Origin: Nitrospirota bacterium
GTDB lineage: Bacteria > Nitrospirota > Thermodesulfovibrionia > Thermodesulfovibrionales > Dissulfurispiraceae
DNA: 64,000 nt
Assembly (NCBI GenBank): GCA_040754455.1
Contig: JBFMCP010000002.1
Coordinates: 160,001-224,000, forward strand
Direction of reading: 5' to 3'
Positions 1 through 64,000 of this stretch are shown here, piece after piece; position 1 is the first letter of the stretch; every line of letters starts with the position of its first letter. The notes under the pieces were generated by a model. That model did not search any database, had not been told where the DNA came from, and saw nothing but the letters and a program-made list of their open reading frames with translations. The position numbers were made by a program, and so were the translations under genes.

Positions 1-1281
1 GGTGTCCCCGCCTTCGAGATCGTCAACCTCGCCCGTGAAGTAAGCAGTGTGAAGCCGAAGGTGATCTTCCACGGCGGATGGATGCTCGCCCGGTATGTGG
101 ATTCCTTCTATGCAAGCCGCTGCGCGTACATTCTCAATACGCTCATGGGCTCTATCGAAACAAAGGGTGGCATCGTGATCGCCAAAGGTGCGAAGGATGC
201 GGGCAAGAAGGGGCTCAACTCTCTTGGCGCCAAGATCCCCGATCCGCAGGACAAAATATTCGATGCAGACCTGCCGGGCAAGTCTCTCGGTACCGGGCAC
301 GTGATCAACCTCTACAAGGTCATCAAATCCGGTAAACCCTATCCGGTCAAGGCGTTCTTCGCTTATCGCTACGATCCTGTCGCCTCGCTCCCTGATCCGG
401 ATGAGCAGAAAAATATCCTGGATAATCTCGACCTCCTCGTTTCCATCGATGTCAACTACAGCCAGACCGCATGGTATGCCGATGTGATTCTTCCCGAGGC
501 GACCTACCTCGAGCGGTCGAATATCATCGCGGTCCAGAAGGGGCAGAAGCCCAACTTCCTCATGAGACGCCAGGCGGTCAAGCCCTATTACGACAGCAAG
601 CCCGCCTGGGAAATCTTCAAGCTCATCGCGGAGAGGATGGGTGCGGGACAATATTTCCCTTATAACAGCATCGAGGAAATCTGGAACTACCAACTCGAGG
701 GTACAGGGTATACCATTGAAGATTTCAAGGCAAAAGGTTTTGTGAGCCTCGCCAAAGACGCCATCTTCATGGACAGGAACGATATCAAGTTCACTACTCC
801 TTCCGGCAAAATCGAGTTCGTGTCGAGCAAGCTGGAGAAGGCCGGCTTCAAATCCTTTGCTCCGTACAATAGCCCCAAGAAGCCTGAACCCGGATCTTTC
901 CGGCTCACCTTCGGCAGGTCTCCGGCCCAGACCCATGCACAGTCCCAGAATAACCCCTACCTGAATGAGATAGTGCCGACCAACATTCTCTGGATAAACG
1001 AGAAAGAGGCGACCGCCCTCGGCATCAAGAACGGTGATATGGTGGAGGTAAGCGCAAACGGGTACTCAGGGACCATCAGGGCCTACGTTACGCCGTATAT
1101 TCATCCCGAGGCGGTCTTTATGTTCCACGGATTCGGCAACGAGATACCGCTCAAGACCCGCTCCTGCGGCAAAGGGCTCAGTGACACGAAGCTCGAAAGG
1201 GGCATCCTCGGAGTGGTGGATCCCGTGGGCGGCGGCGGCGCGTACAATGAGGCCATAGTAAAGGTCAGGAAGGCGAAATAA
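1..1281 (+). CDS. Molybdopterin oxidoreductase catalytic subunit, PsrA/PhsA (polysulfide/thiosulfate reductase)-like; 5' part lies outside the window
   Basis: Frame open from base 1. Motifs GKPYPVKAFF, SQTAWYADVILPEATYLER, TPSGKIEF and a C-terminal molydop-binding domain (HAQSQNNPYL...LWINEKEA..LGIKNGDMVEV). Confidence 0.85.
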   Translation, partial: GVPAFEIVNLAREVSSVKPKVIFHGGWMLARYVDSFYASRCAYILNTLMGSIETKGGIVIAKGAKDAGKKGLNSLGAKIPDPQDKIFDADLPGKSLGTGHVINLYKVIKSGKPYPVKAFFAYRYDPVASLPDPDEQKNILDNLDLLVSIDVNYSQTAWYADVILPEATYLERSNIIAVQKGQKPNFLMRRQAVKPYYDSKPAWEIFKLIAERMGAGQYFPYNSIEEIWNYQLEGTGYTIEDFKAKGFVSLAKDAIFMDRNDIKFTTPSGKIEFVSSKLEKAGFKSFAPYNSPKKPEPGSFRLTFGRSPAQTHAQSQNNPYLNEIVPTNILWINEKEATALGIKNGDMVEVSANGYSGTIRAYVTPYIHPEAVFMFHGFGNEIPLKTRSCGKGLSDTKLERGILGVVDPVGGGGAYNEAIVKVRKAK

Positions 1282-1294
1282 AGGAGGAAACATA

Positions 1295-1804
1295 ATGAGC
1301 GATTATTACATATACCAGGACCAGAGGAGATGCATCGGCTGCTACGCCTGCGAGGTGCATTGCAAGTCAAAGAACAACCTTCCCGTCGGTCCGCGGTTCT
1401 GCAGGATTATTCAGGTAGGACCGAAGATGGCAGGAGGTGTTCCCCGGATGCAGTTCGTCTTCATGCCCTGCTTCCATTGCGAAAAACCGTGGTGTGTATC
1501 CGCATGCCCGACCGGCGCAATGCAGAAACGGGCAAAGGACGGCATCGTCTTCGTCGACCAATCCCTGTGCGTTGGATGCAAGTCATGCATCACCGCGTGC
1601 CCCTGGGGCGTGCCGCAGTGGGACCCGGAGACGAAGAAAGTGGCGAAGTGCGATTACTGTAAAGACAGAGTCGATGCAGGGCTCAAGCCTGCATGCGTGA
1701 CCAAATGCACTGCCCATGCGCTCCGCTGGGTCACTGCAGCTGAGGCTTCGGCACTGAAGCGGGAACGGTTTGCAAAGGAAATAGCCGAAAATCTTCTCTG
1801 CTAG
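1295..1804 (+). CDS. 4Fe-4S dicluster electron-transfer subunit (PsrB/PhsB/DmsB-like)
   Basis: CIGCYACEVHC, PCFHCEKPWCVSACP, CVGCKSCITACPW, KCDYC...PACVTKC; RBS aggagg upstream. Confidence 0.9.
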   Translation: MSDYYIYQDQRRCIGCYACEVHCKSKNNLPVGPRFCRIIQVGPKMAGGVPRMQFVFMPCFHCEKPWCVSACPTGAMQKRAKDGIVFVDQSLCVGCKSCITACPWGVPQWDPETKKVAKCDYCKDRVDAGLKPACVTKCTAHALRWVTAAEASALKRERFAKEIAENLLC

Positions 1805-1814
1805 AGGACGGACT

Positions 1815-2606
1815 ATGATACACCTTACGATAGACGGCAGGCCGGTTGAGGTTGCAGCAGAGACAACGGCCCTCGAAGCGGCCCGCCAGGCGGGCATTGC
1901 TATCCCTACGCTCTGCTACCATCGAGCGCTCGGCCCCAACGGCGTCTGCAGGCTCTGCATCGTCGAAGTGGAAGGCCCCGGGCTGAACCGCACCATTGCC
2001 ACCTCTTGCAATCTCCGCGTTGCCGAAGGCCTCAGGATCGAGACAAACTCTCCGGTTATCCAGGATATGAGGAAAACCATCCTGGAGCTGCTTCTTTCCG
2101 GAATGGTCCCGACACCGGAGCTGCGGTCGCTGGCAAAGCAGGCAGGAGTGGGGAGAAGGAGATTCAAAGCAGAACCGGAGGACCAGTGTGCGCTCTGCGG
2201 CATCTGCATCAGAACCTGCCGCGATCGCATCGGGGCCGGTGCACTGGCCTTCGGGACTGCAGGAAAGAGCAAAAGTAAAGTAGCCGAATATGTGACACTC
2301 TCCAAAGAGGCCTGCATCGGCTGTGGGACCTGCGCGCAGGTCTGCCCCGTCGGCGCAATCACCATCAAGGATAAAGGCGCGGAGCGGAAGATACTCCTCT
2401 ACGGAAAAGAAGCGAACCGGCTCGCGCTCGTTGCCTGCGAATCCTGCGGGACTCCCTTTGCAACGGAGCGATTCATCGATTCTGTGCTTTCCCGTCTTTC
2501 CGGTGAGCTTGGCGCACAGGTAAAGAGGATATGTCCGGAATGCGCACGGCACTATTATGCAGCGACACTGGCGGAAGGATTTCCGGTCGATAACACTGCA
2601 CGGTGA
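1815..2606 (+). CDS. 2Fe-2S/4Fe-4S protein resembling the N-terminal Fe-S module of NuoG/FdhA/SfrA
   Basis: IPTLC...GVCRLCIVEV...SC (2Fe-2S), CALCGICIRTC, CIGCGTCAQVCPVGAI, then CESC/CPEC. Confidence 0.85.
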   Translation: MIHLTIDGRPVEVAAETTALEAARQAGIAIPTLCYHRALGPNGVCRLCIVEVEGPGLNRTIATSCNLRVAEGLRIETNSPVIQDMRKTILELLLSGMVPTPELRSLAKQAGVGRRRFKAEPEDQCALCGICIRTCRDRIGAGALAFGTAGKSKSKVAEYVTLSKEACIGCGTCAQVCPVGAITIKDKGAERKILLYGKEANRLALVACESCGTPFATERFIDSVLSRLSGELGAQVKRICPECARHYYAATLAEGFPVDNTAR

Positions 2607-2709
2607 TCGCGCAGTATCGTCTTTAAGAAATAACAATATTCTACAGCAGGGCGGCCCCGAAAGTCGCCCCTTCGCTCTATGAAAGAGAAGGATAAAGAGG
2701 AGAAAGGGC

Positions 2710-4683
2710 ATGGCGGAAACAATCGTTTGTTACTGGAATAATAAATCCTGCGATGGAGCATCTCCCCTTAAGCACGGGAACGAGAATATTGCCGCCCTTA
2801 TCGGCTGGGGAGGTGTTCAGGTATTCGACCCCGACGTCGATATCATCGACCTCTGCGCTGCTTACGCTGCAGCGGTAAGAAATAATTCCTGCGGACAGTG
2901 TATTCCCTGTAGGATAGGAACAAGGATAATCGCCGATATTTTTGAGGGCATAAAAAAAGGAGAGGGCAAGCTGAACGATCTCGATACTGTAAGGACGCTC
3001 TCTGAGACCGTTGCCCGGACTTCGATGTGCGAAATAGGACGGAGCTCTCCTGAAGTGTTCCTGTATCTCCTCGATCACTATAAAGATGTTTTTCAAAAGG
3101 CAATAAAAGGCAAGAGGAAGGGAAAGAAAAAATACGTCTATCGCTCGATTAGGACGGCGCCCTGTATGCAGGCGTGTCCCATGCATCTGGATATCCCGAA
3201 ATACATCGAGGCGATCAAGTTCGGCAGATTCCGGGAATCTCTGGATATCATACGCCAGAAGCTCCCGCTGCCGGGAGTCGTCGGCAGAGTCTGTGTGCGG
3301 CCCTGTGAATTCAACTGCCGGAGAGGGCTCATCGATGAACCTATTCAGATAAAACATCTGAAGCGGTTCGTTGCCGATTACGACATCGAAAGTGTACGAG
3401 CTCCTGCATGCAAGAGACCTGAGGACAAAGTATTGTATGAGCTTTCGCGAGCCGAGGGTCCTCAGCTGCAGCGGCAGAAACCCAACGGCATCAAGATCGC
3501 CATTGTCGGTGCCGGTCCTTCGGGCCTCACCTGCGCCCATTTTCTCGCCTATCAGGGCTATGAAGTAACCATCTATGAGCTGCTCTCTGAACCGGGCGGC
3601 ATGGCTGCCGTCGGCATTCCTGATTACCGTTTGCCGCGAAGCATCCTGCGCGGTGAAATCGAAGCGATAGAGAAGCTGGGGGTGAAGATCGTTTACGGCA
3701 AAGGCCTCGGTACTCATTTTACCCTTGATGATCTTGAGAAAGAGGGGTATAAGGCACTATTCATCGGCATGGGCTGCCACTGTCATAAAAAGATGGACAT
3801 AGAGGGAGAAGACAAGGGCTATTACGGTTACATACCGGGCGTCTATTTCCTGCGCAATGTGAACCTCGGCCTCCTCGACGAGATACCAAAGGGGAAAAAG
3901 ATGGTGGTTGTCGGCGGCGGTAATGTCGCCATCGATTGTGTGCGCAGCGCGTTCAGAGTGGGATTCGAAGATTCCCATATCGTCTACCGGAGATCCCGTA
4001 AAGAGATGCCTGCCGATGCCGTCGAGATCAGTGATGCAGAAGCAGAAGGGGTGCAGTTCCATTTTTTGACAGCGCCGAAAAGGATCATCGGAGAAAACGG
4101 GAAAGTGGTGGGCCTCGAATGCCTCAGGATGGAACTGGGCGAGCCCGATGCCTCGGGCAGGAGGAGGCCGGTCGAGGTCCCCGGCTCTGAGTTTGTCATC
4201 GAGGCGGACGTCATCGTCGCCGCTATCGGACAAGAGGGAGATTTCTCGTGCATGTGCAACCTGCCGGGAGTCGAGGTGACAAAGAAAGGGGCTATTGTTG
4301 TCGATGAGAATCTGATGACCACCAGAAAAGGCGTCTTTGCCGGAGGCGATTGCATTACAGGCCCGGACGTTCTTATCAGGGCCTGCGCTCACGGGAGGCG
4401 CGTGGCATTGAAGATCGATATGTTCCTGAAAGAGGGAAAGATCGTACCCCTCGATGAAGAGAACGACGAAGCGTTTTTGAACCAGCTCAAGGTGTTCGAT
4501 CCCTCAGAAAAGGTGAACATCCCCGGAGGAGTAAAACGTATTCCTATCAAACACGAGCCGCCGGTAGAACGGAAGAAGGATTTCAGAGAGGTGGATAAAG
4601 GATTCACTGTGCAGGAGGCCATGGCCGAGGCCGAACGATGCCTGAGATGCTACCGCGTCGTCACTTATGCCACTATTAAATAA
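2710..4683 (+). CDS. FAD/NAD(P)H-dependent oxidoreductase, SfrB/GltD-like, with an N-terminal NuoF-type Fe-S domain
   Basis: SCGQCIPCRIG, APCMQACP..DIP, GRVCVRPCEFNCRR, VGAGPSG, VVGGGNVAIDC, YRRSR (NADPH-type), EAERCLRC. Confidence 0.88.
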   Translation: MAETIVCYWNNKSCDGASPLKHGNENIAALIGWGGVQVFDPDVDIIDLCAAYAAAVRNNSCGQCIPCRIGTRIIADIFEGIKKGEGKLNDLDTVRTLSETVARTSMCEIGRSSPEVFLYLLDHYKDVFQKAIKGKRKGKKKYVYRSIRTAPCMQACPMHLDIPKYIEAIKFGRFRESLDIIRQKLPLPGVVGRVCVRPCEFNCRRGLIDEPIQIKHLKRFVADYDIESVRAPACKRPEDKVLYELSRAEGPQLQRQKPNGIKIAIVGAGPSGLTCAHFLAYQGYEVTIYELLSEPGGMAAVGIPDYRLPRSILRGEIEAIEKLGVKIVYGKGLGTHFTLDDLEKEGYKALFIGMGCHCHKKMDIEGEDKGYYGYIPGVYFLRNVNLGLLDEIPKGKKMVVVGGGNVAIDCVRSAFRVGFEDSHIVYRRSRKEMPADAVEISDAEAEGVQFHFLTAPKRIIGENGKVVGLECLRMELGEPDASGRRRPVEVPGSEFVIEADVIVAAIGQEGDFSCMCNLPGVEVTKKGAIVVDENLMTTRKGVFAGGDCITGPDVLIRACAHGRRVALKIDMFLKEGKIVPLDEENDEAFLNQLKVFDPSEKVNIPGGVKRIPIKHEPPVERKKDFREVDKGFTVQEAMAEAERCLRCYRVVTYATIK

Positions 4684-4728
4684 ATAAAAGGCATCGAGTC
4701 CTTCAGTCGTTGTACTATTAAAGCAAGC

Positions 4729-4820
4729 GTCATTGGACATTGGTCATTAGCTATTGGTCGCTTATCAGTTGTCAGTTACTTTTACCAATGACCATTGACT
4801 ATCGACCAGTGATCGATGAC
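4729..4820. repeat. Inverted array of 7-nt units (CATTGGT-like / ACCAATG-like)
   Basis: cattgga-cattggt-cattagc-tattggt ... accaatg-accattg-actatcg-accagtg-atcgatg. Confidence 0.75.
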
Positions 4821-4849
4821 TTCCTTTTGTCGAGATCGAGGATGCCTGA

Positions 4850-7800
4850 ATGGAACGGTTTCTGAATATCTTCTCAAAAAAGCGGCGATGCCTCCCCGTC
4901 GCCGATGCCCGGAGCAGTATTGCGGCGAAGTACAAATTCTTCAAGAGCCTTCTCAAACACAATCACACCGCCCTCAAGGCCATTGCCGATCTCGAACAGC
5001 TGTACTACAGCGGGAAGCCTTTCAGTCTTTCTTCCATACGTATTAATTACGAGGAGTTGCTTGAAGCAGTGACCGGCGTTATTCATTCTCTCCAGGCGCT
5101 GTCGGGGAAGGATATGGAGCCACTGGCAGAGGTCGCCGGGTGCATCGATAGAGAGCTCTTCAAGAACTTCAATCCGAAATGCGCCATCACCATAAAAGAT
5201 TTTGTCCTTCCCTTTGAAGAGATTACTCCCGAAATGAAAAAAATGGTAGGAGCGAAGGCCGCCAACCTGGCGGTGATAAAGAACGTGCTCGGGCTCCCCG
5301 TGCCGCAGGGGTTTGCCGTCACCGCCTATGCGTTTGAACACTTCATTGAAGAGAACAGGCTCCTCCGCCACATCAAAGAGGAATTGTCGCACATCTCCTC
5401 CGATGCCCCTGAGACCATCGAACGGGCAAGCGGCAGATTGAGAGAGATGGTGCTCAACGGGAAGGTGCCGGCTTCACTTTCTGCTGAGATCCTCAAGGCC
5501 TATGAGGCGATCGAGCAGAAATTGCACAGGGGAGTGCGCATTGCAATGAGGAGCAGCGCCGTTGGAGAGGATACCGAAGCAACCTTTGCAGGCCAGTACG
5601 AGACCGTGCTCAATGTGAAAAAAGAGAATATCATTGATGCCTACAAGACCGTTCTGGCGAGCAAATATTCCGCACGGGCGATCGCCTACCGGCTCCAGTA
5701 CGGGCTGGATGACCGCGAGACCCCCATGTGCGTGATCGGCATCGAGATGATCGATGCGACGTCGAGCGGCGTGCTCTATTCCGTTGATCCCGCGCTGCGG
5801 CGCTCCTGCCCGGTGAAGATCAATTCCCTCTGGGGCGTGGGAGAGCATCTTGTGGACGGCAGCGCCTCTCCCGATGTCTTTATCATCGACCGCATCGACA
5901 AGCGCATTGTCGAGAAGCATGTTGCACGGAAAGGATCGAGGATGATCAACCGGCGAGAGGGAGGAACCATGATCGAACAGGTCCCCGAGAGCGAGCGGCA
6001 GCGTTCCTCGCTCGACGATGCGAAGGCATTAGAGCTCGCCCATTACGGGTTGCTCCTGGAGGAGTTCTTCGAGAGCCCCCAGGACGTGGAGTGGGCCCTT
6101 GACAGCAATAACGACCTTTTCATCCTTCAGTCCAGGCCTCTGAACCTTCCTGAAATCACCGCCGAGGAGTCCGTACCACGCGACTACCCTGATCATCCTG
6201 TGCTTCTCTCTCAGGGCAGGGCGGCGGCGTCGGGGATTGCGACAGGGAGGGTGTTCATCGTGGAGCATGACGATGATCTCAAAAGAATTCCCCCTGATGC
6301 CATACTGGTAGCGCGGACCGCTTCGCCGGAATATGCGAAGGCCATCGGGAGGATCAGAGGTATTATAACCGACATCGGAAGCGTTACCAGTCATATGTCC
6401 TCCGTAGCCCGGGAATTCGGCATTCCCGCAATCGTGGATGCGGGTAACGCCACAGCGGTGCTGCCGAACGGACGGCTTATTACCATGTGGGCCGACACGA
6501 CGAGAGTGTACGATGGAGTGGTTGAATCACTGGTCAGAGAGATGAAGCCGGCACGAAAGCTTATCTTCGACAGCCCGCTCCACCGCCGCATGCGGAGAAT
6601 TCTCGACAAGATCGCTCCCTTGAACCTCACCGACCCTGAAGCGCCCACCTTTACCCCCGAAGGGTGTCAGACCTTCCATGACATCATCCGGTACACCCAT
6701 GAATATGCCATGCGGGAGATGTTCGGACTTTCGGAAGATACGGGTGAGACGGGGCGGTCGGTGAAACTTACGACCAGGCTTCCCCTCAATCTGCGGATGA
6801 TCGACCTGGGCGGAGGGCTCAGGGAGGGTCTGACCAGCTGTGATACGGTTACGCCTGATTGTATCGCATCGACCCCGATGAGGGCGGTCTGGAAAGGCTT
6901 TACGCATCCCGGCGTCAACTGGGCTGGCACGATGAGTTTTGACAGGAGCAAACTCTCCGGTCTCCTTGCGGCGGCAGCTGCTTCGGAATTCGGCGACACA
7001 GGTCCTGGAGAGAGCTATGCCATCCTGTCACGCGATTATCTGAACCTCAGCGTGCGCTTTGCCTATCACTTTGCCACGATCGACACGCTCTGCAGCGACA
7101 AGAGCACCCAGAACTATATCTCTCTCCAGTTTTCCGGGGGCGCCGGGAGCTACTACGGACGCTCGCTCCGTATCCAGCTGATCGGCACGGTGCTCGAGAG
7201 GCTCGGCTTCAAGGTGACGCTCAAGGGCGACCTCATCGAAGCGTTTATCGCACGTTATGACCGTCAGGCGATCGAGGAAAAGCTCGACCTGATGGGCAGG
7301 CTGCTTGCATCGAGCCGCCTGCTCGACATGGTCCTCTCGAACCAGGAGGAGATCGACTTCTATGCCGCTGCATTCTTCAGCGGCAACTACGACTTCCTCA
7401 CGAAGGGAAAGGAGGACGAATTCCCCGGCTTCTATGTCCGCGGGGGGTATTGGAAACGTCTCGTCGAAGAGGGCCACCCCTGTTGTCTGCAGGACGGTTC
7501 CCGCTGGGGCCGGAGAGTATCTTCTGAGTTCTCGGGACTCATGGGAAAGGTCATCGGCAACACATACCGGGAGTTTCTCGATACAATCGAAGCCTACTAC
7601 TATTTCCCTCTCCTGATTATGAAGGATATGGAGTTCTCCCAAGGCGCCATAACTGCCGGGATAAAGCCGATGCGCGGCAATATCGACCGGGCGGGCGGGA
7701 TCGCCTTTGGCATCAGGGACACGGAAAATTACTTCGTGCTCAGGACGAACTCTCTCGAGGGCAACATCGTGCTCTTCGAATTTGTAGAGGGAAGAAGGGT

Positions 7801-8032
7801 GCTTCTGTTCAGTGTAACAAAGAGGATAGAGAACAACCAGTGGCATCTTCTCAAGGCTGAGCTCACCGAGGATTCCATAAAAGGGTACTATAACGATGAT
7901 CTGGTCATGGAATATCCTCTCGATCAACCAATCAGAGGGTTTATCGGCCTCTGGACAAAATCCGACTCGGTCATCTGTTTTAAGGACCTGGTGATCGAGA
8001 CCGGAGGCGGTCGGAGGACAATCGCCTTTTGA
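4850..8032 (+). CDS. PEP-utilising enzyme-like protein: PPDK_N/PEP-synthase ATP-grasp domain, phospho-His mobile domain and a C-terminal beta-sandwich (DUF1080-like) domain
   Basis: VGAKAANL, MRSSAVGED..TFAGQY, PQDVEW, ILQSRP, TSHMSSVAREFGIPA; C-terminal AGGIAFG...YFVLR...WHLLK...GFIGLWTK. Confidence 0.8.
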   Translation: MERFLNIFSKKRRCLPVADARSSIAAKYKFFKSLLKHNHTALKAIADLEQLYYSGKPFSLSSIRINYEELLEAVTGVIHSLQALSGKDMEPLAEVAGCIDRELFKNFNPKCAITIKDFVLPFEEITPEMKKMVGAKAANLAVIKNVLGLPVPQGFAVTAYAFEHFIEENRLLRHIKEELSHISSDAPETIERASGRLREMVLNGKVPASLSAEILKAYEAIEQKLHRGVRIAMRSSAVGEDTEATFAGQYETVLNVKKENIIDAYKTVLASKYSARAIAYRLQYGLDDRETPMCVIGIEMIDATSSGVLYSVDPALRRSCPVKINSLWGVGEHLVDGSASPDVFIIDRIDKRIVEKHVARKGSRMINRREGGTMIEQVPESERQRSSLDDAKALELAHYGLLLEEFFESPQDVEWALDSNNDLFILQSRPLNLPEITAEESVPRDYPDHPVLLSQGRAAASGIATGRVFIVEHDDDLKRIPPDAILVARTASPEYAKAIGRIRGIITDIGSVTSHMSSVAREFGIPAIVDAGNATAVLPNGRLITMWADTTRVYDGVVESLVREMKPARKLIFDSPLHRRMRRILDKIAPLNLTDPEAPTFTPEGCQTFHDIIRYTHEYAMREMFGLSEDTGETGRSVKLTTRLPLNLRMIDLGGGLREGLTSCDTVTPDCIASTPMRAVWKGFTHPGVNWAGTMSFDRSKLSGLLAAAAASEFGDTGPGESYAILSRDYLNLSVRFAYHFATIDTLCSDKSTQNYISLQFSGGAGSYYGRSLRIQLIGTVLERLGFKVTLKGDLIEAFIARYDRQAIEEKLDLMGRLLASSRLLDMVLSNQEEIDFYAAAFFSGNYDFLTKGKEDEFPGFYVRGGYWKRLVEEGHPCCLQDGSRWGRRVSSEFSGLMGKVIGNTYREFLDTIEAYYYFPLLIMKDMEFSQGAITAGIKPMRGNIDRAGGIAFGIRDTENYFVLRTNSLEGNIVLFEFVEGRRVLLFSVTKRIENNQWHLLKAELTEDSIKGYYNDDLVMEYPLDQPIRGFIGLWTKSDSVICFKDLVIETGGGRRTIAF

Positions 8033-8231
8033 AAAATTCCTCTTTCACAAGAGGGTAAAATTACCTGCCCGCTGTACCCGAAATGTCGTATACTGAAACA
8101 TATCCTCCCCTCGAGCAGTACATTATAAAAAACAGCAATATGCTATAATTATTTTGTTATCACTTCGGGGGCTGGATGCCGGCGAAGCACCGGCTCTCCT
8201 GCGCGCATATCTTTAATTATCACAAGGAGCT

Positions 8232-9059
8232 TTGTTGCTGGACTTATTTAAACAGATCAGATGGCAGGACTTTTTCGATATCGCCATTGTCTCCCTCATT
8301 TTCTATCGCATTCTTCTGATGATCAAAGGCACGAAAGCGGCGCAGATGCTTCTGGGGCTCGGCGTCCTGCTGATCGCCTCGTTCTTCTCAAAGTATCTGC
8401 AGCTGTATACCATGGACTGGATTATTCAGAGCTTCTGGTCCCAGGTGGTGATCGTCCTCATCATTCTCTTCCAGCCCGAGATCCGGAGGGCGCTTGCGCA
8501 GATGGGAGAGTCCTCCTTCTTTCAGAATCTTACCACTGCGGAGGAGCTGAAATCGCTCGAGGAAATCGTGAGGGCCACTGTTGCCCTGGCAAACAGAAAA
8601 ATAGGGGGGCTCATCGTGATCGAGCGTGAGGTGAGCCTCAGGGATTATGTTGAAATGGGGACGCCACTCGATGCGAAGGTCTCGAAGGAATTGCTGCTCA
8701 GTATCTTTCATCCGACCTCGCCGATCCATGACGGTGCGATAGTTATCCGCGGGAACAGGGTGGTTGCCGCTGGGTGCTTTCTGCCGATCACCCTTGGCGC
8801 CGATGTCAGTAAATCTCTCGGGACCCGCCACCGGGCGGGAATCGGCATTACGGAAGAGACCGATGCCGTTGCCATCATCGTTTCCGAGGAGACAGGAACC
8901 GTCTCGGTTGCGATGACCGGGAAGTTCCAGACGAATATCGACATGGGCACCCTCCGGGACATCCTTACCGATCTCTTTACGGAATCAAAAAAGGGCAAGG
9001 GCGGAGCAAGGAAAAAAGTAGAGCTGGCCGCCGGGCGCACCGAGGACGCCGAGAAATGA
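8232..9059 (+). CDS. cdaA: Diadenylate cyclase CdaA/DacA
   Basis: Three N-terminal TM segments, FQPEIRRAL, SPIHDGA, GTRHRAG, VSEETG; TTG start after aggag. Confidence 0.95.
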   Translation: MLLDLFKQIRWQDFFDIAIVSLIFYRILLMIKGTKAAQMLLGLGVLLIASFFSKYLQLYTMDWIIQSFWSQVVIVLIILFQPEIRRALAQMGESSFFQNLTTAEELKSLEEIVRATVALANRKIGGLIVIEREVSLRDYVEMGTPLDAKVSKELLLSIFHPTSPIHDGAIVIRGNRVVAAGCFLPITLGADVSKSLGTRHRAGIGITEETDAVAIIVSEETGTVSVAMTGKFQTNIDMGTLRDILTDLFTESKKGKGGARKKVELAAGRTEDAEK

Positions 9060-9703
9060 AACGGATTATTTTCAGCAACCTGGGCTTAAAAGTGCTTGCG
9101 GTGGTGCTCGCCGTATCAATGTGGTTTTTTATCACCTACCGCGGACAGGCTGAAATGTCCCTCGATGTGCCGATCGGATTCAAGAACGTACCCCAGGGGC
9201 TGGAGATACTGAAACAGAGTGTGAGGAACGTGACGCTCACGATGAGGGGGCATGAGCGGCTCCTCAAGAGCCTGCGGCCCATGGATATCGGTGTGACCAT
9301 TGACCTCTCAAACGCCAAAAAAGGAGAGGCGACGTTCTTTTTCGATAAGGATAACGTGGTCGCACCGAGGACCCTGGACATCCTGCGGATAGAGCCGACC
9401 TATGTGAAAGTGACGCTCGATGAATCAATAGAAAAGGTCGTCCCGGTGAAGCCGGCGATCATCGGGACCCCTGAAAAGGGGTATCGCGTCACGACTGTCG
9501 AGGTGAAACCTTCTACCGTACGGGTGGAAGGGGCGAAGACCGAGCTGGCGAGAGTCGCCGTACTCAGGACGGAGCCCATCGACATTACCGGCCTCGATTC
9601 CGATATACGGCAGAATGTACGGCTTAATTCGAACGGAAGAAATATCAGGACGGATGTTGCTGAAGTCACCTTGAGCATTTCCATCAAGAGGGTTGAACGA
9701 TGA
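9056..9703 (+). CDS. cdaR: CdaR/YbbR-like regulator
   Basis: N-terminal LKVLAVVLAVSMW anchor plus YbbR-like domains; lies between cdaA and glmM. Confidence 0.85.
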   Translation: MKRIIFSNLGLKVLAVVLAVSMWFFITYRGQAEMSLDVPIGFKNVPQGLEILKQSVRNVTLTMRGHERLLKSLRPMDIGVTIDLSNAKKGEATFFFDKDNVVAPRTLDILRIEPTYVKVTLDESIEKVVPVKPAIIGTPEKGYRVTTVEVKPSTVRVEGAKTELARVAVLRTEPIDITGLDSDIRQNVRLNSNGRNIRTDVAEVTLSISIKRVER

Positions 9704-11055
9704 AATTATTCGGCACTGACGGTATACGGGGAAAAGTGAACAGGGCCCCCATGACGCCTGAAACGGTCTTGCGGGTGGGCATGGCGGTCGCATCGGTTTT
9801 GAAAAACGACCACGGCAGACACATGGTAGTGATCGGCAAAGACACGCGGCTCTCGGGATACATGATCGAGAGCGCACTGACTTCCGGCATCTGCGCGAAC
9901 GGGATGGATGTGACGCTCGTCGGGCCCATACCGACGCCGGGCGTTGCCTTCCTCACCAGGGCGCTGCGCCTGGATGCAGGGATTGTCATCTCCGCATCGC
10001 ACAATCCCTTCGAAGATAACGGCATCAAGATTTTCTCGCCCAGCGGGTTCAAGCTTTCCGATGAATCCGAAGCGGAGATCGAGCGGATGATCGCCGACGA
10101 TAGTTTCCCCGCGAAGAGAGCGACGGGAGAGAAGATAGGCAGGGCGGTCAGGCTCGATGATGCGACAGGACGGTACATCGAATATATCAAATCGACGATT
10201 CCGAGAGGGGCGGACCTTGAAGGTCTGAAGATCGTCGTCGACTCCGCCAACGGCGCTGCCTATAAGGTCACGCCTGTGCTCCTGAGAGAGCTCGGCGCAG
10301 AGGTCATCTCCATCAACGATAAGCCGAACGGCATCAATATCAATGATAACTGCGGCTCGCTCCACCTGGACTGCATCGCCCGTGCGGTCAAGGAGGCCGG
10401 CGCCCATGTCGGCATAGCGCACGACGGCGATGCCGACAGGACGCTCATCGTCGATGAAAAGGGCAATGTCGTCGACGGCGATCTGATCCTCGGCATCTGG
10501 GCCACGGAGCTGAAGCGGGAGGACCGGCTCAAGGGAAACGGCGTCGTCGCTACGGTGATGAGCAATCTGGGCCTCGAAAAATATTTGGAGCGGCAGGGCA
10601 TTACGCTGGTGCGGGCACAGGTTGGTGACCGCTATGTCGTCGAAGAGATGATCAAGGGCGGCTACAACCTCGGCGGTGAACAATCGGGGCATATCATCTT
10701 TTTTGACTATAACACTACCGGCGATGGGCCGATTACGGCGCTGCAGGTGCTGTACCTGATGCGGAAGAGGAACGAGCTGCTCTCCGATCTTACAAAGGGC
10801 ATCGAGCTCTATCCCCAGGTGCTGTTGAATGTCCCTGTTGCTGAGAGGAAAGATATCAAGAAGGTCCCCGAAATAGCGAAGGCTGCCGACGAAGCCGTCA
10901 GGAAACTCGGGGACAAGGGGAGGCTGCTTGTCAGGCCGTCAGGGACGGAGCTGAAAATCAGGGTGATGGTGGAGGCAGAGGATGCCGCCATGGCAAAGAG
11001 CGTGGCTGAAGAGGTGGCGGGCGTCATCACCACGAGCATGGGAGTTGTCGGTTAG
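9700..11055 (+). CDS. glmM: Phosphoglucosamine mutase
   Basis: LFGTDGIRG, ISASHNP, DGDADR, GGEQSGH, RPSGTE. Confidence 0.96.
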   Translation: MKLFGTDGIRGKVNRAPMTPETVLRVGMAVASVLKNDHGRHMVVIGKDTRLSGYMIESALTSGICANGMDVTLVGPIPTPGVAFLTRALRLDAGIVISASHNPFEDNGIKIFSPSGFKLSDESEAEIERMIADDSFPAKRATGEKIGRAVRLDDATGRYIEYIKSTIPRGADLEGLKIVVDSANGAAYKVTPVLLRELGAEVISINDKPNGININDNCGSLHLDCIARAVKEAGAHVGIAHDGDADRTLIVDEKGNVVDGDLILGIWATELKREDRLKGNGVVATVMSNLGLEKYLERQGITLVRAQVGDRYVVEEMIKGGYNLGGEQSGHIIFFDYNTTGDGPITALQVLYLMRKRNELLSDLTKGIELYPQVLLNVPVAERKDIKKVPEIAKAADEAVRKLGDKGRLLVRPSGTELKIRVMVEAEDAAMAKSVAEEVAGVITTSMGVVG

Positions 11056-11106
11056 GCAAGGGTCCTTGCGCCCGTAACTTTTCATTACCCCTGTGAGCGA
11101 TAGACC

Positions 11107-13575
11107 ATGAGCTATCTTGCGGTATTCATCTTCGGTGCATCGCTCTTTTTTACCTCCCGATTCTTTCCTTTTTCAAGTCTCTTCGCCGCTGCCATTGTCA
11201 TTGCGCTTTTGGGTGCTTGCAGACTCAGGAGAGCGCACGATTCGTTCAGGCAGAAGACGCGTACGGTCATTATTACCGTGCTCGTTGCTGCTGCGGGGTT
11301 CTTTTATGCGCACCTCTGGTATGTTGCACCTCTGCCCCCCTCTGCGGTTGCCGGCACTACGATTGCGGTGAAAGGCACGGTGAGCTCCGAGCCCCTTCCG
11401 CTTTCCTCGCGGGACGGAATGTTTCTGCAGCAGGTGGCAATCGATGCGGCGGAGACAAGCGATCACGAACCGCTCCCCCTGAGGGAACTGCGCGTGATGA
11501 GCCGGGTCCCGCTCACACCGGATACAACGTATTCCCTCAGTGTCGCTATCCCGCGGGAAGGCTCCTTCCTCAATCCCGGAACCGGCGGGGATTTCCCTTA
11601 CGGTTACGCTGTTGCTGTGCAGGAGCATCCGGAACGCCCGGCCTTGTCCTTTGGTCCCGTGCGGGCAAAAATAGGGACCTTTATAAAGAGCAGTTTTTCT
11701 CCTGAAGCGGCGGCCTTCCTCCTCTCCATCGTCATCGGTGAGCGGAATCTCATGCCCAAGGAACTGAACAACGCCTTTAATCGCACCGGACTCGCCCATC
11801 TGCTGAGCATATCCGGAGCTCATTTCGGACTGTTGTTTTTCATTCTCTTCCGGATATTCAGCTGTGCGGTGGTGCGGCTGCCCCATTCTCTGCTGGTCAG
11901 ATTGACGCTCTATACGACGCCGTCCCAGATCGCGGCACTCCTCTCCCTGCCTTTTATGGCCGGCTATCTCGGCATCTCTTCCGCCAGTATCCCTGCAGTC
12001 AGGGCATTTATCATGATTACCCTCTTCCTCTTCGGTCTTTTTGTGCAGAGAGAAGGGTTCTGGCTTGCCTCGCTGCTTTTTGCAGCGGCGCTCATTATCC
12101 TTATGCACCCTGGTGCGATGCTCGACCTTTCGTTCCAGCTCTCCTTCATCGCTGTTCTGTGCATCGGCATGGTAGCGGAACAAAGAGGCAAAGAACCGGC
12201 GTATCGGAGAGCGGGAGAACCGGAGAGAGAAAATACGGAAAATGACGAAGGTGTCATTAAACGCATTCTCCGTTTTATCCTTTTGCCTGCTCGCCGCTTT
12301 ATCGCTTCATCCCTGCTCATCTCACTCGCGGCAACCGTCGGTACCGCTCCGCTCGTGGCATATTCTTTTCATTATTTCTCGTTGGTATCTCCTCTTACCA
12401 ATCTCGTCATAACGCCCCTGGTGGGGTTTGTCATCCTCCCGCTCGCCCTCGCTGCTTCATCCGCTTTTCTCATCTTCGGCGCATTTCCCGACCCCTCTTT
12501 CATCGACAAGCTGACATGCGTTGCACTTGATCTCATAAACTATGCGGCCCGCTGGGATATGGCGGATATCAAGATCCCCGCGTTCCCTTTGATACTCCTC
12601 CTCATGTTCTATTGCGGGATGCTCTTCTTTTTTATTTTGAACATCGGACAGCACGCTGCCGGGCGCAGCAGACTTCACCGGTTCGCTGCGGCATTCTCAG
12701 TGACGATAGCCATTCTGCCTTTGCTGGTCTACGCAGGGTTCAGGGCTGCGGAGCAGAAGGAGCTGCATATTACCTATCTCGATGTGGGGCAGGGGGATGC
12801 CGCGGTTGTCGAACTGCCTGATGAGAGAGTCCTGGTGGTGGATACAGGAAGGAACGGATTCCAGGTCGGAGCATTTTTGAGATATCGGGGTATCAGGAGG
12901 ATCGATGCAGTGGTTCTGTCCCATGGGCAATCAGACCACGCAGGAGGAATGGAGTACCTGCTGAAGCATTTCGACGTACAGGAAGTCTGGGACAATGATC
13001 GCCTGGTGTATGCCGACGGATTTCTGGGAGCATCACTCCACCGGGGCTTTCAGCGGGGAGATGTTATTGAAGGGAGCGGCGGGTACCGTATTGATGTCCT
13101 CCATCCCTACAGCGGCTTTTATACCCCGGCCAGAGGGGAGAGTGATGAGAACAACGACTCGTTCGTATTTAAGATTAGGGGGAGAAAGAATGACTTCCTC
13201 TTTGCAGGGGACATCGAAAGTGCGGCAGCGGCAGACCTTTCGAGCCTCGACGCCTATCTCAGGAGCACGGTGCTGAAGGTCCCTCATCACGGAAGCCGCT
13301 CAGCGGCATCTGAAGCGTTCTTCCGTGCGGTCTCGCCCGAAATAGCCGTTATCAGTGTGGGGCGCAATAACCGGTACGGCCACCCGCACCATGAAATCCT
13401 GGAGATGCTCGGAACAACAAAGACTTTCAGAACCGATAGCGACGGCGCCATAGGTTTCGTCGAACATGCCGATGGAACACTCGATATCAGGACGTGGAGC
13501 GGGTTTCAGCTTGGAGAGGCACGAACGATCCGGGATGAAGTGGTTAATTTTAAAAAACTTTTTCTTGTATGGTAA
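11107..13575 (+). CDS. comEC: DNA internalisation competence protein ComEC/Rec2
   Basis: GLAHLLSISGAH, SFQLSF, LDVGQGDA, LSHGQSDHAGG, LKVPHHGS, NRYGHPH. Confidence 0.93.
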   Translation: MSYLAVFIFGASLFFTSRFFPFSSLFAAAIVIALLGACRLRRAHDSFRQKTRTVIITVLVAAAGFFYAHLWYVAPLPPSAVAGTTIAVKGTVSSEPLPLSSRDGMFLQQVAIDAAETSDHEPLPLRELRVMSRVPLTPDTTYSLSVAIPREGSFLNPGTGGDFPYGYAVAVQEHPERPALSFGPVRAKIGTFIKSSFSPEAAAFLLSIVIGERNLMPKELNNAFNRTGLAHLLSISGAHFGLLFFILFRIFSCAVVRLPHSLLVRLTLYTTPSQIAALLSLPFMAGYLGISSASIPAVRAFIMITLFLFGLFVQREGFWLASLLFAAALIILMHPGAMLDLSFQLSFIAVLCIGMVAEQRGKEPAYRRAGEPERENTENDEGVIKRILRFILLPARRFIASSLLISLAATVGTAPLVAYSFHYFSLVSPLTNLVITPLVGFVILPLALAASSAFLIFGAFPDPSFIDKLTCVALDLINYAARWDMADIKIPAFPLILLLMFYCGMLFFFILNIGQHAAGRSRLHRFAAAFSVTIAILPLLVYAGFRAAEQKELHITYLDVGQGDAAVVELPDERVLVVDTGRNGFQVGAFLRYRGIRRIDAVVLSHGQSDHAGGMEYLLKHFDVQEVWDNDRLVYADGFLGASLHRGFQRGDVIEGSGGYRIDVLHPYSGFYTPARGESDENNDSFVFKIRGRKNDFLFAGDIESAAAADLSSLDAYLRSTVLKVPHHGSRSAASEAFFRAVSPEIAVISVGRNNRYGHPHHEILEMLGTTKTFRTDSDGAIGFVEHADGTLDIRTWSGFQLGEARTIRDEVVNFKKLFLVW

Positions 13576-13585
13576 AATAATTGGT

Positions 13586-13661
13586 TATCAGCCGTCAGCA
13601 AAGGGCAGAGAAAAACAGCATAAAGGTCTTTACCTATGCTGAAGGCTGATTGTTGAGGGCT
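13586..13661. repeat. Inverted TCAGC/GCTGA heptamer element, homologous to 22791-22882
   Basis: tatcagc-cgtcagc ... gctgaag-gctgatt-gttgagg-gct. Confidence 0.7.
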
Positions 13662-13679
13662 ATTCTGGTGGAGAAAAAT

Positions 13680-14321
13680 ATGATTGCCATTGTTGATTAC
13701 GGGATGGGAAACATAAGGAGCGTCGAAAAAGGATTCATCAAGGTCGGCGCCGGGGTGAAGGTCACGTCCGACCCCAAGGTAATCGCTGATGCGAAAGGCA
13801 TCGTGCTTCCCGGTGTGGGGGCATTCAAGGATTGCATGGCCAATCTCGACAAGCTCTCACTCCTCGACGTGATCACCAGGGAGATAGCAAAGGGCAAGCC
13901 CTATCTCGGCATCTGCCTCGGCCTTCAGATACTGTTTGCCGAGTCCGAGGAATTCGGCTTCTGCAAGGGCATGAACGTGCTCAGAGGAAAGGTGGTCAAA
14001 TTCAGATTTGATGGTAATCAGCAATCAGCAGTCAGCAATCAGCAATTAAAGATTCCACATATGGGATGGAATACGGCGCGGTTGATCAGGAAACCGCCGA
14101 TCTTCGGCGGAATTGACGATCAGTCATATTTCTACTTTGTCCACTCCTACTATGTCGTGCCCGAGGACGAGGGTGTTATTGCTGCGCGGACCGACTACGG
14201 CGTCGATTTCGTCTCGATGGTATGGAAGGATAATATCTTCGCCACGCAGTTCCATCCGGAAAAGAGTCAGGACCTTGGACTGAAGATTCTCAAGGGATTT
14301 AGCGAGTTTGTAACAAAGTGA
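13680..14321 (+). CDS. hisH: Imidazole glycerol phosphate synthase subunit HisH
   Basis: [48 protein letters not shown] at 13680 preferred. Confidence 0.95.
14016..14043 (+). repeat. Four tandem heptamers (ARTCAGC) inside hisH
   Basis: aatcagc aatcagc agtcagc aatcagc, encoding [10 protein letters not shown]. Confidence 0.9.
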
Positions 14322-16222
14322 GCGAACAGACCGTAAAAAGCATTATCCTCGGTACCGCAGGACATATCGACCACGGCAAAAGTTCTCTGGTGAAGGCACT
14401 CACCGGAGTCGATCCCGACCGCCTGAAAGAGGAGAAGGAGCGGGGCATCACCATAGACCTCGGCTTTGCCAGCCTCTCGTACCCCGACGGACTTTCGGTG
14501 GGGATTGTCGATGTGCCCGGACATGAGCGCCTGATCAAAAACATGCTGGCGGGTGCGGGCGGCATCGATATCCTGCTCATGGTGATTGCCGCCGACGAGG
14601 GCATCATGCCCCAGAGCCGCGAACACCTCGCCATCTGCGAGCTCCTCAAAATCAAGGACGGCATTGTCGTCGTCACCAAGGCGGATCTCGTCGATGAGGA
14701 GTGGCTGCAGCTTGTTACTGAAGATGTGCGGACTTTTGTTAAGGGAACTTTCCTCGAGCACGCGGAAATCATCCCGGTGTCGGCTAAGAGCGGTCTGAAT
14801 CTCGAGAAGCTCAAGGACAAGATACACGAGGTGGCCCGTACCGTTAAGCCGAAGCTGATCGACGGGCTGTTCAGGCTCCCGATCGATAGGGTATTTACCC
14901 TGAAGGGATTCGGCACGGTCGTGACCGGCACCGCACTGTCAGGGACTATCGCACTGGATGCCCCTGTCGAGATACTGCCCTCACGCATCAGCACCAAAGT
15001 GCGGGGACTCCAGAGCCACGGCAGGAGCGTTGATAAAGCATTTGCCGGGCAGCGCATCGGCATCAATCTCCAGGGCGTCGACAAAGACCTGCTCAAGCGC
15101 GGAGATGTGGTGGTCGATTCGGACAAGCTCGTTCCCACTGCGGTGCTGGATGCGGAGCTGGAGCTCCTTGAGGACGCCCCGCTGCTCAAGAGCAGGGACC
15201 GGGTGCATTTTTACGCAGGGACCTCGGAGACGATCGCCAGGATTGTTATCTATGACCGGGATGAGGTGAGGGCAGGCGAATCGTGCTACTGCCAGTTCCG
15301 CCTCGAAGAGCCGATCGTCGCCCTCTCCGGCGACCGGTACATCATCAGGAGGTTTTCGCCCCTCGAAACGATCGGCGGAGGGTCGATTCTCGATCCCTAC
15401 CCGATCAAGCGCAAAAGGAGCACCGGTATCGAGGACCTCATCCTTTTCAAGGAGGGGTCGCTGAGGGATAAGATCGAGGTAAAGGTAAAGAGGGCGCATA
15501 TCAACGGCTGCCGTATTGCCGAAATCGAAGGATGGATCCAGGCGAATATTCCCGAGATAAGAACAAACATCGAGCAATTGCTCAAAGAGGGTATACTGGT
15601 CAAGAGCAGCGACGTCCTGTTCCATAAGACCGCGCTGGCCGCCTTTAGAGAGGCGCTCATCGCAGAGCTCAAACGGTTTCATAAAGAGCATCCCCTGAAG
15701 CCGGGCATGACAAAAGAGGACCTGAGGACGCGCATCAGGATCTATCAAAAGGATGCCGAGAGGGTCTTCAACAGTCTGGTCGATATGGTGAAGGAAGTGG
15801 TGGTCGAGAAGGAGACGGTACGTCTCAAGGACTTCACGGTGGCCCTGACCAGCACGGATGAGGGAGTGAAGGGCAGGATCATCGCAACCCTCAACAAAGA
15901 GGGATTTCAGCCCTCATTCAAGCCCGAGCTCGCCCAGAAGCTGTCCCTTGGTGAAAGGGAGCTCGGCGATCTGCTCAAGCTCCTGACTGCGGAGGGCGCG
16001 CTGGTGCGCATCAACGATTCCCTGTATATAACGAAAGAGCAGTATGACAGGATCATCGCATTGCTGAAAGACTTCTCTTCGAAAAAGAGCGAGATGACCG
16101 TTGCGGAGTTCCGAGACCTCCTGGGCACTACCCGCAAGTATGCCCTTCCGTTCCTCGAGTATTTCGATTCCCATCGGATGACGCTGAGGGTTGGGGATAC
16201 GAGAAAATTAATGATAAAATAA
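14318..16222 (+). CDS. selB: Selenocysteine-specific elongation factor
   Basis: [31 protein letters not shown]-terminal winged-helix [13 protein letters not shown]. Confidence 0.96.
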
Positions 16223-16225
16223 AAA

Positions 16226-16314
16226 AGAATTCAGAATTCAGGAGCCGGAAGCCAGAGTAAAGAAAAAGATCTGAACTGATTTATTCTGACTCCTGGATTC
16301 TGGCTTCCGGCTCC
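16226..16314. repeat. Inverted heptamer array (AGAATTC/GGAAGCC type) with a 16-bp perfect inverted core
   Basis: agaattc-agaattc-aggagcc-ggaagcc-aga ... ttctgac-tcctgga-ttctggc-ttccggc-tcc; ggagccggaagccaga pairs with tctggcttccggctcc. Confidence 0.8.
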
Positions 16315-16359
16315 AGTTTTTACTACTAACAACTACGAAAGGGCAGTACAGCGAACACA

Positions 16360-17814
16360 ATGAAAAGACGGTTACTCTGGATTCCGGCCATTCTTCTGAT
16401 CGGGTTCTTATTGGGCGGCATCACCTATTATTTCCTCAGCAAGAGTATTGCGCCTACCTATATCCCGTTTACTCCACGGGTCCCTGGGTCGATCGTCGAG
16501 AGCTCGAGGGCCTTCTCCGAAATCGTGCGTGCGGTCTCTCCCTCGGTCGTCAATATATCGAGTATCAAGACACTCAAGCGCCAGCCGACCCCCTTTGATG
16601 AATTCTTCGATTTCCTCTACCCGTTTCCTGACGGCAATGCGAAGCGATGGAAAGAGCAGAGCCTCGGCTCCGGTGTCATCGTTTCTGCAGACGGCTATAT
16701 TGTCACGAACAACCATGTCGTCGAGCAATCGGACGATATCAAGGTGATCCTCTTCGACAAGCGGAGCTTCAGGGCGAAGATCATCGGAGCAGACCCCAAG
16801 ACCGACCTTGCCATCATCAAGATCAATGCGAAGGACCTCCCCGTCGTCCCCTGGGGAGACTCGGAGCGGCTCCAGGTGGGTGAGTTTGTTCTCGCGATAG
16901 GTAATCCTTTCGGCTTGCGGCATACCGTTACCATGGGCATCATCAGTGCCGTGGGCCGGGCGGATGTCGGCATTGCCGATTACGAAAATTTCATTCAGAC
17001 CGATGCTGCCATTAACCCCGGCAACTCCGGCGGGCCGTTGGTCAATATCAAGGGAGAGCTGATCGGCATCAATACCGCCATATTCTCGAAGACCGGCGGC
17101 TATCAGGGGATCGGGTTTGCGGTGCCGAGCGGCATGGTCCGCGTCGTTATGGAGCAGCTGATCAGCAAAGGGAAAGTCACCAGAGGATGGATCGGCGTCA
17201 CCATCCAGGAGCTCACCCCCGAGATCGCCCAGAAGTTCAACCTCAAGACCTCTGACGGCGCTCTGGTAAGCGATGTGGCAAAGGGGAGCCCAGCACACAA
17301 GGCAGGGATCATGAGAGGCGATATTATCCTCGAGTTTGACGGGAAAAAAATCAGCGATGTTGGTGTGCTGCGGAATATGGTCGCCCAGAGCAGGGTCGGG
17401 TCACAGGTCCCGATACGGCTGCTGAGAGGGGGCAAGGAGCTGATAGTAACGGCAACCATTACCGAGCTGCCATCGGACGGGACCGAGCCGGCGCCGGGTG
17501 CGCCGCAAAGGCCGGAAGAGGAGGGAAGCGTTCTGTCCGGAATCGCTGCCGTCGACCTTAACCGTGCCATCGCAAAGCAGCTCGGCGTCGATAAGGACGA
17601 AAAGGGCGTTGTCATCATAAAGGTCGAACCGGGGTCTCCGGCGGATGAGTCGGGGATCAGGAAGGGCGATATCATCCAGGAGATCGACCGGCAGAAGATC
17701 AACAACCTGAACGACTTCAACAGGGTCATTTCCAAGACAAAGGCCGATGATGCGGTCTTGCTGTTCATCAACCGCAACGGCAGGAAGTTCTATGTTGCGG
17801 TATCGCCGCAATAA
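16360..17814 (+). CDS. degP: DegP/DegQ (HtrA) serine protease with two PDZ domains
   Basis: SLGSGVI, TNNHVV, QTDAAINPGNSGGPL, two PDZ domains. Confidence 0.92.
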   Translation: MKRRLLWIPAILLIGFLLGGITYYFLSKSIAPTYIPFTPRVPGSIVESSRAFSEIVRAVSPSVVNISSIKTLKRQPTPFDEFFDFLYPFPDGNAKRWKEQSLGSGVIVSADGYIVTNNHVVEQSDDIKVILFDKRSFRAKIIGADPKTDLAIIKINAKDLPVVPWGDSERLQVGEFVLAIGNPFGLRHTVTMGIISAVGRADVGIADYENFIQTDAAINPGNSGGPLVNIKGELIGINTAIFSKTGGYQGIGFAVPSGMVRVVMEQLISKGKVTRGWIGVTIQELTPEIAQKFNLKTSDGALVSDVAKGSPAHKAGIMRGDIILEFDGKKISDVGVLRNMVAQSRVGSQVPIRLLRGGKELIVTATITELPSDGTEPAPGAPQRPEEEGSVLSGIAAVDLNRAIAKQLGVDKDEKGVVIIKVEPGSPADESGIRKGDIIQEIDRQKINNLNDFNRVISKTKADDAVLLFINRNGRKFYVAVSPQ

Positions 17815-17818
17815 AGGC

Positions 17819-17894
17819 AAATCCTAACCACGAAACTCTAAATCCTAAATTAAGGACTTTAGGTTCAGCGTTTAGATAGTAGATTTCGGATTTT
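17819..17894. repeat. Inverted heptamer array (AAATCCT type)
   Basis: aaatcct-aaccacg-aaactct-aaatcct-aaat ... tttagat-agtagat-ttcggat-ttt. Confidence 0.65.
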
Positions 17895-17916
17895 AACGAG
17901 AGGAGGTGATACAGAG

Positions 17917-18897
17917 GTGCATATACTTGCAAAGAGTGCTGTTGTCGCGATCTTTGTCATAGTAGGCTATTTTTACGGTTTCAGATACGGCTTTATTGTA
18001 GAAGGATTGGTTGCAGGACTTTTTCTCGGCCTTATCTCTCTCTTGGTCGAATCCCGCCTGCGGAGGGTCTCCTTTGGCTCTGTGCTCGGTGGCCTGGTCG
18101 GATTGGGGATGGGCCTGGTGTTCGCAGTGCTGCTGCTCTTCCCCCTTCGCTCCATTGTTACCGACGAAAACTGGGGAATCGCATCATTTGTGCTTACAGC
18201 GGTCCTTGGCTACGGCGGCCTGTTCGTCGGGCTGCAGAGGGGCAAGAATCTCACTATTCCCGCAATTATGCGGCTGTTCAAAGGACAGGAGCTCGAGCAG
18301 GACATTAAGATACTGGATACCAGCGTCATTATCGACGGCCGCATTGCAGATGTCATTGAGGCGGGATTTCTTGAAGGCACGTTCATTATTGCCCAGTTCA
18401 TCCTGCAGGAGCTGCAGTACATCGCGGATTCGCCGGACCCCATGAGAAGGGCGAAAGGAAGGCGGGGGCTCGATATCCTCCATCGCATTCAGAAGATGGC
18501 GAACATCAAGGTAAGGATTGTTGAAGAGGACTTTCCGAAGATCAAGGAGGTCGATGCGAAGCTCATCTCCCTTGCACGGCTGATGAACGGCAAGATCATC
18601 ACCAATGATTTCAATCTGAACAAGGTGGCGCAGCTCCAGGGCGTCCCGGTACTCAACATCAATGAGCTGGCCAATGTTCTCAAGCCGGTGGTGCTGCCGG
18701 GCGAAGTGCTGAACCTTTTTATCGTCAAAGAGGGCAAGGAGCACAATCAGGGCGTCGCTTACCTCGATGATGGAACAATGGTAGTTGTGGAGAATGCGAG
18801 AAGACTGATAGGAAGGAATGCCGATCTGGTGGTCACCAGCGTCCTGCAGACAACGGCGGGAAGGATGATCTTTGCACGGCTGAAGGAAGAGGAGTAA
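17917..18897 (+). CDS. PIN/TRAM domain membrane protein (YacL-like)
   Basis: LDTSVIIDGRI, RGRRGLDIL-like GRRGLDIL, TNDFNLNK, YLDDGTMVVVE, SVLQTTAGRMIF; upstream of ispD as usual. Confidence 0.92.
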   Translation: MHILAKSAVVAIFVIVGYFYGFRYGFIVEGLVAGLFLGLISLLVESRLRRVSFGSVLGGLVGLGMGLVFAVLLLFPLRSIVTDENWGIASFVLTAVLGYGGLFVGLQRGKNLTIPAIMRLFKGQELEQDIKILDTSVIIDGRIADVIEAGFLEGTFIIAQFILQELQYIADSPDPMRRAKGRRGLDILHRIQKMANIKVRIVEEDFPKIKEVDAKLISLARLMNGKIITNDFNLNKVAQLQGVPVLNINELANVLKPVVLPGEVLNLFIVKEGKEHNQGVAYLDDGTMVVVENARRLIGRNADLVVTSVLQTTAGRMIFARLKEEE

Positions 18898-18899
18898 GG

Positions 18900-19061
18900 A
18901 AGTGGCAGGAGTGGGTACGGAAAGGAGCTTTCTCATGCGCAATTTATTTGAATGGATATGCCTCTCTCAATTGTAAAGATAGATGCTATCGAGGATGTGA
19001 GATCTTAGTGGAAGCTAAGGAGGCGCTAGAAAGCTCCTTTCCGTACCCACTCCTGCCACTT
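18900..19061. mobile_element. MITE-like element: 34-bp perfect terminal inverted repeats around a 94-bp spacer
   Basis: AAGTGGCAGGAGTGGGTACGGAAAGGAGCTTTCT at 18900-18933 and its exact reverse complement at 19028-19061. The repeat is certain; mobility is inferred. Confidence 0.55.
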
Positions 19062-19087
19062 ATATAGTGGAAAGAGAATAAAAGAAT

Positions 19088-19816
19088 ATGGATCACAAGA
19101 AGGGAAAGATTGCCGCTATTGTTCCTGCTGCGGGGGTCGGGAAGCGGTTCGGCCAGGACAGGAACAAATCGCTCTATGAGCTTGCAGGAAAGCCGCTGCT
19201 GATCTGGGTGCTCGAAGCGCTCCAGGGCGTGGGGGAGATTGACGAGATCGTCCCGGTGCTCAAGGGCGAGGATATCGCGCCAGGTGCTGCATTGATAGAG
19301 CAGTATGGTATTACGAAAGTGAAGCGTGTCATTCCCGGCGGCAGGGAGCGACAGGATTCGGTTTATAACGGTCTCAAAGCTCTGGACGGCAGGGCCTCTG
19401 TTGTTGCTATTCATGATGGAGCACGGCCGCTGGCGGATGCGGAGTTGATCCGGAGGACCCTTAGGGGCCTCGGCGATTTTGATGGTGCTGTTGCAGCAGT
19501 GCCGGTGAAGGATACCATAAAAGAAGGTAAGCTCCACAGGGATGAGGAGGGGAGCGAAACTAATGAGATTGTCGTCAGGAGGACATTAGACCGTGCGGTC
19601 CTCTGGGCGATCCAGACGCCCCAGACCTTTTACTTGGAGAAGCTTAGGAATGCACACGAGAAAGCGCGTGCCGATGAATATTACGCTACCGATGATGCAG
19701 CCCTTGTCGAAAAATACGGAGGGTTGATAAGGATCGTCGAGGGCTCCTATAGGAATATCAAGGTAACCACGCCTGAAGATATCGCCATCGCGGAAGCCCT
19801 CTTGAAATGTAGATAG
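19088..19816 (+). CDS. ispD: 2-C-methyl-D-erythritol 4-phosphate cytidylyltransferase
   Basis: PAAGVGKRFG, GGRERQDSV, IHDGARP, QTPQ, TDDA, NIKVTTPED. Confidence 0.95.
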   Translation: MDHKKGKIAAIVPAAGVGKRFGQDRNKSLYELAGKPLLIWVLEALQGVGEIDEIVPVLKGEDIAPGAALIEQYGITKVKRVIPGGRERQDSVYNGLKALDGRASVVAIHDGARPLADAELIRRTLRGLGDFDGAVAAVPVKDTIKEGKLHRDEEGSETNEIVVRRTLDRAVLWAIQTPQTFYLEKLRNAHEKARADEYYATDDAALVEKYGGLIRIVEGSYRNIKVTTPEDIAIAEALLKCR

Positions 19817-19900
19817 CCCGTATCCGGCTCCTCACTATGCCTTCCTGAATAGAGAATCAAAATGCTCAAATTTGTTGCATTTGTTTTATAATGTAAGCCT

Positions 19901-20371
19901 ATGCGTATAGGTATCGGCTACGATTCACATCGACTTGTTGAGGGCAGAAAGCTCATTATCGGCGGGGTGGATATCCCTTTTGAAAAGGGACTGCTCGGCC
20001 ACTCCGATGGCGATGTGCTGTGCCACGCAATTATCGATGCGCTCATCGGCGCGCTCGGTGAAGGGGATATAGGAAAGCATTTTCCTGATACCGACAACCG
20101 ATGGAAAGATGCATCGAGCATTATGCTGCTCAGGCATATTGTCAATATGGTGAAGTCAAAGGGCTTCGAAATCCAGTGGATCGATGCCGTCATCATCACT
20201 GAAAGACCCAAAATGGCCCCTCATATCGATTTCATGAAAGCTGCGATTGAACAGGCCGGCATTCTCCCCTCGGTGATCAACATCAAGGCAAAGACGAATG
20301 AAGGAATGGGGTTCATCGGCAAAGAGGAGGGTATTGTCTCGCAGGCGGTATGCCTTATAAAGCAGATATAA
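19901..20371 (+). CDS. ispF: 2-C-methyl-D-erythritol 2,4-cyclodiphosphate synthase
   Basis: MRIGIGYDSH, GHSDGDV, GDIGKHFPD, NIKAKTNE. Confidence 0.96.
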   Translation: MRIGIGYDSHRLVEGRKLIIGGVDIPFEKGLLGHSDGDVLCHAIIDALIGALGEGDIGKHFPDTDNRWKDASSIMLLRHIVNMVKSKGFEIQWIDAVIITERPKMAPHIDFMKAAIEQAGILPSVINIKAKTNEGMGFIGKEEGIVSQAVCLIKQI

Positions 20372-20492
20372 CCTAATCACGATCTCAACTTCAGACCAGC
20401 AATCCATCTTTATACAGAGCTGTCCTCTTCTCTCGTCTTTCACTACACTCACTTTTTCATTTCGGATAGTATCATGAAGAAAATTAGACAAT

Positions 20493-20524
20493 AAAAAAGG
20501 GCGGGTCTTGCGACCCGCCCTTTT
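20493..20524. terminator. Rho-independent terminator between convergent ispF and porin genes, probably bidirectional
   Basis: aaaaaagggcgggtc-ttgc-gacccgccctttt. Confidence 0.85.
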
Positions 20525-20552
20525 ATGTTACGCGTTGCCGCGTGACTGGTAA

Positions 20553-21968
20553 TTAGAAGCTGAGCTCGATACCGTGCCTTACAGCATAGGCATCATCATC
20601 AGTTGTTCCGCCAGTGATTGCTTTGACAGCATCGCCGGCGAAGAGGTAACCGCCCTCAACCCAGTAAACGAGGTTGCGGTCGATCTTGTAGGTGATCTTT
20701 CCGTCAACTTCGATACCTAAATCCTTGTCATTGTTTGTTGCGGTGATATCTTCAGATGCTCTCAGGTAATAAACGTTCACGAGAGCATTGAGGTCCTTCA
20801 TGATATCAGCGGAAGCACCAACTTTGATATACCAGGTATTGGTAATACCGGAGTTGTTGGGGCCACCTGCAGTTGCTGTGCGGTAGTCATATACATAGGT
20901 GTACTTCTGGATACCGCTCTGAAGAGTCTGGAATCCATCAATATCATCATCAGCATCAGCGTCAGGATCGTTACCGCTACCATAAGCATACTCGAGGGTG
21001 AGCTTTACCGGAGCAAGGGTGTAGTCAATGCCTACGAGGTAAGCATAGCCACTATAATCCCGATCCTGTGCTCCTGCTGCTTCACCTTCAAGCGTACCTC
21101 TCTGCAACTCAACATCGGCCCTGATGCCGAAGCCGGCAATCTTGGTCTGGCCTCTCAGGCCAAAGTTCCAGAGATGGCTGTCATTCTGCTCAGCCGGATC
21201 TACTGTAGAAACGAGTGAGTTCTGCACATCGATGTAGGTAGCATCGAAGCCGATGCTGGTATCTTTGTTGAGGTTGTAGCTGAGCAGCAATGAATAGAGG
21301 TCGCCGTCGTTGCTTGATATCCTTCTGTTGTTTGTTAATGTGCTACCAGTTAATCCAACCTGACCAGCACCCTCTGAGAGTTTTGCTGTCAGGAACTCGA
21401 CATGGAGATCTTTCATAGGATCAATGAAGACGTTGATTGCATCATCACCGAACTTCGAGTGATCATAGAAGAGACCATAGCCGAGCTTGACCGGCATATG
21501 ACCGACCTTGAAGCCTGCAGGCACGCCGAGGAGGCCTGCACCCTTGTGCTGGATCCATGCTTCGAGAATGAAGAGTTCATTCTGTTTGAGGTTGCCAATG
21601 TTGTTAAATGCATATGAACCTTTGCCTTCACCAGCCGTGGTGCCCCACTCAACATCACTGCTGTTAGTACCTGTGCCATGCTCGAGGTGGACAACGCCGG
21701 TGGTGTTTTTCGAAACATCAGCCTGGAGGCGGAGTCTTACCCTCTGATCATAGTAAGAGAGACGATCGGTATCGTCATCGTCAAAATCAAGAGTATTGTC
21801 CTGAACCTCACCTCTTACTCTGATGCTACCGCCCAGGGTGAGCTGGGTGGTGCCTTTTGCTACGACTGCCTGGGTCTCTGACGGGATGTCAGCGTGGACC
21901 GCGAAGGCACTCGCCGCAAAGCCAAGAACCAACATCATGCTTGCGACTACTGCTAAAATTTTTCTCAC
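20553..21968 (-). CDS. Outer-membrane beta-barrel porin (alginate-export/major porin-like)
   Basis: Signal peptide ending ASAFA, alternating beta-strand pattern, C-terminal Phe (GIELSF). Confidence 0.8.
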   Translation of the reverse strand: MRKILAVVASMMLVLGFAASAFAVHADIPSETQAVVAKGTTQLTLGGSIRVRGEVQDNTLDFDDDDTDRLSYYDQRVRLRLQADVSKNTTGVVHLEHGTGTNSSDVEWGTTAGEGKGSYAFNNIGNLKQNELFILEAWIQHKGAGLLGVPAGFKVGHMPVKLGYGLFYDHSKFGDDAINVFIDPMKDLHVEFLTAKLSEGAGQVGLTGSTLTNNRRISSNDGDLYSLLLSYNLNKDTSIGFDATYIDVQNSLVSTVDPAEQNDSHLWNFGLRGQTKIAGFGIRADVELQRGTLEGEAAGAQDRDYSGYAYLVGIDYTLAPVKLTLEYAYGSGNDPDADADDDIDGFQTLQSGIQKYTYVYDYRTATAGGPNNSGITNTWYIKVGASADIMKDLNALVNVYYLRASEDITATNNDKDLGIEVDGKITYKIDRNLVYWVEGGYLFAGDAVKAITGGTTDDDAYAVRHGIELSF

Positions 21969-22155
21969 TTCCTAACCCTCCTATGGTTAGTTCAGTATGG
22001 ACCGCCAAAGGCGGTGTACAGCAAAATGAAGATCGTAAAAACTGAGTAGTCAGAATCTGAGAACCGGACTTTGTTTCCTTCACCTCCCATGGGTGATCAT
22101 CCAGTTGCTAAAGACCGGGAAAGACAAGCTTGAAAGTTGAACGTACAATAGAAGG

Positions 22156-22186
22156 TTTATACCATTTCGTACACTATGCCTGTCAA
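22156..22186 (-). promoter_or_regulatory. Putative sigma-70 promoter for the porin gene
   Basis: Minus strand TTGACA-N19-TATAAA with an extended -10 TGn; the spacer is long. Confidence 0.45.
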
Positions 22187-22195
22187 GCAAAAAAT

Positions 22196-22230
22196 AGCTT
22201 TCAGCTATCAGCGGTCAGCCGTCAGCTTTT
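22196..22230. repeat. Heptamer arm downstream of the four-helix-bundle gene, overlapping its stop codon
   Basis: agctttc-agctatc-agcggtc-agccgtc-agctttt. Confidence 0.88.
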
Positions 22231-22567
22231 GAATAAAAGAAGTCAGCATACGTTTAACCTCGACGACCTCTCCAGCAAGCGTTTCATAATCAGACACTTG
22301 CAATAAGCCAAGATCATGTGAGAGTAATAAGTGATATTCAAGTTCGCTTGCCGAGCCGAATGCTATCTGGAGAAAGCGAGCGAATTCGATCTCACTGCTT
22401 CTTCCGCAACCTTCCGCAATATTGGCAGAAATAGAGCCGCTTGCTCGGCGGATCTGGCTTGTTAAGCCATACATTTCTTCCCTTGGGAATGTTACAGTGG
22501 CTTTGTAAACCGCCAATGTCAATTGATGGCTTTTTTGCCAGACTTTCAATTCTTTAAAATCTCTCAA
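22208..22567 (-). CDS. Four-helix-bundle protein (TIGR02436 / 23S rRNA IVP / Avd-like family)
   Basis: FKELKVWQKS, FPREEMYGLTSQIRRAS.SISANIAEG, FLQIAFGSASELEYHL; TTG start with aggagc RBS. Confidence 0.93.
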   Translation of the reverse strand: MRDFKELKVWQKSHQLTLAVYKATVTFPREEMYGLTSQIRRASGSISANIAEGCGRSSEIEFARFLQIAFGSASELEYHLLLSHDLGLLQVSDYETLAGEVVEVKRMLTSFIQKLTADR

Positions 22568-22578
22568 ACAATGCTCCT

Positions 22579-22609
22579 GCTGATAGCTGATGGCTGAAAG
22601 CTGATTGCT
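22579..22609. repeat. Heptamer arm upstream of the four-helix-bundle gene, inverted relative to 22196-22230
   Basis: gctgata-gctgatg-gctgaaa-gctgatt-gct. Confidence 0.88.
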
Positions 22610-22648
22610 TGATTATTGTCAAAGAGCCGTATAGTAGATACGGTACGT

Positions 22649-22664
22649 AGCAACTAGTATGCCA
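22649..22664 (-). promoter_or_regulatory. Sigma-54 (-24/-12) promoter
   Basis: Minus strand TGGCAT-ACTAG-TTGCT; candidate enhancer sites TGT-N12-ACA (22730-22747) and TGT-N11-ACA (22751-22767) upstream. Confidence 0.7.
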
Positions 22665-22790
22665 TAGCCTCTGGTAGGCATAACTAATTGTAATTTTAGT
22701 GGTTATCTATCAAGTGGGTGTCAAAAATTTGTGGTTATTCTGCAACAATCTGTGAATTGCGGAAACATAGTCAATATATTGACAGGAGAG

Positions 22791-22882
22791 CAGCTATCAG
22801 ACTATATTTTGAAAAAGACTTTATAGAAAACGCTGTTTCTCTTTGTCCTTTGCTGATTGCTGACGGCTGATAGCTGATGGCT
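22791..22882. repeat. TCAGC/GCTGA heptamer element upstream of the TPR gene
   Basis: cagctatcag ... gctgatt-gctgacg-gctgata-gctgatg-gct (22852-22882). Confidence 0.8.
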
Positions 22883-22927
22883 ATTTGTATCTTCATTGAC
22901 CATTCAGACCACACCGATTTATAGTAA

Positions 22928-23503
22928 ATGAGGAAAACGCACATGGCGAAGGATTTCAAATATGATCAGGCGATCGCCAAATACACGAAGATCATAGAAT
23001 CGAACCCGGAGCATTACAGCGCCTACAACAACCGTGGGCTCGCCTATTTTAAAAAGGGCCTTCACCAACGTGCATTTGCCGATTTCGATAAAGCCATCGA
23101 GCTCAATCCCGCCTTCATCCCTGCCTACATCAACCGCGGCAATGCCCACCAGGAGCTGGGGCACTACGATGTAGCAATCGCCGATTTCAACAAGGCTATT
23201 GAGCTGGACCCCGGCAACGATATGGCCTACAACAACCGCGGGTTTACCTTTCTTTTGACGGGTCGCTATGCAGAGGCTGAAAGGGATATCGCAAAGGCGC
23301 TCGAGCTTAACCCGGACAATGTCTATGCATTGAACAGCATGGCTGAACTTTATGCCATGCGCAACGATGCGGCAGAGGCCTGCACGTGGTTGAAGCGGGC
23401 TTTGGAGAAAGGGTACACCAACTGGAGCTATATCAAAACCTCGAAGACATACAACAATATCCGCAGCGCGCCCTGCTTTATGGAGATAGTGAAGGGGAAA
23501 TAA
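22928..23503 (+). CDS. Tetratricopeptide repeat protein
   Basis: Repeated AYNNRG..Y / AIADFNKAIELDP TPR units. Confidence 0.9.
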   Translation: MRKTHMAKDFKYDQAIAKYTKIIESNPEHYSAYNNRGLAYFKKGLHQRAFADFDKAIELNPAFIPAYINRGNAHQELGHYDVAIADFNKAIELDPGNDMAYNNRGFTFLLTGRYAEAERDIAKALELNPDNVYALNSMAELYAMRNDAAEACTWLKRALEKGYTNWSYIKTSKTYNNIRSAPCFMEIVKGK

Positions 23504-23509
23504 TAGAGA

Positions 23510-23584
23510 TGGTGGGCGATGAGGGTATCGAACCCACGACCTCTTCCGTGTGAAGGAAGCGCTCTCCCACTGAGCTAATCGCCC
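23510..23584 (-). tRNA. tRNA-Val (anticodon CAC)
   Basis: Minus strand GGGCGATTAGCTCAGTGGGAGAGCGCTTCCTT-CAC-ACGGAAGAGGTCGTGGGTTCGATACCCTCATCGCCCACCA; folds as a cloverleaf with encoded CCA. Confidence 0.95.
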
Positions 23585-23683
23585 GTCTTTACTATTATAA
23601 ACAAAATCGGCAGCGGATGGGGAAGTTTTGGTGCCCTTTCCGTTCGGCAAGAGATCACCGTGACCAAAAGGGAGATTAATTAA

Positions 23684-25543
23684 GTGCTGTCACACAAAGC
23701 AGATGAATTTCTGGGCGGGGCCATCGGAAGCGCCCTGGAGCACTACGAGCCCCGGCATTCGCAGCGGGCGATGATGAGCGCCTGTTCCCGGATTATTGAG
23801 GAAGGGGGCACCTTGCTGGCCGAGGCAGGCACTGGCACCGGCAAGACCTTTGCGTATCTTGTCCCGATCATACGCTCCGGGCAGAAGGCGATTGTCTCGA
23901 CCAGGACCATCAATCTCCAGGAGCAGATCGTTGCAAAGGACCTGAAGTTTCTTGCCGGCCTTACTCCCTTTGAGTATGTCATAGCAAAAGGCAGAGGCAA
24001 CTATCTCTGCCTGAGAAGACTCAATGCCTTCAGACCCTCGAACGAGCAGGAGACAGAAGAGTACAAGAGCCTGCTCAGATGGGCATCGGCGACAAAGAGC
24101 GGCGACAGGGAGGACTACGGATTTATCCGATTGATGATCTGGGATGAAGTCTGCTCGGATGCGGATGCCTGCAGTGCGTTGAAGTGCGGCTTTTTCAAGC
24201 AGTGCTTCTATTTCGGCGCGCGGCAGCAATGGGAAAAGGCCCGGATCATTGTGGCGAACCATGCGCTGGTCGGCATCAACGCCCTGCTGGAGCGTGATGT
24301 CCGCATGCTGCCCCAGGCCGAGGTGCTCGTCATCGATGAGGCCCATACACTCGACGGCGTGCTTTCGGAAATAGCCGGAGTGACCCTGACTGACAGGGGC
24401 TTTGACCGCATCTTCAACAAGCTGCTGAAGCTCGATGAGCGGGGAGTGTACAAGGGACTCCTCGGAAATTCTCCCCACCTCTTCCCAGCAGTTGAATCAC
24501 TGAGGACCGAAATGGGAATTCTCTGGATTCATGCCAGAAATGAGCTGAAGCACCGGGAGACGATCAAAGGGGAGTGCGTTCTGAAGGAGCGTATGCAGGC
24601 GCTCATAACATCCATCAACGAACTGATTGAAAAGGCCAGGACGACGGTGACGGGCCTCTTCAAGGAGGATGACGAACTGGAGCTCTCGGCAGCCCTCGGC
24701 AAGCTCAAGGCCTATGCCGAGGGAATGGAGGCCTTTTCCGAAGGTATGGCCGACTACGTCAGATGGGCTGATATTGAAGAGCGGCGGATTTCCCTTCGCA
24801 TGTCGCCCATCTACTCAAGGGAGCTCATGCGCAACAGCATCGTGCCGGAGCACCGGTCGATCATCCTCACCTCGGCCACACTTTCCGTATCCGGAGATTT
24901 CAGCTTTATTACGAACGTCCTCGGGCTTGACGGCGCCGAAACGCTCACTATCCCTTCTCCCTTCGATTTCCGCAAGCAGGTTGTTGTCGATATCAGAAAG
25001 GGAATAAATCTTAAGGAGGAGCGCAGCGCAGAGAAACTGTCGGCGGTCATTCTCGAGGAGGCGGCAAGAAGAGACGGCGGGGTGCTGGTGCTGTTCACTT
25101 CGCGAGAGGTTATGAAGAGGACCTGGGAGCTTTCAGCCGAAGCGCTCGGTATCATGGGCCTCAACCCGATGATGCAGGGAGAGCTGCCAAACCGGTTGAT
25201 GCTCGAAATTATGAGAGACAGCGATAACAGCGTCATCTTCGGTCTCGACTCTTTCTGGGAGGGCGTGGATGTCAAAGGCGATGCGCTCAAGTGCCTCATC
25301 ATCACCAAGCTCCCCTTCGAGGTGCCGACGGAGCCGATCGTAAAGGCGAGGAGCGAGGAGATTGAGAAGCGCGGTGAAAACCCCTTTTATGAATACGCGC
25401 TTCCCCGCGCAGTGCTCAAATTCAAGCAGGGGTTCGGGCGGCTGATCCGTTCGAAGCGGGACAGCGGAAGGGTCGTCATCTGCGATGAGCGGATAGAGAC
25501 CAAAGCCTACGGGCGCAAATTCATGGAGAGCATCTATAAATAA
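23684..25543 (+). CDS. DinG/YoaA-family Fe-S ATP-dependent DNA helicase
   Basis: EAGTGTGKT, KGRGNYLC, Cys cluster, IDEAH, TSATL, SFWEGVDV, QGFGRLIR. Confidence 0.92.
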   Translation: MLSHKADEFLGGAIGSALEHYEPRHSQRAMMSACSRIIEEGGTLLAEAGTGTGKTFAYLVPIIRSGQKAIVSTRTINLQEQIVAKDLKFLAGLTPFEYVIAKGRGNYLCLRRLNAFRPSNEQETEEYKSLLRWASATKSGDREDYGFIRLMIWDEVCSDADACSALKCGFFKQCFYFGARQQWEKARIIVANHALVGINALLERDVRMLPQAEVLVIDEAHTLDGVLSEIAGVTLTDRGFDRIFNKLLKLDERGVYKGLLGNSPHLFPAVESLRTEMGILWIHARNELKHRETIKGECVLKERMQALITSINELIEKARTTVTGLFKEDDELELSAALGKLKAYAEGMEAFSEGMADYVRWADIEERRISLRMSPIYSRELMRNSIVPEHRSIILTSATLSVSGDFSFITNVLGLDGAETLTIPSPFDFRKQVVVDIRKGINLKEERSAEKLSAVILEEAARRDGGVLVLFTSREVMKRTWELSAEALGIMGLNPMMQGELPNRLMLEIMRDSDNSVIFGLDSFWEGVDVKGDALKCLIITKLPFEVPTEPIVKARSEEIEKRGENPFYEYALPRAVLKFKQGFGRLIRSKRDSGRVVICDERIETKAYGRKFMESIYK

Positions 25544-25579
25544 GCTCTCAGCAATCAGCTGATGGCTGAGAGCTTTTTT
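25543..25579 (+). terminator. Terminator hairpin built from TCAGC/GCTGA heptamer units
   Basis: agctctcagcaatcagctgatggctgagagct followed by a T run, right after the helicase stop codon. Confidence 0.7.
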
Positions 25580-25702
25580 GCGATTGCCAAGCCGTCCTTT
25601 TTGCGATAGTCTTTAGTTATATATCAGTCTGCTACGTACTTTCCCGTGTAACGCTGGTACGACATGTCCTGATATCCCTGCTCTCATCAAGGAGGTGCCC
25701 CG

Positions 25703-27639
<1,937 letters not shown>

Positions 27640-27804
27640 CTCTGAGCATTATCAAGACCTGCGCTTTGAAATTTATGCAGTTGTTCTCCTCCTGCCTTTT
27701 TATTTCATTTCAAAATGTTTTGAAGTATACTTGATAAGGGAAACGGGACTGTTTCCCTGGAATGGCTGTTCAGGGAATGCTTACTATTCAAGGAGGAGAG
27801 AAGC

Positions 27805-29463
27805 GTGCTCGATACCATTAATCCTACACGGACACCGGCCTGGAAGAAGCTCAAAGAGCATTATGCAGTCATGAAGCGGAAACATATGAGAGACCTCTTT
27901 AAGAGGGATCCTGAGCGCTTTTCCCGCTTTTCGCTCAGCCTCAATGATATCACCGTCGATTATTCGAAAAATATCATCACCAGGGAGACCCTGCGCCTCC
28001 TGGTCGGGCTCGCCAGGGAATGCCGGGTGAAGCAGGCGATCGAGAAGATGTTCACCGGCGATATCATCAATGAGACGGAGCACCGGGCGGTGCTCCATGT
28101 GGCGCTGAGGAACCGTTCGAACACTCCCATCTACGTCAACGGCAGCGACGTGATGCCCGAAGTAAACGATGTACTGGCACAGATGGAACGCTTCTCAAAG
28201 AGCATTATCTCCGGCGAATGGAAAGGATATACAGGAAAGGCGATCACCGATATCGTCAATATCGGCATCGGCGGGTCGGACCTCGGCCCGCTCATGGTGA
28301 CCGAGGCATTAAAGCCGTACTGGAAGCCGCATATAAAGGCGCACTTCGTCTCGAATGTGGACGGGACGCATATCGCGGAGACCCTGAAAAAGGTAGCACC
28401 TGAAACCACCCTGTTCATGATCGCCTCGAAGACCTTTACCACCCAGGAGACCATGGCGAACGCCCATACGGCGCGGCAATGGTTCCTCGACGCGGCAAAG
28501 AGCGAGGCATTCATCAAGCGCCACTTCGTTGCGATATCGACCACTACGAAGGAGGTCGAGCGCTTCGGCATCGATCCGGAAAACATGTTCAGATTCTGGG
28601 ACTGGGTCGGCGGCAGGTATTCCCTCTGGTCGGCGATCGGCCTCTCGATCGCCTGCACCATAGGGTTCGAGCATTTCGTCGAGCTTCTGGAGGGCGCGCA
28701 TGATGCCGACCTCCATTTCAGGGAGTCGCCCTTCGAGAAAAATATTCCCGTACTCCTTGCGCTCATAGGAATATGGTATGTCGATTTCTTCGGCGCCGCC
28801 ACCGAGGCGATACTTCCCTATGACCAGTATCTGCATAAATTCCCCGCCTATTTTCAGCAGGGCAACATGGAGAGCAACGGGAAGAGCATCGACCGGAGCG
28901 GTCGCAAGGTGAGCTACCAGACCGGGCCGATCATCTGGGGAGAGTCGGGCACCAACGGGCAGCATGCCTTTTACCAACTCATCCATCAGGGGACGAGAAT
29001 GGTCCCCTGCGATTTCCTGGCACCTGCGATAAGTCACAACCCGATAGGCGAGCATCATGCCATGCTGCTGTCCAACTTCTTTGCGCAGACAGAGGCTTTG
29101 ATGAAAGGAAAAACGAGAGAAGAAGTCGTCGCTGAGCTGAAAGAGTCCGGAGCAAGCGATCAGGAGATAAAGAAACTCGCCCCTTTTAAAACCTTCGAAG
29201 GCAACAGGCCGACGAATTCGATACTCTTTCGAAAGCTGACGCCACGCACGCTCGGCAGCCTTATTGCCCTCTACGAGCACAAGATCTTCGTGCAGGGCGT
29301 GATCTGGAACATCTTCAGCTTCGATCAGTGGGGAGTGGAGCTCGGCAAGCAGCTCGCCAACAAGATTCTTCCCGAGCTCTCGGACAGCCGTCCGGTTGCC
29401 TCCCATGATGCGTCGACCAACGGCCTGATCAATACGTTCAAGAAATTAAGGTCATCATCATAA
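27805..29463 (+). CDS. pgi: Glucose-6-phosphate isomerase
   Basis: [41 protein letters not shown]. Confidence 0.97.
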
Positions 29464-29520
29464 ACAGCAACTCTACTAATGACCGCCGCGATAGCAAATT
29501 GCAGTCGTCGTTTTGTTGAA

Positions 29521-29551
29521 ATCCGCTGCGGGCTTCATGCCCGCAGCGGAT
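29521..29551. terminator. Hairpin between convergent pgi and surface-protein genes
   Basis: atccgctgcgggc-ttcat-gcccgcagcggat (13-bp stem). Confidence 0.65.
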
Positions 29552-29590
29552 AGTTCTGTTGTGTTCCTTTTGTAATCCGGCGTACTTGCC

Positions 29591-31444
29591 TCAGAATGCA
29601 CTTTTCAGTTTGATCTCATCAACCATTCCGCTGCCGCGGATGAGGAAGCCGTTGACGCTCAGGATGGTCACTCCCGGCTGGGCGGCCTTCAGGTCAGCCT
29701 GGAGATCACGGGTGAAGGTTTGCCATACGCCGTTGCGGGCGCCGGTGCCGAGCCCGTAGTGTACGTATTCGCCGGTGCCGCGGTTGCTGTAGCTTACCGG
29801 TGTGTAGGTGAGATAGCGGTGCCCTGCCGTAGTCTCCACATCAATGTAGATCGTAAAGTCCGACGAGTATTTCATGCTCCATTCGATGACAAACTGGCTG
29901 GTGTTGTTCCACGGAGCAGCAGCGTCGCTCCTGAGTCGATAGCCGTTGGCCGTACCGCTGCCGCTCAACTGAATGACGCGGCTTTGACGTGCCGTATCGT
30001 AGACATTGGTGATTTTTGCTCCCGCGGGATCGTTGTCGTAAATGTCCCATCCCTTGATGGTACCGTCCTGGGCGTCTTCATATACCGTGGCCGCTTTCAT
30101 CAGCTTAATACCGTCGAGCAAACCGCTGCCGCGGATGAGGAAGCCGTTGACGCTCAGGATGGTCACTCCCGGCTGGGCGGCCTTCAGGTCAGCCTGGAGA
30201 TCACGGGTGAAGGTTTGCCATACGCCGTTGCGGGCGCCGGTGCCGAGCCCGTAGTGTACGTATTCGCCGGTGCCGCGGTTGCTGTAGCTTACCGGTGTGT
30301 AGGTGAGATAGCGGTGCCCTGCCGTAGTCTCCACATCAATGTAGATCGTAAAGTCTTCCGCATACTTCATGCTCCATTCGATGACAGACTGGCTGGTGTT
30401 GTTCCACGGGGTGTAATCATCATTTCTCAGCCGGTAACCGTTGGCCCGTCCCGCGCCGCTCAACTGAATGACGCGGCTTTGACGTGCCGTATCGTAGACA
30501 TTGGTGATTTTTGCTCCCGCGGGATCGTTGTCGTAAATGTCCCATCCCTTGATGGTACCGTCCTGGGCGTCTTCATACGCTGTGATGGTCGTGGCCTGGG
30601 GGGGGGCCGGAGGAGGGGGCGTCGTAGCAGCGAAGCTTGCTGCTATAGAGTGATGAGCTGTTACATTACTAAAGGTATAGGTATTGACGGCGCCGACCGA
30701 AACGCCATCGACCTTTACGTCGGCGATGAGGTACCCCGCATCGGGGGTAATGGTGAATGTTCCGCTTGCTCCCTGGGTAACCGATACTGTTCCTGAAGGG
30801 GTGATGGTCCCTCCGCTGCCTGCAGAAGCTGTTATCGAATAGGTAGTTGCCGGAGTGATATTGAATGTTGCGGTAATTGTCGTTGCTGCATTCATGGTGA
30901 CGGTGCATGTTCCGGTGCCAGTGCAGTTGCCTGACCATCCTGCAAAGGTCGAGCCTGTCGCCGGTGCAGCGGAGAGTGTCACGACCGTACCCTGATTGTA
31001 GGGTTCGGTGCAGTCGGTACCGCAGTTTATTCCCGTACCTGTTACGGTCCCTGTCCCTGTCCCGCTTTTGTTGACCGTAAGCGAATATTGCTGGGGAGCC
31101 GCAGGCGTTGTTTTTGCCACCATATTGGAATATCCGCTTTCGCCTCCTGCGGTGTTATAGGCAGTGGCGACGAAGTAATAGGTCGTTCCGGGGGCAAGGT
31201 TAGTGATCGTATATGTTGTTCTGTTGCCGACATCGACATACTGCGGATAGCTGCCCGACACTGTACTATAGTAGATCCTGTAGCCGGCAAGATCGGTGAT
31301 CGGTGTGCCGTCGCTATTGGTGGTCGGCGGGTTCCAGGCGAGCTGGATCTCGGCGGCGCTCGCTATGCCGGCAATAATAAACACGCACCAGAAGACTACT
31401 ATTGAGATTGCCGCACATCTTCTATTGTTCCGGTTTTTGCTCAT
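29591..31444 (-). CDS. Secreted surface protein: FN3 domain, two InlB-B/bacterial-repeat-like domains, Pro linker and two ~165-aa beta-sandwich repeats
   Basis: Signal peptide, LAWNPP...GYRIYY...LAPGTTYYFVATAY, TFAGWSGNC, duplicated C-terminal domain. Confidence 0.82.
   Translation of the reverse strand: MSKNRNNRRCAAISIVVFWCVFIIAGIASAAEIQLAWNPPTTNSDGTPITDLAGYRIYYSTVSGSYPQYVDVGNRTTYTITNLAPGTTYYFVATAYNTAGGESGYSNMVAKTTPAAPQQYSLTVNKSGTGTGTVTGTGINCGTDCTEPYNQGTVVTLSAAPATGSTFAGWSGNCTGTGTCTVTMNAATTITATFNITPATTYSITASAGSGGTITPSGTVSVTQGASGTFTITPDAGYLIADVKVDGVSVGAVNTYTFSNVTAHHSIAASFAATTPPPPAPPQATTITAYEDAQDGTIKGWDIYDNDPAGAKITNVYDTARQSRVIQLSGAGRANGYRLRNDDYTPWNNTSQSVIEWSMKYAEDFTIYIDVETTAGHRYLTYTPVSYSNRGTGEYVHYGLGTGARNGVWQTFTRDLQADLKAAQPGVTILSVNGFLIRGSGLLDGIKLMKAATVYEDAQDGTIKGWDIYDNDPAGAKITNVYDTARQSRVIQLSGSGTANGYRLRSDAAAPWNNTSQFVIEWSMKYSSDFTIYIDVETTAGHRYLTYTPVSYSNRGTGEYVHYGLGTGARNGVWQTFTRDLQADLKAAQPGVTILSVNGFLIRGSGMVDEIKLKSAF
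29628..30577. repeat. Direct repeat of ~455 bp (29628-30082 and 30123-30577, offset 495)
   Basis: Near-identical DNA except for one divergent internal patch. Confidence 0.92.
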
Positions 31445-31647
31445 TACTCACTCCTCATCGTTTATTTAGCTCTGACGCAAGCGAAACTATGGGTGTATTT
31501 TGAAGAACATTCAACGGGAAAATCTGTGATTGCAATCACGGCGTCTGATTTCTGAATGCAGAGCCCGTCCGTCCCCCTGCATTTGACAGAGCAACTGTTT
31601 ACATTGGAAACAAACGGCGTTAAAAGCTTGAAAGGTAAGTACCCCGC

Positions 31648-31718
31648 AGTGTTTCCTTTGGATACACTTCAAGGAGAGAAACGCTTTTGCAAGGGTAAAG
31701 TGTTTCCTTTGGATACAC
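31648..31718. promoter_or_regulatory. Two identical 20-bp sites AGTGTTTCCTTTGGATACAC (TGT-N11-ACA); putative sigma-54 activator binding sites
   Basis: Copies at 31648-31667 and 31699-31718, each an imperfect palindrome. Confidence 0.75.
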
Positions 31719-31844
31719 CCCCGATGCTTTTATTCCGGAAAGTCTGACAATCCGTTCATGAGGGAGCGTCGAAAGAGTTTACAAAAATCTTTTTGTTTCA
31801 AGCTACTTACCTTGGGATTATTTTTCAATGCCTTGGTTCCCTTC

Positions 31845-31860
31845 TGGCATAGTGATTGCA
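31845..31860 (+). promoter_or_regulatory. Sigma-54 promoter for the EPS operon
   Basis: TGGCAT-AGTGA-TTGCA (GG-N10-GC); IHF-like TTTCAA-TGCC-TTG at 31823-31835. Confidence 0.75.
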
Positions 31861-31997
31861 AACTATCCCTCGTAAAAGCTGCATCGCTGCACCGACAGAG
31901 ATGTTACTACATCGTGAATATCCAAAAGCAGTCGAGTGGTATCAGTTACCTGTGCCTGATGTGACTGAAAAGGCGGAGCTATGTGAAAGGGTGAACA

Positions 31998-32495
31998 ATG
32001 ACGAATTGGTATGCTCTCTATGTAAGATCAAAACATGAGTTTGTCACAACAGGTGAGCTGTCGAAAAAAGGGATTGACGTCTATCTGCCCTCCGTACAAA
32101 GATGGCATCAATGGAGAGACAGGAAAAAGCTCGTCAACTCCCCTCTCTTCCCGGGATATCTCTTTGTCAATATCCCTCCCGAGCCTGAGGCGTTCATTAC
32201 CGTGCTCAAGACAAGGGGTGCGGTAACGTTCATAACGCTGGACCATATACAACCTACGCCGATCGCTGCCGCCGAAATAGAGACCTTGAAGCTCCTGACC
32301 CTGAGCGGCGAAGAGATCGATGTCTACCCGCACCTCAAAGAGGGCGGGAGGGTGAGAGTAAAACGAGGGCCTCTTGCAGGTGCCGTTGGAATAATAGCGA
32401 GAAAGGAAGAGCGCTATATGCTTCTGGTTAACGTAACACTGCTGGGAAGGAGTGTCGGGGTCAGGCTCTATCCGGGTGATGTGGAGGTGGACTGA
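31998..32495 (+). CDS. NusG-paralog antiterminator (UpxY/RfaH/LoaP family)
   Basis: WYALYVRSKHE, W.DRKKLV..PLFPGYLFV, KOW motif VRVKRGPLAG. Confidence 0.9.
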   Translation: MTNWYALYVRSKHEFVTTGELSKKGIDVYLPSVQRWHQWRDRKKLVNSPLFPGYLFVNIPPEPEAFITVLKTRGAVTFITLDHIQPTPIAAAEIETLKLLTLSGEEIDVYPHLKEGGRVRVKRGPLAGAVGIIARKEERYMLLVNVTLLGRSVGVRLYPGDVEVD

Positions 32496-32590
32496 TCCAG
32501 GCAGGTGCTGCACTGCAGGCGGCCGTATCACTGTCGCGGGCGGTCCTGCCTGGAGCCGCTCATCGAAAAGCGATCGTAAAAGGAGGAGTT

Positions 32591-33415
32591 ATGAGAGAGA
32601 AGATGGCCATAATAGCATTTGCGTTCATCCTTGTCTTCGCCGCGAGCACTGCCTCGCGGGCGGAGGACTACGTCATCGGCGAGGAGGATGCACTCAATAT
32701 CTCGGTGTGGGGCAGCCCTGAGCTGAGTGTCCATGTGCCGGTAAAGCCCGATGGTATGATATCGGTTCCTCTTGTTGGAGAAATCAAGGCTGCAGGCATG
32801 ACCCCGTCGGAGCTCAAGGCCGTGCTGGAGCAGGAGTTTTCCCGGTTTGCTAAGGCCCCCACCGTAAGCGTGATCGTGACCGAGGTCAACAGTTTTAAAG
32901 TGTACCTGCTGGGCGAAGGTATAACAAGAACTGCGTCCACCGGCGTAATGACCCTGAAAAGAAAGACCACGCTGCTCCAGCTGCTCGCACAGCTCGGCTC
33001 TTTAAAGGGAGCAAATCTCAACGCCGCTTTTATCTTGCGGGAGGGGAAAAAGCTTCCCATCAATTTTTCGACCCTTGTCAATACGGTTGACGTTGCGCAG
33101 GACATCGCGCTGCGGCCGAACGATATCATCGTCATACCCGAAACGGTCGAACAGCGCATAAAGGTCGTCGGCGAAGTCAAAACTCCCGGACTGGTCCCTT
33201 TTGCAGAAGGAATGACAGCGCTCGACGCTGTATTGAGCGCCGGCGGCTTTACCAACTTTGCAAGCCAGAACAGTGTAGTTATCGTTCGGAAAGAGGGGAA
33301 GGAAGTCAGAGAGATCGAGGCCCGGTTAAAGGATGTGATGAAAGGCGGCGACTTGAGCAAGAACGTGCTGTTACGGCCCGGCGACCTTATCACCGTAAAG
33401 TCCAGCATTTTTTAG
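32591..33415 (+). CDS. Polysaccharide biosynthesis/export protein (Wza-like, SLBB domains)
   Basis: YVIGEEDALNISVW, VKPDGMISVPLVGEI, GEVKTPG, AGGFT, LRPGD. Confidence 0.88.
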   Translation: MREKMAIIAFAFILVFAASTASRAEDYVIGEEDALNISVWGSPELSVHVPVKPDGMISVPLVGEIKAAGMTPSELKAVLEQEFSRFAKAPTVSVIVTEVNSFKVYLLGEGITRTASTGVMTLKRKTTLLQLLAQLGSLKGANLNAAFILREGKKLPINFSTLVNTVDVAQDIALRPNDIIVIPETVEQRIKVVGEVKTPGLVPFAEGMTALDAVLSAGGFTNFASQNSVVIVRKEGKEVREIEARLKDVMKGGDLSKNVLLRPGDLITVKSSIF

Positions 33416-33424
33416 GAGCACCTT

Positions 33425-35002
33425 ATGAAAGAAAGCAGACCATCGGATATCGACGTGCAGCGTTACTGGGGGATACTTCAAAGGAGACGGTATCTGGCAC
33501 TTGCCGTCGCCCTCACGGTAATTTCGGTCTTTACGTGGGGGAGCGTGTTCTGGCCGAAGACCTATGAGGCGAGCTCTACCGTTTTCATTGAACGGGGCTC
33601 TCTTGTCAACCCCCTTGCCGGCAGGGAGGGTGCCGGGGCTGGCACGGAAGAGTGGCTCAGGACGCTCGAGGAGCGCATCACCAGCAGGAGCATCATAGAG
33701 CGTGTCATCAAGAAGCTCGGCCTCGATGCGCACGTCACCACGAGAGAGCAGTTTGAAGGGCTTGTCGAGGGGATACGGAGTAAAATTACGGTTACCACCA
33801 AGGCGCCGCGCGGGAGGAGAGGTGAGGTGACCGACCTCTTTTCCATCTCCTACAGCGGTTCAGATCCCGCAACAGTCAGAGATATCGTGAACACTCTGGT
33901 GAGTGAGCATATAGAGCAGAATTTGAATCTGAGACGGTCGGATGCCTACGGAGCGCTTGAATTCATTCAGAGCCAGCTCATGGAGTACAAAGCCAAGCTC
34001 GAGCAGTCCGATAAGGCCATACGGGAGTTCAGAGAGAAAAATCCACAGATGATCCCCCAAAGCGAGACAGCGCTGCTCAACAGGGTAGAAGGATACCAGG
34101 CTGCCAGGATCGAGGCCGAAATAAAGCTGAAAGAGCTTTTGCGGAAAAGAGATACCCTCCAGAAGCAGCTTTCCGGAGAGAAGGAGCTCACCACTGCATT
34201 TGTGGCCAGGGAGGGATCACCGCAGTCGCGGTTGAGCTATTTGAACAACCAGCTCGCTTTATTGATGCCCAAATTCACCGACCAGCACCCTGAGATCCGA
34301 AAAGTGAAGAGCGAGATCGAGGAGTTGAAAAAACAGATTGATCAATCAAAGGATGCCCCCCAGGGGATCTCCGGGTCCGAGACCGCCTCCATTAATCCTC
34401 TCTACCAGCAACTGAAAGAGGAGTTGGCGAAGACGGATGCTGAAATAGAATCTCTCAAGGCGCGGTCGTTGGAGCTCCTCAGACAGCAGCAGCAGGCGCA
34501 GGGCGTCCTGGGCCGCATGCCCAAGGAACAGGAGGAATGGGCGAGACTGCAGCGGGACAGGAATGTCTACCAGCAGATCTATGATGAATTACTGCAAAAA
34601 TACGAGAGTGCACGGGTCACGAAGAACCTCGAGTTGACCGATAAGACGGTCATGTTCAACGTCGTCGATCCCGCCCCCCTCCCACAGTACCCCGTGAAGC
34701 CGAACAGGCTGATGCTGATCGTGGTGGGGATCGTGCTCGGCATCGTTTCGGGTGTCGCGGCGGCGATCGTGCTCGAAAATATAAACCATACGTATAAGGA
34801 TGAAGAGTCCATCGAGAAGAGCCTCAAGATCCCTGTCCTGGCTTCGATCCCCCAAATCATCACCGAGTCGGACGTGCGTGCTGAACGGCAGCGTGACAGA
34901 AAGGTGTTTGCCTTTGCCGGCGCTTATCTCATTGTTATAGGACTGGTATTGCTGGAAGAGCTGCTCTACCGGAGCACGGGAGCACGGGTTATCCATTTTT
35001 AG
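33425..35002 (+). CDS. Polysaccharide chain-length determinant (Wzz/Wzc N-terminal, XrtA-system type)
   Basis: Two flanking TM regions, coiled coil, FTDQHPEI, VVDPAPLP..PVKPNR. Confidence 0.88.
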   Translation: MKESRPSDIDVQRYWGILQRRRYLALAVALTVISVFTWGSVFWPKTYEASSTVFIERGSLVNPLAGREGAGAGTEEWLRTLEERITSRSIIERVIKKLGLDAHVTTREQFEGLVEGIRSKITVTTKAPRGRRGEVTDLFSISYSGSDPATVRDIVNTLVSEHIEQNLNLRRSDAYGALEFIQSQLMEYKAKLEQSDKAIREFREKNPQMIPQSETALLNRVEGYQAARIEAEIKLKELLRKRDTLQKQLSGEKELTTAFVAREGSPQSRLSYLNNQLALLMPKFTDQHPEIRKVKSEIEELKKQIDQSKDAPQGISGSETASINPLYQQLKEELAKTDAEIESLKARSLELLRQQQQAQGVLGRMPKEQEEWARLQRDRNVYQQIYDELLQKYESARVTKNLELTDKTVMFNVVDPAPLPQYPVKPNRLMLIVVGIVLGIVSGVAAAIVLENINHTYKDEESIEKSLKIPVLASIPQIITESDVRAERQRDRKVFAFAGAYLIVIGLVLLEELLYRSTGARVIHF

Positions 35003-35014
35003 GAGGGCAATGAC

Positions 35015-35890
35015 ATGAGCAAGAGAGAGCTGGCATTGGAAGAGGCGGTAAAGCTGCGAAAGACAAAAGCGGTCGTTCCGAAGCCCTTCACCGGGGGCGC
35101 GGTCCGACAGGATGCCACGCATCGTTTTGCGCCAGGCGAGCCGGCAGTGGATCCCCTCGGCGTTGCCACGCACATTGTGTGTATCAAAGAGCCTGATTCT
35201 TTTATTGCCGAGCAGTATAAGCGTATCCGTGCGAGGATCCTCAGGTCGCCTGCAAAGGAGATCCCCACTACTATTATGATCACCAGCCCGGATACGGGGG
35301 AAGGGAAAACGGTTACCGCGGTCAACCTCGCCGTGACCATGGCGAAAGAGATCGATCATACCGTGCTCCTTGTCGATGCCGACCTGAGGAACCCTTCAAT
35401 ACATAAGTATCTCGGTATCAAACCCCGGTGCGGGCTCGGCGATTACCTCACCGGCAGCGTCGCGCTCTCCGATGCGTTGATCAAGACCGGCATCGGAAAG
35501 CTTACGGTGCTTCCCGCCGGAAATCCCCCTGAAAACCCGGCTGAGCTGCTCGCTTCGGGACGGATGAGAACGTTGATCCAGGAGATGAAGCAGAGATACA
35601 GGGATCGTTTTGTTCTCTTCGACCTGCCGCCGATCCTTACCACTGCGGAGCCCCTCTCATTGGGAAACTGTGTTGACGGCGTTATTATGGTGACACAAGC
35701 GGCGCGCACCTCGCCGAAGGCTGCGGCAAAAGCGCTCTCTCTTATGAAGGGATTTAATATCCTCGGAGTGGTATTCAACAGCGTCCCGCCTTACCTCTCG
35801 GCGAGCACCTACCCCTACCGTCCCTATCCGTACACGCGGCAGAAAGGTGGTGCGGACAGCCCCAAAAAGGCGGGGAACGGAAAGAGTTAG
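35015..35890 (+). CDS. BY-kinase / tyrosine autokinase (CpsD/Wzc C-terminal)
   Basis: ITSPDTGEGKT, LLVDADLR, FDLPP, C-terminal Tyr cluster YPYRPYPY. Confidence 0.9.
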   Translation: MSKRELALEEAVKLRKTKAVVPKPFTGGAVRQDATHRFAPGEPAVDPLGVATHIVCIKEPDSFIAEQYKRIRARILRSPAKEIPTTIMITSPDTGEGKTVTAVNLAVTMAKEIDHTVLLVDADLRNPSIHKYLGIKPRCGLGDYLTGSVALSDALIKTGIGKLTVLPAGNPPENPAELLASGRMRTLIQEMKQRYRDRFVLFDLPPILTTAEPLSLGNCVDGVIMVTQAARTSPKAAAKALSLMKGFNILGVVFNSVPPYLSASTYPYRPYPYTRQKGGADSPKKAGNGKS

Positions 35891-35922
35891 ATCGCATCGT
35901 TATTCATCCGAAAGGCGGAGCC

Positions 35923-37128
35923 ATGTATACCACTTTTTTTAATCTTACCTGTAAGCCTTTTCAGCTCACCCCTGATCCCGAATTCCTCTTCATGAGCAAG
36001 GGGCATAAGAAGGCCCTCAACTATCTTACCTATGGCATTAGCGACAGCAACACGGGATTCATTCTGGTTACCGGCGAGGTGGGGACCGGAAAAACCACCC
36101 TCCTCAGACAGTTGATCAATGAGGTGAGGGGAGAAGAGGTGAAGTTTGCACGTATCGACAATACGAAGGTGACTTCAGAGCAGCTGATGGCGATGATCAA
36201 CGAAGACTTCGGTCTCGATGCGAAGGGAAAGAACAAAACGCAGCTGCTCAGCGAGCTTACCGACTTCCTCATACAGGAGTTTGGAAGGGGGAAGCGGCCC
36301 ATGATGATCATCGACGAGGCGCAGAATCTCTCACCCGATATGCTTGAAGAGGTGCGGCTTCTGTCGAACCTCGAAACCGATAAGGCAAAGCTGCTCCAGA
36401 TACTCCTCGTCGGGCAGCCTGAGCTGAGAAAAACCCTTGCGCTGCCGGAGCTCAGGCAGCTGCGGCAGCGCATCACCATAAGCTGCCATCTCCTGCCGCT
36501 GACCAGGGAAGAGACTGAGGCGTACATCTTCCACCGGCTGGAGGTCGCCGGCAACCGGCAGGCGCTCAGTTTCGATGAGGGGGTCATCGAGCGCATTCAT
36601 GCCTTCAGCAAGGGAACACCCCGGCTCATCAATATTATTTGCGATTTTATCATGCTCTCGGCCTTCATAGAGAAGACCACCACCGTCTCGACCAGCCTCG
36701 TGCAAGAGCTCATCGGACAGATCGAGTCTGAAAACCGGTATTGGCAGGATACGCCCTCCCCGGCGCATGCGCCGGGCAGTCCCGATGCTGCGCATGAGAT
36801 ACTGCACCGCCTCGATCGGCTTGAAGTAGTCCTGTACAAATGGGAGTCCCTTAAGGCCGAGCAGAAACAGATACTCGAAAAGCTTTCCGAAAAAGAAAAG
36901 CAGCTCAACGACAGAATCGATGCATGCAGGGCAGAGCTGTTGCATCTGAATGCGAACACCGGCGGCAACCGCTTGGACAGTATTTTTCAGGAGATCGAAA
37001 TGCTCAAAGAGAGGATCGACGGGCTCGAGAATAAAGAACCCCGCATTTCACAAGGGAACGGCAGGAAGAGGAATTGGTGGGAACGGGTGTTCGGCAGAGA
37101 GGCCGGCATCTCCATGAGGGTGTTCTAA
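35923..37128 (+). CDS. ExeA-like AAA ATPase (PEP-CTERM/XrtA-system associated type)
   Basis: PFQLTPDPEF, TGEVGTGKTT, IDEAQNL, VGQPEL, G.PRLINIICD. Confidence 0.88.
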   Translation: MYTTFFNLTCKPFQLTPDPEFLFMSKGHKKALNYLTYGISDSNTGFILVTGEVGTGKTTLLRQLINEVRGEEVKFARIDNTKVTSEQLMAMINEDFGLDAKGKNKTQLLSELTDFLIQEFGRGKRPMMIIDEAQNLSPDMLEEVRLLSNLETDKAKLLQILLVGQPELRKTLALPELRQLRQRITISCHLLPLTREETEAYIFHRLEVAGNRQALSFDEGVIERIHAFSKGTPRLINIICDFIMLSAFIEKTTTVSTSLVQELIGQIESENRYWQDTPSPAHAPGSPDAAHEILHRLDRLEVVLYKWESLKAEQKQILEKLSEKEKQLNDRIDACRAELLHLNANTGGNRLDSIFQEIEMLKERIDGLENKEPRISQGNGRKRNWWERVFGREAGISMRVF

Positions 37129-37143
37129 TGCCAACGTGGCGGT

Positions 37144-38331
37144 TTGTGTAGAGAGGACATCATCGTGATACTTCCGAAGGTACTGCGTAAATTGCACGCC
37201 CGAAAAAGCACGGAGCACCGGCGTGCTCCCCTGTACTCCCTTTACGGCAGCGAGGGGGGCCTTTACCGTGAAGAATACTTTAATGATGTGCTGTACTTTG
37301 AGCGGAAGAGGACGGAGCGGTCGGGGAAACCTTTTCTCCTTATGCTTGTACATATCGAAGATCTCGTGCGCCATGGTCAGCGTGAAGAGACGATGAAAAA
37401 AATAATCTCCGCGCTCTTCTCCTCAACCAGGGAAATCGATATAAAAGGCTGGGTCAAATACGATGCGGTAATCGGGGTCATCTACCCGGAGATGTGCAGC
37501 ATCCATAAGGAAACGGTACAGAAGAAGGTTGCCGCACAGCTCGAGGCGGCTTTCGGCGCGCCGCTGGTGCGGGCGGTGAAGATCGTCTGTTATCTTTTCC
37601 CTGAAGAGAACGGACGGCAATTGGACGAGGAGTGCGGGCATCTTTTCTATCCCGACCGGACCATGCCGGACCGTGCAGGAAAGAGGGCGCTCTATGTGAA
37701 GCGAATGCTCGACATCGCCGGCAGCGTGGTGATGCTCGTCATTGCCTCGCCCTTGCTGCTCATCATCGCGCTTGCGGTAAAATTCTCCTCCGAGGGGCCT
37801 GTGCTCTTCAAACAGCAGAGGGTCGGACAGTTCGGGAAGCCGTTTACCTTTCTGAAATTCAGGACCATGGTAGCCAATAACGACCCGACTGTTCATAAAG
37901 AGTATATAAAGAAGTTTATTCTCGAACAGAGGAGCTACCGTACGGAAAGGGGAGGCGACGACGAGGAAGAGAAAATCTATAAAATCAAGGATGACCCAAG
38001 GGTGACGCCGCTGGGAAGATTCCTCAGGAAGACGAGCCTCGACGAGCTCCCCCAGTTTATAAATGTGTTGCGAGGGGAGATGTCCCTTGTCGGGCCGCGC
38101 CCGCCGATACCATATGAGCTGGAGAATTATGCTGTCTGGCATAAGCGGCGCATTATGGAGGTCAAGCCGGGCATCACCGGGCTCTGGCAGGTCAGGGGAA
38201 GGAGCAGGACCACGTTTGATGAAATGGTTCGCATGGATCTCAAATACATTCGTGAATGGTCTTTTATGACGGATATCAAGCTGCTGCTGCAAACGCCCTG
38301 GGCTGTCCTGAGGGGCAAGGGTTCCTACTGA
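37144..38331 (+). CDS. Priming sugar transferase (Bac_transf) with an N-terminal degenerate GGDEF-like domain; start uncertain
   Basis: KRMLDI, KFRTM, DDPRVT, RKTSLDELPQ, MSLVGPRP, KPGITGLWQV. Confidence 0.88.
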   Translation: MCREDIIVILPKVLRKLHARKSTEHRRAPLYSLYGSEGGLYREEYFNDVLYFERKRTERSGKPFLLMLVHIEDLVRHGQREETMKKIISALFSSTREIDIKGWVKYDAVIGVIYPEMCSIHKETVQKKVAAQLEAAFGAPLVRAVKIVCYLFPEENGRQLDEECGHLFYPDRTMPDRAGKRALYVKRMLDIAGSVVMLVIASPLLLIIALAVKFSSEGPVLFKQQRVGQFGKPFTFLKFRTMVANNDPTVHKEYIKKFILEQRSYRTERGGDDEEEKIYKIKDDPRVTPLGRFLRKTSLDELPQFINVLRGEMSLVGPRPPIPYELENYAVWHKRRIMEVKPGITGLWQVRGRSRTTFDEMVRMDLKYIREWSFMTDIKLLLQTPWAVLRGKGSY

Positions 38332-38339
38332 CCCGAGGC

Positions 38340-38423
38340 AAATTCGAAATCCTGATGTCTAAACCATCAACAAAGGAATTCTCTCCATCCATTTAAAATT
38401 TCGTGATTAGGATTTAGGATTTT
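38340..38423. repeat. Inverted heptamer array (AAATCCT type)
   Basis: aaattcg-aaatcct-gatgtct-aaa ... atttaaa-atttcgt-gattagg-atttagg-atttt. Confidence 0.65.
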
Positions 38424-38476
38424 CACCTCTGTGATTAACTTTTTAACACTACGGTCTGTACCGAAGGGGGCTCTAT

Positions 38477-39478
38477 ATGATTAACATCGGCGTTATCGGG
38501 TACGGGTATTGGGGGCCGAATATCGTGAGGAATTTCAACGGCGTCGACAGCCTGAGGGTTGCCGCGATTTGTGATGTCAACCAGGACGCGCTCGCGCGCG
38601 CCCGGAAGAGCTATCCCGACATCGGCGTCACCACCGACAGCGACGATATCGTGACCTCATCCGCTATTGATGCCGTTGCCATTGTCACGCCGGTATCGTA
38701 CCACTTTGAGCTCGCCAAAAAAGCGCTGCAGCAGGGAAAGCACATATTCATCGAAAAACCCTTTACCGCCACGGTCGCCCAGGCCGAAGAGCTCATCGAC
38801 ATCGCCGAGAAAAAGAGCCTTACGATCATGGTCGATCACACCTTTATCTTTACGGGTGCGGTGCGGAGAATGAAGCAGATCATCGATGACGGCGTACTCG
38901 GGAAGCTCTACTACTACGATTCGATCAGAGTGAATTTGGGACTCATTCAGGGTGACATCAATGTCGTCTGGGATCTTGCTCCTCATGATTTTGCGATCAT
39001 GGACTACCTTATCAAGGATAAACCACTTGCCATCGCCTCATGCGGAAAGGCACATGTGAACGGTCATGAGGACGTGTCGTATATCACGGTCTATTTCGAG
39101 AACAATATGATCGGACATTTTAACGTGAATTGGCTTTCGCCGGTAAAGGTGAGGACCACGCTGGTGGGCGGCGAAAAGAAGATGCTCGTCTGGAACGATC
39201 TTGAGGCGGACGAGAAGATAAAGATTTACGACAAAGGAGTTGAAGTGAAGAATGCCGAAGGGCTCTACAGCCTGCTCGTGAGCTATCGGTCAGGTGATAT
39301 GTGGTCCCCGAAGGTGGAGCAGACCGAGGCGTTGCGGTTGGAGTCGGAGTATTTCGCCCGCTGCATCGAAACGGGTGAGCGGCCGATCAACGACGGCTAT
39401 GCTGGCCTGCGAGTCGTAAAAATGCTCGAGGCCTGTAACCGGTCGCTCCACGACCACGGGAGGATGGTGAGCTTATGA
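38477..39478 (+). CDS. Gfo/Idh/MocA oxidoreductase (nucleotide-sugar 3-dehydrogenase-like)
   Basis: GYGYWG, IEKP, WDLAPHD. Confidence 0.88.
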   Translation: MINIGVIGYGYWGPNIVRNFNGVDSLRVAAICDVNQDALARARKSYPDIGVTTDSDDIVTSSAIDAVAIVTPVSYHFELAKKALQQGKHIFIEKPFTATVAQAEELIDIAEKKSLTIMVDHTFIFTGAVRRMKQIIDDGVLGKLYYYDSIRVNLGLIQGDINVVWDLAPHDFAIMDYLIKDKPLAIASCGKAHVNGHEDVSYITVYFENNMIGHFNVNWLSPVKVRTTLVGGEKKMLVWNDLEADEKIKIYDKGVEVKNAEGLYSLLVSYRSGDMWSPKVEQTEALRLESEYFARCIETGERPINDGYAGLRVVKMLEACNRSLHDHGRMVSL

Positions 39479-39957
39479 AGTATCAGTCCGTCGCCGAGAA
39501 CGTCAGGCTCGGAAAGAATGTAAAACTCGGAGATTTCATCAATCTCTACGGCTGCTCGATCGGCGACAATACCAAAATCGGAACATTTGTCGAGATCCAG
39601 AAAAACGCGTGCGTGGGGAGGAACTGTAAGATTCAGAGCCACACCTTTATTTGTGAAGGAGTGACGATTGAGGACGATGTATTTATAGGGCATAGTGTCA
39701 CGTTCATCAACGATAAGTACCCGCGGGCGACCAATGCCGACGGCACACTGCAGACCGAAAAGGACTGGAAGGTGGAGCCGACGGTTGTTAAAAAAGGAGC
39801 ATCGATCGGTTCGGGGGCGACTATTCTCTGTAATGTGACAATAGGAGAGAATGCAATCATCGGCGCAGGCAGCGTGGTCACCAGGGATGTGCAGCCCAAC
39901 GCTGTCGTGGCGGGCAACCCGGCAAAAACAATAAAGGAGAACAGCAATGACCGATAA
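39475..39957 (+). CDS. Hexapeptide N-acetyltransferase (WbpD/FdtC-like)
   Basis: Left-handed beta-helix repeats, FINDKYPR, GAGSVVT, GNPA. Confidence 0.88.
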   Translation: MKYQSVAENVRLGKNVKLGDFINLYGCSIGDNTKIGTFVEIQKNACVGRNCKIQSHTFICEGVTIEDDVFIGHSVTFINDKYPRATNADGTLQTEKDWKVEPTVVKKGASIGSGATILCNVTIGENAIIGAGSVVTRDVQPNAVVAGNPAKTIKENSNDR

Positions 39958-41173
39958 CGGCAAAATACCTTTTCTCGACCTTACCTTCCTTCATAAGAGA
40001 CTCGAACAGGAACTCACCACGGTATTCAGGGATGCCTTGCAGTCGGGCATGTTCATCGGGGGGCCGATGGTCGAACAGTTTGAGCGTGAATTCGCCTCGT
40101 TTTGCGGAACGTCGTATTGCATCGGCGTGAACAGCGGCACCGATGCACTGCGCTTCGCTCTGGTTGCAGCGGGGGTGAAGCAAGGAGACATCGTCATTAC
40201 TGTGCCGAACACCTTCATTGCTACCACCGAGGCCATTTCCCAGGCCGGTGCGGTGATCGAATTCATTGATGTCGATGAACATACGTACAATCTTGATTGC
40301 GAAAAGCTCAGGGAATATCTGGAGACGCAGTGTTATCAGGACGACACCACCGGGAGGCCCGTACACATCACTTCAAAAAGAACGGTAAGCGCCATACTCC
40401 CCGTTCACTTGTACGGACAGATGGCGGACATGGACCCTATCATGGAGCTTGCAGGCCGTTATCACCTCCCGGTCATCGAAGATGCCTGTCAGGCGCATGG
40501 GGCCGGCTATTTCTCCCGGAAGGAAGACTGCTGGAAGAAGGCGGGCTCGATAGGGCTTGCCGGCGCTTTCAGCTTCTATCCCGGGAAGAACCTGGGGGCG
40601 TGCGGTGAGGGCGGGGCGGTCACCACCAATAACGAAGAGATCGCCATTATCATAAGGATGCTCCGCGACCATGGGCAAAAGAAGAAGTACTATCATGAAA
40701 TTGAAGGGTATAACGGAAGGCTTGACGCGATACAGGCCGGAATTCTCCAGGTCAAGCTCAGATATCTGGCCGAGTGGAATGAAAGTCGCCGGTTGTGCGC
40801 AGCCCGCTACCGGGAATATCTCGCGCCTGTCGAGGATCTGATTCTCCCCCTCGTCCCCGTATGGGCCCGGCACGTCTTCCACCTCTATATTATCCGTACT
40901 CCTCTGAGGGACGACTTGCGGGCGTTTCTCGCGGGACATCAGATCGATACGGGACTCCATTATCCCGTCCCTCTCCACCTCCAGAAGGCCTATCAGCATC
41001 TGGGGTACAAAAAAGGCGATTACCCCGTCGCCGAACGGCTTGCGTCGGAAATCCTCTCGTTACCTATGTACCCGGGTCTTATGGACTATCAGCAGCGACG
41101 CGTCGCTGAAAAGATCGCCGAGGCCAAGAGTATTCAGCAACATGCTGCGAAGCAGCTTACTTCGGCAGCATAA
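39947..41173 (+). CDS. DegT/DnrJ/EryC1 PLP aminotransferase
   Basis: NSGTDAL, PVHLYGQ, EDACQAHGA, SFYPGKNLGACGEGG. Confidence 0.93.
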   Translation: MTDNGKIPFLDLTFLHKRLEQELTTVFRDALQSGMFIGGPMVEQFEREFASFCGTSYCIGVNSGTDALRFALVAAGVKQGDIVITVPNTFIATTEAISQAGAVIEFIDVDEHTYNLDCEKLREYLETQCYQDDTTGRPVHITSKRTVSAILPVHLYGQMADMDPIMELAGRYHLPVIEDACQAHGAGYFSRKEDCWKKAGSIGLAGAFSFYPGKNLGACGEGGAVTTNNEEIAIIIRMLRDHGQKKKYYHEIEGYNGRLDAIQAGILQVKLRYLAEWNESRRLCAARYREYLAPVEDLILPLVPVWARHVFHLYIIRTPLRDDLRAFLAGHQIDTGLHYPVPLHLQKAYQHLGYKKGDYPVAERLASEILSLPMYPGLMDYQQRRVAEKIAEAKSIQQHAAKQLTSAA

Positions 41174-41192
41174 ACGCTGCACTCCCGGGAAT

Positions 41193-42227
41193 ATGTACAC
41201 GGAGATTATCGATCCTGTGCAGTATCCCGCATGGGACGATCTGCTGCTTTCCCATGACGGCTATTCGTTCTTTCATTCCTCCTACTGGGCGCGGGTGCTC
41301 CGGGAATCATACGGCTATACGCCGCTCTACTTCACTACGTTCCGTCACGGTAGCGTGCTGACATTGATTCCCCTTATGGAGGTAAAGAGCCCTTTTACAG
41401 GGAGCAGGGGGGTATCTCTCCCTTTCACCGACTATTGCGACCCGATAGTTCCCGAAGGTCAGGATCTCCGGAGTGTGACGGACTGCTTGGCCGCGTACGG
41501 CAGAAAGAGAGGGTGGAAATATATAGAGCTCAGATCCAGGAACAACAGTAATGAGCAGGATATCTCCTCCTCATATTATTACGGACACGTTCTGACCCTG
41601 TCGCCGGACGAGGAAAAAATGAGATCGGGCCTGAGGGACAGTACAAGAAGAAATATAGGAAAGGCGGAAAAAAGCGGCGTCGAGGTTATCATCGACAGAT
41701 CTGCCCAGGCGCTCGCTGAGTTCACCCGATTGAATTGTGTTACGCGCAGGTCGCACGGGATCCCCCCGCAGCCCGGCCGTTTTTTCAAAAGCCTCTATGA
41801 CCACATTATCGCAAAGGGGCACGGCTGTATCGCCCGGGCCGTGTTTCAAAAGAAGACCATAGCAGGCGCGCTTTACCTGCACATCGGCAAAAAGGCTGTT
41901 TATAAATATGGAGCATCGGACAAAGCCTACCAGTCCCTCCGGGCAAACAATCTCGTCATGTGGAAGGCAATCACATGGTATGCCCGGAACGGATTCAAAA
42001 GCCTCTGCTTCGGAAGGAGTGAGCCTGAAAACAGCGGCCTCCTTCAATTCAAATCGGGATGGGGAGCGGACGAGCACTGCATACGGTATTATCGGTACGA
42101 TCTGCAAAAAGGAGAATTCATGAAAAGAGCCACCCACGTAAAGGGGTTGCACAACAATATCTTCAATAAGATGCCGGTCCCCTTATTGAGAATGGCCGGC
42201 TCGCTGCTTTATAAGCATATAGGATAG
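41193..42227 (+). CDS. FemAB-like/GNAT acyltransferase
   Basis: FFHSSYW, SLPFTDYC, RRNIGKAEKSGV, ANNLVMW, GLLQFKSGWG; ATG at 41193 preferred. Confidence 0.8.
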   Translation: MYTEIIDPVQYPAWDDLLLSHDGYSFFHSSYWARVLRESYGYTPLYFTTFRHGSVLTLIPLMEVKSPFTGSRGVSLPFTDYCDPIVPEGQDLRSVTDCLAAYGRKRGWKYIELRSRNNSNEQDISSSYYYGHVLTLSPDEEKMRSGLRDSTRRNIGKAEKSGVEVIIDRSAQALAEFTRLNCVTRRSHGIPPQPGRFFKSLYDHIIAKGHGCIARAVFQKKTIAGALYLHIGKKAVYKYGASDKAYQSLRANNLVMWKAITWYARNGFKSLCFGRSEPENSGLLQFKSGWGADEHCIRYYRYDLQKGEFMKRATHVKGLHNNIFNKMPVPLLRMAGSLLYKHIG

Positions 42228-42229
42228 CT

Positions 42230-43180
42230 ATGATCGACAGGACGATTTACTATCATATAAAGCCCCTTATTCCACGACGCCTGCAGATTGCGGTGCGACA
42301 GCAGGTGGTGCTGTGGAAACGCAGGGTCCACACCGAACGATGGCCCATTGACGAGCATGCGAAGACGCCTCCCCGCAACTGGCAGGGGTGGCCCGGCGGC
42401 AAACAGTTTGCCTTTGTGCTTACCCATGATGTGGATACCATGAAAGGCCAGGACCGCTGCTATGACGTCATGCGGCTGGAAGAACAGCTGGGCTTCCGGT
42501 CCTCTTTTAACTTTGTCCCCCTGCGCTACCGGGTGTGTCCTGAATTGCGCGCCTGTCTCACCGGCGGTGGATTTGAAGTAGGTGTCCATGGATTGTATCA
42601 TGACGGGAAGTACTATGCCTCGAGGGAAGTTTTCAGGAATCGGGCGATTTTAATCAATCATTACCTCAGGGAATGGGGTGCCGTCGGCTTCCGTTCACCT
42701 TCCATGCAGCGAAACCTGGAATGGATCCACGATCTGCATATCGAATATGATGCCTCAACGTTCGACACCGATCCCTTCGAGCCCCAGCCCGACGGCGCCG
42801 GCACCATCTTTCCTTTCTGGGTGCAGCAGGATGAAAAAAGTCAGAAAGGATATACGGAGCTTCCGTATACGCTCCCCCAGGATTTCACCCTGTTTGTTCT
42901 CATGAAGGAGCGCAGCATCGACATCTGGAAAAAGAAGTTGGATTGGATCGCTGAAAAAGGGGGTATGGCGCTCTTGATTACCCACCCTGACTATATGAAT
43001 TGCAAAAACGACACCTTCGAGACGGATGGATATCCGCTGAGTTATTTCAAGAAATTCCTTGATTATGTGAAGTCCAGATATGAGGGCTGCTATTGGAACG
43101 CGTTGCCAATGGAGGTATCCCGCTTCTGGAAAGAAAACATGGTCACCGGCAGCAGGACGGAACAATGTTCAGAGCAATGA
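42230..43180 (+). CDS. Polysaccharide deacetylase-like protein
   Basis: LTHDVD, EVGVHGLYH, GFRSP, YDAS, ITHPDY. Confidence 0.78.
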   Translation: MIDRTIYYHIKPLIPRRLQIAVRQQVVLWKRRVHTERWPIDEHAKTPPRNWQGWPGGKQFAFVLTHDVDTMKGQDRCYDVMRLEEQLGFRSSFNFVPLRYRVCPELRACLTGGGFEVGVHGLYHDGKYYASREVFRNRAILINHYLREWGAVGFRSPSMQRNLEWIHDLHIEYDASTFDTDPFEPQPDGAGTIFPFWVQQDEKSQKGYTELPYTLPQDFTLFVLMKERSIDIWKKKLDWIAEKGGMALLITHPDYMNCKNDTFETDGYPLSYFKKFLDYVKSRYEGCYWNALPMEVSRFWKENMVTGSRTEQCSEQ

Positions 43181-43183
43181 TGT

Positions 43184-44365
43184 ATGATAAGGCCCTTTGA
43201 GAAACCTGTATATGTGACGAGGCCCTTTTTGCCGCCGCTGGAGGAGTTCTGCCAGGGGCTCGAGGAAATATGGGAGAACCGCTGGTTGACGAACAACGGA
43301 CCCGTCCTCCAGCGCTTCACGCAAGAAATGTGCAATCTCTTCAGGACCGACAATATCTGCCTTTTCAATAACGGGACACTGGCCCTTCAAATAGCCCTGC
43401 AGGGAATGGGGATATCAGGCGAGGTCATCACTACTCCTTTTACGTTTGTGGCAACGACCCATGCCCTGTTCTGGAACAAGATCAGACCCGTCTTCGTTGA
43501 CATCGAACCGGAGTATTATACCCTTGATCCTGAAAAAGTCGAGGCGGCGATCACCCCCTGGACAACCGCTATCCTGGCGGTCCATGTCTACGGCCATCCC
43601 TGCAAGCTCGATGCGCTGGCCGACATCGCACGACGGCACAATCTGAGACTCATTTATGACGCAGCGCACGCGTTTGGCGTAGAAGTCGGCAACACCCCGA
43701 TCGCTCACTTCGGGGACCTGAGCATGTTCAGCTTCCATTCCACCAAATTATTCCACTCCATAGAGGGAGGAATGCTCGTTTTCCGGGAGGCGGGACTGAA
43801 AGGCATGTTCGACTACCTGAAGAACTTCGGCTTCAAAAACGAGGTCGAGGTCGTCATGCCCGGCACCAATGCCAAGATGAATGAAATGCAGGCCCTGATG
43901 GGCCTTCATGTTCTGAAATGCCTTGAAGAGATCATAGGGCAGCGTGCCAGGATTACCGACGTATATCGAGATGGGCTCGGGGATGTCCCCGGCATTCGCC
44001 TCACGCCGGCCCTGCCGCCCGAGGTGTACTACAACTACGCGTATATGCCGATCGAGGTGGATGAAGAGGAATTCGGGATGAGCCGCGATGCATTGTATGA
44101 AAAACTCAAGGAATGGAACGTATACACCCGCCGTTATTTCTATCCGCTCATCTGCGATTATTCCTGTTATCGCAGCATTTCGGTGAATGACTCCCTGGCG
44201 GTCGCACGCCGGGTGTCTGAGCGCATATTGACATTGCCGATCTACGACGGACTGGAACTCTCCGATGTCGAGGCCATCTGCGAGATCATTACGTCTCTCC
44301 AGCAAGGAACCAAGCATAAGAGGAAGGTCGTTGCTGCGCCGAGAGAGCTGGCAGGAATAAGTTAA
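43184..44365 (+). CDS. DegT-family aminotransferase (VioA-like)
   Basis: VTRPFLPP, WLTNNGP, YDAAHAFG, SFHSTK, GTNAKMNE, RRYFYP. Confidence 0.9.
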   Translation: MIRPFEKPVYVTRPFLPPLEEFCQGLEEIWENRWLTNNGPVLQRFTQEMCNLFRTDNICLFNNGTLALQIALQGMGISGEVITTPFTFVATTHALFWNKIRPVFVDIEPEYYTLDPEKVEAAITPWTTAILAVHVYGHPCKLDALADIARRHNLRLIYDAAHAFGVEVGNTPIAHFGDLSMFSFHSTKLFHSIEGGMLVFREAGLKGMFDYLKNFGFKNEVEVVMPGTNAKMNEMQALMGLHVLKCLEEIIGQRARITDVYRDGLGDVPGIRLTPALPPEVYYNYAYMPIEVDEEEFGMSRDALYEKLKEWNVYTRRYFYPLICDYSCYRSISVNDSLAVARRVSERILTLPIYDGLELSDVEAICEIITSLQQGTKHKRKVVAAPRELAGIS

Positions 44366-44381
44366 GCTCGGGAGATCGAAC

Positions 44382-45095
44382 ATGGAAAAAATCGTTCTTT
44401 TCGGAAACAGTGTATTTGCTGAGCAAATCTATTTTCTTCTGACACACGATTCTCCGTACGAAGTGGCGGCGTTTACGGTGGATGGCAACTACATCAAGGA
44501 TGATACGTTGTTCGGAGTGCCTGTTGTCCCTTTTGAAACGGTGGAATCTTCTTTTCCACCTTCAGAGTACAAAATGTCTATCGCGATCAGTTTTCAAAAA
44601 ATCAACAGATTACGAGAAGAGAAGTACCTGCAAGCGAAAGCCAAAGGGTATCAGTTCATTAATTATCTGAGCTCCAGGGCCACGTCGTATCCTGGTTTGA
44701 CGGTCGGCGACAATTGCATTATATTGGAAAACTCCGTGATTGCCCCCTATGTCGAGATCGGTAATGATGTCATCATAGCGTCCGGCGCGATGATCGGACA
44801 TCATACAGTAATAAAAGACCATTGTTTCATTTCTCCCGGCGCTGTTGTTTTAGGGGGCGTTACCGTGGAAGAATACTGTCTTATCGGAGCGAACGCGACC
44901 ATTAAAGAGGAGGTCAGAGTCGCAAGGGAGTGCCTTGTCGGAAGCGGCGTATCAATCACCAGAAATACCCGGGAAAGAGGGGTATATATTAACCCCCCGG
45001 CCGATTTGCATCCAAAGAGAAGCGACGAATTGAGAACATGGCTGACGTGGCCCTCAAGGGCGCGCAAATTTTCACCGGACTGCGTGTCGAAATGA
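44382..45095 (+). CDS. Sugar acyltransferase (NeuD/PglD/VioB-like)
   Basis: N-terminal Rossmann-like segment plus hexapeptide repeats, IGHH. Confidence 0.83.
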   Translation: MEKIVLFGNSVFAEQIYFLLTHDSPYEVAAFTVDGNYIKDDTLFGVPVVPFETVESSFPPSEYKMSIAISFQKINRLREEKYLQAKAKGYQFINYLSSRATSYPGLTVGDNCIILENSVIAPYVEIGNDVIIASGAMIGHHTVIKDHCFISPGAVVLGGVTVEEYCLIGANATIKEEVRVARECLVGSGVSITRNTRERGVYINPPADLHPKRSDELRTWLTWPSRARKFSPDCVSK

Positions 45096-46003
45096 AAGGC
45101 AAAGAACGTAAGGTGAGGACCTGCATACGAAATATGACGAAAACGGATGTGGAACGGGTGGGGGAGGTTCTCTTTGATGCGTTCAACGCTGGTGCATCGA
45201 AACACGGATATGCCCCGAGAATGCAGAGCGTGCAGGAAGGGACATCCTGGGCCTGGGCTATGCTTCGCCATGGTCCCAGTGAAAGACTGATTGCCGAGGT
45301 TGAAGAACGCCCTGTAGGAATATGCTGTCTGCATCCAAGGGGAGGTCATGGAGGCGTCGGGCCTGTTGCTGTTGCCCCGATGTTTCAGGGATATGGAATC
45401 GGACGGGAGTTGATGACCGCTCTACTCAAGAGGGCGGAGGGGTTACAGAGTGTAAGACTTTTCCAGGAAGCCTTCAATCCCGCTTCTTTTTCTTTGTATT
45501 ACTCGCTCAATTTCAGGCCGGCAGCAGAGCTGTTGGATTTATTTCTGGATGCAGGAGTGCGGGATGGAGTGGATCTGTGCAGCAATATCAGTGCCTTAAC
45601 CTTGAATGATCTTGATGAGGTGCATGCATATGATACTCCAAGAAGCACCTTGGACCGCCGGGCGGACTTTGCATATTATGTCAAGTGGGGCAAGGTTTTT
45701 GTTTATCGCCGTCAATCGCGGGTTCGCGGGTTTCTGGCATGTCTTCCCGGCTCACGGTCGGTGCAGCTTGGCCCCCTCGTCGCCGAAGGAGAAGAGGAGG
45801 CTCAGTGCCTGTTCCGCCACGCAGTCGGTGCCTTCAATGAACGACCATGCCAAACGCGTGTTATGGCCAGAGATTATTCACTTGTCAGGACTCTTCAGGA
45901 ATGGGGCTTTAAGCTCTATTGCCTGAACGTTCTCATGGTGAGAGGTGCATGGAGGCCCGGCCGATATATCGAAGCATTTGGCAGGTTCCCCGAAGGGACG
46001 TAA
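45092..46003 (+). CDS. GNAT-family N-acyltransferase (two-domain)
   Basis: GPVAVAPMFQGYGIGREL acetyl-CoA motif; start uncertain (45038/45092/45134). Confidence 0.75.
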   Translation: MKGKERKVRTCIRNMTKTDVERVGEVLFDAFNAGASKHGYAPRMQSVQEGTSWAWAMLRHGPSERLIAEVEERPVGICCLHPRGGHGGVGPVAVAPMFQGYGIGRELMTALLKRAEGLQSVRLFQEAFNPASFSLYYSLNFRPAAELLDLFLDAGVRDGVDLCSNISALTLNDLDEVHAYDTPRSTLDRRADFAYYVKWGKVFVYRRQSRVRGFLACLPGSRSVQLGPLVAEGEEEAQCLFRHAVGAFNERPCQTRVMARDYSLVRTLQEWGFKLYCLNVLMVRGAWRPGRYIEAFGRFPEGT

Positions 46004-46065
46004 GCTGCAAAAAAACTCACCGCTGAAAACCTATATTAATGATATCAACATGAGGAGGCGTTGCA

Positions 46066-46317
46066 ATGACGATTCTGAAAAACATTGAGAGATTTCTGCT
46101 TTCCGAAATCGCCCCTGATCTTGACAAGCAGTCCCTGGATCCTGATGAAGATATTCTCGAGCAGCGGATTATCGACTCCCTCGGGGTGCTGAAGCTGGTA
46201 GTTTTTCTGGAGAAGGCTCACGGCATACAGGTGCGTGATGAAGATATAGTCCCTGAGAACTTTCAAAGCCTCAACAGTATGGCCAACTTTGTCCAACAGA
46301 GGATGCAGAACGCGTAG
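46066..46317 (+). CDS. Stand-alone acyl/peptidyl carrier protein
   Basis: 83 aa, acidic, IIDSLGV phosphopantetheine motif, PENFQS. Confidence 0.9.
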   Translation: MTILKNIERFLLSEIAPDLDKQSLDPDEDILEQRIIDSLGVLKLVVFLEKAHGIQVRDEDIVPENFQSLNSMANFVQQRMQNA

Positions 46318-46472
46318 TTTGCGTTTTCGGTATAAGCCGGTGCTCAATGGGAGAGAAAACCAGGAGCGGTAATCCTTTTCCCCAGCCGGGAATACTCTCA
46401 AAATCCAGGGCCGTATCAAGATAATATTGTCGATAATTCCTCTGCTGTAAGAAAGCAGAAGGAGGTAATACT

Positions 46473-47618
46473 GTGAATTTCGAATTCAGTGAAGAGCAAT
46501 TGGAGTTCAAAAAAAGCGCAATCCTTTTCGCCCGGAAGACGCTTAATCACGATATTATCGAAAGGGATAGAGGTGCCGTTTTCTCCCGTGAGCTCTGGAA
46601 AAAGTGCGCGAATTTCGGCATACAGGGCTCCGCTTTTCCTGAACGATACGGTGGGCTCGACGCCGATATATTCAGCACGATGCTCATGATGGAGGGCTTG
46701 GGATACGGGTGCAAAGACAGTGGCTTGATTTTCGCCATCAACGGACAGATGTGGACGGTGCAGATGCCCATCCTGAGGTTCGGCACTGATGCACAAAAAG
46801 ATAAGTATCTGCCCGGCCTTTGCAGTGGCGAGCTGATCGGGGCCAACGGTGTGACCGAGCCGGACTCAGGGTCGGATGTTTTCAGTCTTACCACTTCAGC
46901 GAGGCGGGAGGGCGACTACTATATTTTGAACGGCGTCAAAACATTTTGCACCATAGCGCCTGCGGCTGACGTGTTTATGGTATTTGCTACCGTTGATAAG
47001 CGCAAGGGCTTTATGGGGGTCACTGCGTTTATCGTCGAAAGGGACTTTCCGGGCTTCAGAGTCGGAAGGGATATCGAGAAAATGGGGTTGAGGACCGCTC
47101 CCATGGCTGAGCTGATCCTTGAGGATTGCAAAGTGCCGGCAGAGAACCGTCTCGGCAAGGAGGGGAATGGAGCGGCGATCTTTGAGGACACCGCGGAGTG
47201 GGAAAGGAGTTGTATTTTGGCCGGGCTGCTCGGCGCGATGGAGAGACAGCTGGAACAATGCATTAAATATTCCAGAGAGCGGAAACAATTCGGCAAAGCG
47301 ATCGGGAAGTATCAGTCCATTGCCAATAAGATTGTTGATATGAAAGTGCGCTTGGATACGTCCAGGCTCCTTCTGTACAAAGTCGCCTGGGCGAAACAGG
47401 CCCACGGTAAAGCCGCCATGGATGCCGCTCTCGCAAAATTATACATAAGCGAGTCCTGGGTGCGTTCCTGTCTCGATGCCGTCCAGATCCACGGAGGGTA
47501 CGGCTATACGACGGAATACGAAGTGGAGCGCGATTTGCGTGATTCCGTCGGAAGTACACTCTATTCCGGGACCTCGGAGATTCAACGGAATATCATAGCC
47601 CGCTATCTGGGGCTTTGA
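46473..47618 (+). CDS. Acyl-CoA dehydrogenase family, prolyl-carrier-protein dehydrogenase-like (AnaB/PltE)
   Basis: [51 protein letters not shown]. Confidence 0.82.
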
Positions 47619-47643
47619 TGCCTTCAGACCAACAGAGAGAAAA

Positions 47644-50600
47644 ATGAAATCCAAAGATACCTCATTACGGATTCAAAAAGCTCTCATCATTGCGCTTGCC
47701 GTTCTGTCAGCAATTATTGTGGCGGTGACCTCTGTCAGTGCGCAGGCCCCCGAACCGGTGGTTGCCATACATGTCTCCGAGCTGACACAGGCCTTGGAGA
47801 CGATGCCAGCCGAGGCGCCTACCCCGACAGGATCGGGAGCTACTGGCTATGAGTGGTGGTATACTTCATGGCACTATTTTGTAATGCCTGAGTCATTGAA
47901 AGAAGTGCTGCGCTCGGACGGCACGCCGTTTGTTGAGGTGAGTGATGCCGATATTGCGGCCGGCCGTCTCCTTTATCCTGATGGAACTCCGAGATACCCT
48001 ATTCTGATCAGCTTAGCCTCTGAGTCGATCGCCGATAATGAAATCATACCGCTGCGCGACTACGTCGCTGCCGGCGGATTCCTGTTTATCGGCTCATCAG
48101 CGTTTACGCGCAACCCTGACGGCACAACACGGGGAGATTTTGCCTTGGCCGATGAGATGGGGATGCATATGGTGTATCCTGCCCTTCAGAACTGGTATAA
48201 AAACCTCTACTTCTCCAAAGTTGCTGATCACCGTTTGGCGGCCGGTATCCCGGCTGGCACCATCGCCTGGCGCATGCCGCTCAGTTCACAGGAGATCCCT
48301 TTGGAGACATCGCCGGGGCACTCCGTTCATGGATACCACTATGTGTTTCAGGTGTATGCCACCAGCGGCACTACCGTGATTGCCAATGGCGATGCAGGAC
48401 CGCTGCTCGCAACCAGACAATACGGCAACGGGAATTTTATCTACTATGGAGCTCTGCAGCCGCTTATCGGACACACTGTGTATGATCCGTCCATGTACGC
48501 ATATCTTATTTACCGTCATGCAATCGAATGGGCTTTCGAGGCCGCCGACCTCCCTCTCATTAAGCTCAGTCCATGGCGCTACGAATACGATGCGGCTTTT
48601 ATCGTCAGACATGATTTTGAGAACACTGCAGAGTTGATACGGTCCATCGAATCGAGCGCAGCATTCGAACATTCCGTCGGTGCAAAGGGCGATTATTATT
48701 TTTGCACGGGCACGCTCCGCGATGAAATGCCGGACAAAGACACCGTCATTGCCAGCCTGCGGAGAGCAGTCGCCGACTACGGGGCGACGATCGGATCACA
48801 CAACGGCGGGCTGAAGAATCCGGTAAACACCTCTCTTGCTATCGGTGCCTTCGATTACTGGCATTGGGGACCTGACGAGGTCCTGAGCAAAGTTCCCCCG
48901 GGGTATTCCAGCGGTAAAGCATATGCCCAAGAGTCTCTTTCTTCGGCCTTCCAGGATATAGAAGGCTGGCTTGCCGGGATAGACAACGGCCGGACGGGGT
49001 GCGGTTCGGCGGGGAGCTGCCCACGGATCTGGGCTTCGCCTTATTTTAACTCGACGCGGGAAGATTCTTACGGCATCCTGCAAGATCTGAATGCCGCGAG
49101 CATGGGTGAACAGAAAATCGGCCCCTTTCCACACTGGACTCTCTCGTACAATACACCTGACAAGCGGTTCTCTCATGTTTCGATACCAGCGAGCGACTGG
49201 TATGTCGGCGCTGAAGTCCCCGGCGCCCTTGAATGGGGCCATACTGCGGATTCGATGCGGGCGGCCGTCGATTTCTATTACAGCCTTGGCGCCATGATCA
49301 ACCTGTACGGGCATATGCCCTCAAACGACACTAACCTGATGGGGCAGTACGTAAAGTATTGCATCGCCAAACCCCGAATATGGGCAACCAATGCAGTGGA
49401 ACTATCCGATTGGTGGCGCGTGCGATCCGCTACTGTTATTACACCGACATATAGCATGATAGACAATACCTCCATCGCAGAGGCCACGATTAGAGGGGCC
49501 ACCGACGAGGGCACTACTATTGAAGTGGCTCTGCCTGCCGGAATCGATCAAATTGATAGTAATCTCCAGGTCTTCATTAACGATGTGCCGGCTGACCCCG
49601 CTGATTACCGTATCATTGGGAACACGATAAAGGTTCGAATCGGCCCTTCGACTTCCAATGTGAAAGTGCAGTACACGATCAGTGATTCTCCTGTCGGAAC
49701 CTGGACACAAACCGATTGGATGGGCGGCGGCGGGCAGTCTGTCTGGAATGATGCAACGCGCTATGGTTCAGCCAGCGGCATTGATGACAGGCTCAGTGGA
49801 AACATCAGTCTTGCCGCCAGTAGCACCGTACTGTTTTCTGATGACTTCACCCGTCTGCCGGACAGCCCTGACCCACTCTCTCCATGGGTTGTTCCGATGG
49901 GAACGTGGTCAGTAGCAGAGGGAGTGATGAAAGGATCGGGTACTCGCCTGCAGTATTCCTATGCCTATATCTCCCCAACGCCTCAATGGACCGATTATAC
50001 GGTGCAGGGGAGCATCCAGATGCCGGCCGGATCGTTCGGAGGCGGCATCGGCGGGCGTGTAGATCCTGTCACCGGCGCCCACTATGGCGCATGGGTCTAT
50101 CCGGCAGGATCGCCGGGTGGGTCGAATGTGTTGAAGCTGTGGAAATTCCGGGGTTGGACAGACATTGGCGCCGGTGTGCCGATGCAGCAGGTCAGCCTGC
50201 CTGATGTCGGCACAGGTTGGCACACGCTCCAGCTGACGTTCATAGAGAATCGTATCCTCGTTTATTACGACGGCGTCCTGAAGATTGACGTGATGGATAA
50301 TAATTATGACTCCCGTGCTCCGTATTTGAGTGGTGGTATAAGTATGGATTGGGAGGCCTACAAAGCACCGTATACTATAACCGTCGATAACATATCAGTC
50401 GTCACCCTGCCGGAGTATGGCAGCAGCGGCGTAGTTGTATCTTCGGCTTTTGATGGCGGCGACGGAGTGCAGTGGCAGACCGTATCGTGGGATGCAGCTA
50501 CAGGGGACAGCACAAATGTTTGCATCAGAACCCGTACCGCTGATGTGGCCGACCAGCTTGCCGCTGCATCCTGGTCGGATTGCTACAGCACCAGCGGATC

Positions 50601-51789
50601 GGTGATAATGAGCGGGAACAAACGCTGGATCCAGTACCAGATGGAATTGACCACCAGCGATCCGTCAAGCTCGCCTGTTTTCGATGAAATCAGGATATCC
50701 TACCTGAAAGGGCCGGTTATCAACAGCTTGGCGCCAGCATCAGTTACTGCCGGGAGTTCAGCGTTCACACTTTTCGTCAATGGCAGCGGATTCGCCACTG
50801 ATTCTATAGTACGCTGGAATGGCTCGGATCGTCCCACAACGTATGTCAATGCCACTCAGTTAGCAGTGTCGATACCGGCAACGGATATAGCGGCGGCTGG
50901 AACAGTCCAGGTGACGGTGGTCAATCCTTCCTTCGGAGGGATCATCTCCAATGCCCAAATCTTCACGATCAATAATCCCGTGCCGGCGATTTCGAGCCTG
51001 AATCCATCATCCAGGGCAGCCGGAGGCTCAACCTTCACACTTACCGTCAATGGTACCGGCTTCATCAGTGATTCCGTAGTCCAATGGAATGGAGTAGATC
51101 GTCCGACCACATTTGTTTCTGCAACACGGCTGACCGCTGCGATTCCTGCTTCGGACATAGCGACAGCAGGGATGGCCCAGGTGATGGTGGTCAATCCCGC
51201 ACCGGGGGGCGGCACCTCTCAACCGCAAACCTTCACGATCAATAATCCGGTGCCGGCGATTTCGAGCCTGAGCCCTGCGACGGTCTATTCCGGAGGACCG
51301 AATTTCACGCTGACTATAAGTGGCAGTGGCTTTGTCCCCAGCTCGGTGGTCCAATGGAATGGATCTGCTCGTACGACGACGTATATTGCTTCGACCAAGT
51401 TGACCGCTGCGATTCCTGCTTCGGACAGAGCGACAGCAGGGATGGCCCAGGTGATGGTGGTCAATCCCGCACCGGGGGGCGGCACCTCTCAACCGCAAAC
51501 CTTCACGATCAATGATCCTCCGGTACCGGTAATTACGAGCCTGAGTCCGTCATCCGCGACAGCCGGAGGGTCGGCCTTCACACTGACCGTCTACGGCAGC
51601 GGCTTCGACATCGACTCGGTGGTCCAATGGAATGGAACGAGCCGTACGACGACGTATCTTTCATCAACCAAGCTGAGAGCTACAATTACGGCAGCCGACA
51701 GAGCGTCGGCAGGAACTGCCCAGGTGACCGTGTTTACGCCTGCCCCTGGTGGCGGCATCTCCAATCCACTGATCTTTGTAACGTACTGA
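47644..51789 (+). CDS. Large secreted protein: deacetylase-like N-terminal region, beta-sandwich domain and four IPT/TIG-like repeats
   Basis: Signal peptide, RHDFE/GSHNGG/YGH motifs, repeated PAISSLxP..FTLTVxGxGF...SVVQWNG..RxTT units. Confidence 0.7.
51131..51513 (+). repeat. Near-identical ~113-bp internal repeat within the TIG domains (51131-51243 and 51401-51513)
   Basis: tgaccgctgcgattcctgcttcggaca(t/g)agcgacag...cttcacgatcaat; one mismatch seen. Confidence 0.85.
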
Positions 51790-51847
51790 TCCGTCCACTC
51801 CGGTTACATCAACATATATCTAATCTGTTCAGCAACGGAGGTTGAGA

Positions 51848-53437
51848 ATGGCCTACTTACTCCATCACTTGTTATCCGAAAGTGCAGCGAAATACCCGGA
51901 CAAAGAGGCAATCGTCTGGAAAGACGAGAAAATGACCTATGCCGAATTGGAGCGGGAGAGCAACAAATTGGCGTATAGCCTTTCGGAAATCGGGATAAAA
52001 AGAGGAGACCGGGTCGGCATTTACATGGAGCGGTCTATAACTTTAATGGTAGGGATTTTCGGGATCATGAAGACAGGAGCGATGTATGTTCCCATAGATC
52101 CCCTCTGTCCACCGGGCCGCCTCAGCTACATTGTGAACAAATGCGAAATAAAATTCTTACTCGTTTTAAAAGAAAAGCTGACAACTATAACGCAAGCGCT
52201 TCCTGCATACTCTCCCTTGAAAACCATTCTGGTTATGAATGGCCTGGATTCTGAGTCCGGACCGTTCGGATCTGCGAAATTGATCGATTGGCAAGAGATT
52301 CGCGGGGCCGCAAGAGAAGAAGCTCCATGCACGAATACGATCGATTCGGATGTTGCGTATATCCTGTTTACTTCCGGCTCGACAGGTACTCCCAAGGGAG
52401 TTATGCTGTCGCACCTGAACGCTTTGACGTTTATAAATTCGGCACACGACTTTTTCCGTATAACAATGCATGATCGGTTCTCCAACGTCTGTCCCCTGCA
52501 CTTCGATATGTCCGTCTTCGACCTTTTCGTTGCATTCAAGGCAGGAGCTACTGTGGTCATCATCCCCGAGACCGCCGCCATGTTCCCGGTAAAATTGGTC
52601 GAAGTCATTGCGAAGAACAAGATATCGGTATGGAATTCGGTGCCCTCGGTACTTGCGCTTCTGGCTTCATATAAGAATTTGGAGAGCCACGATCTGTCAA
52701 GCCTGCGCCTGGTTCTTTTCGCTGGCGAGCTGTTTCCCCTGAAATATCTGCAGCGGCTCCGGGAGGCAGTTCCGGGAGCACGGTTTTGCAACATGTACGG
52801 GCAGACCGAAGCCAATTCTTCGACGTATTATTGGGTTGACCAACTTCCCGCAGATGCGACGGCACCGCTTCCCATCGGCAGGCCGCTGCCGAACTTCGAA
52901 GTGTTCGCCATGGACGCTGGCGGCAGACAGGTTACCGAACCCGGACAGGAAGGCGAGCTCTATGTGAGGGCGTCCACTGTTGCGCTCGGATATTGGGGTG
53001 AAGTTGAGAAAACAAAAAAGTCTTTTGTGAAAAACCCACTGAGACCCGACCTGAATGAAAGGGTCTACAAGACCGGTGATTTGGTTCGCTTGGACGCCGA
53101 TCGGAATTATGTATTCCTGGGCCGGAAGGACCACATGATAAAGAGCCGGGGGTACAGGATCGAGATCGGAGAGATAGAAACGGTTTTGTGCAACCACCCG
53201 GAAATCCGGAACGCCGTCGTTATCCCCATTCCGGACGAGCTCATAGGGAACAGGATTTCGGTGATCGTCGTTCCAATGACACCGGGCGGAATCACGAGGG
53301 ACGACGTTGTGAAATATTGCAGTGCACAACTTCCGAAATACATGGTCCCTGAGATTGTTACGTTCCGTGATGCCCTGCCCGCAACTTCATCGGGAAAGGT
53401 CGATAGAAAAAAAATGAGTGCACCTGTAGTTGCCTAG
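51848..53437 (+). CDS. Stand-alone amino-acid adenylation enzyme (NRPS A domain)
   Basis: YILFTSGSTGTPKGV, FDMSVFD, NMYGQTE, YKTGDL, IKSRGYRIEIGEIE, LPKYMVP, GKVDRK. Confidence 0.92.
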   Translation: MAYLLHHLLSESAAKYPDKEAIVWKDEKMTYAELERESNKLAYSLSEIGIKRGDRVGIYMERSITLMVGIFGIMKTGAMYVPIDPLCPPGRLSYIVNKCEIKFLLVLKEKLTTITQALPAYSPLKTILVMNGLDSESGPFGSAKLIDWQEIRGAAREEAPCTNTIDSDVAYILFTSGSTGTPKGVMLSHLNALTFINSAHDFFRITMHDRFSNVCPLHFDMSVFDLFVAFKAGATVVIIPETAAMFPVKLVEVIAKNKISVWNSVPSVLALLASYKNLESHDLSSLRLVLFAGELFPLKYLQRLREAVPGARFCNMYGQTEANSSTYYWVDQLPADATAPLPIGRPLPNFEVFAMDAGGRQVTEPGQEGELYVRASTVALGYWGEVEKTKKSFVKNPLRPDLNERVYKTGDLVRLDADRNYVFLGRKDHMIKSRGYRIEIGEIETVLCNHPEIRNAVVIPIPDELIGNRISVIVVPMTPGGITRDDVVKYCSAQLPKYMVPEIVTFRDALPATSSGKVDRKKMSAPVVA

Positions 53438-53451
53438 AAGGGGCTGAGTCC

Positions 53452-54624
53452 ATGCAAAAGCTTATCAAAAACAGTTGGCGTCGCGAATCCGGAAAGCCGT
53501 TCGCTCAATCTAATATCCTGAGCCATGAAATTCACCCCGAAGGGCTGGATGTCGATAGAATCAGATTCTTCGAGGTGGGGGGCTTCGTACCGAAACCGGG
53601 TACGGGGCACATCATCAGTGTCCTTCGGGGGCGCGGGAGGCTTCATGTAGAGGGAGACGACAGACAATCCTTTCAGATAGAGGCGGGTGTCCACCTCTAT
53701 CTCCCGCCCGGCCTGGAGAGTGTTGTTGACGCGGAACCGGGGACCGAACTCCTGCACGTATCGAGTGCATCGGCCGCACAGGCGCGCGGCACGCAGCTGC
53801 TGCTGCGTGACGAAACGTTTCTTGCGGCCTGTGCATCCGGATCTCAGTTGCTTCGGTGGATTATTACACCCCAGTACCTGAGTCGCCGGATCTTTCTGCA
53901 CCACGACCCAACCATCCTTTCGAAGTCAGGGAATCCTGTTTCGTGGTTTCGGACCACGATGTTCGACGTTGCCGGACTTCCTGAAAACGAGGACGGTGAG
54001 CCGGTGTTCAAGATGTCCTACAATTCACGAACTGAGTTCAATGTCTGCTACGATGTGAAAGGGACTGCCCGCGTGCGTATGGCGCAGCACCCTTACAAAG
54101 AGAAGCGGCAGCTCTGGGGTCCGTGGTTCATGCTTGATGGCGACTCGACCTATCACTTAAACGAGACGGCCGGGAGTCCTGAAGAAGAGTGCCGCATCGA
54201 CGAGCTGACCGGGACCACGCAATTCCTTCGCAATAAACACGAGGTGTCGATCGTCGGCGGGTATGTGACGCTCTTTTGTCTGTTTGATCCGGCACCTACC
54301 GGCGCAGAATGCCACCGGCCCGGCGAGTACAGCGACTACGAGCCCCTGGCACAGGTGCTCGGAACAGAGGCGTACGAAACCCTCCGGCGTGAGTTCGTGA
54401 AGTACGATGAAATGGTGGATCGGCTCTCTCTGGCTAAAGCGACGGGCACACTGAGCACGCTCTACGGAACTCCAAGCTGGGAACTGTACGTACAAGGCCG
54501 GGAGGCCCAGGCGGCTATCGAAGCCCGGCTTGAAAGGACACTTTCTGTTGAGGGCAACGGCCGCTTGCGAATCCTCGCGCCCTGGATGCAGACCGTCGCT
54601 GCTTGCTGCGCGGTAACAGCCTGA
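53452..54624 (+). CDS. Hypothetical protein, possibly cupin-fold
   Basis: Long ORF in operon orientation; HIISVLRGRGRL...AGVHLYLPPG looks cupin-like. Confidence 0.55.
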   Translation: MQKLIKNSWRRESGKPFAQSNILSHEIHPEGLDVDRIRFFEVGGFVPKPGTGHIISVLRGRGRLHVEGDDRQSFQIEAGVHLYLPPGLESVVDAEPGTELLHVSSASAAQARGTQLLLRDETFLAACASGSQLLRWIITPQYLSRRIFLHHDPTILSKSGNPVSWFRTTMFDVAGLPENEDGEPVFKMSYNSRTEFNVCYDVKGTARVRMAQHPYKEKRQLWGPWFMLDGDSTYHLNETAGSPEEECRIDELTGTTQFLRNKHEVSIVGGYVTLFCLFDPAPTGAECHRPGEYSDYEPLAQVLGTEAYETLRREFVKYDEMVDRLSLAKATGTLSTLYGTPSWELYVQGREAQAAIEARLERTLSVEGNGRLRILAPWMQTVAACCAVTA

Positions 54625-54680
54625 ATGAAGAGAACCTATTTTTTAATCGAAGACGTATTCGGTCTCGAAGATGCACCTAT

Positions 54681-55658
54681 ATGAAAAATATTCTGGTTTC
54701 GGGCGCCAGTAGTATCCTCGGGTACGGCATTCTGCGTTCCCTCAGGAAAGCCGGGAAAAATGTAAGGCTTATTGGGACGACAATATATGCTGATTCGGTG
54801 GCCCAATATTTTTGCGATGTTTTCGAGAAGGCGCCACTGACTAATGATCCCGGCTATATTGACTGGCTCCTTAAAACTATTGCTAAGCATCATGTGGATC
54901 TTATCATCCCCGGCATAGAAGTGGATGTGTACAAATGGGTTGAACACCTTCCCGCTCTGGAAAAAAACGGCGTTAAGGCTCTGTTGAACAATCGGGATTT
55001 GATTTTGTTGTGCAAGGATAAATGGTCGTTCCATGAAAAATTAACCGAGATGAACACACCTTATGTAATCGATACGTCGCTGAAATCTGATTTTGATGCA
55101 TTGGTGGATAAATTCGGTTTGCCTTTTCTTTTAAAGCCGCGCCGGGGATTCGGTTCGAAAGGTATTGTCATCATAGATAGTAATGAAACTTTTTCAAAGC
55201 ATCAGCACGCCATCGGGCCCCTCCTGATGGCGCAGCCTCTCATTGGAAATGAAGATGAAGAATTCACAACATCGGCCTTTTGCGACGGCCACGGGAGCTA
55301 TTTCGCAAGTATGACCCTGAAGAGAAGACTCTCGAAAAGTGGTTTTACTGAAAAAGCGGAAGTCGTCACTATGGATGAAATACAGAGGGCATTAGTGATG
55401 CTGTGTGCATATTTTAAACCGATAGGACCTACTAATTTTCAATTCAGAAAGCATGACGGAGCTCTGAAGCTGTTGGAGATCAATCCGAGGATTTCTTCTT
55501 CTACATCGATCAGGACGGCGTTTGGATACAATGAATGCAACATGGCACTTGAATATTATCTGGAGGGCAAAAAACCAACGCAGCCTCTGATACAAAAGGG
55601 AAGGGCGGTCCGTTATATCGAGGATCTCATTTTTTATGAAAATAGGAATCATCTCTGA
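54681..55658 (+). CDS. ATP-grasp domain protein
   Basis: DKW, PFLLKPRRGFGSKG, EFT, NFQF, LEINPR; ATG at 54681 preferred. Confidence 0.85.
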   Translation: MKNILVSGASSILGYGILRSLRKAGKNVRLIGTTIYADSVAQYFCDVFEKAPLTNDPGYIDWLLKTIAKHHVDLIIPGIEVDVYKWVEHLPALEKNGVKALLNNRDLILLCKDKWSFHEKLTEMNTPYVIDTSLKSDFDALVDKFGLPFLLKPRRGFGSKGIVIIDSNETFSKHQHAIGPLLMAQPLIGNEDEEFTTSAFCDGHGSYFASMTLKRRLSKSGFTEKAEVVTMDEIQRALVMLCAYFKPIGPTNFQFRKHDGALKLLEINPRISSSTSIRTAFGYNECNMALEYYLEGKKPTQPLIQKGRAVRYIEDLIFYENRNHL

Positions 55659-56304
55659 TATCCACGGTAATTATGAAGCTTTAAAGGCGGTTCTTACAGA
55701 GTTGGACAGGTTGGGCATCTCTGAAATCTACTGTCTCGGCGATGTCGTCGGATACTATTCTCAAGTCAATGAATGTTGTGATGAACTGAGATCACGACGC
55801 GTCGTCTGCGTGATGGGGAATCATGACTGGTATATGGCCGCCGGTAGTTGTTGTCCGAGATCCAAAAGCGTTAATGAATGTCTCGCTTATCAGAGAGAAG
55901 TAATAACTGCGGGGAATGTACATTGGTTAAGCAACTTCCCCGTCCATATCCGGATTGACAATATGCATTTGCTCCATGGAGGCTGGTCGGATCCGATAGA
56001 CGAGTATGTGCGGCCGACTGAAGAATATTTTTCGCGGTTGAGCGGAGACATATTTGTATCCGGGCATACCCATGTGCAAACGTTGTGTACATATAATGAA
56101 AAGACGTATTGCAATCCGGGTTCCGTAGGGCAGCCGCGTGACAGTGATCCGAGGGCCGCTTTTGCCGTTTATGACGGAGAGTTTTCACTGCACCGTGTGG
56201 ACTATGATGTGCAGAAAGTCTTTGAACTCATGCAGAAGGCAGGATTCAGCGACTATTATTACGGTTGTTTAAAAACAGGAGCTAGAAATCTTTGCAGACT
56301 CTGA
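55636..56304 (+). CDS. Metallophosphoesterase
   Basis: SDIHGN, LGDVVGY, GNHD, GHTH, NPGSVGQPRD. Confidence 0.9.
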   Translation: MKIGIISDIHGNYEALKAVLTELDRLGISEIYCLGDVVGYYSQVNECCDELRSRRVVCVMGNHDWYMAAGSCCPRSKSVNECLAYQREVITAGNVHWLSNFPVHIRIDNMHLLHGGWSDPIDEYVRPTEEYFSRLSGDIFVSGHTHVQTLCTYNEKTYCNPGSVGQPRDSDPRAAFAVYDGEFSLHRVDYDVQKVFELMQKAGFSDYYYGCLKTGARNLCRL

Positions 56305-56468
56305 GTTAACACGAAACCGCTCATAATCGGGAGGTGCGGCATCCGGCTGCCGGAAAATAGGTTGTGGCCTTCCTGGTCGCAGGTTCCTCGCGGCCTCGCC
56401 GCGGGGGAATTCTCGAAGCGCCCGATCCGAACATTACTGCTCTCCGTTTCTGACGTCATCAACGTGAA

Positions 56469-57434
56469 ATGCACTGCAGGGAAATAAACGAAGCGACCAT
56501 AGGCTATGCTCATCCACGCTATGCCGATTCTCTGCGCGAATTCGGTGAGCCACGTGAGTTGCCGCGCTGTGGCGGTTGGATTCTCGTGCGGCCGATTCCC
56601 AGTACGCCGTATAAGGACGCCATGGGGTGTTACCCCTTGTTTTCCTGCCGGGACTGGAGGAAGCTCCACGAAGATATGGAACAGATCAGTTCCGATCTCG
56701 TATCACTAACCCTTGTTCCTGATCCGCTCCTCGGAGTCGACCCCGATTATCTGGTACAAAATTTTGATCTCGTCAAACCATTCAAGACGCATTACGTGGT
56801 CGATCTAAGTCAACCCTTAGAGAAGTTCGTCGGTAAGACGCATCGTAAAAACGCACGTAAAGCACTCGAGGCAATGGATGTTGAGATCTGCAGTCAACCG
56901 ATACAATATCTTGACGACTGGGTAAGGTTGTATGACAACTTGATTAAAAAGCACGATATCAAAGGAATCAGCGCTTTCTCTCCTCAATGCTTTGAGTCTC
57001 AACTTAATGTGCCGGGAATGACCGCCTTCATCGGCAGGCGGGAGGGAGAGATCGTCGGGGCGACGCTGGTCCTGAGGAGCGATCAAACAGCCTATTTTCA
57101 TTTATCCGCCTATACCACGGAAGGGTACAAGATACGGGCTTCGTACGGAACTCACTGGAAGGCGCTTGTCTGCGGATACGAACAGGGCATCCGGTACTTT
57201 CACCTCGGTGGAATCGCTGGCACAAAAGAAGACCCGAAAAACGGCTTGGCCGAATTCAAAAGAGGGTGGTCCAACGATCAGCGCATAGTCTATTTTTGCG
57301 GACGTGTGTTCGACAGGGAAAAGTACGAATCTCTTTGTCAGAGAAGGCATGGCTATTTCCCCGGCTATAGGAGAGGAGAACTGCGTGCTCACGATTTCTA
57401 TAGCCACGATCGGACTATTATGACAGCGCAGTAA
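56469..57434 (+). CDS. GNAT/FemAB-like acyltransferase; start uncertain
   Basis: DAMGCYPLF, HRKNARKA, YFHLSAY, GLAEFKRGW. Confidence 0.7.
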   Translation: MHCREINEATIGYAHPRYADSLREFGEPRELPRCGGWILVRPIPSTPYKDAMGCYPLFSCRDWRKLHEDMEQISSDLVSLTLVPDPLLGVDPDYLVQNFDLVKPFKTHYVVDLSQPLEKFVGKTHRKNARKALEAMDVEICSQPIQYLDDWVRLYDNLIKKHDIKGISAFSPQCFESQLNVPGMTAFIGRREGEIVGATLVLRSDQTAYFHLSAYTTEGYKIRASYGTHWKALVCGYEQGIRYFHLGGIAGTKEDPKNGLAEFKRGWSNDQRIVYFCGRVFDREKYESLCQRRHGYFPGYRRGELRAHDFYSHDRTIMTAQ

Positions 57435-57545
57435 TTAAGGCGGTTTCTGGAGCACAAACCTCTTTGACGCAAACATTTTGTTTTGTGGATACAAGGCCTG
57501 AAGTGAGACAACTATGATGCTCCGGATGCATGGAGTAACCAAAAG

Positions 57546-58247
57546 GTGAGGGTTTTGGTCTTATTCGGCGTTGGTAACATGCTCAGCGATATCTATGACT
57601 GTGTCACGGTGCTGGGGAAAGAGGTCACCAGGATTGTCATAAACGCACCGGAGCAGAGGCGCGAGCGGACAAAAGACTTCGAAACAAGGCTCCGGGAACT
57701 CGGTGAGCGGCCACTGATCACGCCACTGAAAGATTTTGCTCCTGAAGAAGGCGAAGAGTACTTCGTCGTGCCGACGACGCTTAAAAAAAACGTTCTTATC
57801 GAGTTCCTCAAAAGCAGATACCGCATGCGGTTTGCGCAGCTCATTCATCCTACGGCATACATTTCTCCCTATGCAAAGATCGGACAGGGCGTTTTCATCG
57901 GCGCAAGGAGTGTGATCGGACCGGGATCTGTTCTTAAAGACCACGTCTTCGTGAACCGCGGGGTGACTGTGGGGCACGATACTGTCCTCCATGAATACGT
58001 TCGATTGAATCCCGGCAGCAATGTTGCAGGCCATGTCGAGATATGTGCCGGTGCGATGATCGGTCTGGGCGCCAGCGTTATCGAGGAGCTTGTTGTCGGA
58101 AGGGAGGCCGTCGTTGCAGCAGGCGCGGTGGTGATCAAAGACGTACAGGAAAGGACCATGGTAGCCGGCGTCCCGGCGGTTGTCAAGAAAGTGTTTGAGA
58201 ACGAGACCGGCCGCAGCGCCGTGGACGGCTCGAAAGTGGAGAAATGA
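57546..58247 (+). CDS. Sugar acyltransferase (NeuD/PglD-like)
   Basis: LIHPTA, VGHD, hexapeptide repeats, GAVV..DV, GVPA. Confidence 0.85.
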   Translation: MRVLVLFGVGNMLSDIYDCVTVLGKEVTRIVINAPEQRRERTKDFETRLRELGERPLITPLKDFAPEEGEEYFVVPTTLKKNVLIEFLKSRYRMRFAQLIHPTAYISPYAKIGQGVFIGARSVIGPGSVLKDHVFVNRGVTVGHDTVLHEYVRLNPGSNVAGHVEICAGAMIGLGASVIEELVVGREAVVAAGAVVIKDVQERTMVAGVPAVVKKVFENETGRSAVDGSKVEK

Positions 58248-59204
58248 ATGAATAACAAGCTCATCATCAATTTTGCACCGACCGGCATGATCCCGACCAA
58301 GCAGATGACGCCGTATGTACCGATCAGTGTTTCCGAGATTGTCGAAGACGTTCACGAAGCCTGTGAACTCGGCATCTCGATGGTTCACCTGCATGCCAGA
58401 GACCCCCTCTCAGGCAAGCCAACGTACAAGGCGGAAATTTACGGCAGGATTATCGATGGAATCCGCAAGTATGCACCGGATTTGATTGTTTGCGTCTCAT
58501 TGAGCGGCCGGGATTTTGGAGAGTTTGAAAAAAGGGCGGAACCATTGGAGTTGGATGGAAGCCTGAAGCCGGATATGGGAAGCCTGACCTTGAGCTCGGT
58601 CAACTTCAACAAACAGGCATCAGTGAACGAACCGGGCATGATACAGGCACTGGCCTTACGGATGAAAGAGCGAGGCATCATCCCTGAGCTCGAAGCGTTC
58701 GACATCGGCATGATCAATTACGCGCGCTATCTGGAAAAGAAAGATTTGATATCACCGCCGTATTATTTCAATCTCTTGCTGGGCAATATCTCCTGTGCGC
58801 AGGCCGACCTCCTGCATGCCGGCATTATGATCAGGGATCTGCCCGAAAGGTCGTTATGGAGCCTGGCCGGTATAGGAGACAGTCAATTGCCCATGAACAG
58901 TGTAGCCATCGCCATGGGCGGAGGAGTCCGTGTCGGTCTTGAAGATACGATCTTCTTCGACGGTCGAAGAGACAGGTTGGCGCGCAATATCGATTTATTG
59001 AAGCGCGTTCATAACATTGCGAATGACCATGAGCGGCCGATTATGCCGGCACAGGAATTACGGCGGCTCTTAGATTTGAAGGATGGATACGGCCGGTACG
59101 GCCGGAAAATGGAATCAACGGATTCTGGTTACAAACCGGCCCAGAAAGTATATGGGCGAACAGCCCATCTGAAGAGAGTGGCTTTGCAGCGGCAGCTGCA
59201 CTGA
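58248..59204 (+). CDS. Beta-keto acid cleavage enzyme family (Kce/BKACE, DUF849)
   Basis: APTG, VHLHARD, PDMGSL, PELEAFD, VRVGLED. Confidence 0.88.
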   Translation: MNNKLIINFAPTGMIPTKQMTPYVPISVSEIVEDVHEACELGISMVHLHARDPLSGKPTYKAEIYGRIIDGIRKYAPDLIVCVSLSGRDFGEFEKRAEPLELDGSLKPDMGSLTLSSVNFNKQASVNEPGMIQALALRMKERGIIPELEAFDIGMINYARYLEKKDLISPPYYFNLLLGNISCAQADLLHAGIMIRDLPERSLWSLAGIGDSQLPMNSVAIAMGGGVRVGLEDTIFFDGRRDRLARNIDLLKRVHNIANDHERPIMPAQELRRLLDLKDGYGRYGRKMESTDSGYKPAQKVYGRTAHLKRVALQRQLH

Positions 59205-59216
59205 ACGGCAGATACT

Positions 59217-60683
59217 ATGGCGAACAGTCTTCAGCATACAACAGTTTACGCACTCTTATGGAGCTTTCTCGATGCTGTTGCACAGCGGGGTGTGCAATTC
59301 ATCATCAGCATTGTTTTGGCGCGGCTGCTGTTCCCCGAGCAGTTCGGATTGATCGGGATGCTGACGATCTTTATGGCTGTCACGCGGACGTTTCTCGACA
59401 GCGGATTTGGCGCAGCCCTGATTCAGAAACAGGAGGTCACGCAAACCGACATCTGCTCTATTTTTTATTTCAATATAGCGGTAGGACTCGCGGCTGCCGG
59501 CCTCTTGAGTCTTGCTGCTCCCTGGATCGCCGCTTTCTACAGGCAACCTATCCTCACGCCGCTGACGCGGGCGCTGTCGCTGACCATCGTGATCAATTCA
59601 TTCGGCATGATTCAGAAAACAGTCCTAACCAAACACATCAATTTCAAAGTCCAGACGAAAGTGAGCCTCATTGCCGGTGTGCTGTCGGGTGCAGCCGGCA
59701 TTACGCTGGCCGCCCATGGCTTCGGCGTGTGGAGTTTGGTTGTCCAGCAAATATCCGCTTCGCTTTTCGCAACCGTTAGTCTCTGGGCGTTCAGTTCATG
59801 GAGACCGGCGCTGATCTTCAGCTTCACGGCATTGAGGGAAATGTTCGGGTTCGGGTCGCGGCTATTGGCTTCGAGTGTCCTTAACCAATTTTTTGATAAC
59901 ATCTATTTTGTAGTTATCGGCAAGCTGTTTTCAGCGACCGATTTGGGATTTTTCACGCGCGCCAAAACGATGAATGACCTGCCTTCACAAACATTGTCGG
60001 GAATCGTCGCACGGGTAACGTTCCCCGTGTTTTCTACTATCCAGGGCGATCGTGCCCGATTGAAAAGAGGGTTGAAAAAGGCCTTGGCTATTCTGGTTCT
60101 GGTGAATTTCCCGCTGATGATCGGCCTCGCGGTTATCGCCCGTCCATTGGTGCTGGCACTGTTGACGGAAAAGTGGGCTGCATGCGTTCCATATTTCCAG
60201 TTGCTCTGTGTGGTCGGCATGCTGTTTCCGTTGCAGGCGATGAACTTGAACGTATTGCAGGCCCTAGGACGGTCCGACCTGTTTTTGCGTCTGGAGATCA
60301 TAAAAAAGATTATGATCGTGATCAACATTGCGGTCACCTGGCGATGGGGGATATCCGCGATGATCTACGGCATGATCATCAACTCGGTAATATCCTACTA
60401 TTTAAACAGTTATTACAACGGCGTACTGGTCGATTACCCGCTCAGAGAGCAGGTGCTTGACCTGCTCCCGTATCTCATTGTGGCCATTGTGATGGGTAGT
60501 GCGGTATATGCCGCCGGGTTGCCGCAGTTCCTTACCCATTGGTCCAGACTTCTGGTACAAATCACGGCGGGATGTGTTCTCTATGTCGGTCTGTGCCGCA
60601 TGCTTCGCCTGAAGGCTTTTATGGAGATCTGGCAGGCAATGTGGAATAGAATGCCATTGACGAGCGCCGGAACCGCACGATAA
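59217..60683 (+). CDS. wzx: Polysaccharide flippase (Wzx/WzxC-like)
   Basis: LARLLFPEQFGL, DSGFGAALIQK, multi-TM, FPVFS, GRSDLFL. Confidence 0.88.
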   Translation: MANSLQHTTVYALLWSFLDAVAQRGVQFIISIVLARLLFPEQFGLIGMLTIFMAVTRTFLDSGFGAALIQKQEVTQTDICSIFYFNIAVGLAAAGLLSLAAPWIAAFYRQPILTPLTRALSLTIVINSFGMIQKTVLTKHINFKVQTKVSLIAGVLSGAAGITLAAHGFGVWSLVVQQISASLFATVSLWAFSSWRPALIFSFTALREMFGFGSRLLASSVLNQFFDNIYFVVIGKLFSATDLGFFTRAKTMNDLPSQTLSGIVARVTFPVFSTIQGDRARLKRGLKKALAILVLVNFPLMIGLAVIARPLVLALLTEKWAACVPYFQLLCVVGMLFPLQAMNLNVLQALGRSDLFLRLEIIKKIMIVINIAVTWRWGISAMIYGMIINSVISYYLNSYYNGVLVDYPLREQVLDLLPYLIVAIVMGSAVYAAGLPQFLTHWSRLLVQITAGCVLYVGLCRMLRLKAFMEIWQAMWNRMPLTSAGTAR

Positions 60684-60690
60684 ACAGTGT

Positions 60691-61704
60691 GTGCCGCAGG
60701 AACTTCTTGAGATGACCGAGCCTCTGGTAAGCGTCAAGATGATCACCTACAACCATGCGCCTTTTATTACACAGGCGATCGAGGGTGTGTTGCAACAGAA
60801 AACGGACTTTCCCTTCGAGCTGGTCATCGGAGAGGACTGCTCGACGGACGGCACACGTGAGATTGTTTTTGAATACCAAAAAAAGTACCCGGATATCATT
60901 CGGGTGATCACATCGGATAAAAATGTCGGAATGAAGAAAAACGGCTTGCGGACTGTAAAAGCCTGCACGGGAACGTACATCGCCTTTTGCGAGGGCGACG
61001 ATTACTGGCATCACCCCGGCAAATTGCAGAAGCAGGTGGACTACCTTGAGCGCCACCCAGAATGCGGGCTGGTCTTTACTGATTACGATTTCTATTATGA
61101 CAGTTCAAGGCAATTAGTTAGAAGCGTTAATTGCAGCAAAGGGCTCCAATCTCCTGAGAGTGTAACTATCGAACAAATTATAAGGGGAAAAGGGCCGATC
61201 ATACGGACTTGTACTGTTATGATGAGGAGAGAATTACTTGAACAGGTAGTCGAAGGAGACCCTTATCTGCATCAGAATGAGAAGTTCTTGATGGGTGATA
61301 CGCAGCTTTTTGCAGAGCTAGCATTAATATCAGATGTCTCATATTACCCGGAAAGTTTGGCGACGTATCGCATCCATGGCGAATCCGCCACGAGAAGTAA
61401 AGATCCGAAAAAGGAAGCGCGGTTTTGGAGTTCGGCATGTGAAATGAGATTGTATTTGTGTGATAAACATAACCTCTCAGAACATATCCGGAGAAAAGCA
61501 GAATGGGATTGGTGCAATAGCTCTCTGCGACTGGCGTTTCATTCCGGTAATGCAGAATTGGCGGATGAGGTGCGGAGAAGGAAAAAGACTTTTACGGGTA
61601 AAGAATGGCTTCAATATTACGGCGCCAAGAATCCGGTGCTGGGATATCCTCTTCGCCTTGCGGCTTCATTCAGCAACGCAGTGGGAAAATACATAGTCAG
61701 ATGA
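60691..61704 (+). CDS. Glycosyltransferase family 2
   Basis: PLVSV.MITYNH, IGEDCSTDGT, CEGDDYW, KLQKQV. Confidence 0.9.
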   Translation: MPQELLEMTEPLVSVKMITYNHAPFITQAIEGVLQQKTDFPFELVIGEDCSTDGTREIVFEYQKKYPDIIRVITSDKNVGMKKNGLRTVKACTGTYIAFCEGDDYWHHPGKLQKQVDYLERHPECGLVFTDYDFYYDSSRQLVRSVNCSKGLQSPESVTIEQIIRGKGPIIRTCTVMMRRELLEQVVEGDPYLHQNEKFLMGDTQLFAELALISDVSYYPESLATYRIHGESATRSKDPKKEARFWSSACEMRLYLCDKHNLSEHIRRKAEWDWCNSSLRLAFHSGNAELADEVRRRKKTFTGKEWLQYYGAKNPVLGYPLRLAASFSNAVGKYIVR

Positions 61705-62741
61705 ATAAGAAAATCTGGATAGACCTGGACAATTCGCCCCACATCCCGTTCTTCAAACCGATTATCGAGCGGCTTGAGCAGCGTGGGTACAAGGTTGTCT
61801 TGACCGCACGTGATTGTTTTCAGACTTGCGAGCTTGCCGACCTGGCAGGCCTCCGCTATCAGCGGATCGGACGTCATTACGGAAAGAACACGGTTCTGAA
61901 ACTGGCCGGACTGGTCATCCGCTCTTTGCAGATGGTACCGTTCGTATGGAGGGAGAAACCGGACCTCGCGGTATCCCATGGATCGAGATCGCAACACCTG
62001 ACCTCTTTCATGTGGCGATTACCGGTTATCAACATATTGGACTACGAACACGCGAAGATAATGCCCCTCGTGGATTTCGTGCTCACGATAGTTCCCGATG
62101 CTATTCCGGTAGAGGCAATCCCCATAGCGCCGGAACGGATACTCAAATATCAGGGCATCAAGGAAGATGTCTATGTACCCGGCTTCGTGCCTGATCCGGC
62201 GCTGCTCAGTGAACTCGGCATTGCACAAGACAAAATCGTGATATCCATCCGGCCGCCTGCCACGGAGGCGCATTATCGCAGCGCTGAAAGTGACGTGCTT
62301 TTCATCGAGACAGTCGAGTTTTTGGCAGAAAAGGATGATACCTGCCTCGTCATCCTCCCCCGAAACGAAAGTCAGAAGGGATGGATAGCGGATCGGTGGT
62401 CCCGGTTGTGTCGTGATGGGAAGATATTATTTCCTCAAAAGGCTGTGGACGGGCTGAATCTTATCTGGTGCTCCGACTTGGTGATCAGCGGCGGTGGAAC
62501 CATGAATCGGGAGGCTGCGGCGTTGGGAGTACCTGTTTACAGCATCTTCAAAGGAAAAACCGGCGCCGTGGACCGATATCTGGCAGCGAGCGGAAGATTG
62601 TTCCTCATTGAGAATCCTGCTGACGTGCGGAGCAAGATTAAGGTGCAGCGCAGACAGCGTTCCGGATATCCGCGACACACCAATGCCAAAGCACTCGATA
62701 CCATTGTTCACGGTATAGTATCCGTTCTGGAAACAAAGTAA
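61701..62741 (+). CDS. DUF354-family protein (GT-B-like)
   Basis: IWIDLDNSPH, IGRHYG, SHGS, DYEHA, GGGTMNREAAALGVP; ATG at 61701. Confidence 0.8.
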   Translation: MNKKIWIDLDNSPHIPFFKPIIERLEQRGYKVVLTARDCFQTCELADLAGLRYQRIGRHYGKNTVLKLAGLVIRSLQMVPFVWREKPDLAVSHGSRSQHLTSFMWRLPVINILDYEHAKIMPLVDFVLTIVPDAIPVEAIPIAPERILKYQGIKEDVYVPGFVPDPALLSELGIAQDKIVISIRPPATEAHYRSAESDVLFIETVEFLAEKDDTCLVILPRNESQKGWIADRWSRLCRDGKILFPQKAVDGLNLIWCSDLVISGGGTMNREAAALGVPVYSIFKGKTGAVDRYLAASGRLFLIENPADVRSKIKVQRRQRSGYPRHTNAKALDTIVHGIVSVLETK

Positions 62742-62765
62742 TCTGACCGGAGTATCGACAAGGCA

Positions 62766-63887
62766 ATGATTATTCATCTCGTTTGTGCGGCTCGGCCGAA
62801 TTTCATGAAAATCGCTCCCCTGTATCACGCACTCAGACAAGAGCACTGGGCTCATCCGGTCATTGTTCATACCGGTCAGCACTACGATCCTAATATGTCC
62901 GATGCTTTTTTTGAAGACCTTGGGCTGCCGAGGCCCGACATTTATCTCGGTGTGAAGAGCGGAAGCCATGCCGAGCAGACCGGCAAGGTGATGATGTCGT
63001 ATGAAAAAATCATGTGTGATCAAAGGCCTGACCTCGTGGTAGTGGTCGGAGATGTGAACTCAACCATGGCAGCGACCATAGCTGCATCGAAAATCGGTAT
63101 CAAGGTGGCGCATTTGGAAGCCGGCCTGCGATCCCGCGACAGAAGCATGCCCGAAGAGATCAACAGACTCGTGACCGACGTGCTCGCGGACATGCTCTGG
63201 ACGCCTTCGAAAGATGCATCTGAAAATTTGATCAATGAAGGGATCCCCGCCGACAAGATCCACCTGGTGGGCAACATTATGATTGATTCCCTCGAAATGT
63301 TACGGACGAAGATCGAGCGTCAGGGGACATATCGCACCTTTGGTCTCGAAGCAGGCGGTTATGGCATAGTCACCTTGCATCGTCCTTCGAACGTGGACGA
63401 CCCGATTGTTTTAAGGGAGATTTGTGATATTCTCGTTGAAATCGCGGAGAAGACGCCTCTTGTTTTTCCCATCCATCCCAGGACCAGGAAAAATATGGAA
63501 GAGCATCGTCTGCTGCTTCGGATGGAACGCTCCGGGAGACTGCTACTGCCCGAACCTCTCAACTATATCAGTTTCATGAATCTGGTCTTTCACTGCTGTT
63601 TCGTCATAACCGACTCCGGCGGCATCCAGGAGGAAACAAGCTATCTCGATATCCCCTGCTTGACAGTAAGAAAAAATACCGAAAGGCCGGTTACCATCAC
63701 CCATGGCACCAATCAGCTCTGCGGATTATCCCAATTAAAGCAGAAAATCGTGGAGGTTTTGCAGGGCCGTGTGAAGAGGCGGAAGCATATCGAGCTCTGG
63801 GACGGGAAAACGGCTGAAAGAATCGTGAGTATCTTGCGGAACATCAGAGTGCCGCGCCAGCGTTCGATGGATTGCAGGTGCGTATAA
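62766..63887 (+). CDS. wecB: UDP-N-acetylglucosamine 2-epimerase (non-hydrolysing)
   Basis: ARPNFMK, HTGQHYD, HLEAGLRS, MPEEINR, TDSGGIQEE, TERP. Confidence 0.92.
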   Translation: MIIHLVCAARPNFMKIAPLYHALRQEHWAHPVIVHTGQHYDPNMSDAFFEDLGLPRPDIYLGVKSGSHAEQTGKVMMSYEKIMCDQRPDLVVVVGDVNSTMAATIAASKIGIKVAHLEAGLRSRDRSMPEEINRLVTDVLADMLWTPSKDASENLINEGIPADKIHLVGNIMIDSLEMLRTKIERQGTYRTFGLEAGGYGIVTLHRPSNVDDPIVLREICDILVEIAEKTPLVFPIHPRTRKNMEEHRLLLRMERSGRLLLPEPLNYISFMNLVFHCCFVITDSGGIQEETSYLDIPCLTVRKNTERPVTITHGTNQLCGLSQLKQKIVEVLQGRVKRRKHIELWDGKTAERIVSILRNIRVPRQRSMDCRCV

Positions 63888-63903
63888 GTAGCTGAAGATA
63901 CGT

Positions 63904-64000
63904 ATGGCCCACGCCCACTACGTTTTAATAACCCCCGCCCGTAATGAAGAAGCATATATAGAAAAAACGCTCCGTTCTGTTATCGCACAGACGGTTTTGC
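63904..64000 (+). CDS. Glycosyltransferase family 2, truncated by the window end
   Basis: Own translation: MAHAHYVLITPARNEEAYIEKTLRSVIAQTVL. Confidence 0.75.
   Translation, partial: MAHAHYVLITPARNEEAYIEKTLRSVIAQTVL

Follow-up and report, generated by a model that had tools for sequence, protein, structure and literature searches.

A four-helix-bundle gene framed by inverted heptamer arms in a porin leader, and related gene-less hairpins, as a candidate mobile element family in a Nitrospirota genome

The window analyzed here is a 64,000-nt stretch of contig JBFMCP010000002.1 from the Nitrospirota bacterium assembly GCA_040754455.1. Between a porin gene and a TPR gene, it carries a unit of approximately 415 nt composed of a 5' arm, a ribosome binding site (RBS), a four-helix-bundle gene, and a 3' arm (Table 1). 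Tandem Repeats Finder reported two arrays of period 7, one of 4.6 copies (22196-22227) and one of 4.4 copies (22579-22609), and these are mutually inverted, with 77% complementarity over 31 nt or 88% over 24 nt. An earlier note on this DNA had described the arrays as five AGC-NN-TC units and four GCTGA-NN units in inverted orientation; both arrays and their inversion were recovered, but the fifth unit in the left one departs from the pattern (AGCTTTT). The left arm does encode the C-terminal residues as well as the stop codon, and the right arm directly adjoins the RBS, both as the note had stated. It had also envisaged an approximately 30-bp duplex of 5-bp helices separated by 2-nt gaps. In the predicted fold of the minus-strand RNA (22180-22625), the arms pair around the open reading frame (ORF) (z = -3.98, with 0 of 100 shuffles as good), but the duplex is less regular than envisaged, since in the best register 21 of 24 positions pair and the outer 10 bp are free of mismatches. 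Terminal complementary arms around an ORF, a feature of the 23S rRNA intervening sequence (IVS), are present, while no 23S rRNA gene was found around the cassette and Rfam identified only a tRNA in 19000-26000. No intrinsic terminator was called at the 3' arm. The GC3 of the gene is 0.42, compared with a median of 0.64 for called genes, and the gene was overlooked by the gene caller, which is biased toward typical codon use.

Table 1. Features of the cassette locus (window coordinates)
Feature	Position	Strand	Remarks
Outer-membrane porin gene, cassette in 5' leader	20553..21968	-	DESULF_POR1-like, below cut-off
3' arm, GCTGA-NN units	22196..22230	-	Codes KLTADR and TGA stop; T run next
TIGR02436/PF05635 (IVP) four-helix-bundle gene	22208..22567	-	119 aa, TTG start
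RBS AGGAG	22574..22578	-	6 nt ahead of TTG; from sequence
5' arm, four TCAGC-NN units on mRNA strand	22579..22609	-	Abuts RBS
Sigma54-type -24/-12 motif TGGCA-N6-TTGC	22650..22664	-	Consensus match only; porin's presumed original promoter
Gene-less hairpin, TCAGC-type unit	22788..22882	+	In front of TPR gene

To our knowledge, structures have been solved for PF05635 and no function has been assigned to it. The cassette protein scored far above the curated cut-offs of both family profiles (TIGR02436, 134 bits versus 24, E 2e-39; PF05635, 135 versus 33.8, E 1e-39), in agreement with the family named in the earlier note. Its predicted structure has four helices (pLDDT 96.9) and superimposes on Xcc0516 (2GSC) with a TM score of 0.94 and on Avd (4DWL) with 0.80 at 15% identity, so the previously claimed structural kinship to Avd holds for the predicted model. 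The Avd profile score was 23.8 bits, below its cut-off of 80, and the flanking genes are the porin and TPR genes. Solved relatives (2GSC and 2RLD) have five chains and, together with the available text of PMC4990558, suggest by analogy that the cassette protein is probably a homopentamer. With 14 K+R and 15 D+E, the protein is not basic; the median charge of its homologues is +2.

The arms are a property of the family rather than of this locus. We sampled the 86 closest loci, 80 of them genomic (many bacterial phyla and one archaeon) and 6 viral, of which 84 were scored. With an arm chain counter built on TCAGC, and with relatives that are not independent samples, inverted arms flanked 69 of the 84 homologues but 4 of 285 shifted control positions, in support of the family-wide inverted 7-nt periodicity for which the earlier note had proposed a test. 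Arrays on both sides occurred at 64 of 84 homologues and at 0 of 285 control positions; the gene-enclosing pair is therefore not due to chance. All 75 downstream arrays had a period of 7, as did 77 of the 78 upstream ones, and the arms lay at fixed distances from gene start and stop, although in some homologues the upstream array was direct rather than inverted (direct score of at least 14 in 18/84). Unit type, labeled by a custom pattern classifier, followed protein similarity: the TCAGC class accounted for 73 of 83 homologues with at least 55% identity over residues 6-108, which lie outside the arm-encoded residues, versus 2 of 25 below that level, and more distant homologues had other units or periods of 6, 8, or 9. 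A family tree built by a quick method (108 rows placed, L144 omitted) left most forks open and showed weak clustering only.

The genomic settings of the homologues were diverse, with 162 neighboring ORFs falling into 120 clusters, none of which contained a porin. Most neighbors were housekeeping genes, including gnd-zwf, carA-carB, gatA-gatB, mutA-mutB, and ribosomal-protein genes, and 44 of 76 homologues sat between co-directional ORFs. No transposase, integrase, or reverse transcriptase (RT) family was detected in the 87 of 149 neighboring ORF fragments that were scanned, 28 of which had no family at E ≤ 1e-12. In six IMG/VR contigs (L152-L157), one and the same pair of viral ORFs flanks a cassette whose arms are of TCGGC type; phages may serve as vehicles. 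The gene is under strong purifying selection. Across 26 comparisons, pN was 0.14 to 0.25 and pS 0.73 to 1.05; dS was saturated in all 25 besides that with the nearest homologue, from a Nitrospirota genome (dN 0.15, dS 2.5), and truncated frames were seen in 4 of 84 homologues. The arm cores are kept even though synonymous sites are saturated, whereas the NN positions vary freely, with adjacent NN identical in 49 of 308 cases; four units per arm is the mode.

At the porin locus, the cassette appears to have entered an existing 5' leader. In a scan of 30 porin loci with the sigma54 -24/-12 consensus, 11 carried the motif on the porin strand and none carried it on the opposite one (expectation, 0.014 per locus); it is conserved in the congener, and rpoN is present in the genome. 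The distance from motif to porin was 162 to 292 nt in eight cassette-free loci and 875 nt in one, compared with 566 and 696 nt in the two filled congeners, a displacement from which entry into the leader follows. The consensus match thus suggests that the cassette lies between the porin and its presumed promoter. Since both arms are downstream of this one motif, they would be co-transcribed, and we propose that the cassette is transcribed in this position without needing its own promoter. A full gene occupied the porin slot in 2 of 29 relatives' porin loci, namely G001 (68% identical, TCAGC-NN unit) and G006 (36% identical, a different unit). In G029 the arms surround an internally deleted gene in reverse orientation, in G022 the slot holds a tight array pair without a gene, and in G005, G010, G021, and G036 the TPR and porin genes are present and the gene is absent. 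Filling of the slot occurred more than once, and the cassette found here dates back to the split of the genus, because the congener copy is 68% identical, like the neighboring genes. A 98-nt deletion within the gene was found on a single contig with a depth of 3.3 and may be an error.

Several other observations concern this region. Short ORFs of 70 to 130 aa, apparently coiled-coil, gather upstream of the porin in L034, L046, L047, L052, and L055, the slot that the cassette occupies here. In G001:C44 (L062:11950-14900, downstream of the porin), a heptamer array followed by an intrinsic terminator occurs four times in direct orientation and separates small ORF pairs that by eye resemble toxin-antitoxin systems. 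In front of three of the four copies, the final bases of the porin gene are duplicated; we read this as a stepwise accumulation of cassettes at the 3' end of the porin, with duplication of the target. The joints 22226-22834 and 22231-22579 resemble an empty allele, but their sides are 29 and 21 letters long around an unread middle, and we set them aside as probable other copies of the hairpin.

Elsewhere in the genome, period-7 arrays were abundant, with 226 found compared with 3 to 45 for periods 5, 6, and 8 to 11, so that a single array is ordinary here. There was one TIGR02436/PF05635 cassette gene in the genome, plus an Avd gene in a separate diversity-generating retroelement (DGR). Neighboring arrays formed 58 inverted pairs with a spacer below 100 nt and none with 100 to 300 nt; one pair was direct. 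Polarity was fixed in 50 of the 58 tight inverted pairs, and 44 of them lay between co-directional genes, mostly beginning at the upstream stop codon. The resulting gene-less hairpins, dozens in the genome, are 70 to 140 nt long, with spacers that by eye fall into families. The one beside the cassette has a shrunken left arm near 22790, a family-typical spacer resembling by eye the copies at C20:13807, C29:15189, and C43:14057, and a right arm at 22852-22882, an array that the earlier note had overlooked together with the genome-wide abundance of such arrays. In a related strain, this hairpin is longer by 7 nt at 22790 and by 14 nt at 22864. A sigma70-like site at 22779-22808 was set aside, as it spans the shrunken arm and is 7 nt wider in the related strain. 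Three more stretches of the window, 13580-13660, 16213-16314, and 4728-4812, hold inverted heptamer pairs without a gene, and their units are of three types. Genome-wide, 36 arrays were inside called genes; one of TCAGC type (14016-14046) is in frame within a hisH-like gene, where it spells 10 residues, and is kept in the congener and missing from a paralogue. Long tandem repeats (29628-30577 and 50956-51727; period 495, 270) occur inside large secreted-type proteins.

The commonest unit type in the genome, CAGRA-NN (75 matches), has no cognate gene in the assembly; such arrays therefore persist or spread without it. In a single-contig genome (G008:C1), this unit is strand biased, with 20 forward and 3 reverse matches. 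Counts of two unit patterns came to at least 10 in 13 of the 24 gene-bearing genomes versus 1 of the 17 without the gene, where G005 and G029, which have gene fragments only, were classed as without and kin are not independent. A PF05635 match was missing in 14 of 41 relatives, and remnants and broken copies were common.

We compared 166 orthologous junctions across approximately 430 kb of the congener G001. No array was present at 128 of them, 17 and 12 carried one in one genome only, and 9 were occupied in both, which is more co-occupation than expected (p 0.001); by eye, six of these nine bear different units. Among the 38 array-bearing junctions, all inspected by eye, 13 were clean filled/empty cases, 12 differed in unit type, 8 had the same type, and 5 were unclear, and the swapping of unit types implies a process of overwriting. 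By eye, no consistent target-site duplication was seen at filled/empty junctions between these congeners, which are approximately 25% diverged. At hisA-hisF, G001 has a full cassette and the empty allele is without arms. The earlier note had proposed a unit gained and lost between retained arms, to be recognized by comparing the porin-TPR locus in relatives. Gain and loss are supported by the filled/empty differences at the porin slot and at the orthologous junctions. The retention of arms is supported neither by the empty alleles at hisA-hisF, TPR-tRNA, and hisH-selB, which carry no arm remnants, nor by the porin comparison, in which no cassette-free porin locus had a TCAGC array upstream of the porin.

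If an mRNA duplex were selected, G·U pairs should be in excess of A·C. Ordinary post-stop hairpins of the genome, used as a control, showed this excess (159:87 in 250 hairpins, p 5e-6), whereas the cassette arms had no bias (76:75 in 64 cassettes), and the gene-less tight pairs had little excess (117:98 in 87 pairs, p 0.22). Core deviants were alike in both arms (31/155 and 31/153), and the variable positions mostly mismatch between arms. The two arms were weakly coupled, both at variable positions (0.34 versus 0.28 when shuffled, about 2 in 100) and in their shared TTAGC deviants (p 0.02), which fits either pairing or copying. Arm sequence is conserved symmetrically on both strands, like that of element ends or of a structure that has to form on either strand. 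The absence of G·U bias in the cassette arms weakens the mRNA-duplex model and favors recognition of DNA or of both strands.

The cassette protein has no catalytic domain, and several candidate enzymes were examined. A borrowed RT was rejected, as RT was found in 14 of 41 genomes and is absent from the array-rich G001, G013, G016, G019, G021, G022, and G036; in the present genome, the RT is about 70 kb from the cassette, beside the true Avd, and there is none next to the cassette. The corresponding DGR, with Avd, template repeat, and RT, lies at L002 (G000:C2:110097-113399), about 50 kb before the window start. RAYT/Y1 transposases, present in 30 of 41 genomes, had no clear link to arrays, and the sole Y1 match of this genome, a short frame, lies at least several kilobases from any array. 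In G021:C3:342016-342884, a long CAGAA-NN array is located approximately 400 nt from a Y1 transposase-family gene. No GxxExxY genes were found in the genome. DGR-type adenine mutagenesis as the source of the NN positions was ruled out because the core adenines are kept.

The explanation that we favor, with a probability of about one half, is that the cassette and the gene-less hairpins are mobile, that it is the sequence motifs in their arms that are recognized, probably by a pentamer, and that a host enzyme moves them. In this family of heptamer-armed elements, the cassette would be the member that carries a gene, and the hairpins of 70 to 140 nt would be the miniature form. These elements come and go with their arms, favor stop codons and operon junctions, and vary arm length by whole units; they decay via internal deletions, and elements of other unit types take their place at the same junction. 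Their unit is clade specific, and at the porin a host promoter, as judged from the consensus match, was captured. The 5-nt cores may be retained as motifs read on both strands, either of DNA or of RNA and its complement alike. Their reader would be the cognate homopentamer, with roughly one unit per subunit (4 to 5 units per arm), and the protein might chaperone insertion and replacement by the host enzyme, a role that we infer because it has no catalytic domain. The neutral charge of the protein is a counterpoint to the pentamer reading, Avd being described as positively charged, and gene and arms could share their type simply by co-inheritance. The cassette is also old at the porin site and may be inactive at present. 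We are more tentative about a stronger version, in which a pentameric Avd-like ring would read its cognate 5+2 arms, one unit per subunit, and license a host enzyme to insert and overwrite cassette and miniatures at stop codons, constituting a widespread class of mobile elements that lack their own transposase, integrase, or RT and have a unit code for each clade.

The closest competing account, although an improbable one, is that of an mRNA-level intervening sequence, in which the arms pair and RNase III excises the gene or splits the mRNA as in 23S IVSs, making insertions into operons tolerable or uncoupling the genes. This would agree with the predicted pairing, with one promoter motif upstream of both arms, with the location of over half of the homologues between co-directional ORFs, and with the slight lean of tight pairs toward G·U; RNase III is encoded in the genome, and the available text of PMC4990558 has it cutting the stem of the Coxiella relative. 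However, the even G·U to A·C ratio of the cassette arms, unlike that of the control hairpins, and the identical core deviants of both arms lower the likelihood of RNase III processing, at least as judged from sequence. Variable positions mostly mismatch, sequence is conserved and not just pairing, the upstream array is direct in some homologues, and excision without ligation would sever the porin mRNA from its 5' end.

Somewhat less credence goes to two further accounts, which we hold equally doubtful. In one, heptamer arrays in transcripts, both the gene's own and those of the many hairpins at gene junctions, are bound by the pentamer to adjust translation or decay, and the flanking arms are autoregulatory sites. 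Such a host function would explain the purifying selection on the gene, the tendency of the same junctions to be occupied in both congeners, and the position of arrays next to stops and RBSs, and a regulatory role is proposed for Beggiatoaceae heptamers in the available text of PMC4679880. It is harder to reconcile with occupied junctions that change unit type between congeners, with most unit types here having no cognate gene, with unrelated hosts and neighbors, with the absence of a PF05635 match from about a third of the relatives, and with the frequency of remnants and broken copies. In the other, the gene is a passive passenger of slippage-prone arrays that act as sites of recombination and capture, and the protein has an unrelated function with no array contact. 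Whole-unit insertions between strains, the excess of arrays over genes, the neutral net charge, and the other small genes and toxin-antitoxin-like ORFs near arrays at the porin locus in relatives are in line with this. Against it, slippage would homogenize all seven positions, whereas adjacent NN are seldom identical and cores are kept across phyla; unit type tracks protein clade across the many neighborhood clusters, and arm distances from start and stop are fixed.

We know of no established source of bacterial heptamer repeats. This locus links PF05635 to such repeats and provides a cognate pair, a protein clade and its TCAGC-NN unit. If a transposase-less class exists as outlined above, it would explain the excess of heptamer repeats in many bacteria, an ORF-bearing 23S IVS would be a cassette that landed in rRNA, and Avd might have originated in this way. 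If the protein drives replacement, this would be a mobility mechanism with no known catalytic gene.

Among known systems, REP/REPIN-RAYT and miniature inverted-repeat elements (MITEs) combine a gene framed by inverted repeats with short inverted doublets just after stops. As with REPINs, the doublets described here are dispersed, near stop codons, and polymorphic between relatives, and as with MITEs they are short, with terminal inverted repeats and dispersed families; unlike in REP-RAYT systems, the enclosed gene is not a Y1/HUH transposase and the arms are periodic 5+2 arrays. The 23S IVS of Coxiella burnetii is described in the available text of PMC4990558 as 428 nt long, with S23p in a 28-bp stem that contains GACAGAT heptamers and is cut by RNase III, the heptamer copy number differing between strains. 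It shares with the cassette the protein family, a similar size, and terminal inverted repeats containing heptamers. In contrast, the cassette is in a porin leader, its homologues are in mRNA operons, its gene is preceded by a good RBS and evolves under purifying selection, and it is accompanied by dozens of gene-less miniatures. GGGAATC heptamers in Xanthomonas and Nostoc, with 70 to 75 inverted pairs in Xanthomonas (PMC4692102), and TAACTGA heptamers in Beggiatoaceae (PMC4679880) are, as far as the accessible text of these papers goes, likewise located between co-directional genes and near stops. Unlike those repeats, many unit types here coexist and swap at orthologous junctions, and one encloses a gene; no four-helix-bundle gene is mentioned in that text. 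The literature searched, mostly open papers without supplements and in part only portions of them, gave no account of a gene-plus-arms package outside rRNA. Avd, reported in the accessible part of 10.1101/2023.10.23.563531 to be positively charged and to bind a stem-loop with all five protomers, resembles the cassette protein in fold and in having pentameric relatives, but the two differ in their low identity, the sub-cut-off profile score, the lack of an adjacent RT, and the near-neutral charge of the cassette protein. Overall, the architecture is real and general, a variation on the IVS-type cassette whose behavior is that of a REP/RAYT system lacking a transposase.

Follow-up and report, generated by a model that had tools for sequence, protein, structure and literature searches.

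A variant prolyl-carrier cassette with an AnaB-like dehydrogenase and a bicupin in a polysaccharide operon of a Nitrospirota bacterium

The conversion of carrier-bound proline into pyrrole or pyrroline units involves trios composed of a free adenylation enzyme, a free carrier protein, and a flavoenzyme of the acyl-CoA dehydrogenase (ACAD) fold, whose sole known role, to our knowledge, is to supply starter units for toxins, pigments, and antibiotics. In the AnaC/AnaD/AnaB system, which generates the starter unit of anatoxin-a, the flavoenzyme oxidizes the carrier-bound ring and the product of AnaB passes to a polyketide synthase, while PltF/PltL/PltE, PigI/PigG/PigA, RedM/RedO/RedW, and Bmp form pyrrolyl-2-carboxyl groups. 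In the aminocoumarins (CloN/CouN), an oxidized prolyl unit is assembled on a carrier and then placed on a sugar: the pyrrole is transferred to noviose, as an ester to a sugar hydroxyl, via a second carrier and dedicated acyltransferases, and the product is a small-molecule antibiotic. In the lincosamide pathway, an amide bond eventually joins the amino acid to an amino sugar. Two further systems associate an adenylating enzyme with a surface polymer: in teichoic acid D-alanylation, the free adenylation enzyme DltA and the small carrier DltC attach an amino acid to a glycopolymer of the cell envelope, and the XrtA/PEP-CTERM-associated ligase (TIGR03098) is an AMP-forming ligase found with a carrier protein within exopolysaccharide loci, in a system for which we know of no AnaB-like dehydrogenase.

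The stretch of DNA analyzed here (the window, 64,000 nucleotides from a Nitrospirota bacterium) carries between positions 46066 and 53437, within a polysaccharide operon of the Wza/Wzx type, genes for a free carrier protein, an enzyme of the ACAD fold, and a free adenylation enzyme. The preliminary description of this DNA had recognized the trio amid two aminotransferases and several acyltransferases, an arrangement that ORF coordinates and Pfam domains bear out; all cassette ORFs lie on the + strand, at the coordinates it had assigned. Its gene list was nevertheless incomplete, having passed over a 1381-residue secreted protein encoded inside the interval (47644-51789) and, just beyond it, a bicupin (53452-54624) which is a conserved fourth gene and the best marker of the variant described below. 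We propose that the cassette consists of four genes, for the carrier protein, an AnaB-like flavin dehydrogenase, the free adenylation enzyme, and the bicupin, and that it is a branch of the prolyl-carrier pyrrole/pyrroline systems recruited into glycan biosynthesis; a probability of roughly 0.55 is attached to this proposal as a whole, including its substrate, the ring oxidation, the role of the bicupin, and the transfer to sugar.

All three parts of the trio match the Plt, Pig, Red, and Bmp systems, from which the window differs by the absence of a halogenase or assembly-line partners, by a dehydrogenase that scores under both equivalog cut-offs, and by its variant substrate code and glycan context. 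The parts are likewise those of AnaC/AnaD/AnaB, but here the adenylation code departs from the proline consensus at five of eight positions, ketosynthase and condensation domains are missing from the window, and the setting is a glycan operon with a bicupin added. No Condensation or ketosynthase family was detected among the 51 window ORFs scanned, in agreement with what had been reported at the outset, domain scans of the ORFs yielded no thioesterase domain in the window, and the genome as a whole (marker-gene completeness 100%, 92 contigs) likewise gave no Condensation domain. The likeness to CloN/CouN lies in the proposed delivery of an oxidized, carrier-made prolyl unit to a sugar. DltA/DltC offers a parallel in polymer decoration, but the unit proposed here would be oxidized before transfer.

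The carrier protein (46066-46317; 83 residues; PP-binding, E 7.4e-6) is of the prolyl-carrier type and contains the DSL serine motif; PltL (31.8 bits) and PigG (28 bits) rank among its top PDB matches, which also include the carrier chain of 6cxt (30 bits), and homologs occur in 42 of 79 loci. The dehydrogenase gene (46473-47618; 381 residues) encodes all three acyl-CoA dehydrogenase domains, PF02771, PF02770, and PF00441 (E 8e-43, 5e-26, and 3.9e-23), as is characteristic of the fold, and the putative substrate of the enzyme is a carrier-bound imino acid. Its closest solved relative is AnaB (4irn; 473.6 bits over residues 2-381), followed by 6cxt (340.6 bits), which was deposited as a butyryl-CoA dehydrogenase and whose structure includes a carrier chain, by PigA (5zw0; 325.8 bits), and in fourth place by the best ordinary acyl-CoA (butyryl-CoA) dehydrogenase, with 291 bits. 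By these scores the enzyme is nearer to characterized L-prolyl-[carrier protein] dehydrogenases than to ordinary acyl-CoA dehydrogenases, and among NCBIfam models it matches PigA (459.9 bits, cut-off 500) and RedW (406.6 bits, cut-off 650) best. The original assignment as AnaB/PltE-like is thus upheld, and the motifs on which it drew, EWER included, are found in the sequence. ETF genes immediately adjoin the dehydrogenase gene in two related loci (L021 and L026), which suggests a way for such "oxidases" to work without oxygen; in the window's own genome, ETF is encoded on contig 17.

The adenylation enzyme (51842-53437; 531 residues; AMP-binding, E 8.3e-94, plus AMP-binding_C) is a free-standing member of the proline clade that exceeds the cut-off of the amino acid adenylation domain model TIGR01733 (388.3 bits; cut-off 317.4), and its best single-domain solved match is PltF (6o6e; 315.6 bits). 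The top NCBIfam model is TIGR03098, but with 391.6 bits for a cut-off of 592.35 the enzyme was not accepted as a member. Dlt-type aminoacylation of a glycopolymer was also considered and rejected, the score for the DltA subfamily model NF003417 (290.5 bits) being under the cut-off of 476 and no MBOAT/DltB-like or DltD-like family being present among the 51 window ORFs scanned.

PMC3874040 gives L(L/F)YLALVC as the consensus code of free-standing L-proline enzymes. The ten-residue code of the window enzyme is D-M-F-N-L-A-M-S-S-K, of which the segment M-F-N-L-A-M-S-S is identical to that consensus at three of eight positions and hence does not read as a proline code: the enzyme has Asn278, Ser330, and Ser331 instead of Tyr, Val, and Cys, as well as Met instead of Leu at positions 236 and 322. 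The same alignment columns yield the L-proline consensus, which validates this reading of positions. When 49 related adenylation enzymes were aligned, they fell into two groups. Thirty-five have the published code (22 exactly) or depart from it by one to three residues, always with Tyr278 and Val330 and mostly with Cys331; the other 14, namely the window enzyme, 12 full reads, and L028, whose read ends after six positions (Leu at 236), follow the variant D-M/L-x-N-L-A-x-S/T-S-K, with polar Asn278, Ser/Thr330, and Ser331. The motifs VWNSVP and TEANSS, from which a non-proline substrate had been suspected, are present as quoted, and the suspicion was well placed, as they flag precisely the positions (278, 330, and 331) that split variant from proline enzymes. 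The replacement of Tyr/Val/Cys by Asn/Ser/Ser in the pocket indicates that the substrate is probably a proline-like imino acid other than plain L-proline. Our best guess from the code is a polar-substituted ring such as a hydroxyproline, and the PF00891-type O-methyltransferases encoded within or next to the cassette in L006, L007, and L011 fit a hydroxylated ring; given the code identity of three in eight and the weak prediction that eight pocket residues afford, the substrate may also be a non-cyclic polar amino acid. A precedent for such remodeling is LmbC, of the lincosamide pathway, a free-standing proline-clade enzyme in which, according to PMC3874040, the code is remodeled for a substituted proline and an altered residue 330 gives a more open pocket. 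Its remodeled residues are, however, different and non-polar, LmbC/CcbC pathways have no ACAD-type ring oxidation, and their product is an antibiotic and not a polymer.

The bicupin (53452-54624; + strand; 390 residues), whose gene follows that of the adenylation enzyme, has a C-terminal helical domain and belongs to no named family, with no Pfam or NCBIfam match at default thresholds. Its AlphaFold2 model (pLDDT 93.9) predicts two cupin barrels in a single chain, and searches with this model by VIA returned 2qjv (Z 18.1, rmsd 3.0 over 226 residues) and 1sfn, 1gqg, 4e2q, and 2h0v (Z 17), with Foldseek E values of about 1e-11. These matches are tied (Z 15-18) among isomerases, hydrolases, dioxygenases, and storage proteins, so that no function can be assigned from the fold; the protein is probably a metal enzyme. 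The ectoine synthase profile (PF06339) gave E 0.17 for the window protein and weak matches for 19 of 32 family members (best E 1.5e-6), and the solved EctC aligns with one barrel of the model only (Z 6.7). Homologs sharing 60-76% identity were found at 14 loci, among them each of the 13 other variant-code loci, and a bicupin gene accompanies 14 of 14 variant-code enzymes, the window's included, as against none of 35 proline-code loci. The bicupin tracks the adenylation code and not the sugar genes, which vary between loci. Its family is seen in 618 protein clusters, named in their sources only "hypothetical" or "quercetin dioxygenase-like," and the variant cassette gives it a first functional context.

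It could be argued that the enzymes nonetheless handle plain L-proline, forming a pyrrolyl-2-carboxyl- or pyrroline-carboxyl-carrier as in PltFLE or AnaCDB, that the acyl group then decorates the glycan, and that the code change reflects drift or an unrelated adaptation while the bicupin serves the sugar branch. We regard this as unlikely, although the dehydrogenase lends it some plausibility: its pocket is nearly the same as in proline-code relatives, and the window enzyme scores much like that of the proline-code locus L020 against AnaB (473.6 and 477.5 bits). The one fixed difference between the groups, Gly91 in variant enzymes for Ala in proline-code ones, fits a slightly larger ring substrate. 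The presence of IolB-like and KduI sugar-acid isomerases among the fold matches likewise means that the bicupin could serve the sugar branch. Against drift stand the changes at 278, 330, and 331 in 13 of 13 complete variant rows from several phyla, the retention of Tyr, Val, and mostly Cys there in all 35 proline-code rows, and the direct contact of position 330 with the proline ring in the CcbC model (PMC3874040), as does the adherence of the bicupin to the code. In the dehydrogenase tree, the 19 rows labeled variant (six of them by cassette make-up or dehydrogenase identity and not by a code read) form one clade (SH-aLRT 93; 99 for 17 of these), within a 26-row clade (SH-aLRT 99) whose other labeled members are proline-code.

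Other alternatives concern the destination of the acyl group. What suggests transfer to a sugar is gene linkage: all 13 other variant-code loci are glycan loci, with the cassette within tightly spaced same-strand glycan operons, as are six of the seven loci examined for the nearest canonical-proline relatives. The trio is thus linked to glycan genes elsewhere, as the preliminary description had anticipated, and each outcome checkable in silico that it had listed as speaking against it, such as a dehydrogenase of the ordinary fatty acyl-CoA type, was examined and not encountered. The acyl group might instead end in a small molecule, free or bound to lipid (a pyrrole-type metabolite or a signal, for instance), with the glycan setting due to co-regulation or to hitch-hiking on a mobile accessory island. 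This possibility would agree with the patchy distribution of the cassette, the bicupin being found in 6 of the 301 genomes of the phylum but in none of the family's 23 other genomes, and with the natural-product-like settings of more distant dehydrogenase relatives: L033 and L065 have halogenases, L077 has NRPS-like A-PCP as well as P450-A-PCP-TE proteins, and Stappia (L038) has a KSIII with an enoyl-CoA hydratase. It is nevertheless improbable in our judgment, in view of the constant glycan surroundings and the absence of the domains sought above, that is, thioesterase, condensation, and ketosynthase in the window and condensation in the genome. No more credible is an acceptor other than exopolysaccharide, either a protein-linked glycan or the 1381-residue repeat protein, whose gene (+ strand) lies between those of the dehydrogenase and the adenylation enzyme. 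This protein has an N-terminal signal peptide, an N-terminal half to which no domain is assigned, and four TIG/choice-of-anchor-Z repeats (TIG, E 1.7e-31; NF058597, 444 bits in four stretches), and the Atlas lead for its residues 40-700 is to polysaccharide deacetylase clusters (score 0.92, 183-186 of 256 features). Relatives occupy the same place in L001, L005, L009, L014, and L015, those of L001, L009, and L015 being, as in the window, large secreted repeat proteins, and L006 has a different one with Flg_new_2 repeats; the best NCBIfam model of the flippase is, moreover, an O-glycosylation flippase. That score (343 bits) is, however, far under the cut-off of 720, the export set encoded in the window consists of Wza, chain-length, and kinase components, and most variant loci (e.g., L002, L007, L008, L010, L012, and L031) have no repeat protein in the cassette, of which it is doubtfully a true member.

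The most constant neighbors of the cassette are amino-sugar aminotransferases and N-acyltransferases. In the window, Pfam identifies a DegT-family aminotransferase (39947-41173), three hexapeptide acyltransferases (starting at 39475, 44382, and 57546), and two FemAB-like proteins (starting at 41040 and 56469). A second, DegT/DesI-like sugar aminotransferase, DegT2 (43184-44365, + strand; PF01041, E 1.3e-93), scores 310 bits with its best NCBIfam model, DesI, under the cut-off of 650, and the cassettes of L001, L003, L009, and L031 have homologs with 78-84% identity next to them. Two candidate transferases follow. NeuD1, an N-acyltransferase of the hexapeptide NeuD/PglB/VioB family (44382-45095, + strand), passes the TIGR03570 cut-off (162.2 bits; cut-off 160.8). 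A two-domain GNAT (45038-46003, + strand; Acetyltransf_1, E 7e-13; Acetyltransf_18, E 1.2e-9), a candidate carrier-dependent N-acyltransferase with no solved relative by sequence, is encoded immediately 5' of the carrier gene. Neither is universal: of 21 sources clustered, the NeuD1 cluster lies near the cassette in 10 and the GNAT cluster takes its 5' position in 9, and in four loci an FkbH-like protein replaces the GNAT.

In the four-gene proposal, the adenylation enzyme would activate a proline-like imino acid, for example hydroxyproline, and load it onto the carrier protein, and the flavoenzyme would oxidize the bound ring to a pyrroline- or pyrrole-carboxyl thioester, its electrons probably passing to ETF rather than to oxygen. 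The bicupin would either provide the unusual imino acid or tailor the carrier-bound ring. DegT2 would place an amino group on the nucleotide-sugar that serves as acceptor, the GNAT and/or the NeuD-family enzyme would N-acylate this amino sugar with the carrier-bound group, and the decorated sugar would enter a repeat unit of exopolysaccharide flipped by Wzx. The probable outcome is a surface sugar decorated, in a manner hitherto undescribed, with an unusual ring-shaped acid.

With the trios and a derived four-gene variant fixed in polysaccharide operons across many uncultured phyla, the known range of carrier-protein chemistry would come to include surface glycans. The finding predicts a new and chemically distinctive sugar decoration that may play roles in serotype variation, in evasion of phages or grazers, or in the metal or redox chemistry of biofilm matrices. 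As a wider and more tentative idea, which we hold at less than even odds, surface glycans of uncultured bacteria from many phyla, anaerobes among them, may bear a heterocyclic (pyrrole- or pyrroline-type) carboxylic acid made on a carrier by an ETF-coupled relative of the anatoxin/prodigiosin proline oxidases, with the window's branch using a non-proteinogenic, probably hydroxylated imino acid, supplied or tailored by the new bicupin family and O-methylated in some loci. If true, this would represent both a class of heterocyclic-acid glycan modification and an enzyme family hitherto undescribed.

The exopolysaccharide locus takes up the rest of the window from about 32 kb onwards, with nearly all genes on the plus strand. 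It opens with a NusG-like regulator, a Wza-type exporter, a chain-length protein, a ParA-like kinase and an AAA ATPase, followed by the initiating sugar-phosphate transferase. A UDP-GlcNAc-3-dehydrogenase-like oxidoreductase, three hexapeptide acyltransferases, two DegT aminotransferases and two FemAB-like proteins come next, then a GNAT, an ATP-grasp enzyme, a metallophosphoesterase and a beta-keto-acid cleavage enzyme, and finally a Wzx flippase, a GT2 glycosyltransferase, a DUF354 protein and a WecB epimerase. Within this locus lie, on the plus strand, a carrier protein (46066-46317), an enzyme of acyl-CoA-dehydrogenase fold (46473-47618) and a free adenylation enzyme (51842-53437), their coordinates and motifs being exactly those of the preliminary description. 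Two further genes are absent from that description: one encoding a secreted protein of 1381 residues (47644-51789), between the dehydrogenase and adenylation genes, a doubtful member of the cassette, and one encoding a bicupin of 390 residues (53452-54624), which starts 14 bases after the adenylation gene and completes the cassette. Intergenic gaps of 14 to 155 bases, together with a 22-base overlap of the bicupin by the following gene, fit a single operon; scanning 44000-56500 for promoters and terminators was uninformative, since shuffled sequences gave more sites. The 51 window ORFs scanned hold no condensation or ketosynthase domain, as had been described, and no condensation domain was detected in the whole genome (100% complete by markers); as judged from domain searches, an assembly line is absent.

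A scan of one genome per species identified 79 loci encoding relatives of the dehydrogenase (52-89% identity), in Nitrospirota, Thermodesulfobacteriota, Bacteroidota, Chloroflexota, Omnitrophota, Gemmatimonadota, Acidobacteriota, Planctomycetota and Alphaproteobacteria; individual loci carry L numbers below. The window's adenylation enzyme passes the amino-acid adenylation model TIGR01733, and its best single-domain solved match is PltF (315.6 bits), the higher totals of linear gramicidin synthase being sums over two domains; PltL, the 6cxt carrier chain and PigG are all among the top seven solved relatives of the carrier. For the specificity code, 48 neighbouring adenylation enzymes were aligned with that of the window and ten positions were read, mapped initially by GrsA numbering. 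The 49 rows split into two groups with no intermediates. In the proline-type group (35 rows) Tyr278 and Val330 are present throughout, and no bicupin occurs within the fetched DNA. The variant group (14 rows: the window, 12 complete and one cut) carries Asn278, then Ser/Thr330 and Ser331, and a bicupin accompanies it in 13/13 other loci, at 60-76% identity. The mapping was checked against the free-standing L-proline enzyme consensus L(L/F)YLALVC of Kadlcik et al. (PMC3874040): the same alignment columns return this consensus exactly in 22 of the 35 proline-type rows, the remaining 13 differing at one to three positions. In that paper, positions 236, 301 and 330 contact the proline ring in a model of CcbC, and a change at 330 opens the LmbC pocket for a 4-substituent (PMC3874040). 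Given this pocket, a smaller, polar residue at 330, in combination with Asn278 and Ser331, suggests that the variant substrate is a ring with a polar substituent. The early suspicion that the substrate may differ from that of the proline enzymes agrees with the placing of the window in the Asn278/Ser331 group, apart from all 35 Tyr278/Val330 rows.

Among solved structures, the dehydrogenase is closest to AnaB (4irn; 473.6 bits, residues 2-381 aligned), followed by the dehydrogenase of entry 6cxt (340.6 bits), whose structure includes a carrier chain, and PigA (5zw0; 325.8 bits); the first ordinary acyl-CoA dehydrogenase in the ranking reaches 291 bits. NCBIfam scores are 459.9 for PigA (cut-off 500), 406.6 for RedW (cut-off 650) and 313.9 for the next model. 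Because AnaB, 6cxt and PigA rank above ordinary enzymes, and the PigA and RedW scores lie below their cut-offs, the enzyme is classed by similarity with the prolyl-carrier dehydrogenases, yet as an equivalog of neither PigA nor RedW. This agrees with its initial separation from ordinary fatty acyl-CoA dehydrogenases, and in view of the top three relatives the idea that the locus makes an ordinary fatty-acyl or hydroxyacyl decoration was rejected. The polar adenylation pocket also raised a hydroxymalonyl- or aminomalonyl-carrier pathway of the FkbI/ZmaI type, which was provisionally set aside: no entry of that type is among the 60 solved-structure matches listed for the dehydrogenase, and the window holds no partner resembling a 3-hydroxyacyl-CoA dehydrogenase.

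The relationship between the two code groups was explored in a quick maximum-likelihood tree of 76 dehydrogenases, rooted on the second, unrelated enzyme of the window genome and excluding L014, L015, L032 and L066, whose aligned pieces are shorter than 370 residues. AnaB, PigA and PltE stand outside the tree because the RedW model found nothing above its cut-off in 14 control genomes, and tblastn of plasmids for named reference sequences returned generic names only. The 19 rows labelled as variant (13 by code, six by cassette make-up or identity) form one clade with SH-aLRT support of 93, 17 of them grouping at 99, and this clade is nested in one of 26 rows (99), where the remaining labelled rows represent proline-code loci of Thermodesulfobacteriota. 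Between the code groups, a single dehydrogenase residue is robustly fixed differently, Gly91 for Ala in the GLIFA-x-N-A/G segment, position 16 differing more weakly; the dehydrogenase of the proline-code locus L020 scores 477.5 bits against AnaB, much as that of the window does. From the nested position, the single fixed change and these like scores, the variant is read as a derived offshoot of proline systems whose predicted oxidase pocket is nearly unchanged.

The association with glycan genes, on which the preliminary description had made its reading depend, recurs elsewhere, in 13/13 other variant-code loci. In six of these (L002, L006, L007, L008, L010, L012) it was recognized from Pfam families, including GT2, GT1, a Wzm/Wzt ABC exporter, PMT_2, polysaccharide pyruvyl transferase, PIG-L de-N-acetylase, FdtA with DegT, and nucleotidyl transferases, and in seven (L009, L011, L015, L017, L027, L028, L031) from similarity to window sugar genes. 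Glycan genes also surround 6/7 proline-code loci near the variant clade, the seventh, L025, having an ambiguous setting. L021 holds an initiating transferase, an exosortase, a GNAT, two de-N-acetylases, a GT1, a sulfotransferase and a flippase; L022, L024 and L036 encode FemAB-like and MurJ-like proteins, to which L024 and L036 add GT87, and L036 also GT2-GtrA; L063 has GT4s, a sulfotransferase and Acyl_transf_3; and L023 has WecB. Settings of more distant relatives are mixed: NRPS-like proteins beside EPS genes in L077, ETF and ETF-QO in L026, and KSIII with an enoyl-CoA hydratase in a Stappia locus. Also among these relatives, flavin-dependent halogenase genes adjoin proline-code trios in Chloroflexota and Gemmatimonadota (L033:13482-14852, L065:8478-9743), where sulfotransferase, flippase or GT2 genes are also found and halogenated pyrrole units may be made.

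Gene order takes three forms, across which only the four-gene core of carrier, dehydrogenase, adenylation enzyme and bicupin is constant. The first has a NeuD-type acyltransferase and a GNAT upstream of the core, with the secreted protein as an optional insertion after the dehydrogenase; the third is headed by Wzt, a 331-residue protein, an O-methyltransferase and a GNAT. The second starts with a 220-residue protein, a Glyoxalase_4 protein and a 605-residue protein, with an optional second small carrier before the core. In L002, L012, L017 and L031 the 605-residue protein (L002:7434-9251, L012:7400-9208), which weakly matches FkbH_N (E 0.026) and a HAD-type phosphatase (E 0.0027), takes the place of the GNAT upstream of the carrier gene; its companions are the Glyoxalase_4 protein, the 220-residue unknown and, in L012 and L017, the second small carrier (L012:9205-9480; PP-binding E 0.0053), and in these loci the decoration may also draw on a glyceryl-carrier branch. 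In the Syntrophobacteraceae locus L008 (4489-6805), genes for a LuxE-like acyl-protein synthetase and a LuxC-like acyl-CoA reductase lie upstream of the variant cassette.

The bicupin matches no Pfam or NCBIfam family, its relatives being named 'hypothetical' or 'quercetin dioxygenase-like' in the sources. Of 1.84 billion representatives searched, 82 match it at E <= 0.001, and at 90% identity its family comprises 618 clusters; on these searches the family is small and isolated. It is also encoded in L013, where the contig ends before a possible adenylation gene. A structure model built from a 32-row alignment of the representatives search (pLDDT 93.9; 50.6 with 13 close homologues) predicts two cupin barrels and a C-terminal helical domain. 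VIA matches it to an IolB-like protein (Z 18.1), to DR1152, ureidoglycine aminohydrolase and quercetinases (Z about 17), to BacB (15.8) and to AerE (15.1), and Foldseek agrees on the fold; for this model the fold scores are tied and no reaction is assignable from them. Six invariant arginines, invariant His263 and Glu238/Glu264, and nearly invariant His81 and His288 in the alignment suggest that the second barrel binds a metal and that the substrate is anionic. A role as an ectoine-synthase-like cyclase was considered and kept as a lead only, profile matches being weak and the one-barrel match reaching Z 6.7, and selenocysteine in homologues was rejected because the flagged internal TGA stops fall beyond or outside the aligned protein. 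The bicupin occurs in 6/301 sampled genomes of the phylum, including that of the window, and in 0/23 other genomes of the family, among them the sole genome of the same genus; the cassette is, on this distribution, accessory.

Several other genes of the region deserve mention. The 1381-residue protein has a signal peptide and four TIG/choice-of-anchor-Z repeats; its N-terminal half lies near polysaccharide deacetylases in the Atlas (score 0.92; a lead only), and residues 41-739 had no match in a sequence search of solved structures. In the same place, L006 (11531-14665) encodes an unrelated protein of 1044 residues with Flg_new_2 repeats. Downstream of the cassette, 54603-59204 holds the ATP-grasp enzyme (NF009402, 223.5 bits, above the cut-off of 218), the metallophosphoesterase, the second FemAB-like protein, another acyltransferase of NeuD type and the BKACE-family beta-keto-acid cleavage enzyme (PF05853, E 1.4e-78). 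Polysaccharide loci do not usually combine such genes, and the set may point to an additional decoration derived from an amino acid. Immediately before the polysaccharide operon, the minus strand encodes a 617-residue protein (29591-31444) with fibronectin-III, InlB B-repeat and two D-glucuronyl C5-epimerase beta-sandwich domains. A 316-residue ORF (42230-43180), which separates the first FemAB-like gene from the aminotransferase gene DegT2, matches nothing in Pfam or NCBIfam, even with the threshold relaxed to E 0.1; a homologue (59% identity) was seen only in L009.

As far as sequence analysis reaches, the original interpretation of a carrier-bound, oxidised amino-acyl group destined for a polysaccharide sugar is supported; a literature search found no paper that connects a polysaccharide or O-antigen with a prolyl-carrier dehydrogenase, its trio or pyrrole-2-carboxylate, most subscription journals lying outside its coverage, so that novelty is unproven. 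In the scheme proposed here, in which substrate, product, bicupin function and transfer step are all putative, the adenylation enzyme would load a proline-like, probably hydroxylated, imino acid onto the carrier, and the AnaB-like enzyme would oxidise the ring and pass electrons to ETF, which is present in the window genome. The bicupin would make or tailor the ring; a ring hydroxyl would fit the O-methyltransferases of PF00891 type that L006, L007 and L011 encode within or next to the cassette. The GNAT (45038-46003; no match in a sequence search of solved structures) and/or the NeuD-type enzyme (44382-45095) would then attach the acyl group to the amine that DegT2 (43184-44365) makes, and the acylated sugar would enter a Wzx-dependent repeat unit. 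In NodB/NodA logic an acetyl group is replaced by a carrier-borne acyl group, of which the recurrent de-N-acetylases are reminiscent. ETF beta and alpha genes directly adjoin the AnaB-like dehydrogenase gene in L021 (4857-8582), next to a CCG/Fe-S oxidoreductase, and in L026 (13241-16723), next to an ETF-quinone oxidoreductase (ETF-QO); this adjacency suggests that, in anaerobes, the 'prolyl-carrier oxidases' are ETF-coupled dehydrogenases.
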